NCBI GenBank assembly: GCA_023953845.1
Contig: JAMLJC010000002.1
Span: forward strand, 55,421-119,420
DNA length: 64,000 nt
Direction: 5' to 3'
Source: Rhizobiaceae bacterium
Lineage (GTDB): Bacteria > Pseudomonadota > Alphaproteobacteria > Rhizobiales > Rhizobiaceae
Below the pieces are notes generated by a model, which saw nothing but the letters and a program-made list of their open reading frames with translations, had not been told where the DNA came from and did not search any database. Below, piece after piece: positions 1 to 64,000 of this stretch (its first letter is position 1; each line of letters begins with the position of its first letter). The position numbers and the translations under genes are program-made.

Positions 1-928
1 CTGCATGCTGGGCATGCTTCACGACAAGCGCGGCGACGAGCGCAGTGATCTCCGCCTCTTTTCGCCCTTCGAGGACCGCGCTGGCGGTGGCGGGGCGACC
101 GCCATGGTATCCGCTCACTGTCACCGTCAGCGCGGCGCGATCCGATCCGAAGCGCAGCCAGCGCATGGACTTTCGCACGACTGACGAAAGCATGGGGCTT
201 GCCGCAATACGAGGCAGGACGGCAAGCAGGAGCCGGCCGAGCGCTGCGGAATCGAAGGTCAGCAGCGTCCGCGCCTCCGCCAGTCCCAGCGTACGCCGCA
301 CGACGTACTGATCGGCGAAGTCGAAGACCATTGCGGGGTGGTCCCGGGGCGGCGCGCCGAAGGCGATCGTCTCGATCCGCTCGCGCATGCGTCCAGCGGA
401 GCGAAAGCCGGCGAGCGTCCAGTCGATCGCGGCGGCTCCGTGCTCGTCGCCGAGCCCGAGCATGATGCCGATTTGCGCGCTTTCGGCCCGATCCATCGTC
501 TCGACGCAGGCCCTTACGAGCAGGTTCGTCAGACCGGGCGCAAGCCCTACGGAAAGGATCGCGCGGCCCCCTTTGTCGCGTGCAAGACTGTCGAGTTTCT
601 CCACCTGCCGGAAGAAGCCGTCGCTCGCCGTCACGTCCACATAGGTGAGGCTCTTTGTGAGCACATGGGCCGCGAACCCCGCATCCTGCGGGTCGACACA
701 GCCGATGACGGCGTCGACGCCGGCGAGCGCCCCATCCCAGCTCTGTGGCTCTGCGAGATCGATATACCGGGCCTCACAGCCGAGGCTTTCCGCCGCTTCC
801 CGCGCCTTGCCCACGTCGCGCCCCGACAGCAGGACCGGCCCAAGGCCCAGACGCAGAAGATTTGCGGCGATGCGGCCGCCGACATGGCCGTATCCGCCCA
901 CGATCAGGATGCCTCCCGCGCCGTTCAT
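1..928 (-). CDS. saccharopine dehydrogenase-like NAD(P)-binding protein, partial (3' end beyond window edge)
   Basis: Own translation of the minus strand from ATG 928-926 gives MNGAGGILIVGGYGHVGGRIAANLLRLGLGPVLLSGRD... (Rossmann GxGxxG). The frame stays open to nt 1. It is absent from the ORF track only because no stop lies inside the window. ATGA overlap with the stop of the methyltransferase gene at 925-928. Confidence 0.6.
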   Translation of the reverse strand, partial: MNGAGGILIVGGYGHVGGRIAANLLRLGLGPVLLSGRDVGKAREAAESLGCEARYIDLAEPQSWDGALAGVDAVIGCVDPQDAGFAAHVLTKSLTYVDVTASDGFFRQVEKLDSLARDKGGRAILSVGLAPGLTNLLVRACVETMDRAESAQIGIMLGLGDEHGAAAIDWTLAGFRSAGRMRERIETIAFGAPPRDHPAMVFDFADQYVVRRTLGLAEARTLLTFDSAALGRLLLAVLPRIAASPMLSSVVRKSMRWLRFGSDRAALTVTVSGYHGGRPATASAVLEGRKEAEITALVAALVVKHAQHA

Positions 929-1596
929 CCGGCGCTCCTGCGCTCGGCGTGAACGCCCAAAAAGCCGAACGCCTGAAAGAACGGCCTGCCCGCCGTGAAG
1001 CCGGCCTCCGCCAGCAGTTCGTCGACGCGCTCCCGCGTCGCGCGCCGCCATTGCGTTTTCATGCGCGTCAGCACCGCCTGAACCGCTTCGGCAGAATGGC
1101 CTTGCCGCGCCAGCCACAGGGCAAGCCCCTCGTCGGCGCCTTCCGAAACCGTCGCGTCGAAAAGCAGGAGAGGCGCGCCGAGCGAAAGATGGCGGCCGAC
1201 GCCTTCGAGAAACGTCGCCTTGCTTCCGTCGTCGGGCAGGAAATGCAGCACCAGCGACACGGTGGCGGCGTCGTGCGGCTCTTCCGGCAGATCGTCGAGC
1301 ATGCCGTGCACGAATGCGGTGCGTTCAGCTGACCCGGTCGCTGCGAGCTTGGACCGTGCGGCGTCCAGCATGCCGGCGGAGGGGTCGAGCGCCGTGAAGC
1401 GCGCATGCGGCAATTGCCTCGCCAGCACGGCGATCTCCGAGCCGGTTCCGCAGCCCGGAGCCAGGATGCGGGAGGGCGCGCTTGCCCGCGTCGCCAGAAT
1501 GCAGCCCATCAGATCGAGCGCCAGCGCATAGCCCGGCACCAGCCGGACGATCCGCTCGTCGTAGTCGAGCGCCGCCTGGTCGGGAAAAACGGTCAT
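925..1596 (-). CDS. class I SAM-dependent methyltransferase
   Basis: 223-aa ORF with SAM motif I (ILAPGCGTGSE). 4-nt overlaps with both neighbours indicate an operon. Confidence 0.8.
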   Translation of the reverse strand: MTVFPDQAALDYDERIVRLVPGYALALDLMGCILATRASAPSRILAPGCGTGSEIAVLARQLPHARFTALDPSAGMLDAARSKLAATGSAERTAFVHGMLDDLPEEPHDAATVSLVLHFLPDDGSKATFLEGVGRHLSLGAPLLLFDATVSEGADEGLALWLARQGHSAEAVQAVLTRMKTQWRRATRERVDELLAEAGFTAGRPFFQAFGFLGVHAERRSAG

Positions 1597-2783
1597 GACG
1601 CACCTTTCTTGCGGATGATCAGCACGGCGAGTACGGCTGCCGTCATGGCTGCGGCCGCCATGATCGGGGGAGCAACCGGCGACAGACGGTGCAGGGCGGC
1701 ACCCGCAATCGGACCTGCCGCCATGCCCAGCCCCTGTGCGACCGCATTCACTCCGGCGACCCGTCCCTGAGCCTGCGGCCCGGCGATCAGGCTGAGAACG
1801 GCGAGGTTGCCGGGCAGAAGCAGGCCCAGCGCCGCGCCCATGACGAAGAGCGCGGCGATCAGCACGGATATGTTTCCGGCCACGGCTACGCCCATCATGG
1901 CGATTGCCGCCGCGCTTGCGCCGACAAGCATCAGCCTGGCCGGTTCAAGCTTCAGGAGCCGCAGGCCGAACGTCTGCACCAGCGCCATGACGACCGCCGC
2001 GCCCATCAGCGCGCCGCCCGCCTGCGAGATGGCCTGCGCGCGCGGCAGGGCGAGGCCGTCCTCCAGCCGCAAGGCGGTCACATGCTGCATGATCCCGTAG
2101 ATGGTGACGCCGAGGAACGTCACGATCAGGCTTGGACAGATCGCAGGCAACGGAAGAGCGACGGAAACGCTCCGGCCGGCGTTCTCCCTTCGGTCGCCGA
2201 TCAGCAGCCGCACAAGGACGAACCCGATGCCGACGCCTGCCGCCAACCCCATGAGCGCGGCGGCGGGCATGTCGCCGCCCGCCGCGAAGGCCACGCCCGC
2301 GCCGGCGATACCGCCGATGCCGTAAGACGCGCCGAGCAGCCCCATGCCCTCGGCGCGGCGCTCGGGCGGCGTGCCGTCCGCCATCCATGCCTGCGCCGCC
2401 GGCAGCAGCCCGCCCGAAAGGATCGACTGCCCGGCGCGGATCGCGAACAGCAGCGCGAGCGTCGGCATGCGGTCGAGCGCGCCGTCGAGTCGCAGCGCGA
2501 TGACCCCGGCCATCAGCGCGGGACCGACAGCCGCGCCCATTAGCCCGGTCAGCAGAACGAAACGGCGGCCGCACGTCTCGCTGACCCTGCCCCATACAGG
2601 CGCGGAAACGAGCAGGATCAGCGCGGCGAGACCCAGCAGCAACCCGGTCTCGATCGGCGAGAACCCCAAATCGCGGCCGAGTGCGGGAAGCACGACCAGC
2701 ACGAAGGATTGAGCGGCTGCGTTCGCCGCGAGGGCGAAGAGGAGAGGCAGGGCTTCGATGCGGAAGCTCCTTTCCGCACGCAT
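1593..2783 (-). CDS. MFS transporter
   Basis: 396-aa very hydrophobic ORF with about 12 TM stretches and an MFS motif-A-like loop (WGRVSETCGRRFVLL). Confidence 0.8.
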   Translation of the reverse strand: MRAERSFRIEALPLLFALAANAAAQSFVLVVLPALGRDLGFSPIETGLLLGLAALILLVSAPVWGRVSETCGRRFVLLTGLMGAAVGPALMAGVIALRLDGALDRMPTLALLFAIRAGQSILSGGLLPAAQAWMADGTPPERRAEGMGLLGASYGIGGIAGAGVAFAAGGDMPAAALMGLAAGVGIGFVLVRLLIGDRRENAGRSVSVALPLPAICPSLIVTFLGVTIYGIMQHVTALRLEDGLALPRAQAISQAGGALMGAAVVMALVQTFGLRLLKLEPARLMLVGASAAAIAMMGVAVAGNISVLIAALFVMGAALGLLLPGNLAVLSLIAGPQAQGRVAGVNAVAQGLGMAAGPIAGAALHRLSPVAPPIMAAAAMTAAVLAVLIIRKKGAS

Positions 2784-4987
2784 CAGAAACTCACCCGCGC
2801 ACCGAGAGCGAACGTCCTTCCCTTGCCGGGAACGCCCGCGAAGACCGGTTGTCCGGCCGTGTCCGTTCCTGCCTGAAACGCCGATGTCACATAGCTCTTG
2901 TCGAACAGGTTCTCGACGGCGCCGAAAACCTCCAGCCGGTCGCCTTGCCAGCCCGCGCGCAGATTGGCGAGGCCGTAGCCGTCGAGCTTGCGGCTGTTGG
3001 CGGGATCGATCTGGCGACCGCCGGTATAGCTGTATTCGGCCCGGACGAAGCCCGTGCCATTATACCCGCCGAAGTCGATGTCACGACGGTATTCGGCGTG
3101 CAGCATCCCGCTGAAGGACGGCGCGTAGGGGACGTCCTTGCCGCGAATCAGCGGATTGCCGCCCGTGATCTCGGCGTTCAACAATGCGATGTTCGCGCCA
3201 AGACTCCACTCCGCCGTCGGGCGGATGACGGCCTCCAGCTCCGCGCCGTAGCTGCGCGTGTCCGCGTTCTCCACCGAAAAGCGTCCGAGAACGGGATTGT
3301 AGGTGAAGAGCTGCTCGTCCCTCGTGTCGTTGTAGAAGACCGACGCCGACAGATCGAGCCAGCCCCCCAGGTCCGCCGCCTTCAGCCCGGCCTCGTATGA
3401 CCAGGTGTTCGAGCTTCTGTATGGCGTCAGCGGGATGCCCATTGCCGCGAACTGGTTGTAGAACAGGTATCCGCCGGTCTTCTCGCCACGCGCCACTGTG
3501 GCGAAGGCCGTCAGGTCTTCTGTGAGGTCGTAGGTGAGCCCGGTGCGGCCGGTCACGAATGTATCGCTTACCCGCCCGGCTTCGTCGAATTGCGGCAAAG
3601 CGCCAGCGCGGCCGAGGAACCGGCCCTCGAAATCCTTGCTCTCGTGAGTGAGGCGCAGGCCACCGATCCAGTTCAGCCGGTCGGAAAGGGGCACAGTCAC
3701 CTCGCCGAAAGCCGCAAGGTTCGTCGTGTCGATCCTGCCGCGATAGCTCCCGTTGGGCATCGCCATGCTGGTGATGTCAGTCGTGGAATCGAAACGCGAC
3801 CACAGGCCGCTCAGCCCCGCCACCCAGCGCGTGCCGCCTGCGGTTTCGCCGTCGAGGCGGAACTCTTGGCTCAATTGGGTGCTGCTCTCGTCGATCCGGT
3901 GGACGTTGAGACCGGGAGCCTGAAGCGCGAAGCCCGGAGCGCCTGTCTGCGCGGAACCGATGAACCCGTCGACGATGTCGGCCTCCATCCATGTCGAATA
4001 ATGCTGGATGCCGCTGATCGAGGTGAAGCGGGCCCATTCAAGATCGCGCTCGTACTTTGCGCCGAAGCCGGCGGTCTCGGTCTCCGTCTCGGGCAACGGA
4101 TTGAGTGCGTTGCGCGGGAAGCCGGGATCGTCCAGCCAGACGCCGGTGGTCGGGTTCTGCCGATCACGGCTCCAGCTTCCCGAAAGCGTCAGCCGGCTTA
4201 CCTCGTCGGGTTCGAACAGCAGCTTTCCCGAAAGCGCTCCGTAGGTTCGCGCGCGCAAACCTTTGTCGGAAGAAGACACCACGCCGGGAGCCGGCCAGAG
4301 CACATTGGTCAGGTCGCCGTCGAAATCTTTGATGCGGCCGGAAATGCGGCCTGAAACCGCGTCCGACAGCGGCCCCTCCAGCGTGAAGTCCGCCTCCTTG
4401 CGGCCGTGGGACCCGAAGATGATACCCGCGCTTCCTCCGGCGACGGGCGAAGGATCGCGGGTCACGATGCTGACGGCGCCCGCCTGCGCGTTCAGCCCGA
4501 AATGCGTTCCCTGGGGACCTCGCAGCATCTCGATGCGCTCGACGTCGCCGAAGGGCATGTCGAAGATTCGCGGAGGAACGGGAATGCCGTCGATATAGGT
4601 GTGGACCGATGGTGAGATCAGCGCCGAGGATGAGCCGATGCCCCGCATGTTGACGAGGTTGGCGAAGGTCAGCCCGGAATCGGCGTGGTTGAAGTTCGGC
4701 ACGCGGCGCGCCAGAGATTGCGTGTCGTTCACACCCTCACGCCGCAATTCCTCGCCGCCGGCGGCGGTTATAGCGAAGGGGATGCGCTGGATCGACTCCT
4801 CGATATGTCTGGCCGTCACGGTGATCGGGGCGAGCATGGTCGTTTCGCGGTCGTCAGCGACAACGTCCTGTTCCTGGGCTGCCGCCATTCCGCTCAGAAG
4901 CACGGTTGTCACGGTCACGGGAACGAGACCCCGCCGCATCCCGTTCACAAGGTCGATGCTCCGCCGTGTCCGTCGCCCGCACCCCAT
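2783..4987 (-). CDS. TonB-dependent outer-membrane receptor (siderophore/metallophore type)
   Basis: 734-aa ORF with plug-domain motifs (PITVTA, IEMLRGPQG) and a barrel ending in a terminal aromatic residue (...GARVSF). The likely true start is M17 (ATG 4939), which gives the signal peptide MRRGLVPVTVTTVLLSGMAAAQE. Confidence 0.9.
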   Translation of the reverse strand: MGCGRRTRRSIDLVNGMRRGLVPVTVTTVLLSGMAAAQEQDVVADDRETTMLAPITVTARHIEESIQRIPFAITAAGGEELRREGVNDTQSLARRVPNFNHADSGLTFANLVNMRGIGSSSALISPSVHTYIDGIPVPPRIFDMPFGDVERIEMLRGPQGTHFGLNAQAGAVSIVTRDPSPVAGGSAGIIFGSHGRKEADFTLEGPLSDAVSGRISGRIKDFDGDLTNVLWPAPGVVSSSDKGLRARTYGALSGKLLFEPDEVSRLTLSGSWSRDRQNPTTGVWLDDPGFPRNALNPLPETETETAGFGAKYERDLEWARFTSISGIQHYSTWMEADIVDGFIGSAQTGAPGFALQAPGLNVHRIDESSTQLSQEFRLDGETAGGTRWVAGLSGLWSRFDSTTDITSMAMPNGSYRGRIDTTNLAAFGEVTVPLSDRLNWIGGLRLTHESKDFEGRFLGRAGALPQFDEAGRVSDTFVTGRTGLTYDLTEDLTAFATVARGEKTGGYLFYNQFAAMGIPLTPYRSSNTWSYEAGLKAADLGGWLDLSASVFYNDTRDEQLFTYNPVLGRFSVENADTRSYGAELEAVIRPTAEWSLGANIALLNAEITGGNPLIRGKDVPYAPSFSGMLHAEYRRDIDFGGYNGTGFVRAEYSYTGGRQIDPANSRKLDGYGLANLRAGWQGDRLEVFGAVENLFDKSYVTSAFQAGTDTAGQPVFAGVPGKGRTFALGARVSF

Positions 4988-4998
4988 TCTAATTCCCC

Positions 4999-5027
4999 CT
5001 GACTTGGTAAGTTACCAACTAAGTCAG
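4999..5027. promoter_or_regulatory. nested palindrome CTGACTTGGTAAGTTACCAACTAAGTCAG upstream of the receptor operon (candidate operator)
   Basis: Perfect 7-1-7 inverted repeat TTGGTAA-G-TTACCAA (5005-5019) flanked by TGACTT/AAGTCA arms, about 60-90 nt upstream of the likely start at 4939. Confidence 0.3.
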
Positions 5028-5292
5028 CTATCAGCATCCGCGTAGCCGCGCAATAGCGGAGTGTCTTCGTCAGGTTTCAGGGAGAGTCAGGACGAAGAGA
5101 AGCCGTCCAAGTGGATCTGATTGCCCGTGCCGGCCGCAAAATTCCTAAGTTTGCGGCAAAGTCAGTTGCGCTGATTCTCCATAAGAGTTTCCGCCGCAAA
5201 ATCAGGCGTGAATATCTAACTTGGGAACGACAGATTTTGCGACGCTGCGCGACCGCTTCCGCCCTCTGTCAACCGAGAGCCGCCGTTCGGCT

Positions 5293-5347
5293 TCCCACCC
5301 CATAGTGCCGTAGGATTCGGCCCACCCGCTTCCAAAGTGGGAAATGG
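5293..5347 (+). repeat. copy 1 of a ~55-bp dispersed repeat (core GGCCCRCCCGCTTCCAAAGTGGGAAATG)
   Basis: Aligns at roughly 85 percent identity, with single-nt indels, to 15189-15244 in the same orientation. Lies in an intergenic region. Confidence 0.55.
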
Positions 5348-5466
5348 GGGCCGTCAGACGACGGTCCGCTATCGTGCTGAGTAAAGCGGATTGCTGCCGT
5401 TCAGCCCAATAGCGTTGGTGCAATCCTGAAGAGAGAGACTAAGTCTCGCTGGTCGACGCGCCGATC

Positions 5467-6402
5467 TCATGCACTTAGTCTCGCCTCACGCATGTCGCGC
5501 CCGGGAGGTGCACCGAACAGGCGCGCGTAGTCGCGGGTGAATTGCGGCACGCTTTCATAGCCGACCCGGTGGGCAGCATGGGCGATGCCTGCACTGTCCA
5601 CCAGCATCAGTCGCCGTGCCTCGATCAACCGCAATTGCTTCTGGAACTGAAGAGGCGACAGCGTGGTGACAGCTCGAAAATGCTGATGGAAGGAGGATTC
5701 ACTCATCCCCGCTACAGCCGCCAGATCCCCGATGCGCAGCGTACTGGCATAGTCCTGGCGGATTAGCGCCACCGCCCGGGCAATGCGATGGGCGTGGGTA
5801 TCGGTGCCGCCAAGTGACCGAATCGCAGCGCCGTGGCGCCCTGTCAGTAGCCAGTAATGCATCTCGCGCAGGAGCGCCTCGCCCAACACTGGCAAGGCTG
5901 TAGGCCGGTCTATGAGCCGCATTAGGCGCAGGGCTGCATCGATCGCATCGGTGTCAGCCTGCTCCACACGGATCGGGACAGTATCGACAGGACGCAGATC
6001 GGCCTCGGTGGACAGCGATCGCAATAGCGATGCGTCGAGTTCCAGCGCCAGCGCGTAATATGGGGCGGCGAGGCTAGCTTCGAGAATCTGGCTGATTGTT
6101 GGAACATCGGCGGTGATAACCAGTGCCTCGCCAGCGCCATAGTCAAAGCTGGTTGTGCCCATGGTCACCCGTTTGCGGCCCTGAAGGCAGATTGCAATCA
6201 ATGGCTTTTGCACGGTCACCTGCAATTCGCCCGGATAGAGCGCGCGAACCGCGCCCAGACCACGAAAGGGCGTTGGCGCAAAACCCGCCCGGTCGGAATG
6301 GGCGTCCGCGTGGCGGCGAACAAGGCCGAGGAGATTGCGCATCGGAAAAACTTCAGGAAATAGCATGATGGTATCAGGCAAGGGATATCGGCTCCTTTGC
6401 AA
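5467..6402 (-). CDS. AraC family transcriptional regulator (AraC_N-type sensor domain)
   Basis: C-terminal double HTH (LAAVAGMSESSFHQHFRAVTTLSPLQFQKQLRLIEARRLM). The start may be an internal Met. Confidence 0.85.
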   Translation of the reverse strand: MQRSRYPLPDTIMLFPEVFPMRNLLGLVRRHADAHSDRAGFAPTPFRGLGAVRALYPGELQVTVQKPLIAICLQGRKRVTMGTTSFDYGAGEALVITADVPTISQILEASLAAPYYALALELDASLLRSLSTEADLRPVDTVPIRVEQADTDAIDAALRLMRLIDRPTALPVLGEALLREMHYWLLTGRHGAAIRSLGGTDTHAHRIARAVALIRQDYASTLRIGDLAAVAGMSESSFHQHFRAVTTLSPLQFQKQLRLIEARRLMLVDSAGIAHAAHRVGYESVPQFTRDYARLFGAPPGRDMREARLSA

Positions 6403-6512
6403 GTCTTATCCTGGGATTTCGCAGAAACAGGCAAAACTATGCGAGGAACAGGCAACTCTGCCGCACCTGTTGCCCCATCTTCCGCTCATCCAAACAAGAT
6501 GAGGAACATCAC

Positions 6513-7268
6513 ATGAGCAAGATCGCACTGGTCACCGGCGCCAATCGTGGCCTTGGCCGAAACACCGCCCTTTCAATCGCCCGCCACGGTGGCGATGTCG
6601 TCGTGGCCTATCGTGGCAATGCCGTCCAGGCAGGTGAGGTCGTGGCGGAAATCGAAGCCATGGGCCGCAAGGCCGTCGCCCTCCAGCTTGATGTGTCGAA
6701 AGTCGCAAGTTTTCCCACCTTTGCCGATGCTCTGCGCGATAGCCTCCGCGAACTGTGGAATCGCGACACCTTCGATCATCTGATCAATAACGCAGGCCAT
6801 GGCGAGTTCACCCCGATCAGCGAGACAACCGAGGCGCAGTTCGACGGATTGTTCGACGTGCATGTGAAGGGGGTCTTCTTCTTGGCCCAGGCGTTGTTGC
6901 CGCTGATCGCTGATGGCGGGCGGATCGTGAATTTCTCGACTGGGCTGACACGATTCTCCTACGAAGGCTTCTCAGCCTATGCAGCGGCGAAGGGCGCGAT
7001 TGAGGTGCTGACCCGTTATATGGCGAAAGAGCTTGGCCCCCGGGGCATTGCCGTGAACACCGTCGCTCCGGGCGCGATCGAGACCGATTTCGGCGGTGGG
7101 GTTGTGCGCGACAATCCCGATCTGAACGCCCAGTTCGCCGGGCTGACCGCACTCGGCCGTGTTGGCCTGCCCGATGATATCGGTCCTATGGTCGCGAGCC
7201 TTCTGTCGGATGACAACCGCTGGGTCACCGCACAGCGGATCGAGGTTTCGGGAGGTCAGGCAATCTGA
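6513..7268 (+). CDS. SDR family oxidoreductase
   Basis: TGANRGLG cofactor motif and YAAAKGA (YxxxK) catalytic motif; 251 aa. Confidence 0.9.
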   Translation: MSKIALVTGANRGLGRNTALSIARHGGDVVVAYRGNAVQAGEVVAEIEAMGRKAVALQLDVSKVASFPTFADALRDSLRELWNRDTFDHLINNAGHGEFTPISETTEAQFDGLFDVHVKGVFFLAQALLPLIADGGRIVNFSTGLTRFSYEGFSAYAAAKGAIEVLTRYMAKELGPRGIAVNTVAPGAIETDFGGGVVRDNPDLNAQFAGLTALGRVGLPDDIGPMVASLLSDDNRWVTAQRIEVSGGQAI

Positions 7269-7467
7269 ACCAAAACCCAAGCGGCAGGCCAGCCCGAGAG
7301 GGTTCGCCTGCTGCTATGGCTGAGAGCATCTGGCTACTTGCAAGAGTGGTCTCAGGTTGCGCCGAATCTACCGCTTTTTCAGTTCCAACCAAATGGAAAC
7401 ATCAGGGCCTGTGAGCGGACTGTCCGCTATCGGCCATACAATCGAGAGAGCCGACCCCAGATCATGG

Positions 7468-8394
7468 TTAGTCGGCCGGCGCCTTGACTTCCCATGGCGC
7501 AATCCAGTCGCCGGCTACACGCAGGTCGATGCCAGCATCGTCCTCGATCACCTTGCAGACGGTCATCTCGCCCGCGCCCGTCCCATAGCGCGCGCCAGCT
7601 TCTTTGAAGCGGTCGTGGGTCGCGCGGGTCAGCTCGCTGCGCGTGCCCATTTCGGTCATGAGTTCTTCGATGAGCCCGAGATCCTTCAGGCACAGCGCAA
7701 TCGGGAACGATGGGTCATAGTGCCCTGCAAAGATCGAGGGCACGTCGTGCTGCATGACGAAGCTGTCGGCTGCGCCGCCCTTCATCACGTCCCACCAGAC
7801 TTTCGGGTCGAGGCCTGCGAGCTTGGCCGTAACCATCGCCTCGCCGATGGCCGCGGCATGAATCTTCCAGAGCTGGTTGTTGACCAGCTTGGCGACATAG
7901 CCATTGCCATGCTGCCCGACCTTGCGGATTTCGCCCATCGTCTCAATGACCGGGCGAGCGCGCTCGATGTCAGCATCCTCCCCACCCACGAACATCAACA
8001 TGTCGCCCCGGATCGCGGCGTCGACGGATCCTGTGACCGGGGCATCGATGGGCGCGCCGCCCTTGGCACGAAACGCGCGGCCAAGGTCGCGCATCAGTTG
8101 CGGGCGGCTGGTCGTGAGATCGATCCATGTCTTGCCGTTACAGTCATTTGACAGGAGGCCATCCTCCCCGCGGAGGACTGCCTCGATCTCATTCGGGCCG
8201 AAGACCATGCTAACGACCACGTCGACCTGGTTCAGGACATCCGCCGGGCTGGCGCCCGCGGTGGCGCCTTTGTCGACGAGCGGCACGAGCGCTTCGGGCC
8301 GCACGTCATAGACGACCATCTCGAAGCCGTGACGCAGGATATTGAGCGCTGCGTTGCGGCCCATCATGCCCAGTCCAATAAAGCCGACCCTCAT
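7468..8394 (-). CDS. NAD(P)-dependent oxidoreductase, 3-hydroxyisobutyrate dehydrogenase (HIBADH) family
   Basis: Start reassigned to ATG 8394 (MRVGFIGLGMMGRNAA, Rossmann). The upstream part of the 360-aa ORF is Arg-rich junk. Confidence 0.85.
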   Translation of the reverse strand: MRVGFIGLGMMGRNAALNILRHGFEMVVYDVRPEALVPLVDKGATAGASPADVLNQVDVVVSMVFGPNEIEAVLRGEDGLLSNDCNGKTWIDLTTSRPQLMRDLGRAFRAKGGAPIDAPVTGSVDAAIRGDMLMFVGGEDADIERARPVIETMGEIRKVGQHGNGYVAKLVNNQLWKIHAAAIGEAMVTAKLAGLDPKVWWDVMKGGAADSFVMQHDVPSIFAGHYDPSFPIALCLKDLGLIEELMTEMGTRSELTRATHDRFKEAGARYGTGAGEMTVCKVIEDDAGIDLRVAGDWIAPWEVKAPAD

Positions 8395-8425
8395 GCCAAT
8401 GTCCTCGATGTCATCATGTCGGTGG

Positions 8426-9346
8426 TCACTTCTCCCAATGCGGCACCCAGTCACCGTCGAGGCGCATGGAGATCCCTGCATCATCCTCGATCCGCTTCGC
8501 GACATGAAGTTCCGCGGCGCCAATGCCGTAGCGCGTTGCCGCCAACGCAAACGCGCCTTCCGCTGCGGTGGTCATTGGCATTGCCGCTCGGACGTTGCGG
8601 TTCAGCTCCTGGATCAGTCGCAGGTCCTTCAGGCACAGATCGAGCGAGAACGATGGGTCGTAATGCCCAGCGAAGATCGAAGGAGCGTCATGGTCGGCGA
8701 CGAAGCTGTCGCCGACGCTGTTACGGATCGCATGCCAGAGCGTGCCGAGTTCGACGCCGTTCGCGATACCGGTCGCGAAGCCTTCGCCGATGGCCGCCGC
8801 GTGAATGAACCAGAGCTGGTTGGTCACCAGTTTTACGACGTTGCCGGTGCCGAGCGCGCCGCAGTGTATGACCTTGCCGAGGTGGCGGAGGACTGGCTCT
8901 GCCCGGTCGAATGCAGCCTTCTCGCCGCCGGCGAACAGGGTCAGCTTACCATTCCGCGCGCCATCGACCGCTCCTGTCACCGGACTGTCGACGATGGTCA
9001 CCCCGTCGGGCGCATCCCCGGCAAGCCGGAAGATGAGCTCATTGCTGTTGGTGGTGAGGTCGATCCACAGGCTCCCTGGCCTGAGGCTTTTCAGGCTGTC
9101 GGTCTTGCCGCTCATAACTGCTTCGACGTGATCAGGTCGCGGCAGGGACGTCAGGAGGATATCCGCGGCCGCGGCGCAGGCAGAGGCGGAGGTTGCCGCC
9201 ACCGCACCCGCCGCGACAGCCCGCTCCAATGCCGCCTGGTTAAGGTCGAAGGCCCACACCCGATAACCTGCCTGAAGGAGTCGCTGGCACATGGGGCCAC
9301 CCATATTGCCGAGGCCGATGAAGCCAAGGTGTGGCAGCGAACTCAT
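8426..9346 (-). CDS. NAD(P)-dependent oxidoreductase, HIBADH family (tandem paralog)
   Basis: Start reassigned to ATG 9346 (MSSLPHLGFIGLGNMGGPM), which overlaps the stop of the M24 gene (ATGA). Shares blocks such as SIFAGHYDPSF and EDDAGI..DGDW with the 7468-8394 product. Confidence 0.85.
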   Translation of the reverse strand: MSSLPHLGFIGLGNMGGPMCQRLLQAGYRVWAFDLNQAALERAVAAGAVAATSASACAAAADILLTSLPRPDHVEAVMSGKTDSLKSLRPGSLWIDLTTNSNELIFRLAGDAPDGVTIVDSPVTGAVDGARNGKLTLFAGGEKAAFDRAEPVLRHLGKVIHCGALGTGNVVKLVTNQLWFIHAAAIGEGFATGIANGVELGTLWHAIRNSVGDSFVADHDAPSIFAGHYDPSFSLDLCLKDLRLIQELNRNVRAAMPMTTAAEGAFALAATRYGIGAAELHVAKRIEDDAGISMRLDGDWVPHWEK

Positions 9347-10599
9347 CGCAGCATCTCCTCTTCGAAGGCGAAGCGCGACAGGAGTTCGATTCCCGTCCCG
9401 GTGATCAGAACTTGCTGTTCGAGCTTGACACCCTCGGCTCCACCCTCCTCGCCGATATAGCTCTCGACGCAAATCGTCATGCCGGGCTCGATGACGCCGT
9501 CATAGCCGGCATCGGGAAAATCGCCGTGATGGTAAAGATAGGGATATTCACCGGTCATCCCGCAGCCATGCGCCGACAGGTAGTAGCGGTTGGCGTAGTA
9601 TTTTTCGGGGATGTTCCACGCCCGGTCGGCATAGTCGCGGAAGGTCATTCCGGGCTTCAGGATGTCCATGTTGGTATGGACCTGCTCAATGGCCGTCTTG
9701 TAGAGGTCGCGCTGCGCGTCTGACGGCTTGCCCGGGCCGGAATGGAAGGTGCGCGAGAAGTCGGAATAGTAGCCGTGGCAGCCGACGACGTCGGTGTCGA
9801 GGGCGATCAGTTCGTTGTCGCCGATGACACTGCTAGCCGTCTCCTGAAACCACGGATTGGTGCGCTGGCCAGCGCTCAGGAGCCGCGTCTCGCAGTAGTC
9901 ACCGTTCTGCTCGATGACCGACTTGTGCAACACCGACCAGAGTTCGTTCTCGGTCATGCCGGGACGGATCGCATCGCGCAGCTTGCCGACGCCGACTTCG
10001 GTCGCCCGCAGCGAGGCGTTGATGCACTTCATCTCTTCCGCTGATTTGATCGCGCGGGCCATCTCGACGGGCTGCTGGGCGTCGACGATGCGCAGGCCTT
10101 GTGCCGCCAATGCAATCGAGGTTCCGGCATTGAGGCGCTCAAGGCCGACCGTTACGCCCTTGCCGACCAGTTCAAAGATCAGGTCGTTCATCTCGTCCGC
10201 CCAGATGCGCTCTCGGTCGGCGATATGCGGCCCTGCAGCGACGAAGCTCGCCGTCTTCGACGGACGGACCTCATCCACCGTCTCGTAGCCGTCGGCAAGA
10301 TGCAGGCAGCCGGTGAACTCGAACAGGATCGATCGATTGGCGGTCATCAGCAGATAGCGCGACGGCGCATTGCGCATCGAGAACACCTGCATGTTGCGGG
10401 TGCCGGTGGCGTAGCGGATGTTGACCGGATCGGAGAGGATGATCGCGTCGACCCCATATTTCGCCATCTGCTCGCGCACCCGGCCTTGCCGGTAGAGGCG
10501 AACCTGCCTCAGGTCGATGCCCTCGCTTTCCGGTGCCCTGTCGAGCAGCGCTATGCCGGAGAGATCGCTGCGTTCAGCGTGCCAGTCGAAATTTGCCAT
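9343..10599 (-). CDS. M24 family metallopeptidase-fold hydrolase (creatinase / DoeA / DddP-like)
   Basis: Creatinase-N-like N-terminus plus a pita-bread domain (ALDTDVVGCHGYYSDFSRTF, CVESYIGEEGG..GVKLEQQ). An alternative start at 10629 adds 10 aa. Confidence 0.8.
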   Translation of the reverse strand: MANFDWHAERSDLSGIALLDRAPESEGIDLRQVRLYRQGRVREQMAKYGVDAIILSDPVNIRYATGTRNMQVFSMRNAPSRYLLMTANRSILFEFTGCLHLADGYETVDEVRPSKTASFVAAGPHIADRERIWADEMNDLIFELVGKGVTVGLERLNAGTSIALAAQGLRIVDAQQPVEMARAIKSAEEMKCINASLRATEVGVGKLRDAIRPGMTENELWSVLHKSVIEQNGDYCETRLLSAGQRTNPWFQETASSVIGDNELIALDTDVVGCHGYYSDFSRTFHSGPGKPSDAQRDLYKTAIEQVHTNMDILKPGMTFRDYADRAWNIPEKYYANRYYLSAHGCGMTGEYPYLYHHGDFPDAGYDGVIEPGMTICVESYIGEEGGAEGVKLEQQVLITGTGIELLSRFAFEEEMLR

Positions 10600-10680
10600 G
10601 CGAGGACCGTACCATTGCCTGGGTGCCATTCTGGCGGTGCGCCGTCGACGTGACGACGTTGGAAAATCTCATGTCTCACG

Positions 10681-10695
10681 ATAACCTGGAGTTAT
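10681..10695. promoter_or_regulatory. ATAAC-N5-GTTAT palindrome (T-N11-A, LysR-box-like) overlapping the LysR start codon
   Basis: ATAACCTGGAGTTAT read directly from the sequence, in the divergent intergenic region between the M24 operon and the LysR gene. Confidence 0.25.
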
Positions 10696-11620
10696 GAGTA
10701 AGTATCGCTCGACGTTGCCGCCGCTGGACCTCCTGATCTTTTTCGAAGCCGCGCGACGTGTTGGCAGCTTCACTGGCTGTGCATCCGAACTGCACGTTTC
10801 TCAGGCGGCGGTCAGCAAACGCATCAGGCAGTTGGAGGACTGGATCGGCGAACCGCTCTTCGTGCGTACCGGAAAGCGTGTCAGGACAACTGAGAGCGGG
10901 GAGCGGCTCTACCACACTACCACGATGGCGCTGGAATTCCTGCGCCAGGGTCTGGGCACAGCGCGCGAACAAGCGATGCGGCCACTGACGATCGGTGCAC
11001 ACACGGTGGTCGGCATGTTCTGGCTCACAGCCCAGCTGCAAGCCTTCGGGCTGTCAGGGGATGCCTGTCCGACGCGTCTCACGACATCGGACAACACGGG
11101 CGATCTCATCGCGGGCTCGAACGATCTCCTCATGATCTACAGCAACGGCACGATCCCGGGCTGGCATGCGACGCGCCTGCTGGACGAACAAATGGTGCCG
11201 ATGGCTTCGCCTGAGGTGGCGGCCAAACTCCAGGGCCACCATGCCAGTTCATTCGCGGCGTTGCGGGGTCCGGGGCTTCCGCCCCTCCTCGACTATGTGA
11301 AGGGGTCGCCCGAATGGATCGATTGGCAAGCCTGGTTCGGCAGGCTGAAGATCAAGGGACCGGAAGGCTGGACGGTTCACCGGATGAGTGCCTACTCGCA
11401 AACGATCGGCGAGGCCATCCGAGGTAACGGAATCGCGCTGGGCAGCGTAGCGCTTCTCAGGACTGAGCTTGAGACGAAGCGCCTGGTAACGCTTGGCACC
11501 GACATACTCAGGACTGACCGGGGTTACTATCTTTGCCGACCGGCTAGCGCTCCGATCCCTCGAAGCGCGACGACTGGCGGATTTTCTTCTGAGGGCTGCG
11601 ACGACGCCCTGACTATTTAG
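10694..11620 (+). CDS. LysR family transcriptional regulator
   Basis: N-terminal HTH (FFEAARRVGSFTGCASELHVSQAAVSKRIRQLE). Divergent from the M24/dehydrogenase operon. Confidence 0.9.
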   Translation: MSKYRSTLPPLDLLIFFEAARRVGSFTGCASELHVSQAAVSKRIRQLEDWIGEPLFVRTGKRVRTTESGERLYHTTTMALEFLRQGLGTAREQAMRPLTIGAHTVVGMFWLTAQLQAFGLSGDACPTRLTTSDNTGDLIAGSNDLLMIYSNGTIPGWHATRLLDEQMVPMASPEVAAKLQGHHASSFAALRGPGLPPLLDYVKGSPEWIDWQAWFGRLKIKGPEGWTVHRMSAYSQTIGEAIRGNGIALGSVALLRTELETKRLVTLGTDILRTDRGYYLCRPASAPIPRSATTGGFSSEGCDDALTI

Positions 11621-11985
11621 GGGCCGGTAGCTGTCAGTCCGGTTAGGAGTACCAGCCAGACGAAAGCGGCCCTTCAGGTCATGACCTCATCTTTGTCGTT
11701 CCTAAATCATTGATGACTTTCCGAAAGCCGCCGCTCTTGGCTCATCCCGGCTGTCGGCGTAATCGGGTCGCTTACCGCGCAACAGATTCTGGAACGCAAA
11801 ATCGGCGTAACTGTCGTCTGCTAGTGTCCGGATGGGTATCTTGGAAGTGCGTAAGGCCTCCCCGAGATCATCTCGAACGCTCGCACCTATTGTTCGGTGC
11901 CGCGAGAGAACACCGCACAGGTCGCTGGCTTGCTTACCGATTCTGACCCAACCGAGACCTTTCCCCATGTACCAAATGGCGGAGA

Positions 11986-12909
11986 TCAAAGATCCGAAGC
12001 CCCGACGCGCCTAGCTGGGGACCGGTCATGAACACAGCGGCCAAACTGGCGTGGGGTCAGTCCGGTTACCTCCCGGAAGCGGGCGGAAAAATGGCTTTGG
12101 CTGCCAAAGCCGCAGGAATGTGCCACATCGGACAACGGAATATTGCCTGCCGCAAGAAGCCGCTTGGCACGCTCTGTCCGTCTCCGCAACACGTAGCGAT
12201 ACGGGCCAAAGCCGGTCGAGCGTTTGAAGGCGCGGGCGAAGTGATAGGGACTCAGACCGGCCACAGCAGCCAGATCCTCGATCGTCAGGTCCTGCTCCAG
12301 ATGGGCTTCGACATACTCCTGTACCCGCCGCAGGACGACTGGCGCCAGACCCCCGCGGATCAAGAGCGCTCTCAGCGGGCGTTCGCTGCAGTGGGCCGCG
12401 AGGTAGGCGGTCAGCATTTCGCCAGCCTGAGTTATGGCGATGCGGTCGGCCGGCTCCTCCCACGACAGTGGCAGCACCATGGAGCGGATAATGCTTTCGA
12501 GCGACGGATCGCGTTGGAGGCCCTCTTCGCGCAGGCTTATCAGGCTGGGGTCGGCATCGAGCGTCTCCACCACCCGCGATTCGAACACCGGCGTCGGGAT
12601 ATAGAAGTGGAGGAGCCTGCCTTTCCCGGCAGCTTCCCAGGTGGTCGACGCGCCGGCCGGCACAACCCAGAGACTGCTTTCGCCATGGATGGGATCGTAG
12701 CTGCGTCCGCGCAGCCGGCGAAAGCCCGCGCCCTCCGCGACCCAGAAACTGAGCGTATGGTGGTTGGCCGGCTTATAGCGGTAATGCCCGCGTCCTTCCC
12801 GCTCCCAGAGCGCGGCCGCCAAGCCCTCCCCGAAGCGTGCCGAGGCCCGCAAGGGAACACCCGACTGCTGCAAATGGTTGAAGGTGGCGTACTCCTGCAG
12901 TCGTACCAT
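11986..12909 (-). CDS. AraC family transcriptional regulator
   Basis: C-terminal HTH pair (LAAVAGLSPYHFARAFKRSTGFGPYRYVLRRRTERAKRLL). Confidence 0.85.
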   Translation of the reverse strand: MVRLQEYATFNHLQQSGVPLRASARFGEGLAAALWEREGRGHYRYKPANHHTLSFWVAEGAGFRRLRGRSYDPIHGESSLWVVPAGASTTWEAAGKGRLLHFYIPTPVFESRVVETLDADPSLISLREEGLQRDPSLESIIRSMVLPLSWEEPADRIAITQAGEMLTAYLAAHCSERPLRALLIRGGLAPVVLRRVQEYVEAHLEQDLTIEDLAAVAGLSPYHFARAFKRSTGFGPYRYVLRRRTERAKRLLAAGNIPLSDVAHSCGFGSQSHFSARFREVTGLTPRQFGRCVHDRSPARRVGASDL

Positions 12910-13151
12910 GACAGTTTAGGTAATCAGAATCTCCCGGCCAGCAAGACCGCTGTCCATTCCGCAGCAAGATCAGAACAAAACCCGGAGCTTTTGGGATGAC
13001 AATGCTGCGGTGACTACCCTATGTGTCTGCCACGAACTTGATGGCGATGAGTTAGAGCGGTCCGGATTGCAGCAATGTTCGGAGCCCGTACCGCCAAGAA
13101 TGCGATGCGGTCTGAAGCTGCGAATTAACCGCCAACACTGAGGAATGCACC

Positions 13152-14285
13152 ATGCTGAACCATCCCCAGCGCGCTGCCGCGCGCACGACGACGCTTGCCC
13201 GCGAACGTCCTGCCTGGATTCCATTCGGGCCGGACCTGAACGTTGCCGTCTCGCCGCACGCCATCGAAGCGGAGCTTCCTTCCGCCATCCCGCTGATGGC
13301 GCTTTCGACCGGTTTCTGGGCCTTCAAAACCCTCGCCGCCGCGCACGAACTCGACCTCTTCAGTCGCCTTGCCGGCGGCGCAGGCATCGCGGTTGAAGAG
13401 CTGGCGGAAACGCTTGGTCTGCACCCGCGCCCGGCGGAAATGCTGTTGACCGGCTGCGCTGCGCTCGGGCTTCTGGAGAAAACCGACGGCCGTTATCGCA
13501 ACACGCCGCTAAGCGAGACCTATCTCGTGCGCGGGAAGCCCTACTATTTTGGCGGCTTCGTGCAGATGGCCGACAAGCGGCTCTACCCGGGCTGGGGCAA
13601 ACTTGACGAAGCGCTGCGCACGAACCGGCCAACCACGTGGAATCCCGACACGCAATCCTCGCTATTCGACGGCGAGGATCCGACGATGATGGCAGTTTTC
13701 TGGGAGGCGATGCATTCGCTTTCCACAATGACCGCGCGCAAGCTCGGCGAAGCGGTGGATCTCAGTGATTTCCATCGCCTCCTGGACATTGGCGGCGGAT
13801 CGGGCGCCTACGACATCGAGCTTTGCAAACAGCACGGGGCGCTGCGTGCGACCGTGTTCGACCTGCCACATGTGGCCGAGATCGCGGCGGGCAAGATCGC
13901 CGAGGCCGGCCTGGCCGACCGGGTGGACGCCGTCGGCGGCAGCTTCTTCGACGGCGTGCCTGATGGCTACGACGTGCATCTCCTGTCGATGATCATGCAC
14001 GATTGGGATGAGACGAAGAACCGCGCCCTGCTCAGCCGATCCTTCGAGGCTTTGCCGAACGGCGGCGCAGTCGTCATCAGCGAGCTTCTCGTCAATGACG
14101 AAAAGACCGGGCCGGCGCCGGCCGCGCTGATGAGCCTCAACATGCTGATCGAGACCGAAGGCGGACGAAACTACACGTCGGCCGAATATTCGGCCTGGCT
14201 CGAGGAAGCCGGTTTCCGGGACATCGAGACGGTCTGGTTCGACGGGCCTGCCGCGAGCGGCGCCGTGATCGGCCGCAAGCCCTAG
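13152..14285 (+). CDS. O-methyltransferase (methyltransferase-2 family, dimerisation domain plus SAM domain)
   Basis: LLDIGGGSGAY SAM motif and an N-terminal winged-helix-like region (FWAFKTLAAAHELDLFSRLA). The exact start is uncertain. Confidence 0.8.
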   Translation: MLNHPQRAAARTTTLARERPAWIPFGPDLNVAVSPHAIEAELPSAIPLMALSTGFWAFKTLAAAHELDLFSRLAGGAGIAVEELAETLGLHPRPAEMLLTGCAALGLLEKTDGRYRNTPLSETYLVRGKPYYFGGFVQMADKRLYPGWGKLDEALRTNRPTTWNPDTQSSLFDGEDPTMMAVFWEAMHSLSTMTARKLGEAVDLSDFHRLLDIGGGSGAYDIELCKQHGALRATVFDLPHVAEIAAGKIAEAGLADRVDAVGGSFFDGVPDGYDVHLLSMIMHDWDETKNRALLSRSFEALPNGGAVVISELLVNDEKTGPAPAALMSLNMLIETEGGRNYTSAEYSAWLEEAGFRDIETVWFDGPAASGAVIGRKP

Positions 14286-14365
14286 AGCCACGGGATGGAG
14301 GCAAGCATGAGCATTTAGGACTTCGGATCTGCCGTGGCGCGCGTGGCATCGCAGACAGGCAGACG

Positions 14366-14527
14366 GTGGCGCCCGCAGCATTCGCGCCGCTGGCAGCGGC
14401 GATCGTATCGCTGTCCGCCAACGCGGCCGACAGCAAGCTGCTCGAACGGGGGAAATACCTGGTGACCATCGGGAGTTGCACCGATTGCCACACGCCGGGA
14501 CATTTCCTCGGCAAGCCGGACACGACG
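14366..14527 (+). pseudogene. cytochrome c N-terminal fragment
   Basis: Signal-like AAIVSLSANA followed by KLLERGKYLVTIGSCTDCHTPGHF (CxxCH haem motif). The reading then breaks off where the DctP fragment on the opposite strand begins. Confidence 0.5.
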
Positions 14528-14529
14528 CG

Positions 14530-15070
14530 TCACCTCTCGCCCATGATTGATGTGACCTCCGCAAGGGTGCGGCCCGCATTCTCAACGCCTTTGCTTTCCT
14601 GATGCGACGCCCAGGCAGCCTGCACGCCCTCGTATTGCGTGGCGGCTTCAAACTGGGCTACTTCCTCGGTGGTGAGGACCCGCACGGTCGCCCCGGCCTT
14701 CTTGAGATCCTCCAGCTGCGCGTCGAAGCTTTGCTCCATCACGGCGCCCAAGGTCTCGTAGGATTTTCTGGCGGCGCGGCCGATGGCGTCCCTGTCCTCC
14801 TGTGCGAGGCTGTTCCAGACATCCTTGTTCATCGCCAGAATATAGACATGCCCCAGCCGCAGATCCTTCGAGACCAGCACATGAGGGGCGCTTTCGTGGA
14901 CTTTCAGCAGGTTGCCACTGTCGACGTTCACCATGAGGCCGTCCAGCGTCCCGGCCTTCAGGGCTGCGGGGATTTCCGGTCCCCAGTGCATGGTGACGGG
15001 CGTCGCCCCCGCACAGGCTTCGCGAGGAAGCTCGCCTCCTGTCACAAGCGTATCTCTTGGCCGCCGCGGA
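14530..15070 (-). pseudogene. TRAP transporter DctP-type substrate-binding protein, 3' fragment
   Basis: Only the C-terminal ~170 residues look authentic (GATPVTMHWGPEIPAALKAGTLDGLMVN...WNSLAQEDRDAI...). The N-terminal half of the protein is missing. Confidence 0.6.
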
Positions 15071-15188
15071 CGCCACGCCTTGCCTGTCGCGGTAGTTCCA
15101 TAGGCTTCGAGGGCGTTCGCTGCCGAAGCTCGTTGAATGTGTGAAAGGCAGCTTTTACCGCGTAGCGGCCCAAAACCTGCCAGTCTTT

Positions 15189-15244
15189 TTCCCCACCAAT
15201 AGGTGCCGGAGGACTTGGCCCGCCCGCTTCCAAAGTGGGAAATG
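15189..15244 (+). repeat. copy 2 of the ~55-bp dispersed repeat
   Basis: TTCCCCACCAATAGGTGCCGGAGGACTTGGCCCGCCCGCTTCCAAAGTGGGAAATG, matching 5293-5347. Lies about 130 nt from the 3' end of the IS110-family transposase gene. Confidence 0.55.
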
Positions 15245-15372
15245 ATTTCCCGTGACCGAACTGGGGCCATGTATGGACGGCTCTCCGTTGGCAAGGGGTT
15301 CGTTCGGCTTTGTGCATTAGCTTCTGTCCGCCCTTTCCAACCTCGTCAGCGATCGCTCGCCTTTTTCTTGCT

Positions 15373-16416
15373 TTATGCGACGACCGGCTCCCTGTAGCGC
15401 TCGCCGCCTGTCATCAATGCCCAGACCATCCGGGCGGTCTTGTTGGCGAGCGCGACGGCCGCCACCTTGGTCGTTCGTCGCGCCATTAGCTGTACGAGCC
15501 ATGGCCGCCTGGTGCCGTTCCGCGCGGCATAGCGGATGACCGCCATCGCTCCGACCACGAGCAGCTGTCGCAGGTAGCGATTGCCGGCCTTGGAGATACT
15601 GCCGAGCTTCTCCTTGCCCCCGCTCGAGTTTTGCTTTGGAACGAGCCCTATCCAGGCCGAGAGATACCGCCCTGACTTGAATGCGTGCGGATCGGCGATG
15701 GTCGCGAAGAACGCGCTCGCCAGCAGCGGGCCGACGCCTGGAATCTCCATCAACCTGCGACCCAACTCCGTCTCTCGCGCACTCGCACGGACCCGGCGAT
15801 CGTTTTCAAGGATCTGTTCCTTTACGACCTGGAGCTGTGCCTCCAGCATTCGCAGACAAAGCCGTGCGTCTGCGGGTATCTTGGCGTCTTTCTCGTCGTT
15901 GACGACAGCGAGCAGTTGCTCGATTTCATTCCGCCCGATCGGAGCCACAACCCCGAACTCGGATAGGTGTGACCGCAGCGCATTCGATATCTGAGTGCGC
16001 TGGCGGTTGAGCATCAACCGGACCCGGTGCAGCATCATTACGCTTTGCTGCCCGGGCGACTTCACCGGCACAAAGCGCATCGTCGGCCGCGTCACTGCCT
16101 CGCATATAGCCTATGCATCTGCAGCGTCGTTCTTCTGTCGCTTCAGATAGGGCTTCACATATTGAGCCGGCAGCAGCCGCACATCGTGGCCAAGTGCGAT
16201 GAGCTCACGAGCCCAGTAGTGCGACGAACTGCAAGCCTCGATACCGACCAGGCATCGCGGCAAGCCCTTGAAGAATGCCAGCACGCGCCCCCGCGTAAGC
16301 TTCTTGCGAACAGCAACCTCACCAGCCGCATCCACGCCGTGAACTTGAAACACGGACTTCGCGATATCAAGACCGATCGTCGTAACGTTGCTCACCATAG
16401 CGCTCCTCCAGCTCAA
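15373..16416 (-). mobile_element. IS110-family element; transposase gene interrupted by an in-frame TAG (element ends not determined)
   Basis: ORFs 16111-16416 (DEDD-type N-domain, TTIGLDIAKSVFQVHGVD...KNDAADA) and 15373-16095 (IS110 C-domain) are in the same frame. They are separated only by TAG at 16111-16113: ...DAADA*AICEAVTRPTMRFV.... Confidence 0.85.
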
Positions 16417-16599
16417 ATCCCGCGATCATACCGCAGGGAGGGAGGAGAGCCGTCCACCGCATCAACAGCGGAATGGCAGCTTCGGAGAGCGGCGGCCCCA
16501 GGAGCAGACTCGACTCTATAGGTGGGCATCGAAGTGCGCGGCAATTCGTCGTCATGTTCACGCGTCTCGCGCCACGCTCAGCGGATCCGGTATCCCACC

Positions 16600-18674
16600 T
16601 CATTGGGTCCGGTCGACGCCGGCCTTGAACTCGTAGCGCCATGTCGGCTTGCCGGAATCTCCCCCGCAGATGTCGTCGAAGGTCCACACCTTTGTTGCCG
16701 AGCGGAGCGGTTGGCCCGGCAGCGACGCCCATGTGTCGAGGAACCATTTGGTCTGCCAGCCGCCAGGCGGCGCCCTTCCCGACACGCCGCACATCAGGTG
16801 ATCGGCGACAACCCAGTCGAAGGCGGTGAAGTCGTCGCGCTCCGTCGCCTCCACTCGCGCCGACGAGGTGTAGTTGATCCACGTTCCCCGGTTGTTGTCC
16901 GTCGGGAAGCGGCCGCCATAGACCCGTGGCTTGCCGTCGACGCCTGTCATCGGGAAGTCCGGCCACATATCTGGGAAACGGTAGGTGTCGTTGCCGGCAT
17001 TGTCGACGTTCAGGTCGTAGTCGACAGAGTTCAGCTGGCCGCCGTTGGAGAACTGCCGGATCCGGATCTCGTCCGTATTGTTCAGCGGATCGGAGACCTG
17101 GATGTCGTCGCCGAACGGATTCCAGATGGTAAAGAGGTAATCGTCCTCGATGTTGGTGGTGCTGATCGCCTGGAACACCACCGATTTCAGGTTGGTGTCC
17201 CAGGTGAGGTAGGCAGCATGCGGGCGGGAGGTGTCGTCGCGCCTTGTCCGGACGTAATAGGCCTTCCGGCCCGTATCCGGTTCGGGCGTGAGGTTCCAGG
17301 CCGCGTCGACGTTCGCGGTATCGGTCCTGCCTCCGCCCAGCAATGCCGCTTCCTGCGGGAAGCGCCACAGCGTCGCTCCATGGGCATCGGCCGTCGCCTT
17401 GTCGGTGAACACGTCCATCTCGTAGGCGCGTGAGCAATTGCCGCCGGACGCCGCCACATTCGTGCAGGCCTGGCCGTCAAGGCTGCCGACATTGGCGATG
17501 CTGAGCGTCTGGAAGTCGGTTGCGGAGGAGGGCTTCTGCATCTCCACCTGGAACCAGCAGGAATCCTGCCCGGCGCCGAACCAGCCCTGTTCCGTCGTGT
17601 CGAGGTCCGCCTTGATCCCCGAGGAGACGGCGATCGCCTCGACCGGCTTGCGGCAGGTCCGCTTGCGGAAGCGGACGTGATAGCGGCCGGTGCAGCTCGT
17701 GCAGCGGCGGGCGATTCCGGGCTTGTTGACCTTGTCGACGTAGCGGGCCGGCGTGATGCGGAAATAGAGCTGGCCGGGGCTGCGGAAGGTGACCCGCGTC
17801 TCCGGCTTTCCGCAGGCCTCCGCAATCGTCCCGCCGTTCTGCGGGTCGGGATTGGCGATCGCCGAGCCGTTCGATTCACTGTTGCAGGCCGGATCGCCGG
17901 GCACCCGTCGACATGCTGCTTGGAATCGGCCACGGGAATGGGCGTCGAGATGTCGGACGGCAGGAAGGCCTCGACCATGATGCCGTACATGCCAGAATCC
18001 TTCCCCTCAATGATCAGATCGAAGGCGCCCGGCTCGCTGACGAAGAACCATTCGTTGGCACCGCGATGGCGGAACCAGCCATTGTGCACGCCCGCCTTGC
18101 TGTCGTAGCCGGGCTTGTTCGGGTCCGGGAACGGCGCCGTATTGGGCTCGCGCCACAAATGCGGGTTCGCCTTGGCCTCCATCGGGTTGCAATAGGGCGC
18201 TTCCGGGCCGACCTCGATGATCGTGCCGAAATGGTCAGAATAGGCGAAGTCGCGCGCCAGGCTCACATGCTGGACGCAGGACCGCTTCTCCAGCCAAGCC
18301 GGCGACGGACCGGGATACGGGCGTCCCGTGCCCGGCGCGTTGCGGATGTTGGAGGTGTGGAAACGGGCAAGCACCGTATCGTAGCGCGAGCCGCTGTCGA
18401 AGCCCGCCTTTGGATCGGGCGGCGCGTAGCGGTTGCCGCAGGTCTCCCGCTCGAACTCGGTGCAGGCGATCACGGTCCGGCGGCCGGAGACGTCGAAGGT
18501 GAGGCCTGCATCGCCGGCCGGATTCTCCAGCCACAGGTCGTAGAAATCCGAGAAGGTGCGCGCCGTGTTGCGCGGATCGAAGAACGTCCAATATTGCTGG
18601 TAGAGGGTCGGCGTCGGCCCATCGCCCGGATCGCGTGCTCGCCTGGAAGCCCCAGGAACTGGCTCGCTAAGCAC
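16600..18674 (-). pseudogene. Cys-rich protein of unknown family, frameshifted and probably 5'-truncated (~690 codons)
   Basis: Frame A (GTG 18674 down to about 17905) reads as plausible protein up to ...ISTPIPVADSKQHVDG, then turns into Arg/Ser/Pro junk. Frame B (17904 to 16600) continues plausibly with PGDPACNSESNGSAIANPDPQNGG.... No signal peptide. A stop lies 12 nt upstream of the GTG. Confidence 0.6.
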
Positions 18675-18713
18675 CCATCCCCTTCACACACAAACCTGCA
18701 TAGCGGAGTAATC

Positions 18714-19467
18714 ATGGCGCAGCCCTGGATCAAAGACCAATGGTATTCCAGTCCCCATACCTTCTCGACGGAAGTGCAGCAGGACCTGCAATTTCCCAAC
18801 AAGGTCGAGCTTTTGGATCTCTCGCTGGACGAGAATGGGGAAGGCATGTCCGGCGCCCATCTCACCGAGGACCAGAAGCTCACAATCGCCGGACTGCTCG
18901 ACGACCTCGGCGTCCACCGTATTGGGATCCTCGGATATCCGCCGCGGGTGACGCCGGAAGAGATCGGGCGGCTGAAAATCGAGGTCTCGGCCGCCAAGCG
19001 CGTCGCCAAGGCCGTAAAGAAAGCCAAGCTGGTCGCGCTTTCCTCGACGCGCGAGGATATCGACCGGGCTGCTGAATGTGGCGCCGGCCAGGTGATCATA
19101 CGGCAATACCTGTCGCATGTGCAGGACATTACGGCGGAATCCAACGCTGAGAAGGTCGCGAATTTCCTCGCTCTAGCCACACACGCGCGCAGTCATGGCC
19201 TGTCTGTCGCCATGCTGGCGCAAGGGATCACCCGTGCAGATGTCGGCGACATCCGCACGATACTTTCCGCCATCGATCGCGAGGGGATGCTGGACGAAGT
19301 CTGCCTGACCGATACCCATGGTGTCTGCACGCCCCAGGGCTTCCACTATCTGGTTTCATTCGTACGGCATTTCCTGAAGTCCCCCGTCCAGGTTCACTGC
19401 CACAACCATCTCGGCCTTGGCGTTGCGAACGCCTGCCTCGCGGCTTCCGCGGGGGCAAGCATTGGCC
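18714..19467 (+). pseudogene. HMGL-like / DRE-TIM metallolyase family gene, 5' part (interrupted by IS3-family element)
   Basis: MAQPWIKDQ...VQVHCHNHLGLGVANACLAASAGASIG carries the HxH...AN signature of pyruvate-carboxyltransferase domains. The reading runs into the IS left end at 19468. Confidence 0.75.
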
Positions 19468-19517
19468 TGCTGCCGGTTTCGTGGACACCGAGATAAGGTG
19501 TTTGACGGAACTGGAGA

Positions 19518-19814
19518 GTGGGAATGCAGAGAAGGAAGTTCAGCCGCGAGTTCAAACTTGAGGCGGTGAGGTTGGTGAAGGATCGAGGCGTTGCTGTTGC
19601 GCAGGCTGCCCGTGATCTGGATCTCCACGAGAACGTGCTGCGCAAGTGGGTCAGGGAGTTCGCTGCCGATCGACAGCATGCGTTTCCCGGCCATGGTCAG
19701 ATGAAGCCAGAGCAGCAGGAGATCGACCGGCTGCGCAAGGAAGTGGCGAAGCTGAAGGCGGAACGCGACATCCTAAAAAAGGCCGCAGCCTACTTCGCGA
19801 GGGAAGCGATATGA
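19518..19814 (+). CDS. IS3-family transposase OrfA (HTH)
   Basis: MQRRKFSREFKLEAVRLVKDRGVAVAQAARDLDLHENVLRKWV... plus a leucine-zipper-like tail. Confidence 0.9.
   Translation: MGMQRRKFSREFKLEAVRLVKDRGVAVAQAARDLDLHENVLRKWVREFAADRQHAFPGHGQMKPEQQEIDRLRKEVAKLKAERDILKKAAAYFAREAI
19775..19781 (+). promoter_or_regulatory. A AAA AAG slippery heptamer for -1 programmed frameshift (OrfAB fusion)
   Basis: In the orfA zero frame the codons read CTA AAA AAG. The -1 frame continues as ...KKGRSLLREGSDMRFAFIAKH... into orfB. Confidence 0.7.
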
Positions 19815-20671
19815 GATTCGCCTTCATCGCGAAGCACCGTTCGATCTGGCCGGTGGCATGGCTGTGCAGTGCGCTGGACGTCTCCCGCTCGGGCTTCCAT
19901 GCCTGGCTCAACCGCAGCCCCAGCGCCCGGTCGCGGCGCGACGAGGTGCTCATTCCCCGGATCGACCGCAGCTTCAAGAGCAGCGACCGAACCTATGGCG
20001 CCCGTCGTGTCTGGCATGACGTGCTGGCCGAAGGCTTCTCCTGCGGCCTTCATCGTGTCGAAAGGCTCATGCGGGAGAACGGGCTGCGTGCTCGGCCCCG
20101 ACGCCGTGGATTGCCGAAGGATACGGGCGAGCGAGCCTCCGTGTCGGACAACCTGCTTGACCGCGCATTCGAGGCATCGGCGCCGAACCAGAAGTGGATC
20201 GCCGACTTCACCTACATCTGGACCGCCGAGGGATGGCTCTACGTTGCCGCCGTCGTCGACCTGTTCTCCCGCCGTGTCGTGGGTTGGGCGATGAAGGCAG
20301 AGATGACGGCCCAGCTCGTGACCGACGCCCTCATCATGGCGATCTGGCGCCGAGGCAAACCCGACAGCCTGCTCCATCACTCGGACCAGGGATCGCAATA
20401 TACAAGCGAGCAGTTCCAGCGCCTGATGGCCGACCATGGCATCACCTGTTCGATGAGCCGGTCGGGCAACGTCTGGGACAATGCCGCGATGGAGAGCTTC
20501 TTCTCGTCGCTGAAAACCGAGCGGACAGCCCGCAAGGTCTACAGGAAAAGGGACGACGCAAGGGCAGATGTGTTCGATTACATCGAGCGCTTCTACAACC
20601 CCCGACGGAGGCACTCGACACTGGGCTACCTGAGTCCTGTCGAGTTCGAGGAGAAAGCTATGTTAGCTTAA
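19811..20671 (+). CDS. IS3-family transposase OrfB (DDE integrase domain); normally expressed as an OrfAB fusion
   Basis: QKWIADFTYIWTAEGWLYVAAVVDLFSRRVVGW...HSDQGSQYTS...DNAAMESFFSSLKTE (D, D, E regions). The frame is open from 19646. Confidence 0.85.
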   Translation: MRFAFIAKHRSIWPVAWLCSALDVSRSGFHAWLNRSPSARSRRDEVLIPRIDRSFKSSDRTYGARRVWHDVLAEGFSCGLHRVERLMRENGLRARPRRRGLPKDTGERASVSDNLLDRAFEASAPNQKWIADFTYIWTAEGWLYVAAVVDLFSRRVVGWAMKAEMTAQLVTDALIMAIWRRGKPDSLLHHSDQGSQYTSEQFQRLMADHGITCSMSRSGNVWDNAAMESFFSSLKTERTARKVYRKRDDARADVFDYIERFYNPRRRHSTLGYLSPVEFEEKAMLA

Positions 20672-20696
20672 CCTCGTGTCCGAAAAACCGGCAGCA

Positions 20697-21209
20697 GGCC
20701 ACATCATCCATACGACGATCCACGGGCTTGGCCACTTTGCCGGCTTGGCAGCCCTTGAAGAGGTCGTGGCTGCCATTCAGATTGGCTATGGCATCGATCT
20801 CGGATTGAACCTCGAAGGGCTGTTCGAGCTGTCGCAGGTGTTTCAGCGATTCACCGGCATCGAGATGCCTCCACACAAGCCCGTCGTCGGCATGCGAGCC
20901 TTCGTGATGGCCAACGACGCCTTCTACAACAAGCTGAACATGGATCGGGTCAAAGGAGGTGTTCCAAAGATCAACGTGCTACCCTTCCTACCGGAACTGG
21001 TTGGAAACCGAGAGCGGGTCTATCTCGGTGAGGGTCTTACCCGGGAGGCCGTGCAGTGGAATCTCGAGCTGGAAGGGCTGTCGTCGTCAGAGACCCAGGT
21101 CGACTTGATCCATGTCAGCATCATGGACCTCGTCAGCCGCAAGGGGGCGCCTGCCACAGATGCGGAGTTCCGGGGCGTGGCCGACGCGATACTTGCCGGA
21201 GCCATATAG
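20697..21209 (+). pseudogene. HMGL-like / DRE-TIM metallolyase family gene, 3' part
   Basis: Removing the IS plus one GGCC copy joins ...GASIG to HIIHTTIHGLGHFAGLAALEEVV... in frame. Confidence 0.75.
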
Positions 21210-21255
21210 AACCTGAAGTATTCCACTCTGCGAAATGTGTGTGCAACCATCCGCC

Positions 21256-21705
21256 TCAAGCGGAGCCGTTGCGGCCTGTGACGATGGCGCCGTCTCGCTT
21301 GCTGTCCAGTCTGGACAGCAGCGCGTCACGGAACCAGTTGTTGGCCGAATTGCGCTCGGCCTCCGACATGACGTCGCCAGCCTTGATCGGATCGTCTACG
21401 AGGATCAAGTCACCGCCGCGCCCGGTGAGCGTTCCTCCGACCGACGTCGCATAGCGAAAACCCCCGGCGGTCGTTGTCTGCTCGGTCTCGGTGTTTCTGC
21501 CGCCGAGTCGGGTGTTGGGGAACAGACAACGATAGCGTTCGGATTGCATGATGTTGCGAAGGCCTGTGCCGAGACTGACGGCGAGATCTCGCGAATAGCT
21601 TACGCTGATGATTTTCTTCGTCGGGGCGCGACCGAGACACCACGCCGCGAATGTTGCCGAGACGGTGAATGATTTGAGCGCCCCGGCGGGGTGACGATAC
21701 CTTAC
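21256..21705 (-). pseudogene. phage terminase large-subunit fragment (ATPase region only)
   Basis: Own translation gives ...KSFTVSATFAAWCLGRAPTKKIISVSYSRDLA...SVGGTLTGRGGDLILVDDPIKAGDVMSEAERNSANNWFRDALLSRLDSKRDGAIV, then a stop. Walker-B-like LILVDDP. No other phage genes lie nearby. Confidence 0.6.
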
Positions 21706-21725
21706 ACTGCTCTGATTGCCGCGGC

Positions 21726-22094
21726 CTACGGTTCAACCGTGCCCTGTCGCGCCGCCCAATCGAACGGGTAGAGGGCATAAAAATAGCCGGTGCGTTCCGT
21801 GGCGATGTATTTGAGATGTGTGCCGTTCGGCAGCCAGACGATGTCGCCGGGCGTGCACTCATGCCGGCCATCGTCGAGTTCGATGGTCAGCGTACCCTCG
21901 TGGATAAAGAGCACCTCGTCATAGGTGACGGTCCAGTCGATCGACGCGTTTTCGAGATATTCGATGCCGCCGCCCATGTGCCGGCTGATGTCGCCGTTGA
22001 TGACGCGGGCGATCGAAGACGTTCCGGTCGGCGTCACCGCCGGCTTGAGCTTCAGTTCGCTGTGTTTGAAGATCCTTGCCCTAGACATGGTCAT
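21726..22094 (-). CDS. cupin domain protein (EutQ-like)
   Basis: WTVTYDEVLFIHEGTLTIELDDGRHECTPGDIVWLPNGTHLKY. ATG 22094 overlaps the stop of the upstream FAD oxidase gene (ATGA). Confidence 0.7.
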   Translation of the reverse strand: MTMSRARIFKHSELKLKPAVTPTGTSSIARVINGDISRHMGGGIEYLENASIDWTVTYDEVLFIHEGTLTIELDDGRHECTPGDIVWLPNGTHLKYIATERTGYFYALYPFDWAARQGTVEP

Positions 22095-23527
22095 CCTTTC
22101 CGCGCGCCGCGACGGTTGGCCTTGGAGGGGGTGACGCCAGACGGCGCGAGGCCGGCGAGCCATCTGGTGAGACCGTCCGGCTTGCGGCCGGCGTGTTCGA
22201 GGTCGTCTCTCCGGCGCACCGCGCCGCGCACGAAATGGGCGCCGATGAAGCGGAAGGGTTCCGGCGGAAAGCCGCGGGTCACGGGGCGGACGAGAGCCGA
22301 GTCGGTCAGTTCCGATTCGCTGCCGGTCAAAAGCTGGCTCAGAATCTGACCGCCGAGATAGGTCATCGTCGTGCCGTTGCCCGAAAAGCCATAGCCATAG
22401 GCGATGTCGCCATTGCCCGGCAGGGTGCCGAACAGCGGCAGGCCGCTCGCCGTTCGGTCGATCGGGCCGTTCCAGGAGGTTTCCAGTTCAAAGTCGGTAA
22501 GCGCCGGATGTCCGTCGCGCAGAACCCGCCGCATTTCATTGACGCGCGGCGAAGGGCCATGAAACCGCCGGTCGACGAAGCCGCCGAGGCCGATGATGCC
22601 GCCGCTGACGCCGACCGATAGACGCCCGTCCCGCGTCGGCGACCAGCCGCCGACGAAGACGCGGGAATCGATCATCAGCGGCGCGCGGCGATAGCCGGCC
22701 TTCTCCAGCTTCTCCGGCATCGGCTTCGACATGGCGTCGTCGCTCGATATGTTGAAGATCGCCGGCGCGAGTTCCGGGATTGCGCCCGACCATGCGTTGA
22801 TCGCCAGCACAATCTTGCCGCAGGAGACGCTGCCCCTTGCCGTGTCGACCTTCAGCCTGCCGCTGCGGGAAAACCGCGTCATCGGCGACTTTTCGTAAAT
22901 ACGCACGCCGCGCTTCAATGCCGATCGACGCAATCCGCGCACCAGGAAGCCCGGATGCACCGTCGCCGACGAGGCGTCGAATGCGCCGGCGAGGTGGCTC
23001 GTCGTTCCCGCCATCGCCGCGATCTCGTCACGCGAGACACGATACGCCGGGACGTATCCGCGGGCATGGAGCTTGTCCAGCGCGTCGTTCCACGCGCCGA
23101 CCTGGGCTTCGCAGGTCGCTCCCCAGATCCATCCGACCCGGTCGAACCAGCTGTCGATGCCTTCGGCCCGGCAGAATGCTTCGATACCGGCTATAGCCGC
23201 CTGCGATGCCTTGATGACCTTGAGGGCGTCGTCACCATTGCGAAGGGCGGCAAGCGCGCTGAACTTCGTCCAGGCGGACAGCACCATGCCCGAATTGCGG
23301 CCACTCGGCCCGCCGCCGCAGATGTCGCGCTCGATGATGACGACGTCCGTCGAGGGGTTCTGCTCCTTGAGCCGGATCGCGGTCCAGAGGCCGAGATAAC
23401 CGCCGCCGACGATGCAGACATCGGCCTGCGTCGATTCCGTCAGCGGTGGCGCCAGATCCGGATCTTCCGGCAGCGCCTGACGAAGCCAGTGACTGCGCCA
23501 CACAATGTCGCTTTCGGCGAGCCGCAT
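22091..23527 (-). CDS. FAD-dependent oxidoreductase (DAO family, gamma-glutamylamine/amine oxidase-like)
   Basis: N-terminal dinucleotide fold (ADVCIVGGGYLGLWTAIRLKE); 478 aa. Confidence 0.85.
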   Translation of the reverse strand: MRLAESDIVWRSHWLRQALPEDPDLAPPLTESTQADVCIVGGGYLGLWTAIRLKEQNPSTDVVIIERDICGGGPSGRNSGMVLSAWTKFSALAALRNGDDALKVIKASQAAIAGIEAFCRAEGIDSWFDRVGWIWGATCEAQVGAWNDALDKLHARGYVPAYRVSRDEIAAMAGTTSHLAGAFDASSATVHPGFLVRGLRRSALKRGVRIYEKSPMTRFSRSGRLKVDTARGSVSCGKIVLAINAWSGAIPELAPAIFNISSDDAMSKPMPEKLEKAGYRRAPLMIDSRVFVGGWSPTRDGRLSVGVSGGIIGLGGFVDRRFHGPSPRVNEMRRVLRDGHPALTDFELETSWNGPIDRTASGLPLFGTLPGNGDIAYGYGFSGNGTTMTYLGGQILSQLLTGSESELTDSALVRPVTRGFPPEPFRFIGAHFVRGAVRRRDDLEHAGRKPDGLTRWLAGLAPSGVTPSKANRRGARKG

Positions 23528-23530
23528 GGA

Positions 23531-24709
23531 TTATTCCATCTTTCGCGGAGTGAGCCGCCGTTCGATCAGACGGACCCACAGGCTCGCCCCTATCGGCAGA
23601 ATGGCGTCATTGAAGTCATAAAGCGTGTCATGAGCAGCGGCCTGATGATCGGCGTCGGCCTGGCCGAGGAGGAAATAGCAGCCCGGCCGCCTTTGCAGCA
23701 TGTAGCAGAAATCCTCAGAACCCATTTCGGGCGGCGGATCGAGCACGACGCGTTCGCCGCCCGCGACCTCTGCCGCGACACGTGCCATGACATCGGCCTG
23801 TGCGGGCGTGTTGATCGTCGGCGCGAACGGTCGTTCGTAGTCGATGTCGACGCTGGCGCCGCGACCTCCGGCGGCAGCGATCGCGATACGCCTGATCGCG
23901 GTTTCGAGCATCGCCTGCACCTCCGGATCGAAGGTGCGGACGGTGCCCGTCAGCACGGCGATGTCGGGAATGGTGTTGAAGGCTTCGCCGGCCCTGAAAC
24001 TGCCGACGGTCACGACGGCCGGCGAATGGACGTTGGTCAGCCGGCCGGGCAGAGCCTCGATATCGAGCAGGATGCGCGCGGCGATCGGAATCGGGTCGTT
24101 GGCGAGATGCGGCATCGCAGCGTGGCCACCACGGCCGCGCACCACGATCTTGAAGCGGTCCGCGGCGGCCGCGACGACGGTGTGATGGATCGCGATTTCG
24201 CCGAACTGCCGCTCTGAATTGTGGAGTGCATAGACCTCGTCACAGGAAAACCGCTCCAGCAGCCCGTCATCGAGCATGGCCATGGCGCCGCCCCGGCCTT
24301 CTTCGGCCGGCTGAAAGATGAAATGCACCGTTCCGGCAAAGTCCGGGGAACGCGCCAGAGCATGAGCGGCGCCGAGCAGCATGGTGGTGTGGCCGTCATG
24401 GCCGCAGCCATGCATCTTTCCAGGAAACTTCGAGGCATGCGGGAGATCGCGCGCCTCGGTCATAGGCAGGGCATCCATGTCGGCGCGGATGCCGATGCTG
24501 CCGCCCGCACCGAGCCTGCCCCTCAGCGTACCGACGACGCCGGTGCGGCCGACGCCCTCGACAGTCTCGATCCCCCACGAACGCAGCTTCTCCGCGACGA
24601 AACGGGCCGTCTCGAATTCCTCGAAGCCGAGTTCGGGATTGGCGTGGAGATGCCGCCGCCAGGCCGTCATCTCGCCCTGGAGCTGGAGGACGGAGGGCAC
24701 GAGCTTCAT
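23531..24709 (-). CDS. M20 family amidohydrolase (hippurate hydrolase / N-acyl-amino acid amidohydrolase-like)
   Basis: Start reassigned to ATG 24709 (MKLVPSVLQLQGEMTAWRRHLHANPELGFEE...MHGCGHDGH). It overlaps the stop of the permease gene. Confidence 0.85.
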   Translation of the reverse strand: MKLVPSVLQLQGEMTAWRRHLHANPELGFEEFETARFVAEKLRSWGIETVEGVGRTGVVGTLRGRLGAGGSIGIRADMDALPMTEARDLPHASKFPGKMHGCGHDGHTTMLLGAAHALARSPDFAGTVHFIFQPAEEGRGGAMAMLDDGLLERFSCDEVYALHNSERQFGEIAIHHTVVAAAADRFKIVVRGRGGHAAMPHLANDPIPIAARILLDIEALPGRLTNVHSPAVVTVGSFRAGEAFNTIPDIAVLTGTVRTFDPEVQAMLETAIRRIAIAAAGGRGASVDIDYERPFAPTINTPAQADVMARVAAEVAGGERVVLDPPPEMGSEDFCYMLQRRPGCYFLLGQADADHQAAAHDTLYDFNDAILPIGASLWVRLIERRLTPRKME

Positions 24710-25515
24710 GATGCGGGCCTCATGCGCAGGCGTTGGGCGCGAACCTGCAACCAGCCGATGAGCGCCAGCAATATGGCCGAGAAGACGATCAGCAGCACGG
24801 CCACGGCGGCGATGGCCGGGCTGACGGATTCGCGCACGCCGGAGAAGATCATGCGCGGCAGCGTGCGCTCGTTGCCGGTCGACAGGAAGCTCGCAACCAC
24901 GACCTCGTCGAAGGAGATGATGAAGGCGACGATGGCGCCGGTGACGACGCCGGGCGCGATGAGCGGCAGGATAACCTTGACGAAAGTGCGCATGGTTCCG
25001 GCGCCGAGCGATGCGGCGGCGCGGACAAGCGTGCGGTCGAATGTGGACAGGCTCGCCACGACGGTCGTCAGCATGACAGGCACGGCCATGGCGGTATGGG
25101 TCAGGATGATCGACAGCTTGTTGCCGACGAGGCCAAGCGTCGCGAAGAAGGAGAAGGCGGCAACACCGACGATGACCACGGGCACCACCAGCGGCGCGGC
25201 GATGATGGCGTAGATCAGCTTCTTGCCCGGAAAATTTCCCCAGGCGAGGCCGATGGCCGCCGGAATTCCGAGAACGCAGGAAAGGAGCGTCGTCGACAGG
25301 GCGATCACCAGAGAATTCCACAATGCGTTCGGCCAGCGTCGGTCGATCCAGAGCTCTTCATACCAGCGCAGGGAATAGCCGGGCGTCGGGAAGGCGAGCG
25401 CGTTGCTGCTGGTCAGCGACATCGGCACGACGATCAGCAGCGGCAGGATGATGAACGCCAGCAGGAGACCCGCATAGACATACATCAGCCATTTGCGGAA
25501 GATGCTGGCGCTCAT
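24706..25515 (-). CDS. ABC transporter permease (PotC-like)
   Basis: Start reassigned to ATG 25515 (MSASIFRKWLMYVYAGLLLAFIILPLL). ATGA overlaps on both sides. Confidence 0.85.
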   Translation of the reverse strand: MSASIFRKWLMYVYAGLLLAFIILPLLIVVPMSLTSSNALAFPTPGYSLRWYEELWIDRRWPNALWNSLVIALSTTLLSCVLGIPAAIGLAWGNFPGKKLIYAIIAAPLVVPVVIVGVAAFSFFATLGLVGNKLSIILTHTAMAVPVMLTTVVASLSTFDRTLVRAAASLGAGTMRTFVKVILPLIAPGVVTGAIVAFIISFDEVVVASFLSTGNERTLPRMIFSGVRESVSPAIAAVAVLLIVFSAILLALIGWLQVRAQRLRMRPAS

Positions 25516-26720
25516 CCGCTTGTCTTTCGTCTCAGAATGGCGTTCGCCGTCCAGCAAAGGAAAGCGAATACGAGCAGGATGAGCAGCAACTGAAGCGAGA
25601 GCGCCGCGCCCAGGCCCCAGTTCAGCGTGTTGTTGGTGTAGAAAGCGATATAGCTTGACACCATCTGGTCCGTGGGACCGCCGACCAGCGTCGGCGTGAT
25701 GTAGTAGCCAAGCGAGAAGACGAAGACGATCGCGCCTCCCGAAAGAATCCCGGGCAGAATGAGCGGCAGTTGTACGCGACGCCATGCCGTCAGCCAGGAT
25801 GCGCCGAGCGAAAGCGCGGCGCGCATATAAGTTGTCGGCACGCGGCGCATGACCGCAACGATGGACAGCACCATCATCGGCAGCAGGACCTGCACCATGG
25901 CGACGTAGAGCGAGAAGCGCGTGTAGACGAGATTGAGCGGCTCATTGACGATGCCGAGTCCGAGCAGGGTGGCGTTCACCGGACCATTCTTCTGCAGCAC
26001 GATGATCCAGATCACCGTTCTCACAAGCAGCGACGTCCACAGCGGAAACAGCACGAAAGCGAACATCAGCCGGGACCAGACGGGCGGCGCGCTGACGATT
26101 GCCTGAGCCAGCGGCAGGGCGAGGAGCGTGCAGATCGCAGTCACCATCGCGCTGATCCAGATTGTTCGGAGAAGCACGTCGAGGAACACGGCGCGATCCG
26201 CCGGCACGCTTGTTATGCCGCCATCCTCGCCGCGCATCACGTCGACGCTATTCAGCAGATAGTAGTCGGTGAATGCGCTCTTCTGGCGTGAAATCTCCCG
26301 CCAGAGGGCGGGATTGTCCCAACCGGCATGTTTCGCGAGCAGGCTCTCGCGCACAGGGCGCATGTCGAACTTGCCGTCGGCTGCGTCCCTGGAGGTCTTG
26401 ATGATCAGGAAACGGGTGCCGACGACGCGCTGGTTGACCAACTGGGCCAGCACGCCGTCCTGTCTGTTGCGCTTGGCGTCCGCCAGATCCTCGACCAGCG
26501 CGACGAATACCGGTTCGGCGGGCAGGCCGGTTTCAGGCTCCCAGTCCGACAATGCCGCGATGGTGCGCGGCAGGTTGCCGGAGATGTCGGAGTTGTCGAC
26601 CGAGAGGGCAAGGAAGCGGGCGACCGGCCACAGAAACACGACGAAGACGAAGACGACGAGCGGCAACACCAGCAAGGCGAGGAACGCGCCTTGCCGGTGC
26701 CGCCCGGCCGGTATGGCCAT
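25512..26720 (-). CDS. ABC transporter permease (PotB-like, extended N-terminal periplasmic loop)
   Basis: Probable start at ATG 26720 (MAIPAGRHRQGAFLALLVLPLVVF). Multiple TM segments. Confidence 0.8.
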   Translation of the reverse strand: MAIPAGRHRQGAFLALLVLPLVVFVFVVFLWPVARFLALSVDNSDISGNLPRTIAALSDWEPETGLPAEPVFVALVEDLADAKRNRQDGVLAQLVNQRVVGTRFLIIKTSRDAADGKFDMRPVRESLLAKHAGWDNPALWREISRQKSAFTDYYLLNSVDVMRGEDGGITSVPADRAVFLDVLLRTIWISAMVTAICTLLALPLAQAIVSAPPVWSRLMFAFVLFPLWTSLLVRTVIWIIVLQKNGPVNATLLGLGIVNEPLNLVYTRFSLYVAMVQVLLPMMVLSIVAVMRRVPTTYMRAALSLGASWLTAWRRVQLPLILPGILSGGAIVFVFSLGYYITPTLVGGPTDQMVSSYIAFYTNNTLNWGLGAALSLQLLLILLVFAFLCWTANAILRRKTSG

Positions 26721-26739
26721 TACCGGCACCGCGTGCCGC

Positions 26740-27795
26740 CTACCTGGCTTGCCAGGCCTTGAAGCGCTCTTCCAGCGCTTCCTTGTTCTCGGTCCAGAAG
26801 TCGTTGTCATACGCAGCGGCATACTGGATGTGTTCCGGAGATGTCGGCAGGTTGGCCGCCCACTCGGCGGGTATCAGGGCGGCTGCTTCCTTGCGGCCGG
26901 TGCCGTAGGCGTAGAGCTTCGAGAAACCAGCCTGATTCTCGGGGATCGAGAACCACTTCAGCAATTCGAGCGCTTCCTTCTCGTGCGGCGCGCCCTTGAC
27001 CACCGCCCAATAGTCGGTGCCGTAGAAGAAACCTGCCTCCCAGACGATAGCGTAGGGCTTCTTCTCGTTCACGACTTCGTTGGTGATGCGGGCGTTAAAC
27101 TGATCGCTCATCACCACCTCGCCGCTGTCGAGGTTCTGAATGCCTTGCGTGGTCGTCGACCACCAGACGGCATGCGGCTTGATCTTGTCGAGCATGGCAA
27201 ACGCCCTGTCGACGCCCTCCGGCGTGCTCAGCACCTTGTACATGTCCTCCCGCTTCACGCCGTCGGCCATCAGCGCATTCTCGAGCGTGAACTGCGCCTG
27301 CGCATAGACGCCGCGCTTGCCCGGGAATTTCTCCACGTCCCAGAAGTCGGCCCAGCTCTTCGGGCCGGCATCGCCTTTGAAAACATCGGTATTGTAGGTC
27401 AGGATCGTTGCCCAGGTGTCGGACGCGACGCCGCATTCATGCAGCGTGCCGGGCAGATAGTTGGCCGCATCACCGGTGATCTCCGGCGTCAGCGGCACGA
27501 ACAGACCCTCGGCGCAGCCGATCTCCATCCCCGGCGCTTCCGTGGAAACGACATCGTAGGTGACGTTGCCGGCCTGCACCTGCGCGCGCACCTTGGCGAC
27601 CTCGCCAGCCCATTCCTCCTGGATGATCGGTATGCCTGTCTGTTCGGTGTATTTATCCCAGACGCCGTCCTTGTAGGCCTTGTCCCAGGTCCCGCCCCAG
27701 CCGACGACCGTGATCGGGTCGGCGGCGGATACGGCAAGCGTCGATGCCGCGAGGCACAACGCAACGGCTGAAACGGTTCGCAGGTATGTCCTCAT
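26740..27795 (-). CDS. ABC transporter substrate-binding protein (PotD/PotF-like)
   Basis: Signal peptide MRTYLRTVSAVALCLAASTLAVSA; 351 aa; first gene of the importer operon. Confidence 0.85.
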   Translation of the reverse strand: MRTYLRTVSAVALCLAASTLAVSAADPITVVGWGGTWDKAYKDGVWDKYTEQTGIPIIQEEWAGEVAKVRAQVQAGNVTYDVVSTEAPGMEIGCAEGLFVPLTPEITGDAANYLPGTLHECGVASDTWATILTYNTDVFKGDAGPKSWADFWDVEKFPGKRGVYAQAQFTLENALMADGVKREDMYKVLSTPEGVDRAFAMLDKIKPHAVWWSTTTQGIQNLDSGEVVMSDQFNARITNEVVNEKKPYAIVWEAGFFYGTDYWAVVKGAPHEKEALELLKWFSIPENQAGFSKLYAYGTGRKEAAALIPAEWAANLPTSPEHIQYAAAYDNDFWTENKEALEERFKAWQAR

Positions 27796-27823
27796 TTCAG
27801 TTTCCCCTTTGCTTGTGGTGTAG

Positions 27824-27835
27824 ATTTGATCAAAT
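27824..27835. promoter_or_regulatory. perfect palindrome ATTTGATCAAAT (candidate GntR-type operator)
   Basis: Lies in the divergent promoter region between the SBP and aminotransferase genes. A second near-copy is at 27908-27919. Confidence 0.35.
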
Positions 27836-27907
27836 TTGTTGCGCGAAACGGATTGATAAGCAATAGTTATTCGCGATAGGATGGAAAAAAGTCATCGGAT
27901 TGCGGAG

Positions 27908-27919
27908 ATTTGATCGAAT
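27908..27919. promoter_or_regulatory. near-copy ATTTGATCGAAT overlapping the aminotransferase start codon
   Basis: The longer shared context AGATTTGATC(A/G)AAT occurs at both sites. Confidence 0.3.
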
Positions 27920-29252
27920 GCTTCAGGGCAGTGCCGACGCGCGCCGGAACGTCAGCCTGGACTCCGTCCTGGCGGAGGCGCGGCAGCGATTCACGGACGC
28001 AAATCCAAAGAGCCTTGCGCGCCACAAGGAGGCATCCGCCTCGCTGCCCGGCGGCAACACGCGGGCCGTCCTCTGGTACCGGCCGTTCCCGGTTTCCTTC
28101 GTCTCGGGCGACGGCTGCCGGGTGACCGATCTCGACGGCCACACCTATGTCGACCTCGTCTCCGAATACAGCGCCGGCTTCTATGGCCATTCCGACAAGA
28201 CGATCGCGGCGGCGCTGGTCGAGGTCATACAGGGCGGCATCATGCTCGGCGCGCCGAACCGCTACGAGGCGCGGCTTGCTGCGGCGGTGGTCGACCGCTT
28301 TCCAGCCATCGAGCGCGTGCGTTTCTGCAATTCCGGCACCGAGGCCAACATCATGGCGATCTCGGCAGCCCGGGCGATCACGGGACGCTCGAAGGTGCTG
28401 GCCTTCCGCGAGGGCTATCATGGCGGTGTGCTGACCTTCGCCCATGGCGGCTCGCCCCTCAACCTGCCGTTCCCGTTCGTCTTCGGCGACTACAACGATA
28501 TCGACGGCACGACCGCGCTGATCCGCGAGCATGCCGGCGATATGGCCGCGGTCATCGTCGAGCCGATGATGGGCGGTGGCGGCTGTATTCCGGCAACCCG
28601 CGAATTCCTTCAGGCTCTGCGCGACGCGACGCGCGCCAACGGTGTCCTGCTGATCTTTGACGAGGTGATGACGTCGCGGCTCGATTATCATGGGCTGCAC
28701 GGCGTACACGGCATCACCCCCGATCTCGTCACGCTCGGCAAGTATATAGGTGGCGGCGCCAGCTTTGGCGGCTTTGGCGGTCGCGCCGACCTGATCGACC
28801 GCTTCGATCCGGCGTCTCCCAAAGCCTTCTCGCATGGCGGCACCTTCAACAACAATATTCTCAGCATGGCGGCGGGCTTCACCGGCCTCACCAGAGTGCT
28901 GACGCAGGAGGTGAGCCGGGCTGTCAACCAGCGCGGAGACAGATTGCGTGAAGCCATGAATGCAGCGCTCGAAAAGCATGGCGTCGAAGGAATCGTGCTC
29001 GGCCGGGGCTCGTTGATGAACCTGCACTTCGTCAAGGGGCCGGTCGATACGCCGGCTCCGCTCGATGCCGCCGACCCCTCGCTGATCGCGCTCTGGCATG
29101 TCGAGATGCTGCTGCGCGGATATTACGTGACGCCGCGCGGCATGCTGGCGCTGTCGCTGCCCTTCGGCGACGCCGAGCTTGCCGGTTTCGTCGACGCCTT
29201 CGACGATTTCCTCTCCAGCAACCGGCAGGTGCTGCCGTCGCGGGCCGCCTGA
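27918..29252 (+). CDS. class III aminotransferase (glutamate-1-semialdehyde aminomutase-like)
   Basis: LPGGNTRAV...FCNSGTEANIMAI...FDEVMTSRL. ATG 27918 is preferred over TTG 27900. Confidence 0.85.
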   Translation: MLQGSADARRNVSLDSVLAEARQRFTDANPKSLARHKEASASLPGGNTRAVLWYRPFPVSFVSGDGCRVTDLDGHTYVDLVSEYSAGFYGHSDKTIAAALVEVIQGGIMLGAPNRYEARLAAAVVDRFPAIERVRFCNSGTEANIMAISAARAITGRSKVLAFREGYHGGVLTFAHGGSPLNLPFPFVFGDYNDIDGTTALIREHAGDMAAVIVEPMMGGGGCIPATREFLQALRDATRANGVLLIFDEVMTSRLDYHGLHGVHGITPDLVTLGKYIGGGASFGGFGGRADLIDRFDPASPKAFSHGGTFNNNILSMAAGFTGLTRVLTQEVSRAVNQRGDRLREAMNAALEKHGVEGIVLGRGSLMNLHFVKGPVDTPAPLDAADPSLIALWHVEMLLRGYYVTPRGMLALSLPFGDAELAGFVDAFDDFLSSNRQVLPSRAA

Positions 29253-29998
29253 TGCTGGACCGCAGGGAAGGAACTGGCAGCGTCTTGCCGGAAACCGCGC
29301 ATGTGCGCGTGCATGCCGGGCTGAAGGAAGCGCTGATGAACGGCGATTTTCTACCCGGCCAGCGTCTTGTCGTGCGGCAGATTGCGGAACAATTCCGCAC
29401 CAGCGCCATGCCGGTGCGCGAGGCGTTCCGGCAACTGGTCAGCGACGAAGCGCTGTTCGACCATCCCAATCGTGGAGTCATCGTGCCGGAAGCGACGGTG
29501 GCGCGCATCTCCGACCTCGTGCGGGTACGCTGCAATGTCGAGGGCACGGCCGCCGAATGGGCGGCCACGACCATCTCCGAGGCGGAAATCGAAGAACTGG
29601 TGCGCTTGAACGAGCGGATGCATCGCTGCGTCAGGGGGGATGAGATGGCGGATTACCTGACGGTCAATCGCCACTTCCATTTCGCCGTTTATCGCGCCGC
29701 GCGCTCGCCGGTCCTGCAGCAGATCATCGAGAAGCTATGGCTGCGCGCCGGTCCGTTCCTGAACATCGTGCGCACCGACACGGCCTATGTGCTGGGGCTC
29801 GTCCACCATGACGAGATCATCGACGCGCTGCGCCGGGCGGACGGCCAGGCAGCGCGCCGTGCGCTGGTCGCCGACCTGACCGAGGCGGCCGACATCATCT
29901 TGCGTGCCGCTACGGCGCCGGTGGCGTTCCAGAGCCGATCGCGCACGGCAACGTCGAGGCGACGTTCTGCTACCTCCAGCAAGGCGCCGGCGAAGTGA
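29252..29998 (+). CDS. GntR family transcriptional regulator (FCD domain)
   Basis: HTH (RQIAEQFRTSAMPVREAFRQL). The start overlaps the aminotransferase stop (TGATG). Confidence 0.85.
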   Translation: MLDRREGTGSVLPETAHVRVHAGLKEALMNGDFLPGQRLVVRQIAEQFRTSAMPVREAFRQLVSDEALFDHPNRGVIVPEATVARISDLVRVRCNVEGTAAEWAATTISEAEIEELVRLNERMHRCVRGDEMADYLTVNRHFHFAVYRAARSPVLQQIIEKLWLRAGPFLNIVRTDTAYVLGLVHHDEIIDALRRADGQAARRALVADLTEAADIILRAATAPVAFQSRSRTATSRRRSATSSKAPAK

Positions 29999-31104
29999 CC
30001 GCCGCCGCCTCGCCGAGCGCGACCCACGTCCATTTTCGTGGCGTGAGCAAGCGCTACGGCGAGACGGTGCTGGCGGTCCAGAATCTCGACCTCGAAATTC
30101 TCCGCGGCGAGTTCCTGACCCTGCTCGGGCCGTCCGGCTCGGGCAAGACGACGGCGCTGATGATGCTCGCCGGCTTCGAGGATCCGACCGCAGGCGAGAT
30201 TCTGGTCGACGGCCGCCGCATCGACCGCGTACCGGCCAACCGCCGGGGCATCGGCATGGTCTTTCAGAACTATGCGCTGTTTCCGCACATGACGGTGGCC
30301 GAAAACCTCGCCTTTCCGCTGGAGGTGCGCAAGCTGGGCAAGGATGCGATCGTCCAGCGTGTCAAAAGCGTTCTCGACATGGTGCAATTGCCTGGCCTCG
30401 GCAACCGCCGCCCGGACAAGCTTTCCGGCGGCCAGCAGCAGCGCATCGCGGTGGCGCGGGCGCTGATCTTTCAGCCGAAGCTCGTTCTCATGGACGAGCC
30501 GCTTGGCGCGCTCGACAAGCAATTGCGCGAGCAGATGCAGTTCGAGATCAAGGACATCCATGCGCGCCTCGGCGTGACCTTCGTCTATGTGACGCACGAC
30601 CAGACCGAGGCGCTGACCATGTCGGACCGCATCGCGGTCTTCAATGCGGGGCGCGTCCAGCAACTGTCCACGCCGAACGAGCTCTACGAGCGGCCGCAGA
30701 CAAGTTTTGTCGCGAGCTTCATCGGCGAGAACAACAAGATGCCGGGGACGGTCGAGGCTGTCTCCGCGAATGGCGAGCTCTCGGTGTCGCTTTCAGGCGA
30801 AGGCGGTACACTGCGTGCCGTCTCGCCCGGGCGCATCCTGTCAGCGGGCGCGCCAGTCATGCTCTCGGTTCGCCCGGAACGCGTCGCGCTGGTCTTTGAT
30901 GCCGCCGCAATGTCGAACGAACTGTCGGCGACGATCGTCCAGTCCGTCTACGTCGGCGACCACATCCGCGTCGTGGCCCGCACCGCAGGCAATTTCCAGT
31001 TCGTGGTCAAGCTCGCCAACACGCCGTCGCTGCCGGAATTGTCGCCGGGCTCGACGATCCGCCTGGGCTGGCGCAGCGAGGATTGCCTCGCGCTCGATCC
31101 ATAA
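29995..31104 (+). CDS. ABC transporter ATP-binding protein (PotA-like)
   Basis: Walker A GPSGSGKTT, signature LSGGQQQR, Walker B LVLMDEP. GTGA overlap with the GntR stop. Encoded on the opposite strand from its presumed permeases. Confidence 0.85.
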   Translation: MTAAASPSATHVHFRGVSKRYGETVLAVQNLDLEILRGEFLTLLGPSGSGKTTALMMLAGFEDPTAGEILVDGRRIDRVPANRRGIGMVFQNYALFPHMTVAENLAFPLEVRKLGKDAIVQRVKSVLDMVQLPGLGNRRPDKLSGGQQQRIAVARALIFQPKLVLMDEPLGALDKQLREQMQFEIKDIHARLGVTFVYVTHDQTEALTMSDRIAVFNAGRVQQLSTPNELYERPQTSFVASFIGENNKMPGTVEAVSANGELSVSLSGEGGTLRAVSPGRILSAGAPVMLSVRPERVALVFDAAAMSNELSATIVQSVYVGDHIRVVARTAGNFQFVVKLANTPSLPELSPGSTIRLGWRSEDCLALDP

Positions 31105-31137
31105 CCCGCAAAAGACCGAAGGACCCCGGGGGAAACC

Positions 31138-32073
31138 ATGCAGCCGTCGTCGAAAGTCATCATCACCTGTGCCGTCACCGGGTCCGTTCACACGCCGACG
31201 ATGAGCCCCTATCTGCCCATCACCCCGTCCGAGATCGTCGATGCCGCGGTGGGGGCTGCGGAAGCCGGCGCGTCGGTGATCCACCTGCATGCGCGCAATC
31301 CCGAGACCGGGAAGCCGTCTCCCGATGCAAAGCTGTTCATGGATTTCCTGCCGCGCATCAAGCAGCAGACCAACGCGGTCATGAATATCTCCACCGGCGG
31401 CGGCCTTGGCATGAGCCTGGAGCATCGGCTGGAAGCCGCGCATGCCGCCAAGCCGGAACTTTGCTCGCTCAACATGGGCTCGATGAATTTTGCGCTTCAC
31501 CATGTCGTGCCGAAATTCCCGGACTGGAAATACGATTGGGAGAAGGACTATCTCGAGGCCACCAAGAGAGGTATCGTCTCGAATACCTTCGAACAGATCG
31601 AGCGTATCATCGTCGAAGTCGGACAGGCCTACGGCACCAAGTTCGAATTCGAATGCTACGATGTCAGCCATCTCTATACGCTGGCGCATTTCCTCGACCG
31701 CAAGCTTTTGACGCCGCCGCTCTTCGTGCAGACGATCTTCGGGCTGCTGGGCGGCATCGGGCCCGATCCGGAGGACATGCTGCATATGCGTCGGACCGCC
31801 GACCGACTGTTCGGCAAAGACTATCTGTGGTCTATCCTCGCGGCCGGCAAACATCAGATGAGTCTGTGCACCATGGGTGCTATCATGGGCGGCAATGTTC
31901 GCGTCGGTCTGGAAGACAGCCTCTATGTCGGCAAGGGCGAACTGGCGAAAAGCAACGCGGAGCAGGTTGCGAAGATCAAGCGCATCCTCGGCGAACTGTC
32001 GCTCGACGTGGCGACGCCGGCGGAAGCACGCGAACTGCTGAAGCTGAAGGGTGGAGACGAGGTCGGATTTTGA
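31138..32073 (+). CDS. 3-keto-5-aminohexanoate cleavage enzyme family (BKACE / DUF849)
   Basis: VIITCAVTGSVHTPTMSPYLPITPSEIVDAAVGAAEAGASVIHLHARNP, typical of BKACE. Confidence 0.9.
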   Translation: MQPSSKVIITCAVTGSVHTPTMSPYLPITPSEIVDAAVGAAEAGASVIHLHARNPETGKPSPDAKLFMDFLPRIKQQTNAVMNISTGGGLGMSLEHRLEAAHAAKPELCSLNMGSMNFALHHVVPKFPDWKYDWEKDYLEATKRGIVSNTFEQIERIIVEVGQAYGTKFEFECYDVSHLYTLAHFLDRKLLTPPLFVQTIFGLLGGIGPDPEDMLHMRRTADRLFGKDYLWSILAAGKHQMSLCTMGAIMGGNVRVGLEDSLYVGKGELAKSNAEQVAKIKRILGELSLDVATPAEARELLKLKGGDEVGF

Positions 32074-32495
32074 ACGAACGCGGCATCGTCACCTACGCCG
32101 GCGTCATTCACCCCTGGATGTGCGATGCGATGGGGCATCTGAATGTCCGACACTACGTGGCGATGTTCGACGACGCCAGCTTCCAGCTTCTCGGTCGCAT
32201 CGCCGGCCAGGGGGATGCTGACAACGGGCTCGGATGGGCCGATGTGCGCATGGAGATTGAGTACAAGCATGAGACCTCCGCCGGCACTTTGATCACGGTC
32301 TACAGCCATGTCGAAAAGGTTGGCGTGTCGTCACTTACGTATCTGCACGAGATGTACGGCACGCTCGACGGCGTTCTCCACGCGCAGATGCGCACGGTTA
32401 CGGTGCGGTTCGACTTGCGGCAGCGCAGCAAGATCGAACTCGATCCGGCAATCAAACGGAGGGCGATTGATCTTCTGGCAGACGGGCACAAGTGA
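32070..32495 (+). CDS. hotdog-fold acyl-CoA thioesterase (4HBT-like)
   Basis: Only the last ~141 codons of ORF 31083-32495 look real (NERGIVTYAGVIHPWMCDAMGHLNVRHYVAMFDDA...). The likely start is TTG 32070, overlapping the BKACE stop (TTGA). Confidence 0.7.
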   Translation: MNERGIVTYAGVIHPWMCDAMGHLNVRHYVAMFDDASFQLLGRIAGQGDADNGLGWADVRMEIEYKHETSAGTLITVYSHVEKVGVSSLTYLHEMYGTLDGVLHAQMRTVTVRFDLRQRSKIELDPAIKRRAIDLLADGHK

Positions 32496-32653
32496 TCGTC
32501 ACTGGCGTAACGTCTCTCGTGACAACCCGCGCAGCGCCTGATCACGGGACATTCGTCACAGGCCCTGCGCCCAGCGCATTCCGGCATACGGCTTGGCGTC
32601 GTGGACTTCCGCCACGGCAACCGGTATCCTGTCTGTTCGCCTGGAGAGGCACC

Positions 32654-34597
32654 ATGGAGCGCCGTCTCGCAGCCATTCTTTTCGCCGACGTGGTCGGTTA
32701 CAGCCGGCTCATGGAGGCAAGCGAAGCCGCGACGCTGGCGGCAATAAGAACACGCCACAAGGAAATCGTGGTCCCAGTGGTCGCCGGCCACAAGGGGCGG
32801 ATTGTCAAGCTGATGGGCGATGGGATGCTGCTGGAGTTTCCCAGCTCCGTCAGCGCGGTTGAGTGCGCCATTGAACTACAGGTCGCGATGGCCAAGGCGA
32901 ACAAAGGAGTGGCGCCCGATCGGCAGGTGCTCTACCGCATGGGCATAAACATGGGTGACGTCATCGTCCAGGACGATGATCTTTATGGCGACGGCGTCAA
33001 CATCGCCGCGCGTCTGGAAAACCAGGCCGACCCCGGCGGCATTGTGATCTCCGATACGGTGTACGGGCAGGTCCGCAGCAGGGACGAGTTCCGTTTCAGC
33101 GACCTGGGGGAGCGTACGTTGAAGAACATCGCCCGGCCGCTGCGAGTCTACAGCGTATCGGGGGCGCGGTCGGCAGGTGCGACGGACGACGCTACGGCCA
33201 TTTCGAAGCCCGGCATTCCGATTGTCGTGCTGCCATTTGCCAATGTCAGCGGAGATCCGGAGCAGGAATATTTCAGCGACGGCATAACCGATGACATCAT
33301 CACAGACCTGTCGAAGATATCGGCCCTCAACGTGCTCTCGCGCAGCACCGCCTTCACCTTCAAGGGCGGCGCGATCAACATCAACCGGATCGCGAAGGAC
33401 CTCAAGGTCTCCTATGTCGTCGAAGGCACCGTGCGCAAATCCGGCGGCCGCGTGCGCATCGGCGCGCAGCTTATCGACGCGGTGCGCGACACCCATATCT
33501 GGGCGGAACGTTACGATCGCGAATTCAGCGACGTGTTCGCGCTCCAGGACGAGTTGTCCCGTGCGATCGTGTCAGCGCTGAAGGTCCGCCTTCTGCCGCA
33601 GGAGCGGCAGGCGATCGAGACACGTTCGACTTATGACAGCGAGGCGTATCGGCTCTATCTGATGGGCCGTCAGTATTTCGAACTGCGCGGCGCGCGGAAT
33701 TATGAGATCGCATTGCGGTTCTGCCGCCGGGCGCTTCAGGCCGATCCCGACTATGCCCGCGCCTGGGCGCTGTCGGCGCTCTGCCTGTCCTATCTGAGCT
33801 TCAGCGGACAGACCTCGGATTCCGGCTTCGAAGCGGCGCGAAAGGCGTTGACCCTCGATCCGACGCTTGCCGAGGCGCATTCCGCCATGGGGCGCATTCT
33901 CGCCGAGCAGGGGCGGTTCGAGGAGGCGCTCGTCGCGCACCGGGAATCGCTGCGCCTCGACGCCAATTCCTTCGATGTGCACCAGAACCTCGGAACGACC
34001 TGCATCGAGTTCGGATTGCTCGATGAGACGATCTGGCATCTCGACCTGGCGTCGCGGTTGTCGGAGACGGACTACACCGCACTCAATCTGATGGCGCTGG
34101 CGCTGCGTTCGGCCGGCAGGCATGAAGAGTTCGTCACTACGACCTATCGCGCGCTCGAGCGTATAGAGAAATCCGTGCTGAAACATCCAGACAATACGAA
34201 CTCACTGGCGCATGGGGCGCTTGCACTCGCGCGTGTCGGCGAAAAGGAACGCGCCAGCGAATGGATCGACCGGGCGATGATCATCGAGTCGAACGACACC
34301 ACAGATCAATATAATATGGCCTGCGCATTGGCGCAGATCGGCGACTTCGACGCTGCAATGGATCTGCTCGAAGCATGTGTCCCGAAAATGCCAGCGGAGT
34401 TCGTGCTTTGGTTACCCAAGGATTTCGATCTCGCGCCGATCCGCGATCATCCCCGCTATGCGCAGCTTGTTTCAGATTGCGAGGCGCGATTGGTCCACTG
34501 CTCAATGGAATCGGATCCCCAGCGAACGAAGACGCGTTCGCGGGCAGCGGTCGACCCGATCGGCATCGACAGCGTGAAGGTGGAGCGTGCCGGATAA
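32654..34597 (+). CDS. class III adenylate/guanylate cyclase with TolB-N-like and TPR domains
   Basis: Start reassigned to ATG 32654 (MERRLAAILFADVVGYSRLMEASE...KLMGDGMLLEFPS..., cyclase homology domain). C-terminal TPR-like repeats. Confidence 0.85.
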   Translation: MERRLAAILFADVVGYSRLMEASEAATLAAIRTRHKEIVVPVVAGHKGRIVKLMGDGMLLEFPSSVSAVECAIELQVAMAKANKGVAPDRQVLYRMGINMGDVIVQDDDLYGDGVNIAARLENQADPGGIVISDTVYGQVRSRDEFRFSDLGERTLKNIARPLRVYSVSGARSAGATDDATAISKPGIPIVVLPFANVSGDPEQEYFSDGITDDIITDLSKISALNVLSRSTAFTFKGGAININRIAKDLKVSYVVEGTVRKSGGRVRIGAQLIDAVRDTHIWAERYDREFSDVFALQDELSRAIVSALKVRLLPQERQAIETRSTYDSEAYRLYLMGRQYFELRGARNYEIALRFCRRALQADPDYARAWALSALCLSYLSFSGQTSDSGFEAARKALTLDPTLAEAHSAMGRILAEQGRFEEALVAHRESLRLDANSFDVHQNLGTTCIEFGLLDETIWHLDLASRLSETDYTALNLMALALRSAGRHEEFVTTTYRALERIEKSVLKHPDNTNSLAHGALALARVGEKERASEWIDRAMIIESNDTTDQYNMACALAQIGDFDAAMDLLEACVPKMPAEFVLWLPKDFDLAPIRDHPRYAQLVSDCEARLVHCSMESDPQRTKTRSRAAVDPIGIDSVKVERAG

Positions 34598-34623
34598 TTG
34601 GCTCGTATGGACAGAGATAGTCC

Positions 34624-35367
34624 TCAACCAAAGTCACGTACGATCGGACTCTCCATCGCGTTTCGGAAGTCGACGAAGAAGCCGGTTTCCTCCAGCGTGA
34701 AGGCCGCTGCTGACGAGGTCGATCCGGTTTCAAGCGCATGCTTCACGCGGGCCAGCAATTCCACGCCGTCCAGCATCTTTTGGTTTACCCGGTTTCGCAA
34801 GATCCGCTCGCGGCTTTCGGCGCTGACGGCACCAGCCGAACGGGCATTGTAGGCATCGATGACGCGGCCCAGATCGCGGCGCGCGTAGAACGTCGCGGCA
34901 GCGATGCCGGCGATCCGGGTAGCGGTTTCGTCGCTGATCAGCGAGCATGCGACCGCGTTGGCCAGCGTATAGCGGATGTTCACCAGCGCTTCCGACAGAT
35001 GGGGGAAATCCAGTTCGGCGGGGCCGTGTTCGATAGCAACCTCGTCATCACGCGTCAGCCGCCCTGTGGCGAAGTCACGGAAGATCGCGCCGATGCCGAT
35101 CATGCCGAATGAGTGCAACTCGGCGGCGCGCAGCGCGCCCATGCTTGCCGCGCCGTATACCGCGCAGCCGCGCGTCATCGCCCACAATATTTCCTTGTGC
35201 AGGACCGAGGGCACGGTCTTGAAGCAACCGTCGACCAGACCGATCAGCCGCGTGCCTGCCAAAGCGGCGCGGTAGATATCGCCGCGCCGGGCCGGCGGAC
35301 GCCAGTCGAACGCCTCATCACGCGGTATCGATCGCAATGTCGGACCGGCAAAGATCACTGGTTTCAT
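34624..35367 (-). CDS. tfuA: TfuA-like protein
   Basis: MKPVIFAGPTL...PPARRGDIYRAALAGTRLIGLVDGCFKTVPSVLHKEILWAMTRGCAVYGAASMGALRAAELHSFGMIGIG...DDEVAIEHGPAE. ATG 35367 overlaps the YcaO stop (ATGA); an alternative ATG is at 35373. Confidence 0.85.
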   Translation of the reverse strand: MKPVIFAGPTLRSIPRDEAFDWRPPARRGDIYRAALAGTRLIGLVDGCFKTVPSVLHKEILWAMTRGCAVYGAASMGALRAAELHSFGMIGIGAIFRDFATGRLTRDDEVAIEHGPAELDFPHLSEALVNIRYTLANAVACSLISDETATRIAGIAAATFYARRDLGRVIDAYNARSAGAVSAESRERILRNRVNQKMLDGVELLARVKHALETGSTSSAAAFTLEETGFFVDFRNAMESPIVRDFG

Positions 35368-36554
35368 CGCCATGCTCCGGCGGATTGCGCCCGCTTGCCT
35401 GGACTGTAGTGGCGAGCGTACGGGAAGGTCTCGAGGCCGGGCACGACGACCCTTGCGAAGGCCAGTTGTGGAGAACGGCTTTTCAGATCCACAGCGATTG
35501 CTTGAGCAAAGCCCGCCGCCGTCAGCCGGTCGAGCAGCCAGACGAGCATCTCCGCCGAAGACCTGCCGGCGCACGCGACTTCGACAAGTGGGACCTCGCT
35601 CGAGCCGAACGGCAATGGCGCGGTCGAGCAGTAATGGCGCGGGCGTAGATCGTCGCGAGCGCCCGAAATCAGCAGAGCACGGGTCTGTATCGCCTCAAAA
35701 AGCGCGCCTTTCAACGCGATGGCGGGAATTGGATGGCAACCTGCGCCATCCGTCGCGATGGCTATGTTCAGGGGACCGTTTCCGCGCTCGACCAGCCGAC
35801 AATAGAAGCAGGGAACCCCAATCTCCGTCGTGATGTCCCACGTGATGACGTCTACGCCGAAACTGAGGCAGTTGCTGCGAAAGATCAGCGCGTCCGCATC
35901 GTCTACGGTGCTCCAGTCGATTCGCGCAAAGCGATCCTTTTGCGACGCATGGAACACCGCGACCGCATCGCCCTCGATGACCTCGCACAATCCATGCAGC
36001 ACCGCTTCGGTCATGTCGGCGCCGCCGCCGAGGCCATTGCTGGATATGACATAGCCGTCATTGCTCCGCTCCGTTTCGACGCGAAAATCAGTGTGAACGA
36101 GGCCAAAGGGCACGGCAGCCAGCGATCCGGAGATCAGTTCGCAGCCAACCGTCATCGCAAGCGAAGGCCAGGGCCTGGTCGGTCGCCGGGCATCGGCGGC
36201 ACGCGGCAATGCAGACAGATCCGGCACGATGCAGCCGCCGGGAAGATCGGAGAAAGGCACCCGATCGGAGAATATCTCGGCATGGAAAATCTCCAGGCCC
36301 TCCATCAATCCGGAGACCCGAGCTTCAGCCAGAGTTGCACCCTTACCGGATGCGATGCTGAGGGCGCGCGAGTTTGGGCGGATGACCGAGACCACGTTGA
36401 GCCCGATTTCGTCCAGCCCGCTGATGTCGGCCACCCGCGTGATGCCCGCCTGCCGCTCCAATGCGCGGCATGCCGCCAGCGTATCGTCGAGGGACGCAGC
36501 GGCCGATGCTCGTCGTGACGTAAAGACCGACGCGGCACTATCTCGGACGATCAT
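35364..36554 (-). CDS. YcaO-like family protein (TfuA-associated type)
   Basis: GITRVADISGLDEIGLNVVSVIRPNSRALSIASGKGATLAEARVSGLMEGLEIFHAE...SSNGLGGGADMTEAVLHGLCEVIEGDA. In-frame start candidates are ATG 36554, GTG 36575 and TTG 36578. The long ORF start at 36659 would overlap the upstream gene. Confidence 0.85.
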   Translation of the reverse strand: MIVRDSAASVFTSRRASAAASLDDTLAACRALERQAGITRVADISGLDEIGLNVVSVIRPNSRALSIASGKGATLAEARVSGLMEGLEIFHAEIFSDRVPFSDLPGGCIVPDLSALPRAADARRPTRPWPSLAMTVGCELISGSLAAVPFGLVHTDFRVETERSNDGYVISSNGLGGGADMTEAVLHGLCEVIEGDAVAVFHASQKDRFARIDWSTVDDADALIFRSNCLSFGVDVITWDITTEIGVPCFYCRLVERGNGPLNIAIATDGAGCHPIPAIALKGALFEAIQTRALLISGARDDLRPRHYCSTAPLPFGSSEVPLVEVACAGRSSAEMLVWLLDRLTAAGFAQAIAVDLKSRSPQLAFARVVVPGLETFPYARHYSPGKRAQSAGAWR

Positions 36555-36582
36555 CGCCGAAGCCGCCGCAATCACCAACCCG

Positions 36583-37287
36583 TCAGTTGCGGCCCATAAT
36601 GACCATGCCGCCGCCGATCTCGACCGGCTCATAGATGGACGCCGCCTTGTCCCCGCCAAAACGCAGTTGGACCGCTCCGGCCACGTTAATGACGTTACTC
36701 CGGACGGCGTTCAGCGCCTTGCTGATTTCCTGATCGACGAGGGCCCATCTTCGGTCATCGAGGTTACGGTCAAACCCCACCAGCGCAATTCCCGGAATTG
36801 CATAAAGCCGCTTGTCCCCCTTGCCGCCGGCGGCGATCGGCGTCATCTCGACCTGGACGAACAGCGCGCCGTTCAGAATCCACTTCTCATCGTCGGTGAG
36901 CTCTTCGCCAAAGAAGTAGTTGCGCAGCGCCGCGCGAAACCGCAACAAATCGTTATCAGAAGACGCGATCGCGTTGAGCTTGGCATTTGCCAGCGCGTCG
37001 GGTTCCACGGCGACGGGTTGGTAGTCCCGAACAAAATCGCTGAAAGCCTTGCAATCCTCCTGGAGGACGCCCCCGCTCACATTAGGTGCCTCGCCCGCTT
37101 TAAGTTTCTCCCTGGCCTTATCGCTGTTTTGGAAGAAGAACGTCATGTCCTTCAGAGAAGTTGGTTTGTTCTGGGTGATCCATCTCTGGTATCGAACGTA
37201 AAAGTCTTCGTTTCCTTCCTCTATCCAAACGCTGGCCTGTGGGTCAGCCGTATATATTGCGCAGAAATTGGGATCACCAGCAGACAT
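36583..37287 (-). CDS. hypothetical protein, 234 aa, no recognisable family; first gene of the YcaO-TfuA cassette
   Basis: Strong SD (GAGGGAGGG) just upstream of ATG 37287. Coding-like composition. No signal peptide, TM segment or cofactor motif recognised. C-terminus ...IYEPVEIGGGMVIMGRN. Confidence 0.7.
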   Translation of the reverse strand: MSAGDPNFCAIYTADPQASVWIEEGNEDFYVRYQRWITQNKPTSLKDMTFFFQNSDKAREKLKAGEAPNVSGGVLQEDCKAFSDFVRDYQPVAVEPDALANAKLNAIASSDNDLLRFRAALRNYFFGEELTDDEKWILNGALFVQVEMTPIAAGGKGDKRLYAIPGIALVGFDRNLDDRRWALVDQEISKALNAVRSNVINVAGAVQLRFGGDKAASIYEPVEIGGGMVIMGRN

Positions 37288-37359
37288 GCTAACCCTCCCT
37301 CGGAAACAATACTTGACTGTACTATTATCTTTTCCGTTCGAATTTGAATTGAATGCGCT

Positions 37360-37380
37360 TAACTGGTAATTGTAACTGGT
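37360..37380. promoter_or_regulatory. direct repeat TAACTGGT-N5-TAACTGGT in the AT-rich region upstream of the cassette
   Basis: Read directly (37360-37367 and 37373-37380). An adjacent GAATTTGAATTGAAT iteration lies at about 37340-37355. Confidence 0.3.
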
Positions 37381-37673
37381 TTTTTCGGAGTTGGAAAGGC
37401 TGTGCCGTTACCGGGGAGCAGGTCAGTCTGAAATTCGGAGGCGGGCATGGATATCGCCCGCCACTTTATCGCGGAGACACTGTGATGCCAGTCGCGCTCG
37501 TCAGTCGACTGATCATTACAATCGATCCTTCATATGAATTCATCGCCGCGTTTTGCAGGGACCGCGAACGATCGGCCTCCCGGCTTCCTTTACGTCGGGC
37601 AGCGCAACAATGTTTGCGATCTCGCGCCAGTGCATCCGGCGGGTCTATAGCGGGCTAGGCCCTCTCCGACGAC

Positions 37674-37820
37674 CTATTCAGGTCGGATGTTCTGGTTGAT
37701 CCTGAAGAGATTGGCAGGGTCGAACTTGCGCTTCAGCTCAACAAGGCGCGGATAGTTGTTGCCATAGGTGGCGCGCAGCCGCGCATCGCCTTCATCATCC
37801 ATCATGAAGTTCGGGTAACC
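37674..37820 (-). pseudogene. FAD-linked oxidase, BBE-domain C-terminal fragment
   Basis: ...GYPNFMMDDEGDARLRATYGNNYPRLVELKRKFDPANLFRINQNIRPE matches the berberine-bridge-enzyme C-terminal signature. The whole FAD-binding part is absent. Confidence 0.5.
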
Positions 37821-37838
37821 GCGCTGAGGAACGTCTCG

Positions 37839-38483
37839 ATGGAGGTGGCCCAACACGACGTCGTGGCCCTGCTCGGCTCCAACGGCGCGGGAAAGTCGAC
37901 GCTCCTGTCCGCTATAATGGGCGTTATGGAGGGTATCGTCGAAGGCTCTATCCTACTCGACGGCGTCGACATCACATCGCAGCCGAGCGAAAGGATCGTC
38001 GGCCTCGGCCTGGCGCTCGTTCCGGAAGGTCGCGATCTCTTCGGCGATCTCACTGTCGAGGAAAACTTGTCGATTGGTGCCTATCTCCGGCGAGACAAGG
38101 CGGCCATCGCGGCAGATCTCGAGGACGTTTTCGCGCTGTTTCCGCGGCTGATGGAGCGGCGCAAGCAGGTGTCAGCGACGCTGTCGGGTGGAGAGCAGCA
38201 GATGGTGGCGATCGGCCGGGCGCTGATGTCACGGCCCCGGATTCTGCTGCTCGACGAGCCGTGCCTCGGCTTGGCGCCGATCTTCGTGATCGAAATCATG
38301 CGCTACATCAAGCGCATCAACGAGAAGGGCACGACGATCTTACTGATCGAGCAGAACGTTCGTCAGGCCCTGTCCGTCGTATCCAGAGCATATGTCCTGG
38401 AGAAAGGGACGATACGCATATCCGGAACTGCCGAAGAACTCAGGAGTCATGGGGACGTATCTTCTGCATATCTGGGATCGTAG
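37839..38483 (+). pseudogene. LivF-type branched-chain amino acid ABC ATPase, 5'-truncated (possibly still expressed from internal ATG)
   Basis: Begins inside the region just before Walker A (..VSMEVAQHDVVALLGSNGAGKST). About 20 N-terminal residues and the upstream livH/M/G-type genes are missing. Confidence 0.7.
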
Positions 38484-38505
38484 CTTTATTATTGGAGGAG
38501 AAGAC

Positions 38506-39660
38506 GTGAGAAACAAGATATTATTATCTGCACTAGCGTTGTTTTGCACCAGTGCGCTCGCCGTGCAAACGCATGCCGAGGACGGTGTCACCGACACCGA
38601 GGTCACCATCGGCTCGTATCTGCCGCTACAAAGCCCGCTCGCGGCCGCGGCAACCCAGTATCGGGACGGGCTCAAGGCCTATTTCGACTGGGTAAACGAC
38701 AATGGCGGCGTCAACGGCCGCAAGATCAACTGGATCGTCGAGAACGATTCCTACAATCCGCAGCAATCGGTCGCGGTCGTCAAGAAGCTGGTTGACCGGG
38801 ACGGCGTATTGGCAATCGTGGGAACCTTGGGAACCAGCAACAACCTCGCCACGCTCGCCTTCCTCAGGCAGCGCGGCGTGCCCCTCATCGGACCAATGGG
38901 AAGTGGGCCGGAACTTGGTTCTCCGACCGACGAAGTCGTGTTTCCAATCGCCCCGTTGGGCACCCTGCACGGAACGTCGCTCACAGAGTTCGCGGATAAG
39001 GACTTGAAGGCCAAGACGATAGCCATCTTCTATCAGGATGATCAGCTCGGCGAGGAAATCTCGAAGGGTGTGGAAGACTACGTGGCCAAGAGTGACATTA
39101 AGATCGTGGCGCGTGCTGCTTATCTGCCCTCCGACGTGGACGTCAGCGTCCAAGCTCTGACCCTGAAAGAAGCCAATCCGGACGCGGTGATCCTGGCATC
39201 CATTCCAAAGCACGGCGCGCTGTTCATGGTCGAGGCGGCGAAGCTGGGCTGGAAGCCGCATTTCCTATCGACCGAGGTGATGGCCGACAAGGTTGTGAAG
39301 GATCTGGCCGGCGCCGCCGTGGATGGCCTCTACGTGAACCTTTACGCCGCGCTCGAGATGATGGAGAGCAAGGAGGTTGCCGAGGCCACCAAGATGATAG
39401 AGAAGTACACACCCGAGACTCCGCCCGGATATTGGTCTTTCGTCGGCATGTCGGGTGCCAAAATCTTCGTGGAGGGCCTCAAGAAGGCCGGAGCCGATCT
39501 CACTCGCAAGAGTCTTGCTGACACACTGAACTCTATGGGCAAGGTCGAGACAGGGCTCATTCCGCCCGTCACCTACCAAGCCGGCCAGCGGTTCGGACCA
39601 ACCACGGTCGGTTATGCTCAATGGCGCAACGGCCAGGTGGAGATCGTCCGTCCCTGGTAG
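38506..39660 (+). CDS. LivK/LivJ-type ABC substrate-binding protein
   Basis: GTG 38506 preceded by GGAGGAG. Signal peptide MRNKILLSALALFCTSALAVQTHA. Confidence 0.85.
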   Translation: MRNKILLSALALFCTSALAVQTHAEDGVTDTEVTIGSYLPLQSPLAAAATQYRDGLKAYFDWVNDNGGVNGRKINWIVENDSYNPQQSVAVVKKLVDRDGVLAIVGTLGTSNNLATLAFLRQRGVPLIGPMGSGPELGSPTDEVVFPIAPLGTLHGTSLTEFADKDLKAKTIAIFYQDDQLGEEISKGVEDYVAKSDIKIVARAAYLPSDVDVSVQALTLKEANPDAVILASIPKHGALFMVEAAKLGWKPHFLSTEVMADKVVKDLAGAAVDGLYVNLYAALEMMESKEVAEATKMIEKYTPETPPGYWSFVGMSGAKIFVEGLKKAGADLTRKSLADTLNSMGKVETGLIPPVTYQAGQRFGPTTVGYAQWRNGQVEIVRPW

Positions 39661-39670
39661 ACGCAATGAG

Positions 39671-39711
39671 CCGGCCCGGAAGAACCTCGTCTCTGGGCCG
39701 GTCTTCGGTTT
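39671..39711 (+). terminator. possible terminator hairpin after the SBP gene
   Basis: CCGGCCC (39671-39677) pairs with GGGCCGG (39695-39701), with a 17-nt loop, followed by TCTTCGGTTT. The large loop makes this weak. Confidence 0.3.
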
Positions 39712-39747
39712 ACCTTCCGGCAGCCACGACTGCAGACGGGAATCGCG

Positions 39748-40647
39748 ATGAGAACTCTCGAAATCGGCAAGTTCACGGTCGACAGCATCGTTGAGCTCGA
39801 ACGCGTGCCGCGGGCGCCGGAGTGGCTGTTCCCGAACGTCACGCGTGAGATGGTGGAGCAACACAAGAAGAAGCTCGGCGCAAACTTCGTCAACCAGAGA
39901 ACGAACGAGCTCTACTTGTGCTTCCAGAGCTTCCTAATACGGGCGCACGGAAAGAACATTCTGGTCGATTCTTGCAACGGCAACCACAAGTCGAGGAAAA
40001 CTATCCCATTTCTCGATCAACTCGACAGCCTTGCCTATCTCAGCAATCTGGCCAGGCTGGGCTTAAAGCCGGACGACATCGATCTAGTGTGTTGCACGCA
40101 CCTACACACGGACCACGTTGGCTGGAACACCCGGCTGGACAATGGGCGCTGGGTTCCGACCTTTCCCAATGCCAAATATCTGATGTCGGCCAGGGAGTTC
40201 GATTATTTCAAGCGCCAGAATGCCGAGGATCCGGAGAAGCCGGCGAATCACGGGGCCTTCAATGACAGCGTGCTGCCCGTTCACGACGCCGGGCTAGCGC
40301 AACTGGTGGAACTTGCAGAAGACAAGAGCGTGCTACTGGACGAGGGCATCGAGCTCCAAGCAGCGCACGGACACTCCGTCGGCCACATGGCCATGAGGCT
40401 CGCATCGCAGGGCGCGTCAGCAATCTTGTGCGGCGACGCCATTCATAGTCCCATCCAGTTCCTGGAACCACAGCTTTACAACATGGCCGATCTGTTCCCC
40501 GAGCAGGCGCGACAGACGCGCCACCGCATCCTGTCGGATTGCGCGGCCAATGGTTCCTTCCTGCTTCCGGCCCATTTCCCTTCGCCTACCGCAGCGTTGA
40601 TCGAGGCATGTGACAATGGCTTCGCCTGCCGGTTCGTGGGAGAATAG
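39748..40647 (+). CDS. MBL-fold metallo-hydrolase (lactonase-like)
   Basis: CTHLHTDHVGWN (HxHxDH) plus downstream His and Asp ligands. Confidence 0.85.
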   Translation: MRTLEIGKFTVDSIVELERVPRAPEWLFPNVTREMVEQHKKKLGANFVNQRTNELYLCFQSFLIRAHGKNILVDSCNGNHKSRKTIPFLDQLDSLAYLSNLARLGLKPDDIDLVCCTHLHTDHVGWNTRLDNGRWVPTFPNAKYLMSAREFDYFKRQNAEDPEKPANHGAFNDSVLPVHDAGLAQLVELAEDKSVLLDEGIELQAAHGHSVGHMAMRLASQGASAILCGDAIHSPIQFLEPQLYNMADLFPEQARQTRHRILSDCAANGSFLLPAHFPSPTAALIEACDNGFACRFVGE

Positions 40648-40734
40648 CTTTGGTCCCTGAACGCCTCTGCCGTCGAAGCTAAGACACGTCCAAGCCGCCG
40701 ATGGCGGATGCTTGAGCAACTCAGCGGCTCAAGA

Positions 40735-41208
40735 CTAGCGGCGCCAGATGTCCCGGTCACGCTCGAAATTGAGTTTCGCCTCGTGGGCCGAAACGACCTT
40801 ATCGACGATCGTCATCAGCAACTCGCGCTCGCGGGCCGTTAGCGGCCCGAGAAGCTTCGTACGCGCCTCCTCGACGAAGGGGCGTGCCGCTTCCAGCAAT
40901 CGGTCTCCCGCCTCGCTCAAGGCCACGTTTCGTGTGCGTCTGTCGTGCTCGCCGATGGTGCGCACGATGAGCTTCTTGGCCTCGAGACGCTCAACGATGT
41001 CTCGTACCGTAGAGGTGTCGAGAACGGAGATTTTCGCGATGGAGATCTGATCAATACCTCCTTTTGCCTTAACGACATTCAGTATCGTGTATTGCAGAGG
41101 GGTAAGCTCAAACTCCTTGAGGCTTCTGATATAGAGCGCCATGGCAACCTGCTGCAGGCGGCGTATCATGAATCCAGGGTTCTTCTCATAAGCAAGATCA
41201 AGATTCAT
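40735..41208 (-). CDS. MarR family transcriptional regulator
   Basis: 157 aa, winged HTH (LTPLQYTILNVVKAKGGIDQISIAKISVLDTSTVRDIVERLEAKKLI). Confidence 0.9.
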   Translation of the reverse strand: MNLDLAYEKNPGFMIRRLQQVAMALYIRSLKEFELTPLQYTILNVVKAKGGIDQISIAKISVLDTSTVRDIVERLEAKKLIVRTIGEHDRRTRNVALSEAGDRLLEAARPFVEEARTKLLGPLTARERELLMTIVDKVVSAHEAKLNFERDRDIWRR

Positions 41209-41637
41209 GGGTTTCGTTGCAGTTCCCGTTTATGAAACTAAGATCGTGAGTATGCCCGACCAGCGTAGGCTTATAAAGGGAGGCCGCAACGAATTCCTGC
41301 CTGATTGTCGTTTGCAGTCCGGGGGGACTCGCACGCAGATGCTACGCCCTTTTTGATAATAGCCACCCCGCGCGAGAGCGAGGCTGCTCATGTCCTGTCT
41401 GGCAGGTATGCTGGCCACCCCACCCCTCCCGACTTTATCGTCGGGGCGGTGTACGCGCGCGACCGCCTGATACTCGCGATCTTAGCCTGATCGCGCAATC
41501 GGTTGACGTTTGCCGGATTAACGCGTGGTAATCTCCGGACTGGAGAGGGGCTCGTCTTTGCAAATCCGGCTTGGCCAGAAGTACAGCATCTCACCCATAG
41601 CTGGACGTGCGCCTGCCACAGTCCGCAAACGCAGCAG

Positions 41638-42377
41638 TTGCTGAAGCATATCGACAGAGGCCTGTCGCGCCGTTCGGTTCTGAAAGGGATCGCGGCGAGC
41701 CTTGCCGCCCCGACTCTCGGCATTGCCGGTCCGGCCTTTGCGCAAAGCCCTCTAAAGCCGATCCTGCTCACGAACGTGCGTATCTTCGACGGAACAGGCA
41801 GCGAGCTTGTCGAAGACCAGGACGTGCTGGTCGAGGGCAACATGATCAAGGCGCTGATCGCTGGCGCCGAGACGGTCGCCGATGCGGATGTGATCGACTG
41901 CGGTGGACGGACACTGATGCCCGGCATGATCGACGCGCACTGGCATTCGATCCTTGCCGGCATCTCCCAAGGTGGCGGCGATGACCGCCGACATATACCC
42001 TATGTCCATCTTGGTCGCCGCCCAGGAAGCCGAGCGCACCGTGCTTCGCGGCTTTACGATGGTTCGCGACGTCGGCGGTCCGGCTATTCGCCCTGAAGCG
42101 CGCCATCGACGAGGGGCGCATCGCGGGGCCGCGCATCTATCCATCTGGCGCCATGATCTCGCAAACTTCCGGACATGGTGACTTCCGCATGCGGATGGAA
42201 GTGCCGCGGACCCTGCAAAGCGATCTCAGCGTGGCGGAGCAGGCGGGTGCCTATGCGGACATGCTGGTGGTCGACGGCAATCCGTTTGAGGACATTTCGC
42301 TGATCGTAGATCCCGACCGGACCATGAAGATCATCATGAAGGATGGGCGCATTCACAAGAACACGCGTGCAGCTTGA
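41638..42377 (+). pseudogene. amidohydrolase-family (imidazolonepropionase-like) gene with two frameshifts and an internal deletion
   Basis: The Tat-like leader (RGLSRRSVLKG...) and MIDAHWHS motif are in one frame, ...ILVAAQEAERTVLRGFTMVRDVGGPAI in a second, and ...PSGAMISQTSGHGDFR...DMLVVDGNPFEDISLI in a third. The total is only about 245 codons. Confidence 0.65.
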
Positions 42378-43232
42378 AGGAGAAATCCTTCAACAGAGAT
42401 GCTGCCGTCGCAGTTCTGTCCCTTTGTGGCGCACAGGCCGCCTATGCCGCCGACGCCACCCTTGATCTGCCGGAAGAGCCTGCCCGGGAGTCATGGGGCG
42501 CCCGGACTGGGCATTGCAGATCACGCCCTATATGTGGGCGGCCGGCCTCGAAGGCAGTATTTCGCCGTTCCGGCACGGGCCGACAATCGGCGTCGAGAAG
42601 TCCTTTTCCAATGTCATGGAAGATCTCAACTTCGGCGGCTTCGTGAACATATGGGGACGCTACGACCGCTTCGTCTTCTCCGGCGATGTGATGTATGTCG
42701 ATACCACCGGCGGTCATGGCACCGGTCCGCTACCGGCGACGCAGATTCCGGGACTTGGCATGATACCGCCTGGAGCCAACGTCAATGCGGAAGTCGATAC
42801 GAAACAGTTCACGGCAACATTACAGGGCGGCTACCGCGTCATTGATACGCCACACGTCACTCTGACGCCCTGGCGGGTGCGCGTTTCTGGTATATCTCGA
42901 ACGATGTGACGGTCACCGCAAGTCACCCCGCTATCGGGACCCTGTCGGCCAGCCATGGCGAGAGCTTCGGTTGGGTGGACCCGGTGATCGGTTTACGCGC
43001 ATTCCTTCCCCTGACGGAAAAGCTGTCTTTTCAGGCCCAGGCGGACATCGGCGGCTTCGGCGCGGGCTCCGATTTCGCATGGTCGGCACTGGCGACCGTC
43101 AACTACGTCTTCACCAACCGTCTTTCCGCCTCGGCCGGCTATAAGGTGCTTGACGTCGACTATAATCACGGCGGTCATGTCTTCGACGCGCGCCTGAGCG
43201 GTCCTGTGCTGGGCTTGACCTATCGTTTCTGA
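42374..43232 (+). pseudogene. outer-membrane beta-barrel protein gene with two frameshifts
   Basis: The signal peptide frame (42374-) switches near 42490 to DWALQITPYMWAAGLEGS..., then near 42862 to DALAGARFWYISNDVTVTAS...GLTYRF (terminal Phe). Confidence 0.6.
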
Positions 43233-43325
43233 CCGACAGAAACGATGCTGCGAGAGCATCATCTCTGTCGGCGTGCAAACCTTCTGATGTGTATATTCCG
43301 GCAGGAGCTGCCGGAATGCTCTCCT

Positions 43326-44606
43326 TCAGGTCCGCTTGAAGGCGCCGTTCTCCCAGCCTTCGAACTTGCCGGTGAAGAAATCCACCTTACCGAAGCCGAG
43401 CAGGTTCAGGACCGTATAGCTGTGCGAGAGCTGCAGTCCGCCGCGGGTGAAGAGCACGACGCGCTTGTCGGGCGTGACGCCGGCGTCCGCATAAAGCTTC
43501 TTCAGCTCTTCGGCCGGCAGCAGCACGCGGTCCTTGTCCAGCGTCTTGTCCCAATAGACGTTGACCGATCCGGGGATATGGCCGGCCTGGTAGTCCGATG
43601 GCGAGCGGACGTCGACGACGATGACGCCCGGATCGGCCGCAAGCGCCTTCACGTCAGCCTCGCTGAGGAATTCCGGCGCGTTGTCCGATTGCTTGCCCGT
43701 GCCTTCGAACGTGTAGTTGGCGAGCGAGACCTGCTGGCCGGAGCGCGGGTCACGGCTCCATTCGTCCCAGCTCGCATCGTAAAGCACCACGTTCCTGTAG
43801 CCGAGGTTTTTCAGCGCGAGGTAGTTGTTTGCCGCCGCGACGCCGCTGCCGCAATAGGAGACAACCTCGCGGTCCGGCTCGACGCCCTTCGATTGCAGCA
43901 GCGCGGTCAACACCGGCTCGGACTGCAGCGTCGCATCCTTGTTGAGCAGGCTCGCGGCCGGCAGGGCCTGCGCACCGGGGATATGGCCATCGGCATAGGC
44001 CTCCTCGTTGCGCCCGTCGATGATGACGGCATCCGACGCGCCGACCTTGCCGGCGACATAGGCCTTGTCGACGCGGATGTCGTTCTTCTGGTCGAGCTTG
44101 AAGTCGCTTGCGGCGACCGTCACGGCATCCGTCGACAGATCCTTCTTCCAGGCCGCCACGCCGCCGTCGAGCACATGCGTCCTGGCGCCAAGGCCGGCAT
44201 ATTCGAAGGCGACATAGGCGCGGCCGGGCAGGGCGGTCGTGTCGTAGATGAGGATCGTATCGCCGTATTTCAGGCCGGCGGAGCGGATCTCCTTCTCGAA
44301 GGTTTCGTCGCTGGCGAATTCGTTGCGGATGCCGTCCGCCTCGGACACGTTGAGACGCTGCCAGGGCAGGTTCACGGCGCCGGGAATGTGGCCCTTGGCG
44401 TAGGCGGCTTCGGAGCGGACGTCGACGACTTTGGCGCCGCCGGCGATGAGTTCTTCCGCCTGCGGCGCGGAGACGATTATCGGCAGCGCCGTTTCCGCCT
44501 GCGCGATCGCCGCGGTCATGAGAAACGCGGTGGAAGGTATGACTGCTGACGAAGCGGCGAAGAAGACGCCGGCGAGAAGCTGGGAGCGGAAATCCGAGAT
44601 ATGCAT
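43326..44606 (-). CDS. periplasmic multi-rhodanese-domain sulfurtransferase
   Basis: Start reassigned to ATG 44606, with a signal peptide. Three rhodanese-like repeats (VVDVRSEAAYAKGHIPGAVNLPW; SYCGSGVAAANN active-site loop; VVDVRSPSDYQAGHIPGSVNVYW). Confidence 0.8.
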   Translation of the reverse strand: MHISDFRSQLLAGVFFAASSAVIPSTAFLMTAAIAQAETALPIIVSAPQAEELIAGGAKVVDVRSEAAYAKGHIPGAVNLPWQRLNVSEADGIRNEFASDETFEKEIRSAGLKYGDTILIYDTTALPGRAYVAFEYAGLGARTHVLDGGVAAWKKDLSTDAVTVAASDFKLDQKNDIRVDKAYVAGKVGASDAVIIDGRNEEAYADGHIPGAQALPAASLLNKDATLQSEPVLTALLQSKGVEPDREVVSYCGSGVAAANNYLALKNLGYRNVVLYDASWDEWSRDPRSGQQVSLANYTFEGTGKQSDNAPEFLSEADVKALAADPGVIVVDVRSPSDYQAGHIPGSVNVYWDKTLDKDRVLLPAEELKKLYADAGVTPDKRVVLFTRGGLQLSHSYTVLNLLGFGKVDFFTGKFEGWENGAFKRT

Positions 44607-44702
44607 GGCATGGCCCCTGAATTGATGACCACGCAATAGTCTACAAAGTCGGTAGACAATGAAGTTCGCGTTTTGCGTATTCGACGCGGAAAGCGGAACG
44701 GT

Positions 44703-45428
44703 TTACTGCGCGGGCGGCGGCTCCCAGCCGGTCAGGGCGGGTTCCCAGCCGGGGAACCAGATCAGCAGCTGGATCTGGATGAGACGATCCCAGCCGAGCA
44801 GGATGGCCACGCCGGTCAGCACGATCAGGGCGCCAAGCACACGCTGGATGCGGGTGGAGTTCGCCTGGAACCATGACAGCCGGGTGACCAGCCTGCGGCC
44901 GCCGAGAATGATCGCCGCCATAGGCAGCGCGGTTCCAAGCGAGAATGCGAGCGTGACCAGCACCGCGCCGGCGTCTACCTGCTGGTTCAGCGCCAGCGTG
45001 ATGACGGAGGCCATGATCGGACCCACGCAGGGGCTCCAGGCGAAGCCGAGCCCGGTGCCCACGGCAAGTCCGCCGCCGAACCCGTTGGCCTGCCTCCGGC
45101 CGGCCGGCATGCGGCTGATCAGCCCGCTCGCCCAGCGCTCGAAGGCCTCATGCAGGAGTGGCACGGCGAGCACGAGGCCCAGCACGATGAGGATGATCGC
45201 GGCGAGCAGCCGGTTGAGGTCGGGCGACAGTCCGAGCGAGCGGACCAGGAAGCTGAGCGTCAGCGTCGCCAGCGTGAAGCTGCCGACGAAGCCGACGACC
45301 ACGCCGACCGGCCGCGCCTTGCCCTCCTGCGCGGCGGTCGCGAGGATCACCGGCAGGAGCGGCAGCACGCAGGGCGAAAGCACGGTGATGACGCCCGCCA
45401 GAAAGGCGAAGCCGGCGGTGATAAGCAT
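44703..45428 (-). CDS. ccdA: cytochrome c biogenesis protein CcdA / DsbD-family thiol:disulfide electron transporter
   Basis: Paired membrane Cys motifs (LSPCVLPLLPV and WSPCVGP); 241 aa, polytopic. Confidence 0.85.
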   Translation of the reverse strand: MLITAGFAFLAGVITVLSPCVLPLLPVILATAAQEGKARPVGVVVGFVGSFTLATLTLSFLVRSLGLSPDLNRLLAAIILIVLGLVLAVPLLHEAFERWASGLISRMPAGRRQANGFGGGLAVGTGLGFAWSPCVGPIMASVITLALNQQVDAGAVLVTLAFSLGTALPMAAIILGGRRLVTRLSWFQANSTRIQRVLGALIVLTGVAILLGWDRLIQIQLLIWFPGWEPALTGWEPPPAQ

Positions 45429-45440
45429 CGTTGCGGGAGA

Positions 45441-45902
45441 TCAGGAGGAGGAGTTCTTGTTCAGGCCGTCGACGCCGCCGCTGTTCCACGACTTCACCGC
45501 CCCGCCTTTCTCGTCCAGCAGCACGAACGTGTCCTGATAGGTCACGCCGAACTTGCCCTTCAGCGCCGTTTCCTTGTCGTAGTCCGCGATGACAAGGGTG
45601 ATGTCCGGGTTCACGTCGGCCCAGCGCGCATTGAGTTCAGTGACGGTGGCGCGGCAGTTCGGGCACCAGCTGGCGAAGAAAAACACCACCGTCTTGCCTT
45701 TCGCGGCGAGTTCGTTGAGCTGGTCCTCGCTCTCGAAATTGGTGACGACCGCCTTCCTGGCCTCGGCCGCAGGCGCAGCCTGCGTGACGGTCTCGCCGGT
45801 TGTCTGGGCATGCAGCGGCACAGACGAAGCAATGGCAAGAGCGAGCAGGCGGGCGATGTTTCCGGCAAACGAACGAAAGGTCATGATATGTCCTTGCCGC
45901 AT
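45441..45902 (-). CDS. periplasmic thioredoxin-fold protein (TlpA/ResA-like)
   Basis: Signal peptide plus WCPNC redox motif. Confidence 0.8.
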   Translation of the reverse strand: MRQGHIMTFRSFAGNIARLLALAIASSVPLHAQTTGETVTQAAPAAEARKAVVTNFESEDQLNELAAKGKTVVFFFASWCPNCRATVTELNARWADVNPDITLVIADYDKETALKGKFGVTYQDTFVLLDEKGGAVKSWNSGGVDGLNKNSSS

Positions 45903-46086
45903 GGATCGCGACGCTGGTGCTGAAAATACGCTGGCCCGCCAACAGCCAGAAGGAATACAGTTCTATGAAATGGCAGTTTGTCGGATATATTTTCCGATAT
46001 CCCTGCCTTTTGCGTACATTCCGGCACTCGGCTTCCGCGGGGGTTGAGCCTAAATGAGGCATCGGATTTTCAAGGGAAAGGCAATC

Positions 46087-47007
46087 ATGAAATCCCTGCT
46101 CATCAGCGCCTTCGTAGGTCTCCTCGTCGCCTTCACCGGCGTCGCGCAGGCCGAGCGCCTTACGGACCAGCCGCTGGTCGACACGCAGTGGCTGAAAGAC
46201 CATCTCGGCAACGAAAGCCTCGTGATCCTCGACATCCGCGACAAGGTCAAGGATCAGGACCCGTATGCCGAAGGGCATGTGCCCGGCGCGATCAGCGCCC
46301 GCTATTCCGATTCCGGCTGGCGCGCCCCGGTGAACGGCATCCCCGGCATGCTGCCGCCGAAGGAAGATATCGAGAAGCTCATCCAGAGCCTCGGCGTCAA
46401 CAAGGACAGCCATGTGGTGGTCATCCCGGCCGGAACCAACGCCTCGGAATTCGGCGGCGCCACCCGCGTCTACTGGACCTTCAAGGTGCTCGGCTTCGAC
46501 AATGTCTCGATCCTCGACGGCGGTTATGCCGCGTGGGACAAGGCGGGCGGCGAGCTGACCAAGGAAGCCTCCGCGCCCAAGGGCGCAGGCGATTTTACGG
46601 CGAGTTTCCGCCCCGAGCTTCTGGCGGAGGTGAAGGAAGTGCAGGACGCCATCGCCAGCGATACGAACCTGATCGACGCCCGCTCGGTCGCGCAGTTCAT
46701 CGGCAAGGAGAAGACCAACACCGTTCAGTCGCTCGGCACCGTGCCGACCTCGGTCAACGTCAACTTCGACAAGTTCTATCACAACGACAAGCCCGGCTTC
46801 GCCAGCAAGGACGAGGTCGCTGCGCTGACCAAGGCGGCCAGCGTGTCGGACGAAAAGGGCATCATCACCTTCTGCAACACCGGGCATCTCGCTTCGATCG
46901 CATGGTTCGGCCTGTCCGAAGTAGAGGGCCTGAAGAACGTGCGCCTCTATGACGGCTCGATGGCGGAATGGACCGCCGATCCGTCGCGCGAGGTCGTGGC
47001 GAACTGA
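46087..47007 (+). CDS. periplasmic thiosulfate/3-mercaptopyruvate-type sulfurtransferase (two rhodanese domains)
   Basis: Start at ATG 46087 (MKSLLISAFVGLLVAFTGVAQA). Active-site loop FCNTGHLAS. Confidence 0.85.
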   Translation: MKSLLISAFVGLLVAFTGVAQAERLTDQPLVDTQWLKDHLGNESLVILDIRDKVKDQDPYAEGHVPGAISARYSDSGWRAPVNGIPGMLPPKEDIEKLIQSLGVNKDSHVVVIPAGTNASEFGGATRVYWTFKVLGFDNVSILDGGYAAWDKAGGELTKEASAPKGAGDFTASFRPELLAEVKEVQDAIASDTNLIDARSVAQFIGKEKTNTVQSLGTVPTSVNVNFDKFYHNDKPGFASKDEVAALTKAASVSDEKGIITFCNTGHLASIAWFGLSEVEGLKNVRLYDGSMAEWTADPSREVVAN

Positions 47008-47057
47008 CCGATCCTCATGCATAAAGCGGCTCGATCTCGCACCGGGCCGCATTCATT

Positions 47058-48284
47058 TTGGAGACGGTCATGGCTGATATTACCGCGACTCAACTTTCTC
47101 CCTCGACTGCCTTTCGCATCGATCGCGGCCCGGTCACGACCGTGCTCTTCGCCCTTCTGGTTGGCACGATCGCCATCGGCACGCTTGTCGACCTGCGCCA
47201 GGCCGCGCTTTTCCTGATCGGCAGCCTTCTCGGCATCGCGCTCTATCACGGCTCGTTCGGTTTCACTGGCGGCTGGCGCCGCTTCGTTGTGGAGCGCCGT
47301 GGCCGCGCCATCCGCGCACAGATGCTGATGATCGCGGTCGCCGCGCTTGCCTTCATCCCGTTGCTTGCGGGGGGAGAAGCGTTCGGCCGTCCGCTCGTCG
47401 GCGCTGTCGCGCCGGTCGGCGTCTCCGTCCTCGTTGGCGCGGCGATGTTCGGCCTCGGCATGCAGCTCGGCGGCGGATGCGGTTCCGGCACGCTCTTCAC
47501 TGTCGGCGGCGGTTCCTCGCGCATGCTGGTGACGCTGCTGTTCTTCATCGTCGGCGCGGTCATCGGCACGGCGCATCTGCCTTGGTGGCTGGCGCGGCCG
47601 TCTTTGCCGCCGATCAGCCTCGGCACCGAACTCGGCGTGCCTCTGGCGCTGGCCGTGACGCTCGCCGGGCTTGGCGCCGTCGCGGTGTTGAGCGCCTTGT
47701 TCGAGCGCCGTACTCACGGTTCGCTGGAGGTGGCGAAGGCTCCTTCCATAGGGGGCTGGCAGCGTCTGCTTTACGGCCCGTGGCCGCTGGTCGGCGCGGG
47801 CCTCGCGCTCGCCGGGCTCAACATCGCCACGCTGCTGACCGCCGGCCATCCGTGGTCTGTCACCTACGGCTTCGGCCTGTGGGGCGCCAAGGCCGCGCAG
47901 GCGGTGGGCGTTCCGGTCGCGACGTGGGAGTTCTGGACTTGGCCGGCGCAGGCCAAGGCCTTGCAGGCGAGCGTGCTGGAAGACATCACCTCCGTCATGG
48001 ATTTCGGCATCATCCTGGGCGCGGCGCTCGCTGCCGGCCTCGCGGGCAAGTTCGCGCCGAAGGCAGCGCTGCCTTTCGCCTCGCTCCTCGCAGCCGCGAT
48101 CGGCGGCATATTGATGGGCTATGGCGCGCGGCTCTCCTTCGGCTGCAACATCGGCGCCCTGTTCAGCGGCATTGCGTCCGGCAGCGTGCATGGGTGGCTC
48201 TGGCTTGCCTGCGCCTTTGCCGGCAGCCTCGCGGGTGTCTGGCTGCGTCCGCTCTTCGGTCTGGACGGGTTCAGGAAGTCATGA
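47058..48284 (+). CDS. YeeE/YedE family sulfur-compound (thiosulfate-type) transporter
   Basis: Duplicated motifs (GGGCGSGTLF and RLSFGCNIGALFSG); 408 aa, polytopic. Confidence 0.85.
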   Translation: METVMADITATQLSPSTAFRIDRGPVTTVLFALLVGTIAIGTLVDLRQAALFLIGSLLGIALYHGSFGFTGGWRRFVVERRGRAIRAQMLMIAVAALAFIPLLAGGEAFGRPLVGAVAPVGVSVLVGAAMFGLGMQLGGGCGSGTLFTVGGGSSRMLVTLLFFIVGAVIGTAHLPWWLARPSLPPISLGTELGVPLALAVTLAGLGAVAVLSALFERRTHGSLEVAKAPSIGGWQRLLYGPWPLVGAGLALAGLNIATLLTAGHPWSVTYGFGLWGAKAAQAVGVPVATWEFWTWPAQAKALQASVLEDITSVMDFGIILGAALAAGLAGKFAPKAALPFASLLAAAIGGILMGYGARLSFGCNIGALFSGIASGSVHGWLWLACAFAGSLAGVWLRPLFGLDGFRKS

Positions 48285-48613
48285 GTTCACGCAATACGTT
48301 CCTGTTCGGCACGGTCCTGCTGGCCGCCACCGCTGCCGTCGCGGCAGACCATATCGCATCGGCGGGCCGTGCCGCGCCGCCTGCGCAGGCCGCCGCGCCT
48401 GCGCCGACGGCGTCTCCCGCAGAGGAGGCAAATCCCTGCGCAGCGGGCAACCCCTGCGCGGCTTCCAACCCCTGTGCCGCAGGGAATCCGTGTGCGGCCT
48501 CGAACCCTTGCGCCGCCTCGAACCCTTGTGCGGCGGCGCCGGCCGACGCCAATCCCTGCGCAGCTTCCAACCCTTGTGCTGCGGCGAACCCTTGCGCGGC
48601 GGGCGCGCAATGA
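48281..48613 (+). CDS. secreted Cys-rich repeat protein, nine NPCAA units (110 aa)
   Basis: ATG 48281 overlaps the yeeE stop, and TGA 48611 overlaps the next ATG. Signal peptide MSSRNTFLFGTVLLAATAAVAA, an Ala/Pro linker, then NPCAAG/NPCAAS hexapeptide repeats. Confidence 0.7.
   Translation: MSSRNTFLFGTVLLAATAAVAADHIASAGRAAPPAQAAAPAPTASPAEEANPCAAGNPCAASNPCAAGNPCAASNPCAASNPCAAAPADANPCAASNPCAAANPCAAGAQ
48431..48604 (+). repeat. imperfect 18-bp tandem coding repeat (9 units, one with a 12-nt insertion)
   Basis: AAY CCN TGY GCN GCN NNN iterated. The units differ mostly at synonymous positions. Confidence 0.9.
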
Positions 48614-49191
48614 CGACGCCGGAGGATCGCGACCGGGCTGAACAGGAGGCGCGCTACTGCGAGAATATCCTCGCCAAGGGCGGGCTCAACGTTTTGCTCG
48701 AAACGCTGGCGGAAGCGAAATCCGTCGAGGCGTGGTCGCACTATCCGAAGGGAGACGTGTTCGACCCGGAGACCGGCGCGCAATGGTACTATCACGCGCA
48801 TGTCCCGGCCTTCGACGGGGTCGAGCATGGCCACTTCCACTGCTTCGTCCGGTCCGACGAGAAGCAGGGGCCGGTGCATCATCTGATCGCCATTGGCGTC
48901 GATGCGCATGGGCGCCTGCACCGGCTCTTCACCGTGAACCAATGGGTCGTTGGCGATACCTGGCTCGATGCCGAAGCCACCATCGCGCTCCTGCCACGCT
49001 TCGACGTGCAGATGCCGAAGCCCTCCTATCTGGTCAATCGCTGGCTGTCGGCGATGCTCCGCCGTTACGAGCCCGAGATCGCCGACCTCATCCGCGAGCG
49101 TGACAGGGTCCTCGCCTCGCACGTCCCGGCAAATGGTATCACGACGCGCGAGGACAGGTCACTGGAGGTGACCTCGGTCCTGATGATTTGA
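48610..49191 (+). CDS. conserved-looking hypothetical protein with His cluster (193 aa)
   Basis: MTTPEDRDRAEQEARYCENIL...WYYHAHVPAFDGVEHGHFHCFV.... Translationally coupled (ATGA) to the repeat protein gene. I could not assign a family. Confidence 0.6.
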   Translation: MTTPEDRDRAEQEARYCENILAKGGLNVLLETLAEAKSVEAWSHYPKGDVFDPETGAQWYYHAHVPAFDGVEHGHFHCFVRSDEKQGPVHHLIAIGVDAHGRLHRLFTVNQWVVGDTWLDAEATIALLPRFDVQMPKPSYLVNRWLSAMLRRYEPEIADLIRERDRVLASHVPANGITTREDRSLEVTSVLMI

Positions 49192-49333
49192 CGAAAACTG
49201 AAGTTGCGAAGCGCAAGTCGCTGACCGGCGCGGAACGTGCGCACCCGAGCGCTCACCTAGATGAGCCATGACGCTTGCGCCGGAATTGGCGTGAAGTCTC
49301 GCAACTTTCTGCGGGCATCTGAAGGCAGGGAAT

Positions 49334-50350
49334 TCACGTTTTGGTCGAACGCCGGGCAAGGCCACCGCAGCTTTCGCGCACGATCAGCCGGGGTGCGAGA
49401 AGCTTCATGCCGAACGTCTTTTCAAGTCTGTTCTCTATCAGACCGACCAGATGCTCCGCGGCGAGCCGGCCAAGTTCGCTGGTCGGCTGGGCGATGGTGC
49501 TCAGGCGCGGAATGGTAAACTGCGATTCCTGCACGTCGTCATATCCGATAACGGCCATATCCTTCGGAATAGCGATGCCGCAGTCGGCAGCCGCGCGCAG
49601 GATACTGATGCCGGCGAGATCGAACGTGGCGAAGATCGCGCTTGGTCTGTCGGGAGCTTCGACGATTTCGCGCGCCAGTTCGTAGGTCGACTGCCGATCG
49701 AAGTCGGCGCTGTGATGCAGGACCGGCTGCAATCCGGCGCTTTCCATCGCCTGAATATATCCCTTGGCCCGTTCGCTCGGCATTTTCGACGGTCCACACA
49801 AGGCGGCGATCGAGCGATGGCCGAGCGCGATCAGGTGGTTGGTCGCCATGGCCGCGCCCGCGACGCCGTCGGTCGCCAGAAGATAGGCGTTCGGAGCGTA
49901 GTTGATGCGCCGGTCGAGCAGGATGAAGGGAACGGGAATCTCGGAGAAAAGCGCGGTGAGCTGTTCGGAGCTCGAGCCGCTGATCAGGATGAGGCCGTCT
50001 ACCTGCCTGTCGAGAAAGGTGCGCACATATCTGAGCTCGCGCTGCGCGTCCTGTTCGCTGTTGCCGAGCACCAGCGTGTAACCGAAGAGATCGGCATGGT
50101 TTTCAACGGTGCGCGCGAGCTCCGCATAGAACGGGTTCGATATGTCGGGCACGATCAGCCCGATCACGCGGGAACGCTGGCCTCGTAGTGCTTGCGCAAC
50201 GCGGTTCGGCCGATAGCCCAACTCGGCTATCGCCTTCAGGACTCGCTCCCTCGTATCCGTGGCGACGGGCCGGGGACCGTCATTGATGACGTAGCTCACC
50301 ACCGCGGTGGATGTGCCCGCGCGCCTGGCGACGTCGGCTCTGGTAACCAT
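49334..50350 (-). CDS. LacI family transcriptional regulator
   Basis: Start reassigned to ATG 50350 (MVTRADVARRAGTSTAVVSYVINDGPRPV...RVAQALR). Confidence 0.9.
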   Translation of the reverse strand: MVTRADVARRAGTSTAVVSYVINDGPRPVATDTRERVLKAIAELGYRPNRVAQALRGQRSRVIGLIVPDISNPFYAELARTVENHADLFGYTLVLGNSEQDAQRELRYVRTFLDRQVDGLILISGSSSEQLTALFSEIPVPFILLDRRINYAPNAYLLATDGVAGAAMATNHLIALGHRSIAALCGPSKMPSERAKGYIQAMESAGLQPVLHHSADFDRQSTYELAREIVEAPDRPSAIFATFDLAGISILRAAADCGIAIPKDMAVIGYDDVQESQFTIPRLSTIAQPTSELGRLAAEHLVGLIENRLEKTFGMKLLAPRLIVRESCGGLARRSTKT

Positions 50351-50405
50351 GCCTTGCCCTACCGCCTCTCCGGAAAGCTGATGATCGTGACCATCCTGCC
50401 GCCTT

Positions 50406-51290
50406 CTATGCCCAAGTGGATTGCATGTGTTCCAGAACCTTGTCGAGGAGGGCGCTGTCCGGATCGGCGAACCCGTCGATGGCCGTGAAATGATTGCCGC
50501 CCTGCTGCGGATGTAACTCCATACGGTTGCCCTTCGCCGCCCAGGCCGCTCCGAATTCCTCCGATTGCCGCCAGAATTCGGCGCTTTCCCCGGTTCCCCA
50601 GCTGACGAGCAGCGGGATCGCGTTTTCGGGCACATGCAGGATCGGACTGTTGCGGCGTATCTGCTGACCATTGAACTGGATCTTCGGTTGCAGCCAGGTG
50701 TACTGGAACGGCTCCAGGTCGTAGAGGCCGCTGATGGGGCAGGCGCCCTTGATGACGTCGGCCGGCAGCATGTAATCCCCGACCCAGTCCGTGATCGCCA
50801 TCATCGCCGTGAGATGACCGCCGGCGGAATTGCCTGTCACGTAGAGCCGATCGCGATCGCCGCCGAACGTTTCCGCGTTCCTGTAGACCCACGCCACCGC
50901 AGCGCGGCACTGGCGCACGATCTCGTCGACGGTGACTTTTGGACAGACGTCATAGTCGACGACGATGGCGGTCACGCCGCGCGCCACAAATCCGCGCGCC
51001 ACCCAAATGTAGTTTTCCTTCTTCAAACGGCCGTCGAACCAGTAGCCGCCATGGATGAAGACGACCACCGGCGCGTTCGGCGCCGCTGCCGGATAGATGT
51101 CGAGCTTTTCCATGCGCGTCGGGCCGTAATAGACGTCAGCCATCCGCTTCAATGTGGCACGCGCCTCTTCGGCCCTGGCGATGCGCTGTGCGATGATCTT
51201 CTCGAATGCTTCGGGGTCATCGATGCGGATCTCGGGCTTGTACTCCCAGTCGAGTTCCTCCTGAGTATTGAACTGGCGATAGAGCGGCAT
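50406..51290 (-). CDS. alpha/beta hydrolase (arylformamidase/esterase-like)
   Basis: VVFIHGGYW oxyanion motif and GNSAGGHL nucleophile elbow. Probable start at ATG 51290. Confidence 0.8.
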   Translation of the reverse strand: MPLYRQFNTQEELDWEYKPEIRIDDPEAFEKIIAQRIARAEEARATLKRMADVYYGPTRMEKLDIYPAAAPNAPVVVFIHGGYWFDGRLKKENYIWVARGFVARGVTAIVVDYDVCPKVTVDEIVRQCRAAVAWVYRNAETFGGDRDRLYVTGNSAGGHLTAMMAITDWVGDYMLPADVIKGACPISGLYDLEPFQYTWLQPKIQFNGQQIRRNSPILHVPENAIPLLVSWGTGESAEFWRQSEEFGAAWAAKGNRMELHPQQGGNHFTAIDGFADPDSALLDKVLEHMQSTWA

Positions 51291-51420
51291 CGGTCGAATC
51301 CTTGAGCGTTCCGCGAAGGGCGCAGGTGATCGGTAGAGCGGAACTCCATCGTCCTGCAAGCCTTCGTCGGCGCGCACGGCCAATGGAGAAATTCATATTA
51401 ATCCGACTTGCAACACCAAG

Positions 51421-51434
51421 TCTACGCGTGTAGA
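51421..51434. promoter_or_regulatory. near-palindrome TCTACGCGTGTAGA inside a larger TATTAAT...ATTAATA inverted repeat (candidate operator)
   Basis: 12 of 14 positions are symmetric. Lies in the divergent AT-rich region between the hydrolase gene and the 51558 gene, close to the LacI regulator. Confidence 0.3.
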
Positions 51435-51557
51435 TAAGTATTAATACGGCTTATCCCGATGCCATCGGGGAGTCCAGACCGTTACGGAAATTCAGGAATG
51501 TGCAACGCCGGTCGGAGTGGGCAGCGATGTCCGCTGGCGTTGGCTATGGGGGAGCGG

Positions 51558-52307
51558 ATGTCGGGCAAGATACTCATCGCAGGCGAGACGTGGTTCTCCA
51601 CCTCCGTGCACACGAAGGGCTTCGACTCCTTCACCACGACGACCTTCCATGAGGGCTATTCCTTCCTCAAGGCCGCGCTCGAAGCGAGCGGCTACGAAGT
51701 CGACGTCATCGAGAACCATGTGGCCCCGGTGAAGTTTCCCGAGACCGTCGAGGCTCTGAAGCAGTATTCTGCAATCATCCTGAGCGATATCGGCGCCAAC
51801 ACGCTGCTGCTGCATCCGAAGACATGGCTGCAGTCGGAGCGCGCCGTCAACAAGCTGGACGCGATCGCGGGCTATGTCCGTTCGGGCGGCGGACTGATCA
51901 TGGTCGGCGGCTATCTCACTTTCACCGGCATCGAGGCCAAGGGGTGCTGGAAGGACACGGTCGTCGAGGCCTGTCTGCCCGTGCGTCTGATGGCGAGCGA
52001 CGACCGACGCGAACATCCGGAAGGCGTCGTGGGCGAGATTGTAAAACCCTCCCATCCCGTGCTCGCAGGAATCGAAGGCCCGCTTCCGGCCGTTCTCGGC
52101 TACAACCGGGTCAGCCTTGCGCCAGGGGCCGAACTCCTGGCGACCGTCGATGGCGATCCGCTGATTGCCGTGGCTGAGGTCGGAAAAGGCCGCAGCGCCG
52201 TGTTCACCTCGGATTGCAGTCCGCACTGGTGCCCGACGGAGTTCGTAAACTGGCCGGGTTATGGTCAGATCTGGTCCAACCTCTGCGCCTGGACGGGCCG
52301 GCAATAG
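51558..52307 (+). CDS. class I glutamine-amidotransferase-like fold protein, function unknown
   Basis: MSGKILIAGETWFSTSVHTKGFDSF...GGGLIMVGGYLTF. SD GGGGGAG lies upstream of ATG 51558. Family assignment is from memory only. Confidence 0.5.
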   Translation: MSGKILIAGETWFSTSVHTKGFDSFTTTTFHEGYSFLKAALEASGYEVDVIENHVAPVKFPETVEALKQYSAIILSDIGANTLLLHPKTWLQSERAVNKLDAIAGYVRSGGGLIMVGGYLTFTGIEAKGCWKDTVVEACLPVRLMASDDRREHPEGVVGEIVKPSHPVLAGIEGPLPAVLGYNRVSLAPGAELLATVDGDPLIAVAEVGKGRSAVFTSDCSPHWCPTEFVNWPGYGQIWSNLCAWTGRQ

Positions 52308-52319
52308 TTCGGGCGGCGC

Positions 52320-53303
52320 ATGGCGATGATCGACATCATCCATGATTGCGACCCCGGCAACGACGATGCGTTGGGCATTCTGGTCGCGCTCGGTCATCCG
52401 CGTCTCAACCTGCTCGCGGTGACCACCGGCGCGGGCCATCTTGCCGCCGACAGGACCGCAATCAACGGCGCCATCGCCGTCGCAACGGCACGTCCGAAGG
52501 TCGCGCCGGTCTCCGCTGGCGCGGTCGGACCGCTGGTGCGCGATCGGCTGATCGCCCGCATCCTCGACATGGAAAGCGGCCTCGATGCCGAAAGGAACGA
52601 TCTTGATCGCGTGCCGCTCGATGCGTTGCACTCAGTAGATCGCATCGCGGCCGAAGCGAATGCCAGCCCCGGACTGACGATCGTTGCGACGGGCCCGCTG
52701 ACCAATCTCGCGCTGGCGTTGCGGCGCTATCCCGAAATCCGGAGCAGGATCGGCCGCATCGTCACACTCAGCGGCGCCTGGGGGCTGGGCACGAAGACCG
52801 CTGCCGCCGAGTGGAATATCCTCTGCGATCCCGAGGCCGCGGCGATCGTCTACGGTTCGGGTATCCCGATGACGATGGTGCCGGTCGACGCCAGCGGCAC
52901 TGTCCCGATTACGGCGGCGCTGATCGACAATGTCGCACGGCTGCGCGGTCCAGCCGCGTCCCTGGCGGCCGAATTGCTGGCCTCGCTGGTCACCACCTAC
53001 AGGCCGGGCGTCCTGGTGCCCCCGGAAATGCCGCTACACGATCCTTGCGCAATGCTCCTCGTCGCCCAGCCGAACATCGCAAGGACGGTGCCGGCGCGCG
53101 TCGACGTGGAAACGGCTCCTGGTCTGAACTACGGCCGCACCGTGGTCGACTTCGCGCTTCGCACGGACAAGCCGAACAACTGCGACGTGGTCATCGCCTT
53201 CGATGTTGAGGCCACCCACGCAGCCCTCGTTGGCGCGATCGGAGAGTTGTCGAGGCTTCAGCTTACCACTGAATTCGCGGCGGCTCACGCTGCAGATCTT
53301 TGA
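52320..53303 (+). CDS. nucleoside hydrolase (IUNH family)
   Basis: N-terminal DCDPGNDDALGILVAL aspartate cluster. Confidence 0.9.
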   Translation: MAMIDIIHDCDPGNDDALGILVALGHPRLNLLAVTTGAGHLAADRTAINGAIAVATARPKVAPVSAGAVGPLVRDRLIARILDMESGLDAERNDLDRVPLDALHSVDRIAAEANASPGLTIVATGPLTNLALALRRYPEIRSRIGRIVTLSGAWGLGTKTAAAEWNILCDPEAAAIVYGSGIPMTMVPVDASGTVPITAALIDNVARLRGPAASLAAELLASLVTTYRPGVLVPPEMPLHDPCAMLLVAQPNIARTVPARVDVETAPGLNYGRTVVDFALRTDKPNNCDVVIAFDVEATHAALVGAIGELSRLQLTTEFAAAHAADL

Positions 53304-53328
53304 TGTGCAAAATGAAAAGGGAACGGAC

Positions 53329-54339
53329 ATGACACTGATTTCAAAGAGCTTACGCGGCATGGCGGCCGGCATCTTCGCCCTGTCGTTGCTGGCCGGGCCG
53401 GTGGTGGCGCAGGACGAGTTCAGCGCCGTCTATGTGATGAGCGACAATCTCGGCGACATGGGATTCAACGACAACGCCAAGACCGGCTTTGACCGCGCGG
53501 AGGCGGAAGGCGCGAAAGTGCGTCTGCTGCAGGCCTCGCCGAGCGATCCGCAGCTTTGGCGCCAGAATCTCGAGGCGGTCTCGAATTCGGGCGAATGGAG
53601 CGTGATCTTCACCGGCCCGAACATGCATGACAACCTCGCCGCCGTCGCGCCGCAGCACCCCGAGCAGAAATATGTCTTCTTCGACGACCAGCTCGACCTG
53701 CCGAACGTGCTGTCCGTGAAGTATGCCCAGAACGAGGGCTCGTATCTGGCCGGCGTCCTTGCGGCGATCGCCGCCACGGACAAGGCGACGTTCCCGCTTT
53801 CTTCAGGCGAACCGAAGATCGCCGTCGTCGCCGGCATGGACCTGCCGGTGATCCAGGATTTCATCGTGGGCTTCAAGCAGGGCGCCGCGACCGTCGTTCC
53901 GGACATCGAGGTGCAGGTTATCTTCATCGGCAGCTTCAACGACGCCCAGAAAGCATACGACCTGACGAAGGCGGCGATCGAGAACGGCGCCAACGTCGTC
54001 TACAACGTCGCGGGTCCGGCCGGCCTCGGCATTCTCAAGGGCGCAGCCGATGCGGGCAAATACGCGATCGGCGTCGACTCCGACCAGAACGGCCTGCATC
54101 CGGACAACGTCATCGCCTCCATGCTGAAGCAGATCGGCAATTCGATCTACGACTCGATAGGCCAGATCCGCGCGGGCAAGGCGGACTTCGGCAAGCTCAA
54201 GATCTATGGTCTCGCCAACGAAGGCGTCGGTCTCGTCTACAACGACAAGCTCGTGCCCGACGCCGTCAAGGCGAAGGTCGACGAAGCGAAGGCCAAGGTC
54301 GTCAAGGGCGAACTGAAGGTCGATACCGCCTTCAAATGA
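53329..54339 (+). CDS. BMP-family ABC substrate-binding protein (purine nucleoside-type)
   Basis: Start at ATG 53329, with signal peptide MTLISKSLRGMAAGIFALSLLAGPVVA. Confidence 0.85.
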   Translation: MTLISKSLRGMAAGIFALSLLAGPVVAQDEFSAVYVMSDNLGDMGFNDNAKTGFDRAEAEGAKVRLLQASPSDPQLWRQNLEAVSNSGEWSVIFTGPNMHDNLAAVAPQHPEQKYVFFDDQLDLPNVLSVKYAQNEGSYLAGVLAAIAATDKATFPLSSGEPKIAVVAGMDLPVIQDFIVGFKQGAATVVPDIEVQVIFIGSFNDAQKAYDLTKAAIENGANVVYNVAGPAGLGILKGAADAGKYAIGVDSDQNGLHPDNVIASMLKQIGNSIYDSIGQIRAGKADFGKLKIYGLANEGVGLVYNDKLVPDAVKAKVDEAKAKVVKGELKVDTAFK

Positions 54340-54404
54340 TGGCTTGATGCGTGACGGGCGAGGAATACGCTTCCCGCCCGTTCCGCCTGCTTTCCGGATG
54401 CGAG

Positions 54405-55943
54405 ATGACCAACACGGACGACATATTGAGGCTGTCGGCGATCGCCAAGACCTTCGGCGAGAAGGTCGCGTTGAAGCACGTCGACCTCGACGTCAAGCGT
54501 GGCGAAGTGCACGTCATCTGCGGCGAGAACGGCGCCGGCAAGTCGACGCTGATGAACATCCTCGCCGGCATCCACCAGCCTTCCTCCGGCTCTATCGTGC
54601 TCAACGGCCGGGAAGTGACCATCGCCGATCCGATCGAGGCGAGCCGGCTCGGCATTGGCATGGTGCATCAGCATTTTACGCTCGTCCCGTCCATGAGCGT
54701 CGCCGAGAACGTCTTTCTCGGCCGGCATGTCCGCAAATGGGGCATCTTTTCCGACAAGGCCGCGATGGTGGCGCGCACCCGCGACCTGATCGCACGCTAC
54801 CGCTTCGGCCTCGACGCCCAGGCGGTGGTCGGCACGCTTTCGGTCGGTCAGCGGCAGCGCGTGGAGATCCTGAAGGCGCTCGCCTTCGATGCGGAACTGC
54901 TGATCCTGGACGAGCCGACGGCGGTGCTGACCCCGCCGGAGGTCGACGAACTGATCGAGGTCATCGCCGGGCTGAGAACGCTCGGGCGCACGATCCTGTT
55001 CATCACGCACAAGCTGCGCGAGGTGAAGGCCGTCTCGGATCGCGTGACGGTCATCCGGCATGGCGAGAGCATCTCGACCCATGCGACGAAAACCGTGAGC
55101 GAAGCCGACATCGCCCGCGACATGGTCGGCCGTAACGTCTTTCTCGTCGGGCGCGGCACCGATGACAGGCCGCGCGCCTTTGGTCCGCCCGTCTTGGCGC
55201 TGAAAAATGTCAGCATGACCAACGCTTCCGGGCGTCTGCTGCTCAATGACGTCTCCCTCGAAGTACGTGCCGGCGAGATCGTCGGTATCGCCGGCGTCGA
55301 CGGAAACGGCCAGACCGAACTGTCGGAGGCCATCGCCGGGCTGATGGAGATCCAGGCCGGTTCGATCATGCTCGGCGGCAAGGACATCACCGGCTTCAGC
55401 GTACCCGAACGGCAGCGTGCCGGCATGGGCTTCGTGCCGGAAGATCGCCTGGATCGCGGCCTTAGCAGGACCATGTCGGTCGCGGAGAACGTCGCCGCCA
55501 GCAACTATCGCCGCGCGCACCTCAAGAGGGGCGGACTGGTCGATCAGAACCGCATCGAGGCATTTGCAAGCGAGAAGATCAAGGAATTCGACATCAGGGG
55601 CGCCGCCCCTTCGACGCCGGTCGGCTGGCTTTCGGGCGGCAACATGCAGAAGGTGGTCATCGCGCGCGAACTCAACCGCGATCCCGACCTTCTGATCGTC
55701 TGCCAGCCGACGCGTGGGCTCGACGTCGGCGCGTCCGAATTCATCTATGCTCGCATCATGACGGCCGCCGACCGGGGCAGGGCGGTGCTGCTGATCTCCT
55801 CGGAATTGTCCGAGGTGTTCGCGCTCTCCGACCGCATCGGCGTCATGTATTCGGGGCAGTTGTTGCGCGTGATCGACAGGAAGGATGCCGATGAAGTGAC
55901 TGTCGGCGCGCTGATGAACGGTTCGCTCGAGGCGGCGGCATGA
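54405..55943 (+). CDS. ABC transporter ATP-binding protein, duplicated ATPase domains
   Basis: GENGAGKST Walker A plus a second NBD (LSGGNMQKV). Start reassigned to ATG 54405. Confidence 0.9.
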   Translation: MTNTDDILRLSAIAKTFGEKVALKHVDLDVKRGEVHVICGENGAGKSTLMNILAGIHQPSSGSIVLNGREVTIADPIEASRLGIGMVHQHFTLVPSMSVAENVFLGRHVRKWGIFSDKAAMVARTRDLIARYRFGLDAQAVVGTLSVGQRQRVEILKALAFDAELLILDEPTAVLTPPEVDELIEVIAGLRTLGRTILFITHKLREVKAVSDRVTVIRHGESISTHATKTVSEADIARDMVGRNVFLVGRGTDDRPRAFGPPVLALKNVSMTNASGRLLLNDVSLEVRAGEIVGIAGVDGNGQTELSEAIAGLMEIQAGSIMLGGKDITGFSVPERQRAGMGFVPEDRLDRGLSRTMSVAENVAASNYRRAHLKRGGLVDQNRIEAFASEKIKEFDIRGAAPSTPVGWLSGGNMQKVVIARELNRDPDLLIVCQPTRGLDVGASEFIYARIMTAADRGRAVLLISSELSEVFALSDRIGVMYSGQLLRVIDRKDADEVTVGALMNGSLEAAA

Positions 55944-56977
55944 TGTCGACCCGTCTCGCGAACTCCTTTCGTGCGATGTACGCGCCTGTCGCGGCCATCC
56001 TGCTCACGCTTGCGCTGGGCTTTCTGCTTGTCGTGGCCGTCACGGATGATCCCGTCCGCGCCTATCGCGACCTTCTGTTCGCGAACTTCGATTCGCTGAG
56101 CAATTTCGCGCTGTTCCTCAACCGCGCAACGCCGCTGACGCTGATCGCGCTAGGCGTGATCTTTTCGTTTCGGGCAGGCATCTTCAATGTCGGCGGCGAG
56201 GGTCAGCTCTACGCCGGCGCGATCACCGCGACGGTGGTCGGCGTCATGCTGGCCGGCCTCCCGGCGATCGTCCTCCTGCCTTTGGCCATCGCGGCGGGCA
56301 TTCTTGCCGGTGCTTTCCTGGGCTGGATACCGGGCGTGCTGAAGGTTCGCTTTGCCGTCGACGAGGTGGTGACGACGCTGATGTTCAACATCATCGTGTT
56401 GCTCCTCACTTCATATCTCTCGAACCAGGTCATCCGCGACACCAAGAGTTATGGCGCCGTGAGCGAGATGGTGCCGCAGAAGATCTGGTTGCCTTCGCTC
56501 CCCGGCGTGCCGGGCGCGACGAACGGCATAATAGTCGCGGTCATCCTGGCCCTGGTCACGTGGCTTGTGCTCTTCCGCACGGAATGGGGTGCGCAGCTTC
56601 GCGCTTCCGGCACCAATCTGCGTTTCGCCAAGGCGGTTGGCATCCCGGCCGGCCAGCGCATCATCACCGCGATGCTGATCGCCGGCGGTTTCGGAGGTCT
56701 CGCCGGAGCACTCTACGTGCTGGGCATCGGCCATCGCTTCGAGCAGAATTTTTCGCCGGAATACGGGCTTGTCGGCCTGACCTGCGCGCTGCTCGCGCGC
56801 ATCCATCCCATCGGGGCGCTCGCGACGGCCATCTTCTACGCGATGATGATCAACGGCTCCGCCTATATGCAGATCTCGACGGATGTGCCCCGCTCGCTGG
56901 TCGATCTGCTGACCGGTCTTCTGGTGCTTCTGATGACCGCGCGGCTGACCGTCGCCGGGGCGAGGGGCCGGTCATGA
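55940..56977 (+). CDS. ABC transporter permease
   Basis: Polytopic, 345 aa; ATGA overlaps on both sides. Confidence 0.85.
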   Translation: MMSTRLANSFRAMYAPVAAILLTLALGFLLVVAVTDDPVRAYRDLLFANFDSLSNFALFLNRATPLTLIALGVIFSFRAGIFNVGGEGQLYAGAITATVVGVMLAGLPAIVLLPLAIAAGILAGAFLGWIPGVLKVRFAVDEVVTTLMFNIIVLLLTSYLSNQVIRDTKSYGAVSEMVPQKIWLPSLPGVPGATNGIIVAVILALVTWLVLFRTEWGAQLRASGTNLRFAKAVGIPAGQRIITAMLIAGGFGGLAGALYVLGIGHRFEQNFSPEYGLVGLTCALLARIHPIGALATAIFYAMMINGSAYMQISTDVPRSLVDLLTGLLVLLMTARLTVAGARGRS

Positions 56978-57897
56978 ACCTCTCATCGTTCCTCGCCTCG
57001 GTCCTCGAGCAATCAGCGCCTATCCTGCTGGCCGCGCTCGCCGCGATGATCACGCTCCGCGCGAACATACTCAACGTCGCGGTGGAAGGCATGATGCTGG
57101 TGGCAGCCTTCGTCGCCATCGCCGTCGGCAACGCGACCGGCAGCGCCGCGCTCGCCTTCTTCGCCGCCGTCATTGCCTCGATCGTGATGTCCCAACTGCT
57201 GGCGCTGATGACGCTACGCTTCTCCGCCGATTTCATCGTCGCCGGCCTCGGCATCAATCTGCTGGCCGCGGGCGGCAGCCTTTTCGCGCTGGAATGGTTC
57301 TACCGCAGCCCCGGCGGCCTGCGGCCCATCACCTTTCCCGACATATGGCATGTGCCCGCGGGCAGCCTGTCCTTCCTGCCGGTGATCGGACCGGCGATCG
57401 AAGGGCAAAGCATCATCCTGCTGCTCGCCTTCCTCGCCATCCCGCTGTCCGCGCTGTTCCTTTACAATACGCCGACCGGCGCCTATCTGCGTGCCGCCGG
57501 CGAGGACGAACACGCTGCGCGCTCGGCGGGTATCAAGGTCGCGCGGATGAAGGCGTTGTCGCTGGCGATCAGCGGTCTTTTCGCAGGGCTTGCCGGCGCG
57601 CAACTCGCCATGGACAAGCTGCATTTCTTTCTGCCGGACATGACGAACGGCAGGGGCTTCATCGGCCTGGCCGCGACGCTGTTCGGGAGCGGCCATCCAT
57701 GGGTCACCGCAGCCGCCTCGGTGCTGTTCGGCTTCTTCGGTGCATTGGGCGACAGGCTTCAGGCCTTTGCGATTCCGTCGCAGTTCGTGCTCATGCTGCC
57801 CTATGTGGCAGCGATCGCCGGCCTCACCTTTGCGAGGTGGCGCATTCATGTCCGCAGCCGCCCGGCCCGGATCGTGGCGAAAGAGGCCAGTTCATGA
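56974..57897 (+). CDS. ABC transporter permease
   Basis: Start reassigned to ATG 56974 (MNLSSFLASVLEQSAPILLAALAAM). Confidence 0.85.
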   Translation: MNLSSFLASVLEQSAPILLAALAAMITLRANILNVAVEGMMLVAAFVAIAVGNATGSAALAFFAAVIASIVMSQLLALMTLRFSADFIVAGLGINLLAAGGSLFALEWFYRSPGGLRPITFPDIWHVPAGSLSFLPVIGPAIEGQSIILLLAFLAIPLSALFLYNTPTGAYLRAAGEDEHAARSAGIKVARMKALSLAISGLFAGLAGAQLAMDKLHFFLPDMTNGRGFIGLAATLFGSGHPWVTAAASVLFGFFGALGDRLQAFAIPSQFVLMLPYVAAIAGLTFARWRIHVRSRPARIVAKEASS

Positions 57898-58829
57898 CGA
57901 TCGCCGGCAGAGATCAGGACTTCGTCTTTCGCGTCGGGGGACACGAGCCCAGACTGCGCGTGGCGCAGGGAGAAGCATTCACCGTCTTCACCGAGGACTG
58001 CTTTTCAGGCCGCCTTGCAACCGTGGAAGGCAAGCCGCGCGAGGTGGCGCCCTATCCGCGTGTCAATCCGCTGACCGGTCCGATCCATGTGGAGGGTGTC
58101 TCGGCAGGCGACATCATCGCGATTCGCCTGATCGCGCTCGAACCCGCGCGCGATTGGGGCGTGGCGACCATCTCGCCGGATTTCGGCCTTCTCTCCGGCA
58201 CGCGCGCCAACCCGAACCTGCAGCAGCCGCAGGACGAGCACGTCTGGATCTGGCGGCTTGCCGCCGATCGTTCCACGCTGGAGACTCCGACGAAGGACGG
58301 CCGCACGCTGCGCGTCCCCTATCGTCCGTTTCACGGGACGCTGGGCGTCGCGCCCGCGCATGGCGAGGTTCGGCTGGCGGTCGCTCCCGGCGATTTCGGG
58401 GGCAATCTCGACATTCCCGATCTCGGTCCGGGGGCTACGCTTTATGTCAGGGCGAATGTCGCCGGCGCGCATGTCTATATCGGCGACGGCCATTATGCGC
58501 AGGGCGACGGCGAGATCGCCGGCACTGCAATCGAAGGCGCCTTCAACACGACTTTGAAGTGCGAACGCGTCGAGATGGACGACGCCTTCGACTGGCCGCG
58601 CTTCGAGAACGATCGTGTCATCGGGGTGATCGGCTGCGCGCGCCCGCTGGACGACGCCTGCCGTATCGCGGTCGCAGGGCTTGTCCGCTGGGTGGCTCGC
58701 CGCGCCGGTCTTGCGCTGCACGATGCGCATCAGCTGGTGACGCAGCGCTGCCGGCTTCGGATCGGCAATCTCGTCAATCCGTCCTTCAGCGTGATGTGTT
58801 CGATCGACAAGCACGCTCTGCCGACGTGA
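57894..58829 (+). CDS. acetamidase/formamidase family protein
   Basis: Start reassigned to ATG 57894 (MTIAGRDQDFVFRVGG...NPLTGPIHVEGVSAGD...GDGHYAQGDGEIAGTAIE). Confidence 0.8.
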   Translation: MTIAGRDQDFVFRVGGHEPRLRVAQGEAFTVFTEDCFSGRLATVEGKPREVAPYPRVNPLTGPIHVEGVSAGDIIAIRLIALEPARDWGVATISPDFGLLSGTRANPNLQQPQDEHVWIWRLAADRSTLETPTKDGRTLRVPYRPFHGTLGVAPAHGEVRLAVAPGDFGGNLDIPDLGPGATLYVRANVAGAHVYIGDGHYAQGDGEIAGTAIEGAFNTTLKCERVEMDDAFDWPRFENDRVIGVIGCARPLDDACRIAVAGLVRWVARRAGLALHDAHQLVTQRCRLRIGNLVNPSFSVMCSIDKHALPT

Positions 58830-59094
58830 TTGCGCGCCCAGGCAGCGTTTTGCTGACGCCGGTGGCCTGACGATCGGCACGGACTTACCTCGCGCTCTGT
58901 ACGGTCGGAGCCAGCTACACGGCACCCGCATTGCCTTCAGTGCTTCTGCGGCACCGATTTTTCCCTGATGCCACCAAATTTCGCAAAAACGTCTCTCATC
59001 AGTAAGTCTACAAATTTTATAGATTTTATCCCGACCGGCGATGTCCGCTGGGTGTCGAGGCGGAAATCAGCCTCATGCAAAAAGGGGTAGACTT

Positions 59095-60111
59095 ATGAAA
59101 AAGGTGCTCTTGGCCGCCCTTGCAGGGCTCTCCCTGGCCATGTCGCTCTCGATCGCCAGCGCGGCTGACGACAAGAAGGTCGTCATAGCTTACCAGACAG
59201 GCTCGGTGCCGTACTTCGTCGGCATCGCCAACGGCGATTTCGCCAAAAAGACCGGTTGGGATATCGAGTTCCGCCGCTTCAATTCGGGCGCCGAAATTTT
59301 CGCCGCCATCGCCTCCGGCGACGTGCAGGTCGGCGATGTGGGCTCCAGTCCTTTCGCGGCCGCCGTAAGCCGGGGGATCGACGTCAAAGGCTTCTTCATT
59401 TCCTTCGTTTCCGGTGACGGCGAGGCACTCGTGGTGCGTCCGGGCATCGAGACGCCGGCCGATCTCAAGGGCAAGAAGCTCGCTGCCGCGCCTGTTTCGA
59501 CCGACCACTATCAGTTGCTCGCGGTGCTCAAGCAGGAAGGAATTTCCGAGCAGGAAGCGCAGGTCATAGCCATCCCACAGCCGGAAATCGTCGCGGCGTG
59601 GAAGCGCGGCGACATTGACGGCGCCTTTGTCTGGGACCCGGCGCTCACGGAACTCAAGAAGGACGGCAAGGTCCTGCTGACGTCAGGGCAGGTTGCCAAG
59701 CGTGGGGCGCCGACCTTCAGCGCGATCGTCGCAACCGGTCCGTTCCTCAAGGAGCATCCTGATTTCATCACGCAATACACGCATCTGGTGGAGGGTTATT
59801 TCCGCTCGTATGCAAGCGATGCGGCCGCTTGGGGCGTCGATTCCGAGAACGTCAAGCTGATCTCGGACCTCCAGGGCGGAACGCCGGCAAACGTCGTCGA
59901 ACAGTTGAAGGCGACGATCGGAGTGCCCCCACTGGAGGAGCAGACTTCCGACAAGTGGCTCGGCGGCGGTGAAAACAGCGGTGTCGCGAAGATACTGAAA
60001 GACACGGCGTACTTCCTCAAGGACCAGAAGAAGATCACGGCCGTCAAGGACAGCTACGCCGAGTTCGCCAATCCGCAATACGCCGAGGCGGCCAAGACCC
60101 TGTCGAACTGA
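59095..60111 (+). CDS. taurine/aliphatic-sulfonate ABC substrate-binding protein (TauA/SsuA-like)
   Basis: Signal peptide [23 protein letters not shown], then [14 protein letters not shown]...[25 protein letters not shown]. Confidence 0.8.
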
Positions 60112-60134
60112 TCTGCCTCCCAAGGCGTCAATGG

Positions 60135-60166
60135 GGGCGCGGCCCGACCAGCGGTTGGCCGCGCCC
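60135..60166 (+). other. intercistronic stem-loop (perfect 10-bp stem GGGCGCGGCC / GGCCGCGCCC)
   Basis: Read directly between the SBP and ATPase genes. No T-tract, so it is more likely an mRNA-stability or REP-like element than a terminator. Confidence 0.4.
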
Positions 60167-60170
60167 TCCG

Positions 60171-60980
60171 ATGCGGAGAAAACAAATGCTTGAGGTTCGC
60201 GAAGCCAGTGTCGTCTTCCTGGCGTCCGACGGCAGCAGTGTGCAGGCGCTGGACCGCGTGTCGCTGGACCTGCCTCCGGATTCCATCGTTGTGGCCGTGG
60301 GCGCATCGGGTTGCGGAAAATCCACCCTGCTCAATACGATTGCCGGTTTCCTGCCGCTGACGGAGGGCTCGATCAGGCTGGACGGGGAGCCCATCGAGGG
60401 ACCGGGCGGGGATCGCGGGGTCGTTTTCCAGAAGGACACGCTTCTGCCCTGGGGGTCTGTCCTCGACAACGTCGCCCTCGGGCTCAGATACAAAGGCGTC
60501 CCGAAGCGGGAGCGCCACGAGCGGGCTCGCGAACTGCTGGGTCTCGTCGGGCTGGCGGACTTCGGGAACAGGCCACCCTACGAGCTTTCGGGCGGCATGC
60601 GTCAGCGCGTCGGCATCGCGCGGGCGCTCGCCACCGAACCGAAGATCCTGCTCATGGACGAGCCGTTCGGAGCCCTGGACAGCCTGACGCGCGAGACGAT
60701 GCAGCAGTTGCTTGCCCGCATCTGGGCGCAGACCGGCAAGCAGGTTCTCTTCATCACGCATTCGATCGAGGAGGCGCTGCTTCTCGGCACGACGATCGTG
60801 GTCATGTCGCCAAGGCCCGGCCGCATCGTGGCGCGCTTCGACGCCGACTTCGTGCGCGACTTTGCGAGATCCGGCGAGATCGGACCGATCGTCTCGCGGC
60901 CGCGTTTCGTGGAACTGCGCGAGGAGATCCGGGCGCTCATCCACAATCCTCCCGTTTCCGGACATGGAGCGCTGCAATGA
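60171..60980 (+). CDS. ABC transporter ATP-binding protein (TauB/SsuB-like)
   Basis: [24 protein letters not shown]. Alternative start at ATG 60186. Confidence 0.9.
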
Positions 60981-61825
60981 CGATAACGGCAGACCTTCCG
61001 CTCGATCTCGCGCCCGCGATCCGCAAGCTTCCGGGTCTTCGACCGGCGAAGCCTTCCCGCGAGAAAGGCACGATCCTGATCGGTCTCGCCACCTTCGCGG
61101 CGCTGGTCGGCTTCTGGTTCGCGGCCAGTCACTTTGGATGGGCCTCACCGCTTTTCCTGCCGTCGCCTGCCGAGGTCGCCGCCCAGTTCCGGGTCGTCGC
61201 GCAGGACGGCTACGCCGAAGGCACGCTTGCCACGCATCTCGGCTCAAGCCTCTGGCGCATCGGTATGGCTCTGGCCCTGGCGATCTTTGTCGGCGTGCCG
61301 CTTGGCCTGACCATGGGCATGAACCGATGGGTGCGCGGCGTCTTCAGCGTTCCGATCGATCTCTATTGGGGCTTGCCGCCGCTGGCCTACCTGCCGCTGC
61401 TGATCATCTGGCTCGGGATCGACGAGACGTCGAAGGTCTTGTTGCTCACGCTCGCCACTTTTGCGCCGGTATGCTTTTCGGCCCAGGCCGGCGTGCGCTC
61501 CGTACCCGTCGAGCGCATCAACGCGGCTCGCTCTCTTGGCGCCAACCGCCTGCAGATATTCGGCACTATCATCCTGCCGTCGGCTCTGCCGGAAATATTG
61601 ACCGGCCTCCGGATCGCCATCGGCGCTGGCCTGTCGACGCTGGTGGCGGCCGAGCTGATCGCGGCAAGATCGGGCGTCGGCTACATGATCATGTCAGCCG
61701 CGAACTTTCTCGCCACCGACATCGTCTTCGTCGGGCTGATCGTCATCGCCGCCCTCGCTTTCAGCCTGTCCGCCGGCATGCGCTGGCTGGAGCGACGGCT
61801 CGTGCCCTGGAAGGGCAAGCTCTGA
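60977..61825 (+). CDS. ABC transporter permease (TauC/SsuC-like)
   Basis: Start at ATG 60977 overlapping the ATPase stop; polytopic. Confidence 0.85.
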
Positions 61826-61858
61826 TTTCCCGAATTCCACGTCAAAAAGGAATATCTT

Positions 61859-63022
61859 ATGTCGAAAGCACCGGATCTCTACTGGTACCTCCCGACGCAT
61901 GGCGACGGCCCCTATCTCGGCACGGACGAGCGCCATCGCCCGGCAACGCTGGGTTATCTCGGCGAAATAGCCAGGGCCGCCGACCGTCTCGGCTTCAAGG
62001 GCGTATTGCTGCCGACGGGAACGCGCTGCGAGGATGCGTGGATAGTCGCAGCCGCTCTGATCCCGCAGACCGAAAGGCTGCGGTTCCTCGTGGCGCTCAG
62101 GCCGGGCAGCGGAACGCCCGGGCTGTTTGCCCGCCATGCAGCGACCCTGGATCGCATTTCCGGCGGCCGCGTTCTCGTCAATGTGGTCACAGGCGCCGAC
62201 CCTGCGGATCTCGCGGGCGACGGCAACAAGCTGTCGCATGCCGAGCGCTATGCGCAGACGGACGAGTTCCTCACCATATGGCGACGCATCCTGTCGGGCG
62301 AGCCGGCGGATTTCGAAGGCAAGTATCTTTCCGCCCACGGCACGGACATTTCCTTCCCGCCGGTTCAGCAGCCATACCCGCCGCTATGGTTCGGGGGGTC
62401 GTCGGATGCGGGCATCGAGGTCGCGGCCAAGCACATCGACGTCTATCTCAGTTGGGGCGAGCCGGTTGAGCAGCTCAGGGAAAAGTTCGATCGCGTACGG
62501 GGGCGCGCCGCCGCCCTTGGGCGCAGCGTTCGCTTCGGCCTGCGCATCAACCTGATCGTCCGGGAGACCGAGGAAGAGGCATGGGCCGCTGCCGACCGTC
62601 TCATCAGCCGCGTGACGGACGACCTCATCGCCGAGGCACAGCACCAATTCACCAGTGTTTCCGAATCCGTCGGCCAGAAGAGGATCTCGGCGCTTCATCA
62701 AGGCCGACGCGACAAGCTGGTGGTGGCGCCAAACCTCTGGGCCGGCCTCGGCCTGGTGCGCGGCGGAGCGGGCACGGCGCTCGTCGGCAGCGCCGAGAAC
62801 GTCGCGGCCCGCATCCGGGAATATCAGGACATCGGTGTCGAGACGTTCATCACGTCGGCCTATCCGCATCTGGAGGAAATCTTCAACGTTTCCGAACTGC
62901 TGTTCCCGGCGCTTGGGCTCGATGGAGAGGCAGCGCCTCCGGAACGGGGATGGGATCTGGAGTTCGGGCGAGGGGGCGCCCCCGGCGTTGTCGCGGCGAC
63001 AAGACGACAGGCCGCCGGGTGA
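61859..63022 (+). CDS. ssuD: FMNH2-dependent alkanesulfonate monooxygenase (LLM class)
   Basis: [18 protein letters not shown]...[49 protein letters not shown] closely recalls SsuD. Confidence 0.8.
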
Positions 63023-63033
63023 AGGAGACAGCG

Positions 63034-63594
63034 ATGTCGCATGCGACGGTAGTGGGGTTCTCGGGAAATATCACGCGCCCCTCCAGAACATTCGCCTTCG
63101 TCGATCACGTCGTGCGGGACATCGCCAGAGCGACGGGTCTGGCGGGACGGACCTACGATATCGAGGATCTCGGTCCGTCGCTTCTGCAGGCCCGGAGTGC
63201 GAGCGACCTCGACGCGCAGGCAAAAGACATAGTCGAGCGGATCATAGGGTCGGATGTTCTCGTCGTCGGGTCGCCGACCTACAAGGGCAGCTACACCGGA
63301 CTGTTCAAGCACGTCTTCGACCTGATCGAGCCGGCTGCCTTACGGGGCAAGCCTGTCGTGCTGACGGCCACGGGTGGCGGCGACCGGCACGCGCTGATAG
63401 CCGAACATTCGCTCCGGCCCCTGTTCGGCTTCTTCGAGGCGCTTGCCCTGCCTACGGCGATATACGCATCAGACCGGGATTTCGTGGACGGCAAAGTCGT
63501 TTCCGACGCCACCCTGCACAGAGTTTCACAGGCGGTCGGTCAGGCTGAAACGGCTTTGAGGTCCATCAAGGATTTCGCACTTGCTGCGGAATGA
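63034..63594 (+). CDS. ssuE: NAD(P)H-dependent FMN reductase (SsuE/MsuE-like)
   Basis: Start at ATG 63034 after GAAGGAG. VVGFSGNITRPSRT...VVGSPTYKGSYTGLFKH. Confidence 0.75.
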   Translation: MSHATVVGFSGNITRPSRTFAFVDHVVRDIARATGLAGRTYDIEDLGPSLLQARSASDLDAQAKDIVERIIGSDVLVVGSPTYKGSYTGLFKHVFDLIEPAALRGKPVVLTATGGGDRHALIAEHSLRPLFGFFEALALPTAIYASDRDFVDGKVVSDATLHRVSQAVGQAETALRSIKDFALAAE

Positions 63595-63668
63595 CCGGCG
63601 TCGAACTCCGAACCTGCTGCTGAACGCCTGGCCCGGCTTATCCAGACTCGGGCGTCTCGTGAGCGCGC

Positions 63669-64000
63669 TCAATCCGGCGCGAAGACCGATTTCACAGCGG
63701 CTGCCGTCTGTCCGGCGATTATGTCGGCTTCCTCCCGGGACAGGCAGAGCGGCGGCGCGAAGCCCAGAATGTCGCCCTGCGGCATGGCCCGGCCGATGAC
63801 GCCGCGCTCCAGAAGCGCCGCGGCCACCTGCGCGCCGATTTTCCTTGCCGGGTCGAAGAAGGTGCGATCGTCGCGGCCCTCGACGAACTCCACAGCCGCC
63901 ATCAGGCCGTCCCCGCGCACCTCGCCGACATTCGCATGGCCGCCGACGGCGTCCGCAAGCGCCTTGCGGAAATAGGCCCCGACCTCGCCCGCGTTTTTCA
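63669..64000 (-). CDS. class III (omega) aminotransferase, 3' part only (5' end beyond window)
   Basis: ...VGEVRGDGLMAAVEFVEGRDDRTFFDP...RGVIGRAMPQGDILGFAPPLCLSREEADII. The frame is open to nt 64000. Confidence 0.75.
   Translation of the reverse strand, partial: KNAGEVGAYFRKALADAVGGHANVGEVRGDGLMAAVEFVEGRDDRTFFDPARKIGAQVAAALLERGVIGRAMPQGDILGFAPPLCLSREEADIIAGQTAAAVKSVFAPD

What the first reader, a model, noticed from the sequence alone, without database searches (positions are those of the whole stretch)
34624..37287. Orphan YcaO-TfuA thioamidation-type cassette led by an unrecognisable 234-aa ORF
Seen in the sequence: three co-directional minus-strand genes are packed as one unit. The 234-aa ORF stops at 36583. 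YcaO start candidates lie at 36578 (TTG), 36575 (GTG) and 36554 (ATG). The YcaO stop overlaps the TfuA ATG (ATGA at 35364-35367). The YcaO product carries the family core (...RPNSRALSIASGKGATLAEARVSGLMEGLEIFHAE...). The TfuA product carries GDIYRA...GLVDGCF...HKEILWAM...GAASMGALRAAEL. Established knowledge: YcaO plus TfuA pairs carry out ATP-dependent backbone thioamidation. Known examples are thioglycine in methyl-CoM reductase McrA and the thioviridamide/thiovarsolin-type RiPPs. TfuA was first named from Rhizobium trifolitoxin production. Not present here: no E1-like/Ocin-ThiF partner, no SagB-type dehydrogenase, no short Cys/Ser/Thr-rich precursor of the known kinds, and no peptidase, exporter or immunity gene. 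Inference: the cassette either thioamidates a protein-sized substrate encoded by its own first gene, or uses that protein as a new accessory factor. Neither arrangement is described for bacteria as far as I know. The AT-rich promoter region and the adjacent rearrangement scar suggest the unit is horizontally mobile.
Basis: partly seen in the sequence, partly recalled or inferred. Interest (0 to 1): 0.85.

Follow-up and report, generated by a model that had tools for sequence, protein, structure and literature searches.

The report
Thioamidation cassette with protein substrate and cyclase

Summary
Three packed minus-strand genes encode a 234-aa protein (36583-37287), a YcaO (35364-~36554; PF02624, E 3e-53) and a TfuA (34624-35367; PF07812, E 3e-44), with every stated coordinate and motif correct.

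The cassette is not a three-gene orphan. A convergent class III adenylate cyclase-TPR gene (32654-34597, +) is a fourth conserved member. Conservation with related loci covers exactly 32608-37294, and the flanks are unrelated.

The 234-aa protein belongs to a very small family: about 30 clusters among 1.84 billion representative proteins. It has no Pfam, NCBIfam or PDB relative by sequence or fold.

Every family member with readable flanks lies next to YcaO/TfuA. All but one also lie next to a cyclase-domain signalling protein; in that one the partner is cut to its TPR part by the contig end. This holds across five gene orders and two cyclase architectures. No conserved short precursor exists.

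AlphaFold gives a confident fold (pLDDT 85). The extreme C-terminal tail (…GxG-MVIM-G-RN) is among the most conserved parts yet predicted flexible. It loosely recalls the McrA thioglycine site (LGFFG*F).

Best reading: the protein is the YcaO/TfuA substrate and is thioamidated in its tail, with the cyclase-TPR as cognate sensor or regulator. This rests on genomic evidence only. Verdict: new variant of a known kind.

The parts
36583..37287 (-). 234-aa protein of an uncharacterised family; the proposed substrate of YcaO/TfuA. Strong Shine-Dalgarno sequence (GAGGGAGGG) ends 7 nt before the ATG.
   Evidence: ORF. No Pfam, NCBIfam or PADLOC hit. About 30 clusters in 1.84e9 representative proteins. 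AlphaFold pLDDT 84.8, pTM 0.71. No fold match in PDB or BFVD. No PDB sequence match with the family profile.
36586..36660 (-). Codons for residues 210-234, the C-terminal tail FGGDKAASIYEPVEIGGGMVIMGRN. G227 and G232 are invariant, and the protein always ends 2-3 residues after G232. This is the proposed thioamidation site.
   Evidence: Conservation is 0.60-0.64 in the last 14 residues against a protein mean of 0.48, while pLDDT is 47-64. Tails of all 28 family members are listed. The McrA site LGFFG*F is taken from PMC5589413.
36655..36696 (-). Codons for residues 198-211 (NVINVAGAVQLRFG), the most conserved block of the family. N201 and R209 are invariant and Q207 is nearly so.
35364..36554 (-). 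YcaO (396 aa from ATG 36554; alternative starts at 36575 and 36578). It has the ATP-dependent backbone-activating domain, and its stop overlaps the TfuA start.
   Evidence: PF02624 E 2.8e-53. Best NCBIfam hit is TIGR03266, the McrA-glycine thioamidation YcaO, at 150.6 bits, below the equivalog cut-off of 365. Best solved relative is M. jannaschii MJ1094 (6PEU/6PE3), E 1.7e-17, aligned over residues 36-381, with the GKGA...ME.xE and ExIExDA motifs matched.
34624..35367 (-). TfuA (247 aa), the partner of thioamide-forming YcaOs.
   Evidence: PF07812 E 3.1e-44. NF033432 ThioGly_TfuA_rel scores 178 bits, below the cut-off of 235. In L011 the orthologous pair is one fused 675-aa YcaO-TfuA protein.
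32654..34597 (+). Class III adenylate cyclase domain, TolB_N-like linker and TPR array. It is convergent with TfuA, with 26 nt between the two stop codons. The mechanical ORF starts at GTG 32492, but homology starts at ATG 32654. This is the conserved fourth member of the unit.
   Evidence: PF00211 57.2 bits plus many TPR families. Orthologues at 58-74% identity are adjacent to the 234-aa family in L001-L005 and L012. All six canonical class III residues are present: two metal Asp, adenine-specifying Lys and Asp, and transition-state Asn and Arg.
37288..37673 (-). AT-richer upstream non-coding region with one sigma-70-like site (37397-37369). Not conserved in related loci.
   Evidence: GC 0.51-0.52. 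The promoter-like site count is no higher than in shuffles. No shared palindrome or Crp-type box in 14 upstream regions. No Rfam match.
37677..38483 (.). Boundary scar outside the unit: a BBE-domain C-terminal remnant (37677-37856, -) overlapping an N-truncated ABC ATPase (37839-38483, +).

Best explanation
The window carries a four-gene functional unit that is inherited together: a 234-aa protein, YcaO, TfuA, and a convergent adenylate cyclase-TPR protein.

Proposed mechanism:
- YcaO uses ATP to activate a backbone amide. TfuA supplies sulfide equivalents, from a ThiS-type thiocarboxylate encoded elsewhere. Together they convert a peptide bond into a thioamide. This step is inferred from family membership.
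- The substrate is the co-encoded 234-aa protein. It is a folded, cytoplasmic protein of a new family. Its strictly C-terminal, highly conserved but flexible tail (G-x-G-hydrophobic x4-G-x-x-COOH) is the most likely entry point into the YcaO active site, probably at or next to an invariant glycine as in McrA thioglycine. This step is inferred from context, conservation and the model.
- No protease or exporter is conserved in the unit, so the product probably stays a protein inside the cell.
- The cyclase-TPR protein is the unit's signalling partner. Either it controls the unit through cAMP, or its TPR array reads the tail of the 234-aa protein and converts that into cAMP output. This step is speculative.
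For: Shown by tool results:
- YcaO and TfuA calls are secure. The nearest solved and curated relatives are the methanogen McrA-glycine thioamidation pair.
- The 234-aa family is tiny and always about 225-250 aa.
- Every member with readable flanks lies beside YcaO and TfuA. Apart from L008, whose partner is cut to its TPR part by the contig end, each also lies beside a cyclase-domain signalling protein. Five gene orders occur:
  - ORF-YcaO-TfuA facing cyclase-TPR (window, L001-L005);
  - ORF facing a (weak-cyclase)-TPR-YcaO-TfuA operon (L007; in L008 the TPR protein is cut by the contig end, so its N-terminus is unseen);
  - cyclase-TPR then ORF, facing a fused YcaO-TfuA (L011);
  - ORF then cyclase-TPR in one operon (L012);
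  - ORF-YcaO-TfuA facing a zinc-ribbon-cyclase-AAA_16 STAND protein (L016, L017).
- Conservation stops exactly at the four genes (32608-37294) and the flanks differ in every locus.
- Divergence of the 234-aa protein tracks that of YcaO (r 0.96), TfuA (0.88) and the cyclase (0.90).
- There is no room for, and no conservation of, a short precursor.
- In sister alphaproteobacterial clusters, the slot just upstream of YcaO holds a short peptide (47 aa in R. leguminosarum, 65 aa in Azospirillum) or another long ORF (258 aa in Skermanella).
- The tail is among the most conserved parts but has low pLDDT.
- The invariant residues are aromatic, Gly, Pro, Asn and Arg, not a catalytic-looking set.
- The McrA site is LGFFG*F (PMC5589413).
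- YcaO thioamidation of whole proteins has precedent in McrA and uL16 (PMC13063428).
Against: - No chemistry was or could be tested here.
- Adjacency does not tell a substrate from an accessory factor.
- In three arrangements the ORF is not co-transcribed with YcaO, and in L012 it is co-transcribed with the cyclase, so it is linked as tightly to the cyclase as to YcaO.
- The resemblance of the tail to the McrA site is only a Gly-hydrophobic-Gly pattern.
- The family profile shows no detectable similarity to the short peptides of sister clusters (best E 1.1).
- No ThiS-type sulfur carrier or cNMP receptor is detectable in the 64-kb window.
- In distant members the cyclase domain lacks canonical substrate-specifying or transition-state residues. 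A cAMP output is therefore secure only for the window's own subfamily.
Confidence: 0.5

Rival explanations
1. The 234-aa protein is an accessory or adaptor factor, not the substrate. It would recruit YcaO/TfuA to another target, most plausibly the neighbouring cyclase protein or an unlinked cellular protein. Alternatively it would relay sulfur through its paired cysteines C9 and C79.
For: The ORF is linked to the cyclase as tightly as to YcaO: it is co-transcribed with the cyclase in L012 and convergent to YcaO-TfuA in L007, L008 and L011. C9 and C79 covary perfectly, suggesting a functional pair. Sister clusters with a homologous cyclase-TPR (Paracoccus kondratievae) have no 234-aa homologue and no annotated short peptide. 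E. coli YcaO acts on an unlinked protein (PMC13063428).
Against: The only element shared by all cyclase partners is a generic class III domain with no special conserved segment. C9 and C79 are absent in 3 of 28 members. TfuA already accounts for sulfur delivery. The conserved, flexible, strictly C-terminal tail is what a substrate segment would look like. No catalytic-type invariant residues are present.
Confidence: 0.2
2. The 234-aa protein is a RiPP precursor with an unusually large folded leader. After thioamidation, the C-terminal ~25 residues would be cut off, for example after the invariant Arg209 of QLR|FG, by a protease encoded elsewhere. The released small thioamidated peptide would act as a signal or antibiotic, possibly sensed by the TPR cyclase.
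For: It sits in the precursor slot of sister clusters. It has a strong Shine-Dalgarno sequence. It is the fastest-evolving of the four proteins, yet has a conserved C-terminal 'core'. Invariant R209 lies just before the tail. The Skermanella sister cluster carries a clostripain-like (Arg-specific) peptidase, and L008 carries an ABC-exporter-like gene. TfuA-related clusters with long Nif11-type leaders are reported (PMC8120280).
Against: No protease or exporter is conserved with the family; the conserved block holds only four genes. The N-terminal 210 residues are well conserved and confidently folded, far beyond what leaders usually show. There is no NHLP or Nif11 similarity.
Confidence: 0.15
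3. The YcaO here carries out chemistry other than thioamidation (azoline, amidine or something new), or TfuA has another role.
For: Both enzymes score below the curated equivalog cut-offs of the McrA thioamidation pair: 150.6 against 365 bits, and 178 against 235 bits. TfuA was first linked to trifolitoxin, which is not known to carry a thioamide (background knowledge).
Against: All characterised adjacent YcaO-TfuA pairs make thioamides (PMC8120280, PMC5589413, PMC13063428). The conserved tail has no conserved Cys, Ser or Thr for azoline formation. No dehydrogenase or E1-like partner is in the block.
Confidence: 0.07
4. The linkage to the cyclase-TPR gene is inherited synteny without function. 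Cyclase genes are very numerous in Rhizobiales, and the real unit would then be three genes.
For: Rhizobial genomes carry many cyclase-TPR paralogues (background knowledge). An unrelated SAM-domain cyclase fragment also sits next to the unit in L001.
Against: The linkage survives five gene orders, two cyclase architectures, and divergence of the 234-aa protein to 27% and of the cyclase partner to about 30% identity, in both Rhizobiales and a Roseobacter, with unrelated flanks. In the close group the cyclase is the most conserved of the four proteins (58-74% identity against 41-61% for the 234-aa protein). Homologous X-TolB_N-TPR proteins, with a cyclase or a BTAD output domain, also accompany sister YcaO-TfuA clusters that carry other precursors.
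Confidence: 0.05

Closest known systems
Methanogen YcaO-TfuA pair that installs thioglycine in McrA (M. acetivorans MA0165/MA0164; M. jannaschii MJ1094, PDB 6PEU)
   Same: It has an adjacent ycaO-tfuA pair and is the best curated (TIGR03266, NF033432) and best solved-structure match. Its substrate is a whole protein. The modified residue is a Gly flanked by hydrophobic residues (LGFFG*F, PMC5589413).
   Different: Scores are below the equivalog cut-offs. The organism is bacterial (Alphaproteobacteria), not an archaeal methanogen. The proposed substrate is an unrelated 234-aa protein encoded next to the enzymes, with the site at the extreme C-terminus. A cyclase-TPR partner is present.
E. coli YcaO thioamidation of ribosomal protein uL16 (PMC13063428)
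   Same: It is a bacterial YcaO acting on a folded protein rather than a short peptide. It shows that protein substrates of YcaO exist in Pseudomonadota.
   Different: No TfuA is involved, the substrate is unlinked and universal, and EcYcaO has its own TPR-like dimerisation domain. NF040716 (YcaO_for_S12) matches the window protein only at E 0.024.
TfuA-related thioamidated RiPP clusters (thioviridamide/thioamitides, thiovarsolins; the proteobacterial clusters catalogued in PMC8120280)
   Same: They share the YcaO-TfuA core. Rhizobium and its relatives are the richest source of such clusters. The putative substrate gene lies directly upstream of ycaO.
   Different: There is no short leader-core peptide, and no conserved tailoring enzyme, protease, exporter or immunity gene. 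The candidate substrate is a conserved, folded 234-aa protein.
Sister alphaproteobacterial YcaO-TfuA clusters with an X-TolB_N-like-TPR protein (R. leguminosarum CP050516, Paracoccus kondratievae NZ_CP045074, Skermanella sp. TT6 NZ_CP067421, Azospirillum lipoferum 4B NC_016587)
   Same: YcaO is 33-39% and TfuA 38-52% identical to the window proteins. They carry a homologous TPR signalling protein, in Paracoccus and Skermanella with a cyclase domain. Crp/Fnr regulators are often adjacent.
   Different: The output domain can be BTAD instead of cyclase. The slot upstream of YcaO holds a 47-aa or 65-aa peptide, or a 258-aa internally repeated protein. None of these resembles the 234-aa family.
Pycsar anti-phage cyclases (PycC)
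   Same: The cyclase domain gives weak hits to PycC models (best E 3.9e-11).
   Different: This is generic class III cyclase similarity only. There is no Pycsar effector. The adenine-specifying Lys and Asp are present, and the other three proteins have no PADLOC hit.

Membership tests
YcaO superfamily (PF02624) | Full-length YcaO domain above the Pfam gathering score | tested here: met
   181.8 bits against a cut-off of 25.7, profile 1-325/325.
YcaO superfamily (PF02624) | ATP/Mg-binding motifs (S-G-K-G...E-x-x-E and E-x-x-E-x-D) | tested here: met
   SGKGATLAEARVSGLMEGLE and LCEVIEGDA align to the matching motifs of MJ1094. Which residues are catalytic comes from background knowledge.
TfuA (PF07812) | TfuA domain above the gathering score, with the gene adjacent to and overlapping ycaO | tested here: met
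   150 bits against a cut-off of 30. ATGA overlap at 35364-35367.
McrA-glycine thioamidation pair (TIGR03266 / NF033432 equivalogs) | Score above the curated equivalog cut-offs | tested here: not met
   150.6 against 365 bits and 178.2 against 235.2 bits. It is related to this pair but is not an equivalog.
Thioamide-forming YcaO/TfuA system (functional class) | O-to-S replacement demonstrated on a substrate | not testable with these tools
   This needs mass spectrometry after co-expression.
TfuA-type thioamidated RiPP gene cluster | Short precursor peptide (leader plus core) encoded in the cluster | tested here: not met
   No conserved short ORF was found. Conservation is limited to the four genes, and gaps within the block are at most about 30 nt.
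TfuA-type thioamidated RiPP gene cluster | Leader protease, exporter or immunity gene, or further tailoring enzymes | tested here: not met
   None is in the conserved block. Such genes appear only sporadically in distant or sister loci.
NHLP / Nif11 long-leader precursors | Similarity to NHLP or Nif11 leader domains | tested here: not met
   No Pfam or NCBIfam hit at E<=1 for the window protein, and no consistent hit among the 28 members.
Class III nucleotidyl cyclase (PF00211) | Cyclase domain above the gathering score and six canonical catalytic residues | tested here: met
   57.2 bits against a cut-off of 21.9. D, D, K, D, N and R are present in the window, L001 and L012. They are only partly present in L007, L011, L013, L016 and L017.
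ThiS/MoaD-type sulfur carrier (considered for the 234-aa protein) | Beta-grasp fold ending in Gly-Gly-COOH | tested here: not met
   No beta-grasp or any other fold match. The window subfamily ends ...MGRN rather than GG.
Pycsar defence system | PycC cyclase plus an effector with a cNMP-binding domain and a killing domain | tested here: not met
   Only weak generic PycC hits, and no effector model hit.

The most novel reading that the evidence does not exclude
The unit is a post-translationally gated second-messenger switch. YcaO/TfuA would thioamidate the free C-terminal tail of the 234-aa protein, and the TPR array of the partner cyclase would read that tail in its thioamide or amide state, much as TPR 'carboxylate clamps' read C-terminal peptides. 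Sulfur or ATP status would thereby be converted into cAMP output. This would be the first regulatory, rather than structural or antibiotic, role for a backbone thioamide, and the first dedicated, co-encoded protein substrate of a bacterial YcaO-TfuA pair.
Probability: 0.15. Interest if true: 0.9.

Novelty: new variant of a known kind. Interest (0 to 1): 0.66.

Why it matters
Backbone thioamides in proteins are known from only two cases, McrA and uL16. The authors of the uL16 study state that further protein substrates of YcaO remain undiscovered.

This unit offers a directly testable third case, with three practical advantages:
- The candidate substrate is encoded beside its enzymes.
- It is small enough for intact-mass analysis.
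- It has a short, conserved tail that narrows the search for the modified site.

The invariable linkage to a cyclic-nucleotide cyclase and sensor protein suggests that thioamidation may feed into, or be controlled by, cAMP signalling in rhizobia and roseobacters. No such connection turned up in the literature searched here. The result also defines a new protein family with no fold relative in the two libraries searched (PDB and BFVD).

Tried and rejected
1. Short hidden precursor. tblastx of window 24-46 kb against five related loci shows conservation only over the four genes, and the gaps are too small for another ORF. Rejected.

2. Relation of the 234-aa family to the short peptides or long ORFs of sister clusters. 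By eye there seemed to be a shared 'G-x-D-G-x-LY' hairpin and an 'LRF' motif. A family-profile search of 1357 stop-to-stop segments from six sister loci gave a best E of 1.1. Not supported.

3. Known domain or fold. All of the following were negative: Pfam and NCBIfam on the window protein, Pfam on all 28 members, PADLOC, a family-profile search of PDB sequences, and Foldseek against PDB and BFVD. The top Foldseek rows (USP deubiquitinases) have TM below 0.2 and are noise.

4. ThiS-like sulfur carrier idea for the C-terminus. Rejected: no beta-grasp fold, and GG is not conserved.

5. Anti-phage system (Pycsar or STAND). Only generic cyclase similarity.

6. Shared operator or Crp/Clr box upstream of the ORF in 14 loci. 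None found.

7. RNA elements. No Rfam match in 31.5-38.5 kb.

8. Mobile-element boundaries. No flanking direct or inverted repeats of note, no nearby tRNA, and no IS in the window near the block.

9. Crp, cNMP-binding or ThiS genes in the window by tblastn. None.

10. Plasmid collection. The 234-aa protein has no match.

11. Technical failures. The first AlphaFold run, with five sequences, was poor (pLDDT 55), and only the 28-sequence alignment gave a usable model. Two alignment-based locus scans failed for lack of a conserved stretch, and one metagenome scan found nothing.


Full report
**1. Observation**

The three minus-strand genes exist exactly as described.
- The ORF listing gives the 234-aa ORF at 36583-37287, a YcaO-frame ORF ending at 35364, and a TfuA-frame ORF ending at 34624.
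- Reading the sequence confirms TTG 36578, GTG 36575 and ATG 36554 as YcaO start candidates.
- It also confirms the ATGA overlap at 35364-35367 and a strong Shine-Dalgarno sequence (GAGGGAGGG) before the ATG at 37287.
- Pfam confirms YcaO (PF02624, E 2.8e-53, whole profile) and TfuA (PF07812, E 3.1e-44).
- NCBIfam ranks the methanogen McrA-glycine thioamidation models first for both enzymes, but below their equivalog cut-offs.
- The closest solved structure is M. jannaschii MJ1094, aligned over almost the full length with the nucleotide-binding motifs matched.
- The 234-aa product has no Pfam, NCBIfam or PADLOC hit.
- The upstream region is AT-richer.
- The right flank is a true junction: a 60-aa remnant carrying only a BBE C-terminal domain overlaps an N-truncated ABC ATPase.

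**2. The 234-aa protein is a real member of a very small family**

- A word-indexed search of 5.8 billion proteins found five relatives.
- An exhaustive profile search of 1.84 billion cluster representatives found 30, of which 21 score below E 1e-30. Apart from three short entries (77-205 aa) and one of 281 aa, all are 224-253 aa long.
- Named sources are a Rhizobiaceae MAG (identical, so presumably the source of this window), Mesorhizobium sp. IMUNJ 23033, M. robiniae, M. wenxiniae and an uncultured Roseobacter. All are annotated 'hypothetical protein'.
- In the 28-sequence alignment the invariant residues are M1, Y12, Y33, W36, F52, G140, P165, A191, N201, R209, G227 and G232. No catalytic-looking set stands out.
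- The most conserved block is 201-210 (N-V-A-G-A-V-Q-L-R-F).
- The second most conserved is the extreme C-terminus, [VI]-[GA]-x-G-hydrophobic(4)-G-x-x-COOH. The protein always ends 2-3 residues after G232.
- AlphaFold with this alignment gives pLDDT 84.8 and pTM 0.71. The helical N-terminal ~90 residues score above 92 and the alpha/beta part (110-210) about 85-90. The last ~25 residues score only 47-64. The tail is therefore conserved but not packed, as expected for a segment that binds a partner.
- Foldseek finds nothing in PDB or BFVD (best E 0.37 and 0.056, TM below 0.2).
- A profile search of PDB sequences finds nothing.
- No Pfam family recurs among the 28 members.

**3. The unit has four genes, not three**

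- tblastn and tblastx against loci that carry homologues (L001-L005) show conservation over window 32608-37294 only.
- That block comprises the 234-aa gene, ycaO, tfuA and the convergent gene at 32654-34597 (+).
- The fourth gene encodes a class III cyclase domain (PF00211, 57 bits), a TolB_N-like linker and a TPR array. Its stop lies 26 nt from the tfuA stop.
- In the close group (L001-L005, L012) it is the best conserved of the four proteins: 58-74% identity against 41-61% for the 234-aa protein.
- Flanking genes differ in every locus.

More distant family members (27-41% identity) keep the same partners in different gene orders:

| Locus | Arrangement |
|---|---|
| L007 | ORF convergent with an operon TPR (weak cyclase hit)-YcaO-TfuA; an ISL3 transposase and an integrase are next door |
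| L008 | ABC-exporter-like gene, a 153-aa cNMP-binding protein, the ORF, then TfuA-YcaO-TPR on the other strand (the TPR protein is cut by the contig end) |
| L011 (Roseobacter) | Cyclase-TPR, the ORF, and a fused 675-aa YcaO-TfuA |
| L012 | ORF followed on the same strand by cyclase-TPR |
| L016, L017 | ORF-YcaO-TfuA facing a ~1000-aa zinc-ribbon-cyclase-AAA_16 (STAND) protein |

- Identity of the 234-aa protein to the window copy correlates with that of YcaO (r 0.96), TfuA (0.88) and the cyclase (0.90). The four genes therefore travel together. The caveat is that these are distances to one reference.
- The YcaO search shows a distinct clade of about 17 clusters at 45% identity or more, then a plateau of hundreds at 36-41%. 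That clade size matches the closer half of the 234-aa family.

**4. Wider context**

The nearest YcaOs in the plasmid collection (33-39% identity) sit in clusters built on the same plan.

| Organism | Cluster layout |
|---|---|
| Paracoccus kondratievae | Full-length homologue of the cyclase-TPR protein, YcaO, a long TfuA, and a Crp/Fnr regulator |
| Skermanella sp. TT6 | Cyclase-TPR homologue, a 258-aa internally repeated ORF directly upstream of YcaO, TfuA, and a clostripain-like peptidase |
| Azospirillum lipoferum | Cyclase-AAA_16 protein, a 65-aa ORF, YcaO, TfuA, and Crp/Fnr |
| Rhizobium leguminosarum | Homologous TPR protein carrying a BTAD (SARP-type activator) domain instead of the cyclase, then a 47-aa ORF, YcaO and TfuA |

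- The TPR module thus appears with interchangeable output domains (cyclase or DNA-binding activator), which is typical of a sensor or regulator.
- The slot upstream of ycaO is where candidate substrates are encoded. In the window's family that slot holds the 234-aa protein.
- The family profile shows no similarity to the peptides of the sister clusters.

**5. Mechanism**

- Shown: the enzyme families, the conserved four-gene unit, the absence of any short precursor, protease or exporter in the unit, and the conserved flexible tail.
- Inferred from established knowledge: adjacent YcaO-TfuA pairs make backbone thioamides. YcaO activates the amide with ATP, and TfuA delivers sulfide equivalents from a ThiS-type thiocarboxylate (PMC5589413, PMC8120280, PMC13063428).
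- Inferred here: the 234-aa protein is the substrate and its tail is the site. The McrA site is LGFFG*F, and the family tail is G-[MF]-[VT]-I-[MF]-G. This is a loose resemblance only.
- In the window's subfamily the cyclase has all six canonical class III residues with adenylate specificity, so cAMP synthesis is plausible.
- In distant members these residues are partly missing. There the domain may have another specificity or only a structural role.
- Whether the cyclase-TPR regulates the unit or reads the tail is open. The strict C-terminal position of the motif makes TPR recognition of a free C-terminus an attractive idea, but it is untested.

**6. Comparison with what is known**

- The enzymes belong to YcaO and TfuA, but they are not equivalogs of the McrA pair.
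- The unit is not a conventional thioamidated RiPP cluster, because it has no short precursor and no processing or export genes.
- Protein-level thioamidation in bacteria is now known for uL16, by a TfuA-less YcaO acting on an unlinked substrate (PMC13063428).
- Full-text searches for TfuA or YcaO together with tetratricopeptide, cyclase, adenylate cyclase or Rhizobi* found no paper describing this association or this protein family. The survey of proteobacterial TfuA clusters does not mention cyclases.

**7. Mobility**

- Support is indirect: unrelated flanks, presence in only a few Mesorhizobium species, a gene-remnant junction at the right edge, and IS or integrase genes near relatives.
- The window has no IS, integrase, tRNA or bounding repeats at the block.

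**8. Verdict**

- This is a new variant of a known kind: a YcaO-TfuA unit with a novel, dedicated, protein-sized candidate substrate and a conserved cyclic-nucleotide signalling partner.
- Everything beyond family membership and linkage is inference and needs mass spectrometry.

Noticed in passing
window 36583-37287 (residues C9 and C79 of the 234-aa protein): The two cysteines covary perfectly across the family: both are Cys in 25 of 28 members and both are non-Cys in the other 3. This suggests a disulfide, a metal site or a sulfur-relay pair in a protein with no signal peptide.
   Followed up: partly
window 37677-38483: A 60-aa remnant holding only the C-terminal BBE domain of an FAD-linked oxidase (-) overlaps an ABC ATPase (+) that lacks its first ~25 residues. 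This is a junction left by a past insertion or deletion, right next to the unit.
   Followed up: partly
window 32492-32653: The mechanical ORF of the cyclase-TPR gene starts at GTG 32492, but homology to all orthologues starts at the ATG at 32654 (MERRLAAILFADV...). The first 54 codons are probably not translated.
   Followed up: partly
L001 5467-5949 (Mesorhizobium sp. IMUNJ 23033): Directly upstream of the 235-aa homologue lies a 160-aa ORF with a SAM domain and only the first strand of a cyclase domain. It appears to be a truncated second cyclase gene next to the unit.
   Followed up: no
L018 4082-4858 and 6891-8033 (Skermanella sp. TT6 plasmid pTT6-1): A sister YcaO-TfuA-cyclase-TPR cluster has a 258-aa ORF made of two similar halves (GLLVRDGNGYLYFVPDE...CPVIWGICNALRG / GLLVRGEDGTLSFIPDT...CPPVWKIRNALRG) in the slot upstream of ycaO. 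It also has a clostripain-like peptidase downstream. This may be a two-core long precursor.
   Followed up: partly
L015 2665-4861 (R. leguminosarum bv. trifolii RCAM1365 plasmid p_2): In the common Rhizobium YcaO-TfuA cluster the TPR partner carries a BTAD activator domain instead of a cyclase. A 47-aa ORF containing 'LRF' twice precedes ycaO, and TfuA is annotated 'toxin'.
   Followed up: partly
L016 12817-13395 and L017 12866-13450: Both loci with the STAND-type cyclase partner also carry a GNAT acetyltransferase just beyond it. This may be a further conserved member in that subgroup.
   Followed up: no
L008 2521-2982; L002 130-813; L013 7493-8173; L014 6970-7680: Cyclic-nucleotide-binding or Crp/Fnr proteins recur near these YcaO-TfuA units. 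None is detectable in the 64-kb window.
   Followed up: partly
P0039, P0042 and other YcaO homologues: Orthologous YcaOs in Mesorhizobium and in metagenomes are annotated 'ribosomal protein S12 methylthiotransferase accessory factor'. This is probably an over-transfer from E. coli YcaO: the window protein matches that NCBIfam model only at E 0.024.
   Followed up: no
one search hit list: Beyond the ~17 close clusters, the next several hundred YcaO relatives (36-41% identity) come largely from myxobacteria (Archangium, Myxococcus, Sorangium, Pyxidicoccus). Their gene contexts were not examined.
   Followed up: no

Follow-up and report, generated by a model that had tools for sequence, protein, structure and literature searches.

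The locus raises a simple question, namely, what a cell would do with a small protein made of little more than a hydrophobic helix and a string of evenly spaced cysteines, and whether the ORF that encodes it is a gene at all. This ORF (110 aa; plus strand, 48281..48613) lies in a stretch of 64,000 nucleotides, hereafter called the window, and it is wedged between a yeeE gene and a gene for a DUF6969 protein. Its ATG (48281–48283) overlaps the TGA of yeeE (48282–48284), while its own TGA (48611–48613) overlaps the ATG of the DUF6969 gene (48610–48612), giving an ATGA junction at both ends as described in an earlier note on this DNA. A Shine-Dalgarno-like AGGAAG within the 3′ end of yeeE (plus strand, 48273..48278) could serve the ORF in translation.

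The encoded protein consists of MSSRNTFLFGTVLLAATAAVAADHIASAGRAAPPAQAAAPAPTASPAEEA, nine NPCAA units, and a terminal GAQ, in that order. On the plus strand, the N-terminal segment MSSRNTFLFGTVLLAATAAVAA (48281..48346) gives way to an Ala/Pro-rich linker (48347..48430) and then to the repeats (48431..48604), whose units start at 48431, 48449, 48467, 48485, 48503, 48521, 48551, 48569, and 48587. The units follow an 18-nt, six-residue register, with a single spacing of 10 residues where a 12-nt insertion encoding PADA extends one unit (NPCAAA plus PADA). The translation agrees with the earlier count of nine units, one of them extended, and Tandem Repeats Finder (TRF) reported periods of 18 and 36. 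AlphaFold2 placed a helix at residues 3–28 and nothing else, with pLDDT below 50 in the linker (the alignment held four sequences, which makes this weak evidence), and the protein is of low complexity and predicted to be disordered beyond the helix. Judging from the sequence, its conservation in orthologues, and the model, the helix would be either a Sec signal peptide (AxA, then ADH) or an uncleaved membrane anchor; the signal peptide of the earlier note thus stands as an export or anchor helix, and export of the protein is probable. Cleavage past AxA would yield an X-D-H N-terminus resembling an ATCUN Cu/Ni site, and the candidate residues occur in 100% (Asp) and 86% (His) of family members.

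Perhaps the most basic alternative is that there is no gene here, merely a non-coding, GC-rich tandem repeat that is open by chance in a high-GC genome. Indeed, every frame is open at this interval in the window, and gene callers predict nothing there in either Sinorhizobium meliloti or the nearest relatives. Against this, the variation in the repeats is confined to third positions: over the five codons shared by the nine units, 118 of 118 pairwise nucleotide differences fall in the third codon position, leaving the first and second unchanged, while TRF found DNA matches of just 72–82% for periods 18 and 36. Such synonymous-only variation and low matches point to a repeat of some age whose peptide sequence has been kept constant, as had been proposed, and not to recent slippage. 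In addition, the frame, the start, and the N-terminal sequence are kept across genera, changes in copy number are in frame, and the ORF is coupled through ATGA at both ends. The string PCAA occurs nine times in the ORF compared with five times in the rest of the 64 kb, read in six frames. Clearly, the ORF is a genuine coding gene whose frame is under purifying selection, and the non-coding reading, which is now barely credible, is effectively refuted. Automatic annotation misses a whole class of such genes, or else fuses them out of frame to DUF6969.

In about 70 of 80 Hyphomicrobiales genomes, the interval separating YeeE from DUF6969 contains an equivalent ORF, and orthologous ORFs were found in 77 Hyphomicrobiales loci. 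The orthologues share a common N-terminal helix (RNTLLFG...D-H) followed by 1–21 [A/S/N]-P-C-[A/S]-A units. Across all 77, R-N-T-x-L-F-G and the Asp past the helix are 97–100% conserved and the next His 86%. Their 654 cysteines are preceded by Pro in 100% of cases and followed by Ala or Ser at +1 in 99% and by Ala at +2 in 97%, the commonest Cys–Cys spacing being 6; position −2 is Ala (46%), Ser (34%), or Asn (17%). NPCAA, given as the motif in the earlier note, holds in the window but is a local variant of a P-C-[A/S]-A core in which the Asn is not conserved. As for repeat number, which the note had wished to see compared between strains, it does vary: the closest relatives have ten units to the nine seen here, exactly one more and in frame. 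Some orthologues have as few as 1–4 cysteines, and one (L058) has a single Cys, which makes poly-cysteine a non-essential feature.

The helix of the orthologues is conserved far more than an ordinary signal peptide and abounds in small-xxx-small spacings, while the tails vary widely in length and composition and contain polyproline in 33 of the 77. This arrangement would suit a small accessory subunit of YeeE, anchored in the membrane, whose function resides in the helix and whose Cys/Pro-rich tail is a tolerated low-complexity spacer. Such a role is nonetheless quite improbable, considering that P-C-[A/S]-A is nearly invariant at the 654 cysteines and that the repeats of the window are under purifying selection. 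Moreover, tail homologues from a distant metagenomic clade and from Burkholderia carry ordinary, unrelated signal peptides, and the peptide persists where YeeE is missing.

The earlier note had recognized YeeE but not the gene immediately downstream (plus strand, 48610..49191), which encodes a 193-aa DUF6969 protein without a signal peptide (PF22308, E 3.5e-72). The DUF6969 family falls into about 830 clusters when grouped at 50% identity. A confident model of the protein (pLDDT 93.8) has a five-stranded sheet plus helices, and a Foldseek search of the PDB found neither a fold match (best E 0.44) nor a resemblance to known sulfurtransferases. A cupin fold, guessed from the HxH...H motif, is unsupported by the model and has no PDB match. 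In the window the protein has a cluster of histidines (H62/H64/H73/H75/H77/H91) together with Cys17 and Cys78. The HxH...EHGHFH cluster is universally conserved, on adjacent strands, and suggests metal binding; the cysteines are not universal in the family. All clades examined lack a signal peptide, suggesting that DUF6969 is the cytoplasmic side of the system.

Beyond the Hyphomicrobiales, the pairing recurs. In all, three divergent lineages have a presumably exported Cys-repeat ORF immediately preceding DUF6969, each with its own dialect of the motif: [A/S/N]PCAA in Hyphomicrobiales, KNPCAAK in the metagenomic clade, and KCAPKCA in Burkholderia glumae. In the metagenomic clade, DUF6969 is 37% identical, it is paired with KNPCAAK peptides and with cytochromes c of a SoxA/TsdA-like kind, and a KNPCAAK ORF lies upstream of it in 69 of 81 loci. 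A second operon type begins with a cytochrome c (PF21342) bearing NPCAAK and an NPCAAK peptide; DUF6969 comes next, then a secreted protein of 157 aa, and last a YeeE that is orthologous and 50% identical to that of the window. The SoxA/TsdA-like domain, a label taken solely from Pfam and NCBIfam sub-family scores, was found in the distant clade only, fused to repeats; a sequence search of the PDB with this cytochrome returned only weak matches in the CxxCH region. Pfam and NCBIfam scans of the distant-clade NPCAAK peptides and the 157-aa protein gave no match. YeeE was present in 12 of the 38 distant-clade loci whose downstream sequence was long enough, and Cys-repeat proteins precede DUF6969 without YeeE in L069, the L089–L094 group, and B. 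glumae. The most consistent genomic partner of the Cys-repeat family is DUF6969, rather than YeeE.

No Pfam or NCBIfam profile matched the Cys-repeat protein, in keeping with the earlier remark that no named family fits. A full-text literature search on DUF6969, PF22308, and strings of the NPCAA type retrieved nothing relevant, leaving DUF6969 itself without literature; NPCA strings are absent from the supplementary data of a paper on the MNIO landscape, and exact-sequence look-ups of P0099 and P0073 found no record. An Rfam scan of 42–50 kb gave no match. The family is new, with no entry in Pfam, NCBIfam, or the literature, and consists of a signal or anchor helix, Ala/Pro-rich low complexity, and at least one P-C-[A/S]-A (or KCA) unit, encoded immediately upstream of DUF6969. 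The window ORF, the 77 Hyphomicrobiales loci, the 69 of 81 distant-clade loci, and B. glumae all fit this definition.

One means by which such a pair could work is maturation of the kind seen in ribosomally made peptides (RiPPs), with DUF6969 a new cytoplasmic metalloenzyme or dedicated chaperone that recognizes P-C-A-A-type motifs and modifies or holds their cysteines before Sec export. The mature product would serve in the periplasm as a metallophore or a redox-active polymer, with YeeE and rhodanese as lineage-specific accessories. Since DUF6969 appears to be cytoplasmic, yet its gene so commonly comes directly behind that of an exported peptide, action before export would be the simpler explanation of the pairing. 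The three lineages and dialects, the overlapping or nearly overlapping start and stop codons of the two genes, the signal-peptide-free DUF6969 with its universal His cluster and unmatched fold, and the strict context of every Cys are all consistent with this possibility. There is also precedent in RiPP precursors with Sec signals and repeated cysteines (PMC11626156, PMC12452194), and an NPCAxK lipoprotein-like peptide (P0094) heads a bufferin BufA1-MNIO-DUF2063-DoxX operon. In bufferins and EGKCG oxazolins, Sec-exported RiPP metallophores, MNIO enzymes convert Cys to thiooxazoles (PMC11626156, PMC12452194). Like them, the window's protein has a predicted signal peptide, repeatable short Cys motifs, and an adjacent gene for a candidate cytoplasmic metalloenzyme; by sequence inspection and conservation it carries the apparent Sec signal and conserved Cys motif of MNIO RiPP precursors. 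ECF-sigma and DoxX neighbourhoods are likewise common to those systems and to the Cys-repeat loci compared here.

The differences are considerable, however. DUF6969 has a different, unmatched fold, and modification of Cys would be hypothetical here. The protein shows none of the DUF2282, Buf_6/12Cys, or EGKCG signatures, as judged from a Pfam scan without a match and, for EGKCG, from a comparison of motifs. MNIO (PF05114) and DUF2063 were absent from the scanned ORFs of the window (the sequence downstream of 49191 was read without a Pfam scan) and from the inspected Hyphomicrobiales neighbour clusters, occurring only beside the unrelated P0094. DUF6969 also occurs without a nearby Cys-repeat ORF in Azospirillum brasilense Sp7 (L177) and in L013, and NPCAAK proteins occur without DUF6969 within 7 kb in L085, L087, L088, and L090; Amphritea sp. 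HPY is one example of a genome that has NPCAAK proteins and no adjacent DUF6969. In addition, the motif differs by clade while the His cluster is constant, the substrates would have to include whole cytochromes c, and neither a peptide-recognition domain nor a protease is evident. Overall, maturation of this kind seems rather unlikely. The same doubtful standing applies to the proposal that DUF6969 is the first of a new kind of His-cluster metalloenzyme in the cytoplasm, carrying out a novel Cys modification of P-C-A-A/K-C-A repeats in Sec-exported peptides and cytochromes.

The surroundings of the ORF point instead toward sulfur. Upstream of it on the plus strand, by ORF analysis and Pfam/NCBIfam profiles, are a two-domain rhodanese with a signal-peptide-like N-terminus, probably a periplasmic sulfurtransferase (46054..47007), and the YeeE/YedE-family transporter (PF04143; 47058..48284), which is distinct from TsuA and YedE. 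Divergently transcribed on the minus strand are a thioredoxin-like protein with a signal-peptide-like N-terminus (45441..45902; ORF and profile scan), a CcdA/DsbD-type membrane electron transporter (44703..45428; Pfam/NCBIfam and neighbour survey), and a three-domain rhodanese whose hydrophobic N-terminal segment suggests export (43326..44636; ORF and Pfam/NCBIfam). Almost all Hyphomicrobiales genome loci uncut by a contig end show the order rhodanese-YeeE-peptide-DUF6969, which also occurs on metagenome contigs. The rhodanese is present in 75 of 84 loci, usually upstream of yeeE, and the thioredoxin-like protein and CcdA occur together in 20 of 84 as well as in the B. glumae module. The three-domain rhodanese has close orthologues (73–76% identical) in L007 and L010 only. 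Where the cluster is rearranged (L033), the peptide still follows YeeE. The module is carried by S. meliloti megaplasmids, Aminobacter, Devosia, Mesorhizobium, and B. glumae plasmids; a paper on S. meliloti ECF sigma factors contained nothing on the locus, and no conserved regulator was found beside the module in the Hyphomicrobiales neighbour clusters.

Considering this setting, the best explanation at present, with a probability of roughly 0.4, is that the protein is a flexible periplasmic multi-thiol arm that is loaded by rhodanese, reduced by CcdA and thioredoxin, and passes sulfane sulfur or other thiophilic cargo to YeeE, with DUF6969 acting in the cytoplasm. First, the periplasmic rhodanese would persulfidate the Cys arms with sulfane sulfur drawn from thiosulfate or a comparable donor; in the second operon type, the repeat-fused SoxA/TsdA-like cytochrome c would load them oxidatively. 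The arms would then hand their cargo to the periplasmic mouth of YeeE, where two conserved cysteines could relay it inward. DUF6969 would receive or process the cargo in the cytoplasm, replacing the missing TusA/YeeD; none was found in the window, as the earlier note had also observed, although the probes were approximate TusA and YeeD sequences and the test is a weak one. Finally, CcdA and the periplasmic thioredoxin would re-reduce oxidised arms, much as SoxV and SoxS do for SoxY. Other thiophilic cargo, for example Se, As(III), Hg, or Cu, could take the place of sulfur.

The closest parallel to this sulfur carrier is the Sox route, in which persulfidated periplasmic SoxYZ is proposed to feed a YeeE-like importer, SoxT1A, and then a cytoplasmic sulfurtransferase (PMC11582611). 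SoxY presents its Cys on a flexible arm of small residues (GGCGG), is loaded by a SoxA-type cytochrome, and is kept reduced by SoxV and SoxS, a CcdA homologue and a periplasmic thioredoxin. The window has analogous parts, to which the second operon type adds its repeat-fused cytochrome domain. In contrast to SoxY and SoxZ, the Cys-repeat protein has no homology to either, no folded domain, and no SoxY match in Pfam or NCBIfam, and it offers many arms rather than one, with the motif internal and repeated rather than C-terminal. Loading would be by rhodanese, and the cytoplasmic partner would be DUF6969 rather than TusA, DsrE, or a rhodanese. No sox genes (soxZ, soxAX, soxB) lie beside the ORF, where the neighbours are rhodanese, YeeE, DUF6969, thioredoxin, and CcdA.

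Another comparison is with YeeE(TsuA)-YeeD(TsuB), which shares the transporter superfamily and a small gene translationally coupled to yeeE. TusA and YeeD are cytoplasmic proteins of about 75–80 aa with a CPxP active-site motif; the coupled partner here, by contrast, is predicted to be exported and has neither the TusA fold nor CPxP. Aligned to Spirochaeta thermophila YeeE, the window YeeE (about 400 aa) keeps the equivalents of the two indispensable cysteines, Cys91 and Cys293 (GGGCGSG, FGCNIG). YeeE is reported to require a cytoplasmic partner (PMC11073785).

Several observations count against the carrier. The peptide is tied more tightly to DUF6969 than to YeeE. The link to YeeE drawn in the earlier note is upheld by synteny in Hyphomicrobiales and by the return of YeeE in a second, rearranged operon and is weakened by the loci where YeeE is missing. 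The window's YeeE subfamily has Gly opposite S. thermophila residue 22 (Ala in the aligned chain), one of three conserved TsuA-type cysteines, and the window protein scores far below the NCBIfam cut-offs for TsuA and YedE. DUF6969, for its part, is unlike known sulfurtransferases and its cysteines are not universal.

Metal(loid)-stress genes in other lineages weigh against the carrier as well. They include bufferin operons (6 loci plus L085), ECF sigma/anti-sigma pairs, a canonical merRTPA operon that adjoins the module in a few loci, ArsC-like LMWPc, glutaredoxin, and genes annotated as of the arsenosugar-biosynthesis type, and they keep metal(loid) and peptide-modification roles alive. The protein could conceivably act in the periplasm to buffer or relay, through its thiols, soft metals and metalloids (Cu(I), Hg(II), As(III), Cd, selenite/tellurite), a soft-metal role having been among the alternatives of the earlier note. 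Its unmodified cysteines, kept reduced by CcdA and thioredoxin, would sequester a toxicant or pass it on to a channel lined with Cys, much as MerP passes Hg to MerT. The best NCBIfam match of the window YeeE, the selenium-linked YedE/FdhT, and a match of its rhodanese to the ExtH rhodanese of selenite/tellurite reduction would fit, both being sub-threshold. The proposed path from periplasmic thiol to membrane-protein Cys to cytoplasmic acceptor is also that of MerP-MerT, but the protein lacks the HMA fold and GMTCxxC. Metal-binding motifs are typically CxC or CxxC; the protein has no CxxC and no Pfam HMA match, and its cysteines are spaced by 6 with Pro and Ala, unlike those of metallothioneins and HMA metal binders (MerP, CopZ). 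Furthermore, the constant neighbours in the window's lineage, with rhodanese and Sulf_transp as the conserved core, belong to sulfur families and include no metal genes, and proteins with 1–4 cysteines would be poor chelators. A buffering role is thus unlikely. The single-Cys orthologue fits a carrier better than a chelator, SoxY itself having one, and a sulfane-sulfur carrier would appear to be the best-supported mechanism for the window's lineage.

Taken together, the Cys-repeat/DUF6969 module points to a new thiol-based system of the cell envelope, found here inside a sulfur-transfer and transport operon, and DUF6969 is hereby assigned its first partner and context. Periplasmic sulfur is said to reach YeeE-type importers "by unknown means" (PMC11582611), and the module is a concrete, genetically testable candidate for that route, occurring as it does in tractable organisms. 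If maturation by DUF6969 were the true explanation, the module would instead reveal new peptide-modification chemistry; the window gene would be the precursor of new, widespread ribosomal polymers derived from periplasmic poly-thiols, and the DUF6969 system would be parallel to, and independent of, that of MNIO and the bufferins.

The YeeE gene (47058-48284) ends in a TGA (48282-48284) that lies within an ATGA, and the ATG of this overlap, at 48281, opens a frame of 110 codons (48281-48613) whose own TGA (48611-48613) overlaps the ATG (48610) of the following DUF6969 gene (48610-49191; PF22308, E 3.5e-72). The translated product is MSSRNTFLFGTVLLAATAAVAA-DHIASAGRAAPPAQAAAPAPTASPAEEA-(NPCAAx)9-AQ, and the region reads identically to the description in the earlier note, with ATGA overlaps at both ends, 110 residues and nine NPCAA units. 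ORF length by itself is uninformative here, since the high GC content leaves several frames of both strands open over long, overlapping stretches between 43000 and 54000 (e.g., 47477-48613, 48121-49191, and 48271-49122). Among the 36 pairs of units, all 118 differences in the five shared codons are third-position differences, the first and second positions never differing, with AAT/AAC, CCC/CCT/CCG, TGC/TGT, and four of four Ala codons in use. Variation confined to third positions, with units that match at only 72–82% at the DNA level, is what marks an old repeat conserved as a peptide, in line with the earlier suggestion of selection on the peptide rather than recent slippage. The sequence PCAA occurs nine times in this ORF and five times in the rest of the window in all six frames, and Rfam contains no family matching the region. 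The analysis establishes that this frame codes for protein and is subject to purifying selection.

A protein search recovered true orthologues (P0002, P0004, and P0005) that share the N-terminus but have fewer units, on contigs with the order rhodanese, Sulf_transp (YeeE), peptide, and DUF6969. A scan for DUF6969 in one genome per species gave 381 relatives, and in about 70 of the best 80 of these 381 loci an ORF of the same protein type abuts or overlaps the DUF6969 start. These 80 include Devosia, Aminobacter, Mesorhizobium, Chelativorans, Pelagibacterium, Sinorhizobium/Ensifer, Nitratireductor, Martelella, and others. The frame, whose loss in relatives the earlier note had allowed for, is in fact kept. 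The comparison of repeat number between strains that the earlier note proposed gives ten units in the nearest relatives (DUF6969 97–98% identical), where a 116-aa peptide has one more unit, of exactly 18 nt and in frame.

Adding the window and metagenome loci to the best-80 orthologues gave 77 peptides, in which the N-terminal R-N-T-L-L-F-G is conserved at 83–100%, and the hydrophobic stretch is always followed by Asp and then, in 86%, by His. Together they hold 654 Cys, from 1 (L058) to 21 per protein and mostly spaced by 6. These are preceded by Pro in 100% and followed by Ala or Ser in 99% and then Ala in 97%, while position -2 is Ala (46%), Ser (34%), or Asn (17%). The family motif is thus [A/S/N]-P-C-[A/S]-A, of which NPCAA is one dialect. 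An APPPPP-type polyproline C-terminal tail occurs in 33 of the 77. At one locus of Mesorhizobium sp. 1B3 (L020; 5459-5965 versus 4227-6131), the peptide starts and ends in different frames, with the switch inside the SPCAA repeat, reflecting either a misassembly or a genuine frameshift.

Annotations systematically either get the peptide gene wrong or omit it. Gene callers left its 344-nt interval empty in the nearest-relative assemblies, and a YeeE-DUF6969 interval of 340–370 nt lacks a listed gene in L172-L176. No CDS is given there in an annotated S. meliloti megaplasmid, whose gene table is known to be incomplete. In several database DUF6969 proteins (P0218, P0152, P0112, P0141, P0144, and P0146), spurious N-terminal extensions, rich in Arg, Leu, and Cys, are the PCAA repeat in the wrong frame; the 317-aa Aminobacter niigataensis entry is an example. 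The window's own peptide was absent from the protein search matches, and neither a family model nor a paper was found for the repeat protein, DUF6969, or their association, in keeping with the earlier failure to place the peptide in a named family. It is established that the repeat family, its motif, and its synteny exist, and that the gene is missing from annotation.

In the window, a two-domain rhodanese with a signal-peptide-like N-terminus (46054-47007) precedes YeeE, and divergent genes upstream encode a thioredoxin-like protein whose N-terminus is also signal-peptide-like (45441-45902), CcdA (44703-45428), and a three-domain rhodanese (43326-44636). Further out, 7–13 kb upstream of the module, lie a YcaO-domain gene (35364-36659, minus strand), a metallo-beta-lactamase-fold gene possibly of the persulfide dioxygenase type (39748-40647, plus strand), and a MarR regulator (40735-41208, minus strand). 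Across 84 loci of this lineage, rhodanese, YeeE, and DUF6969 occur together in nearly all those uncut by contig ends (YeeE in 76, rhodanese in 75, CcdA and thioredoxin in 20), and no further conserved neighbour or regulator was found. The expected link to sulfur genes is seen, but the closest and most widespread partner is DUF6969, and some loci lack YeeE. One has rhodanese, a peptide with 19 PC motifs, and DUF6969 (L069); another has DUF6969 with neither peptide nor YeeE (L013). In L033 the cluster is rearranged, yet a peptide (DPLAYSPCSAA x4) still follows YeeE. On pSymA of S. meliloti 1021 (L171, 1275774-1286325), DUF6969 and a 124-aa peptide with a polyproline tail are intact, but of YeeE no more than the C-terminal 19 aa can be detected. 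The complete rhodanese-YeeE-peptide-DUF6969 order persists in other S. meliloti strains (L172).

The window YeeE retains the equivalents of Cys91 and Cys293 of Spirochaeta thermophila YeeE and has Gly opposite residue 22, which is Ala in the matched chain and which we take to be the first of three conserved TsuA-type Cys. It scores far under the NCBIfam cut-offs for TsuA and YedE. As the earlier note had remarked, a TusA/YeeD-like partner appears to be lacking: no such ORF was found in the window, in a weak test with approximate probe sequences.

The DUF6969 family comprises about 830 clusters (50% identity, E <= 1e-3), and a literature search found it mentioned in no paper. An AlphaFold2 model from a 52-sequence alignment (pLDDT 93.8, pTM 0.90) combines a five-stranded sheet with one helix at the N-terminus, others toward the C-terminus, and a final strand; Foldseek found no match in the PDB (best E 0.44). 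A cupin fold, the first guess, is unsupported by this model. The invariant residues include H62, H64, E72, H73, H75, H77, and H91, on neighbouring strands, and could form a putative metal site. This HxH...EHGHFH cluster is retained in a distant metagenomic clade, in Azospirillum, and in a tandem-duplicated member; Cys17 is mostly retained and Cys78 is not. The tandem duplication (P0222, P0270) hints that the unit may work as a dimer. In P0340, the domain is fused to a long coiled coil, a transmembrane segment, and a C-terminal domain. No signal peptide was seen in any DUF6969 clade.

The peptide, by its sequence, is probably exported. An AlphaFold2 model from a four-sequence alignment gives a helix at residues 3-28 and pLDDT <50 elsewhere, which is weak evidence but fits a tail of Ala, Pro, and Cys that is disordered. 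At the end of the hydrophobic stretch stands A-x-A, a site of the signal-peptidase type, and cleavage after it (48281-48355; 77 orthologues) would leave an X-Asp-His N-terminus resembling an ATCUN Cu(II)/Ni(II) site. The helix is conserved and has a small-xxx-small pattern, both odd for a plain signal peptide, so an uncleaved anchor docking on YeeE is also possible. The signal peptides of two other lineages are ordinary and unrelated.

The first of these lineages came to light through the protein search, whose matches also took in numerous unrelated proteins bearing NPCAAK-type tails, among them single-haem cytochromes c (SoxA/TsdA family PF21342), a DM13 protein, and ~188-aa proteins with repeats at both ends. 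One cytochrome (P0086) lies directly upstream of a DUF6969 37% identical to that of the window (L089). When metagenome contigs were scanned with this DUF6969, 80 further loci were kept, and 69 of the 81 have an ORF with at least three xPCx motifs within 1.5 kb, nearly always directly upstream on the same strand; most of the others have no upstream sequence. The ORF is either a ~100-aa peptide with KNPCAAK repeats or a cytochrome c with repeats at both ends, often both, and the Cys context in this clade is N at -2 (90%), A at +1 (79%), A at +2 (73%), and K at +3 (61%). The consensus operon runs ECF sigma, DUF3379, cytochrome c-NPCAAK, NPCAAK peptide, DUF6969, a secreted ~157-aa protein, and YeeE. 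The secreted protein (L131:5702-6178 and 30 more loci; 31 of 63 with at least 700 nt downstream) contains Cys, ends in '...YVYSCPLNPTPDYKLVV', and matched nothing in Pfam or NCBIfam. YeeE, found in 12 of the 38 loci whose downstream sequence reaches 2.6 kb or more (19–24 of 81 by ORF clustering), is 50% identical to the window protein and so belongs to its subfamily. No rhodanese was found among these loci. Bufferin precursors (DUF2282, 6 loci), DUF3179, glutaredoxin, ArsC-like LMWPc, and FGE-sulfatase-like proteins turn up nearby at some loci. FGE is a Cys-oxidising enzyme family; such genes adjoin DUF6969 in L121, L133, L138, L141, L146, L158, L168, and L169, sometimes between it and the NPCAAK genes, and a representative has a lipoprotein-like signal. 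In one subclade (L089, L091-L094), the module sits beside ArsC-like LMWPc, DUF3179, glutaredoxin, and a canonical merR/merT/merP/merA operon (L093:6583-9194), in what looks like a metal-resistance island.

In the second lineage, plasmid p947s2p of Burkholderia glumae (L178) carries thioredoxin, CcdA, ECF sigma, zf-HC2 anti-sigma, an MFS transporter, an 89-aa peptide (signal peptide plus KCGAKCG...KCAPKCAPKCAPKCAAQ), a 30% identical DUF6969, MTAP, and TIGR04283/TIGR04282. Here and in L089, DUF6969 adjoins genes annotated as of arsenosugar-biosynthesis type (TIGR04282/TIGR04283, radical SAM with DUF3641), MTAP, and a TVP38-fused FAD oxidoreductase. Azospirillum brasilense Sp7 is a counter-example to the pairing: its DUF6969 follows an Mla-like operon and no Cys-repeat ORF was found. 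The stress-island contexts of other lineages lend support to a buffer or relay for soft metals or metalloids, a role that gains no backing from neighbours in the window lineage and that we consider improbable. As further counter-examples, neither DUF6969 nor YeeE was found within 7 kb of the NPCAAK proteins at L085, L087/L088, and L090; those at L087/L088 and L090 adjoin multihaem cytochromes, ECF sigma, and redoxin. At L085, a 79-aa lipoprotein-like NPCAxK peptide (P0094; 3492-3731) lies 42 nt upstream of a bufferin operon (BufA1, MNIO, HvfC_N/DUF2063, DoxX) and may be an extra MNIO substrate or a functional companion of bufferin.

Our preferred reading, at roughly 40%, is that the window peptide is an arm in the periplasm that carries many thiols and belongs to a thiol relay across the membrane. 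Its arms would be persulfidated by the periplasmic rhodanese, or loaded oxidatively by the SoxA/TsdA-like cytochrome in the distant clade, and would hand sulfur to YeeE; DUF6969 would be the cytoplasmic acceptor or processor in place of TusA/YeeD, and CcdA/Trx would re-reduce the arms, as SoxV/SoxS do SoxY. This layout parallels a published proposal in which persulfidated SoxYZ feeds the YeeE-like SoxT1A and then a cytoplasmic sulfurtransferase (PMC11582611). The main weakness of the relay is that the closest and widest association, between peptide and DUF6969, spans compartments. Such a pairing is just what would be expected if DUF6969 acted on the pre-protein before export, in the manner of a RiPP, and there is precedent in the Sec-signal bufferins and many-Cys EGKCG oxazolins made by MNIO enzymes (PMC11626156, PMC12452194); we regard this as a rather unlikely rival. 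The three readings are not fully exclusive.

The peptide falls outside SoxY, TusA/YeeD, bufferin/oxazolin, metallothionein, and HMA, lacking in each case a defining feature that was tested. We rate it as a candidate periplasmic thiol carrier or relay; it would work most like a SoxY-type carrier or, alternatively, an oxazolin-type precursor. If DUF6969 does modify the Cys residues, this would be a categorically new case.
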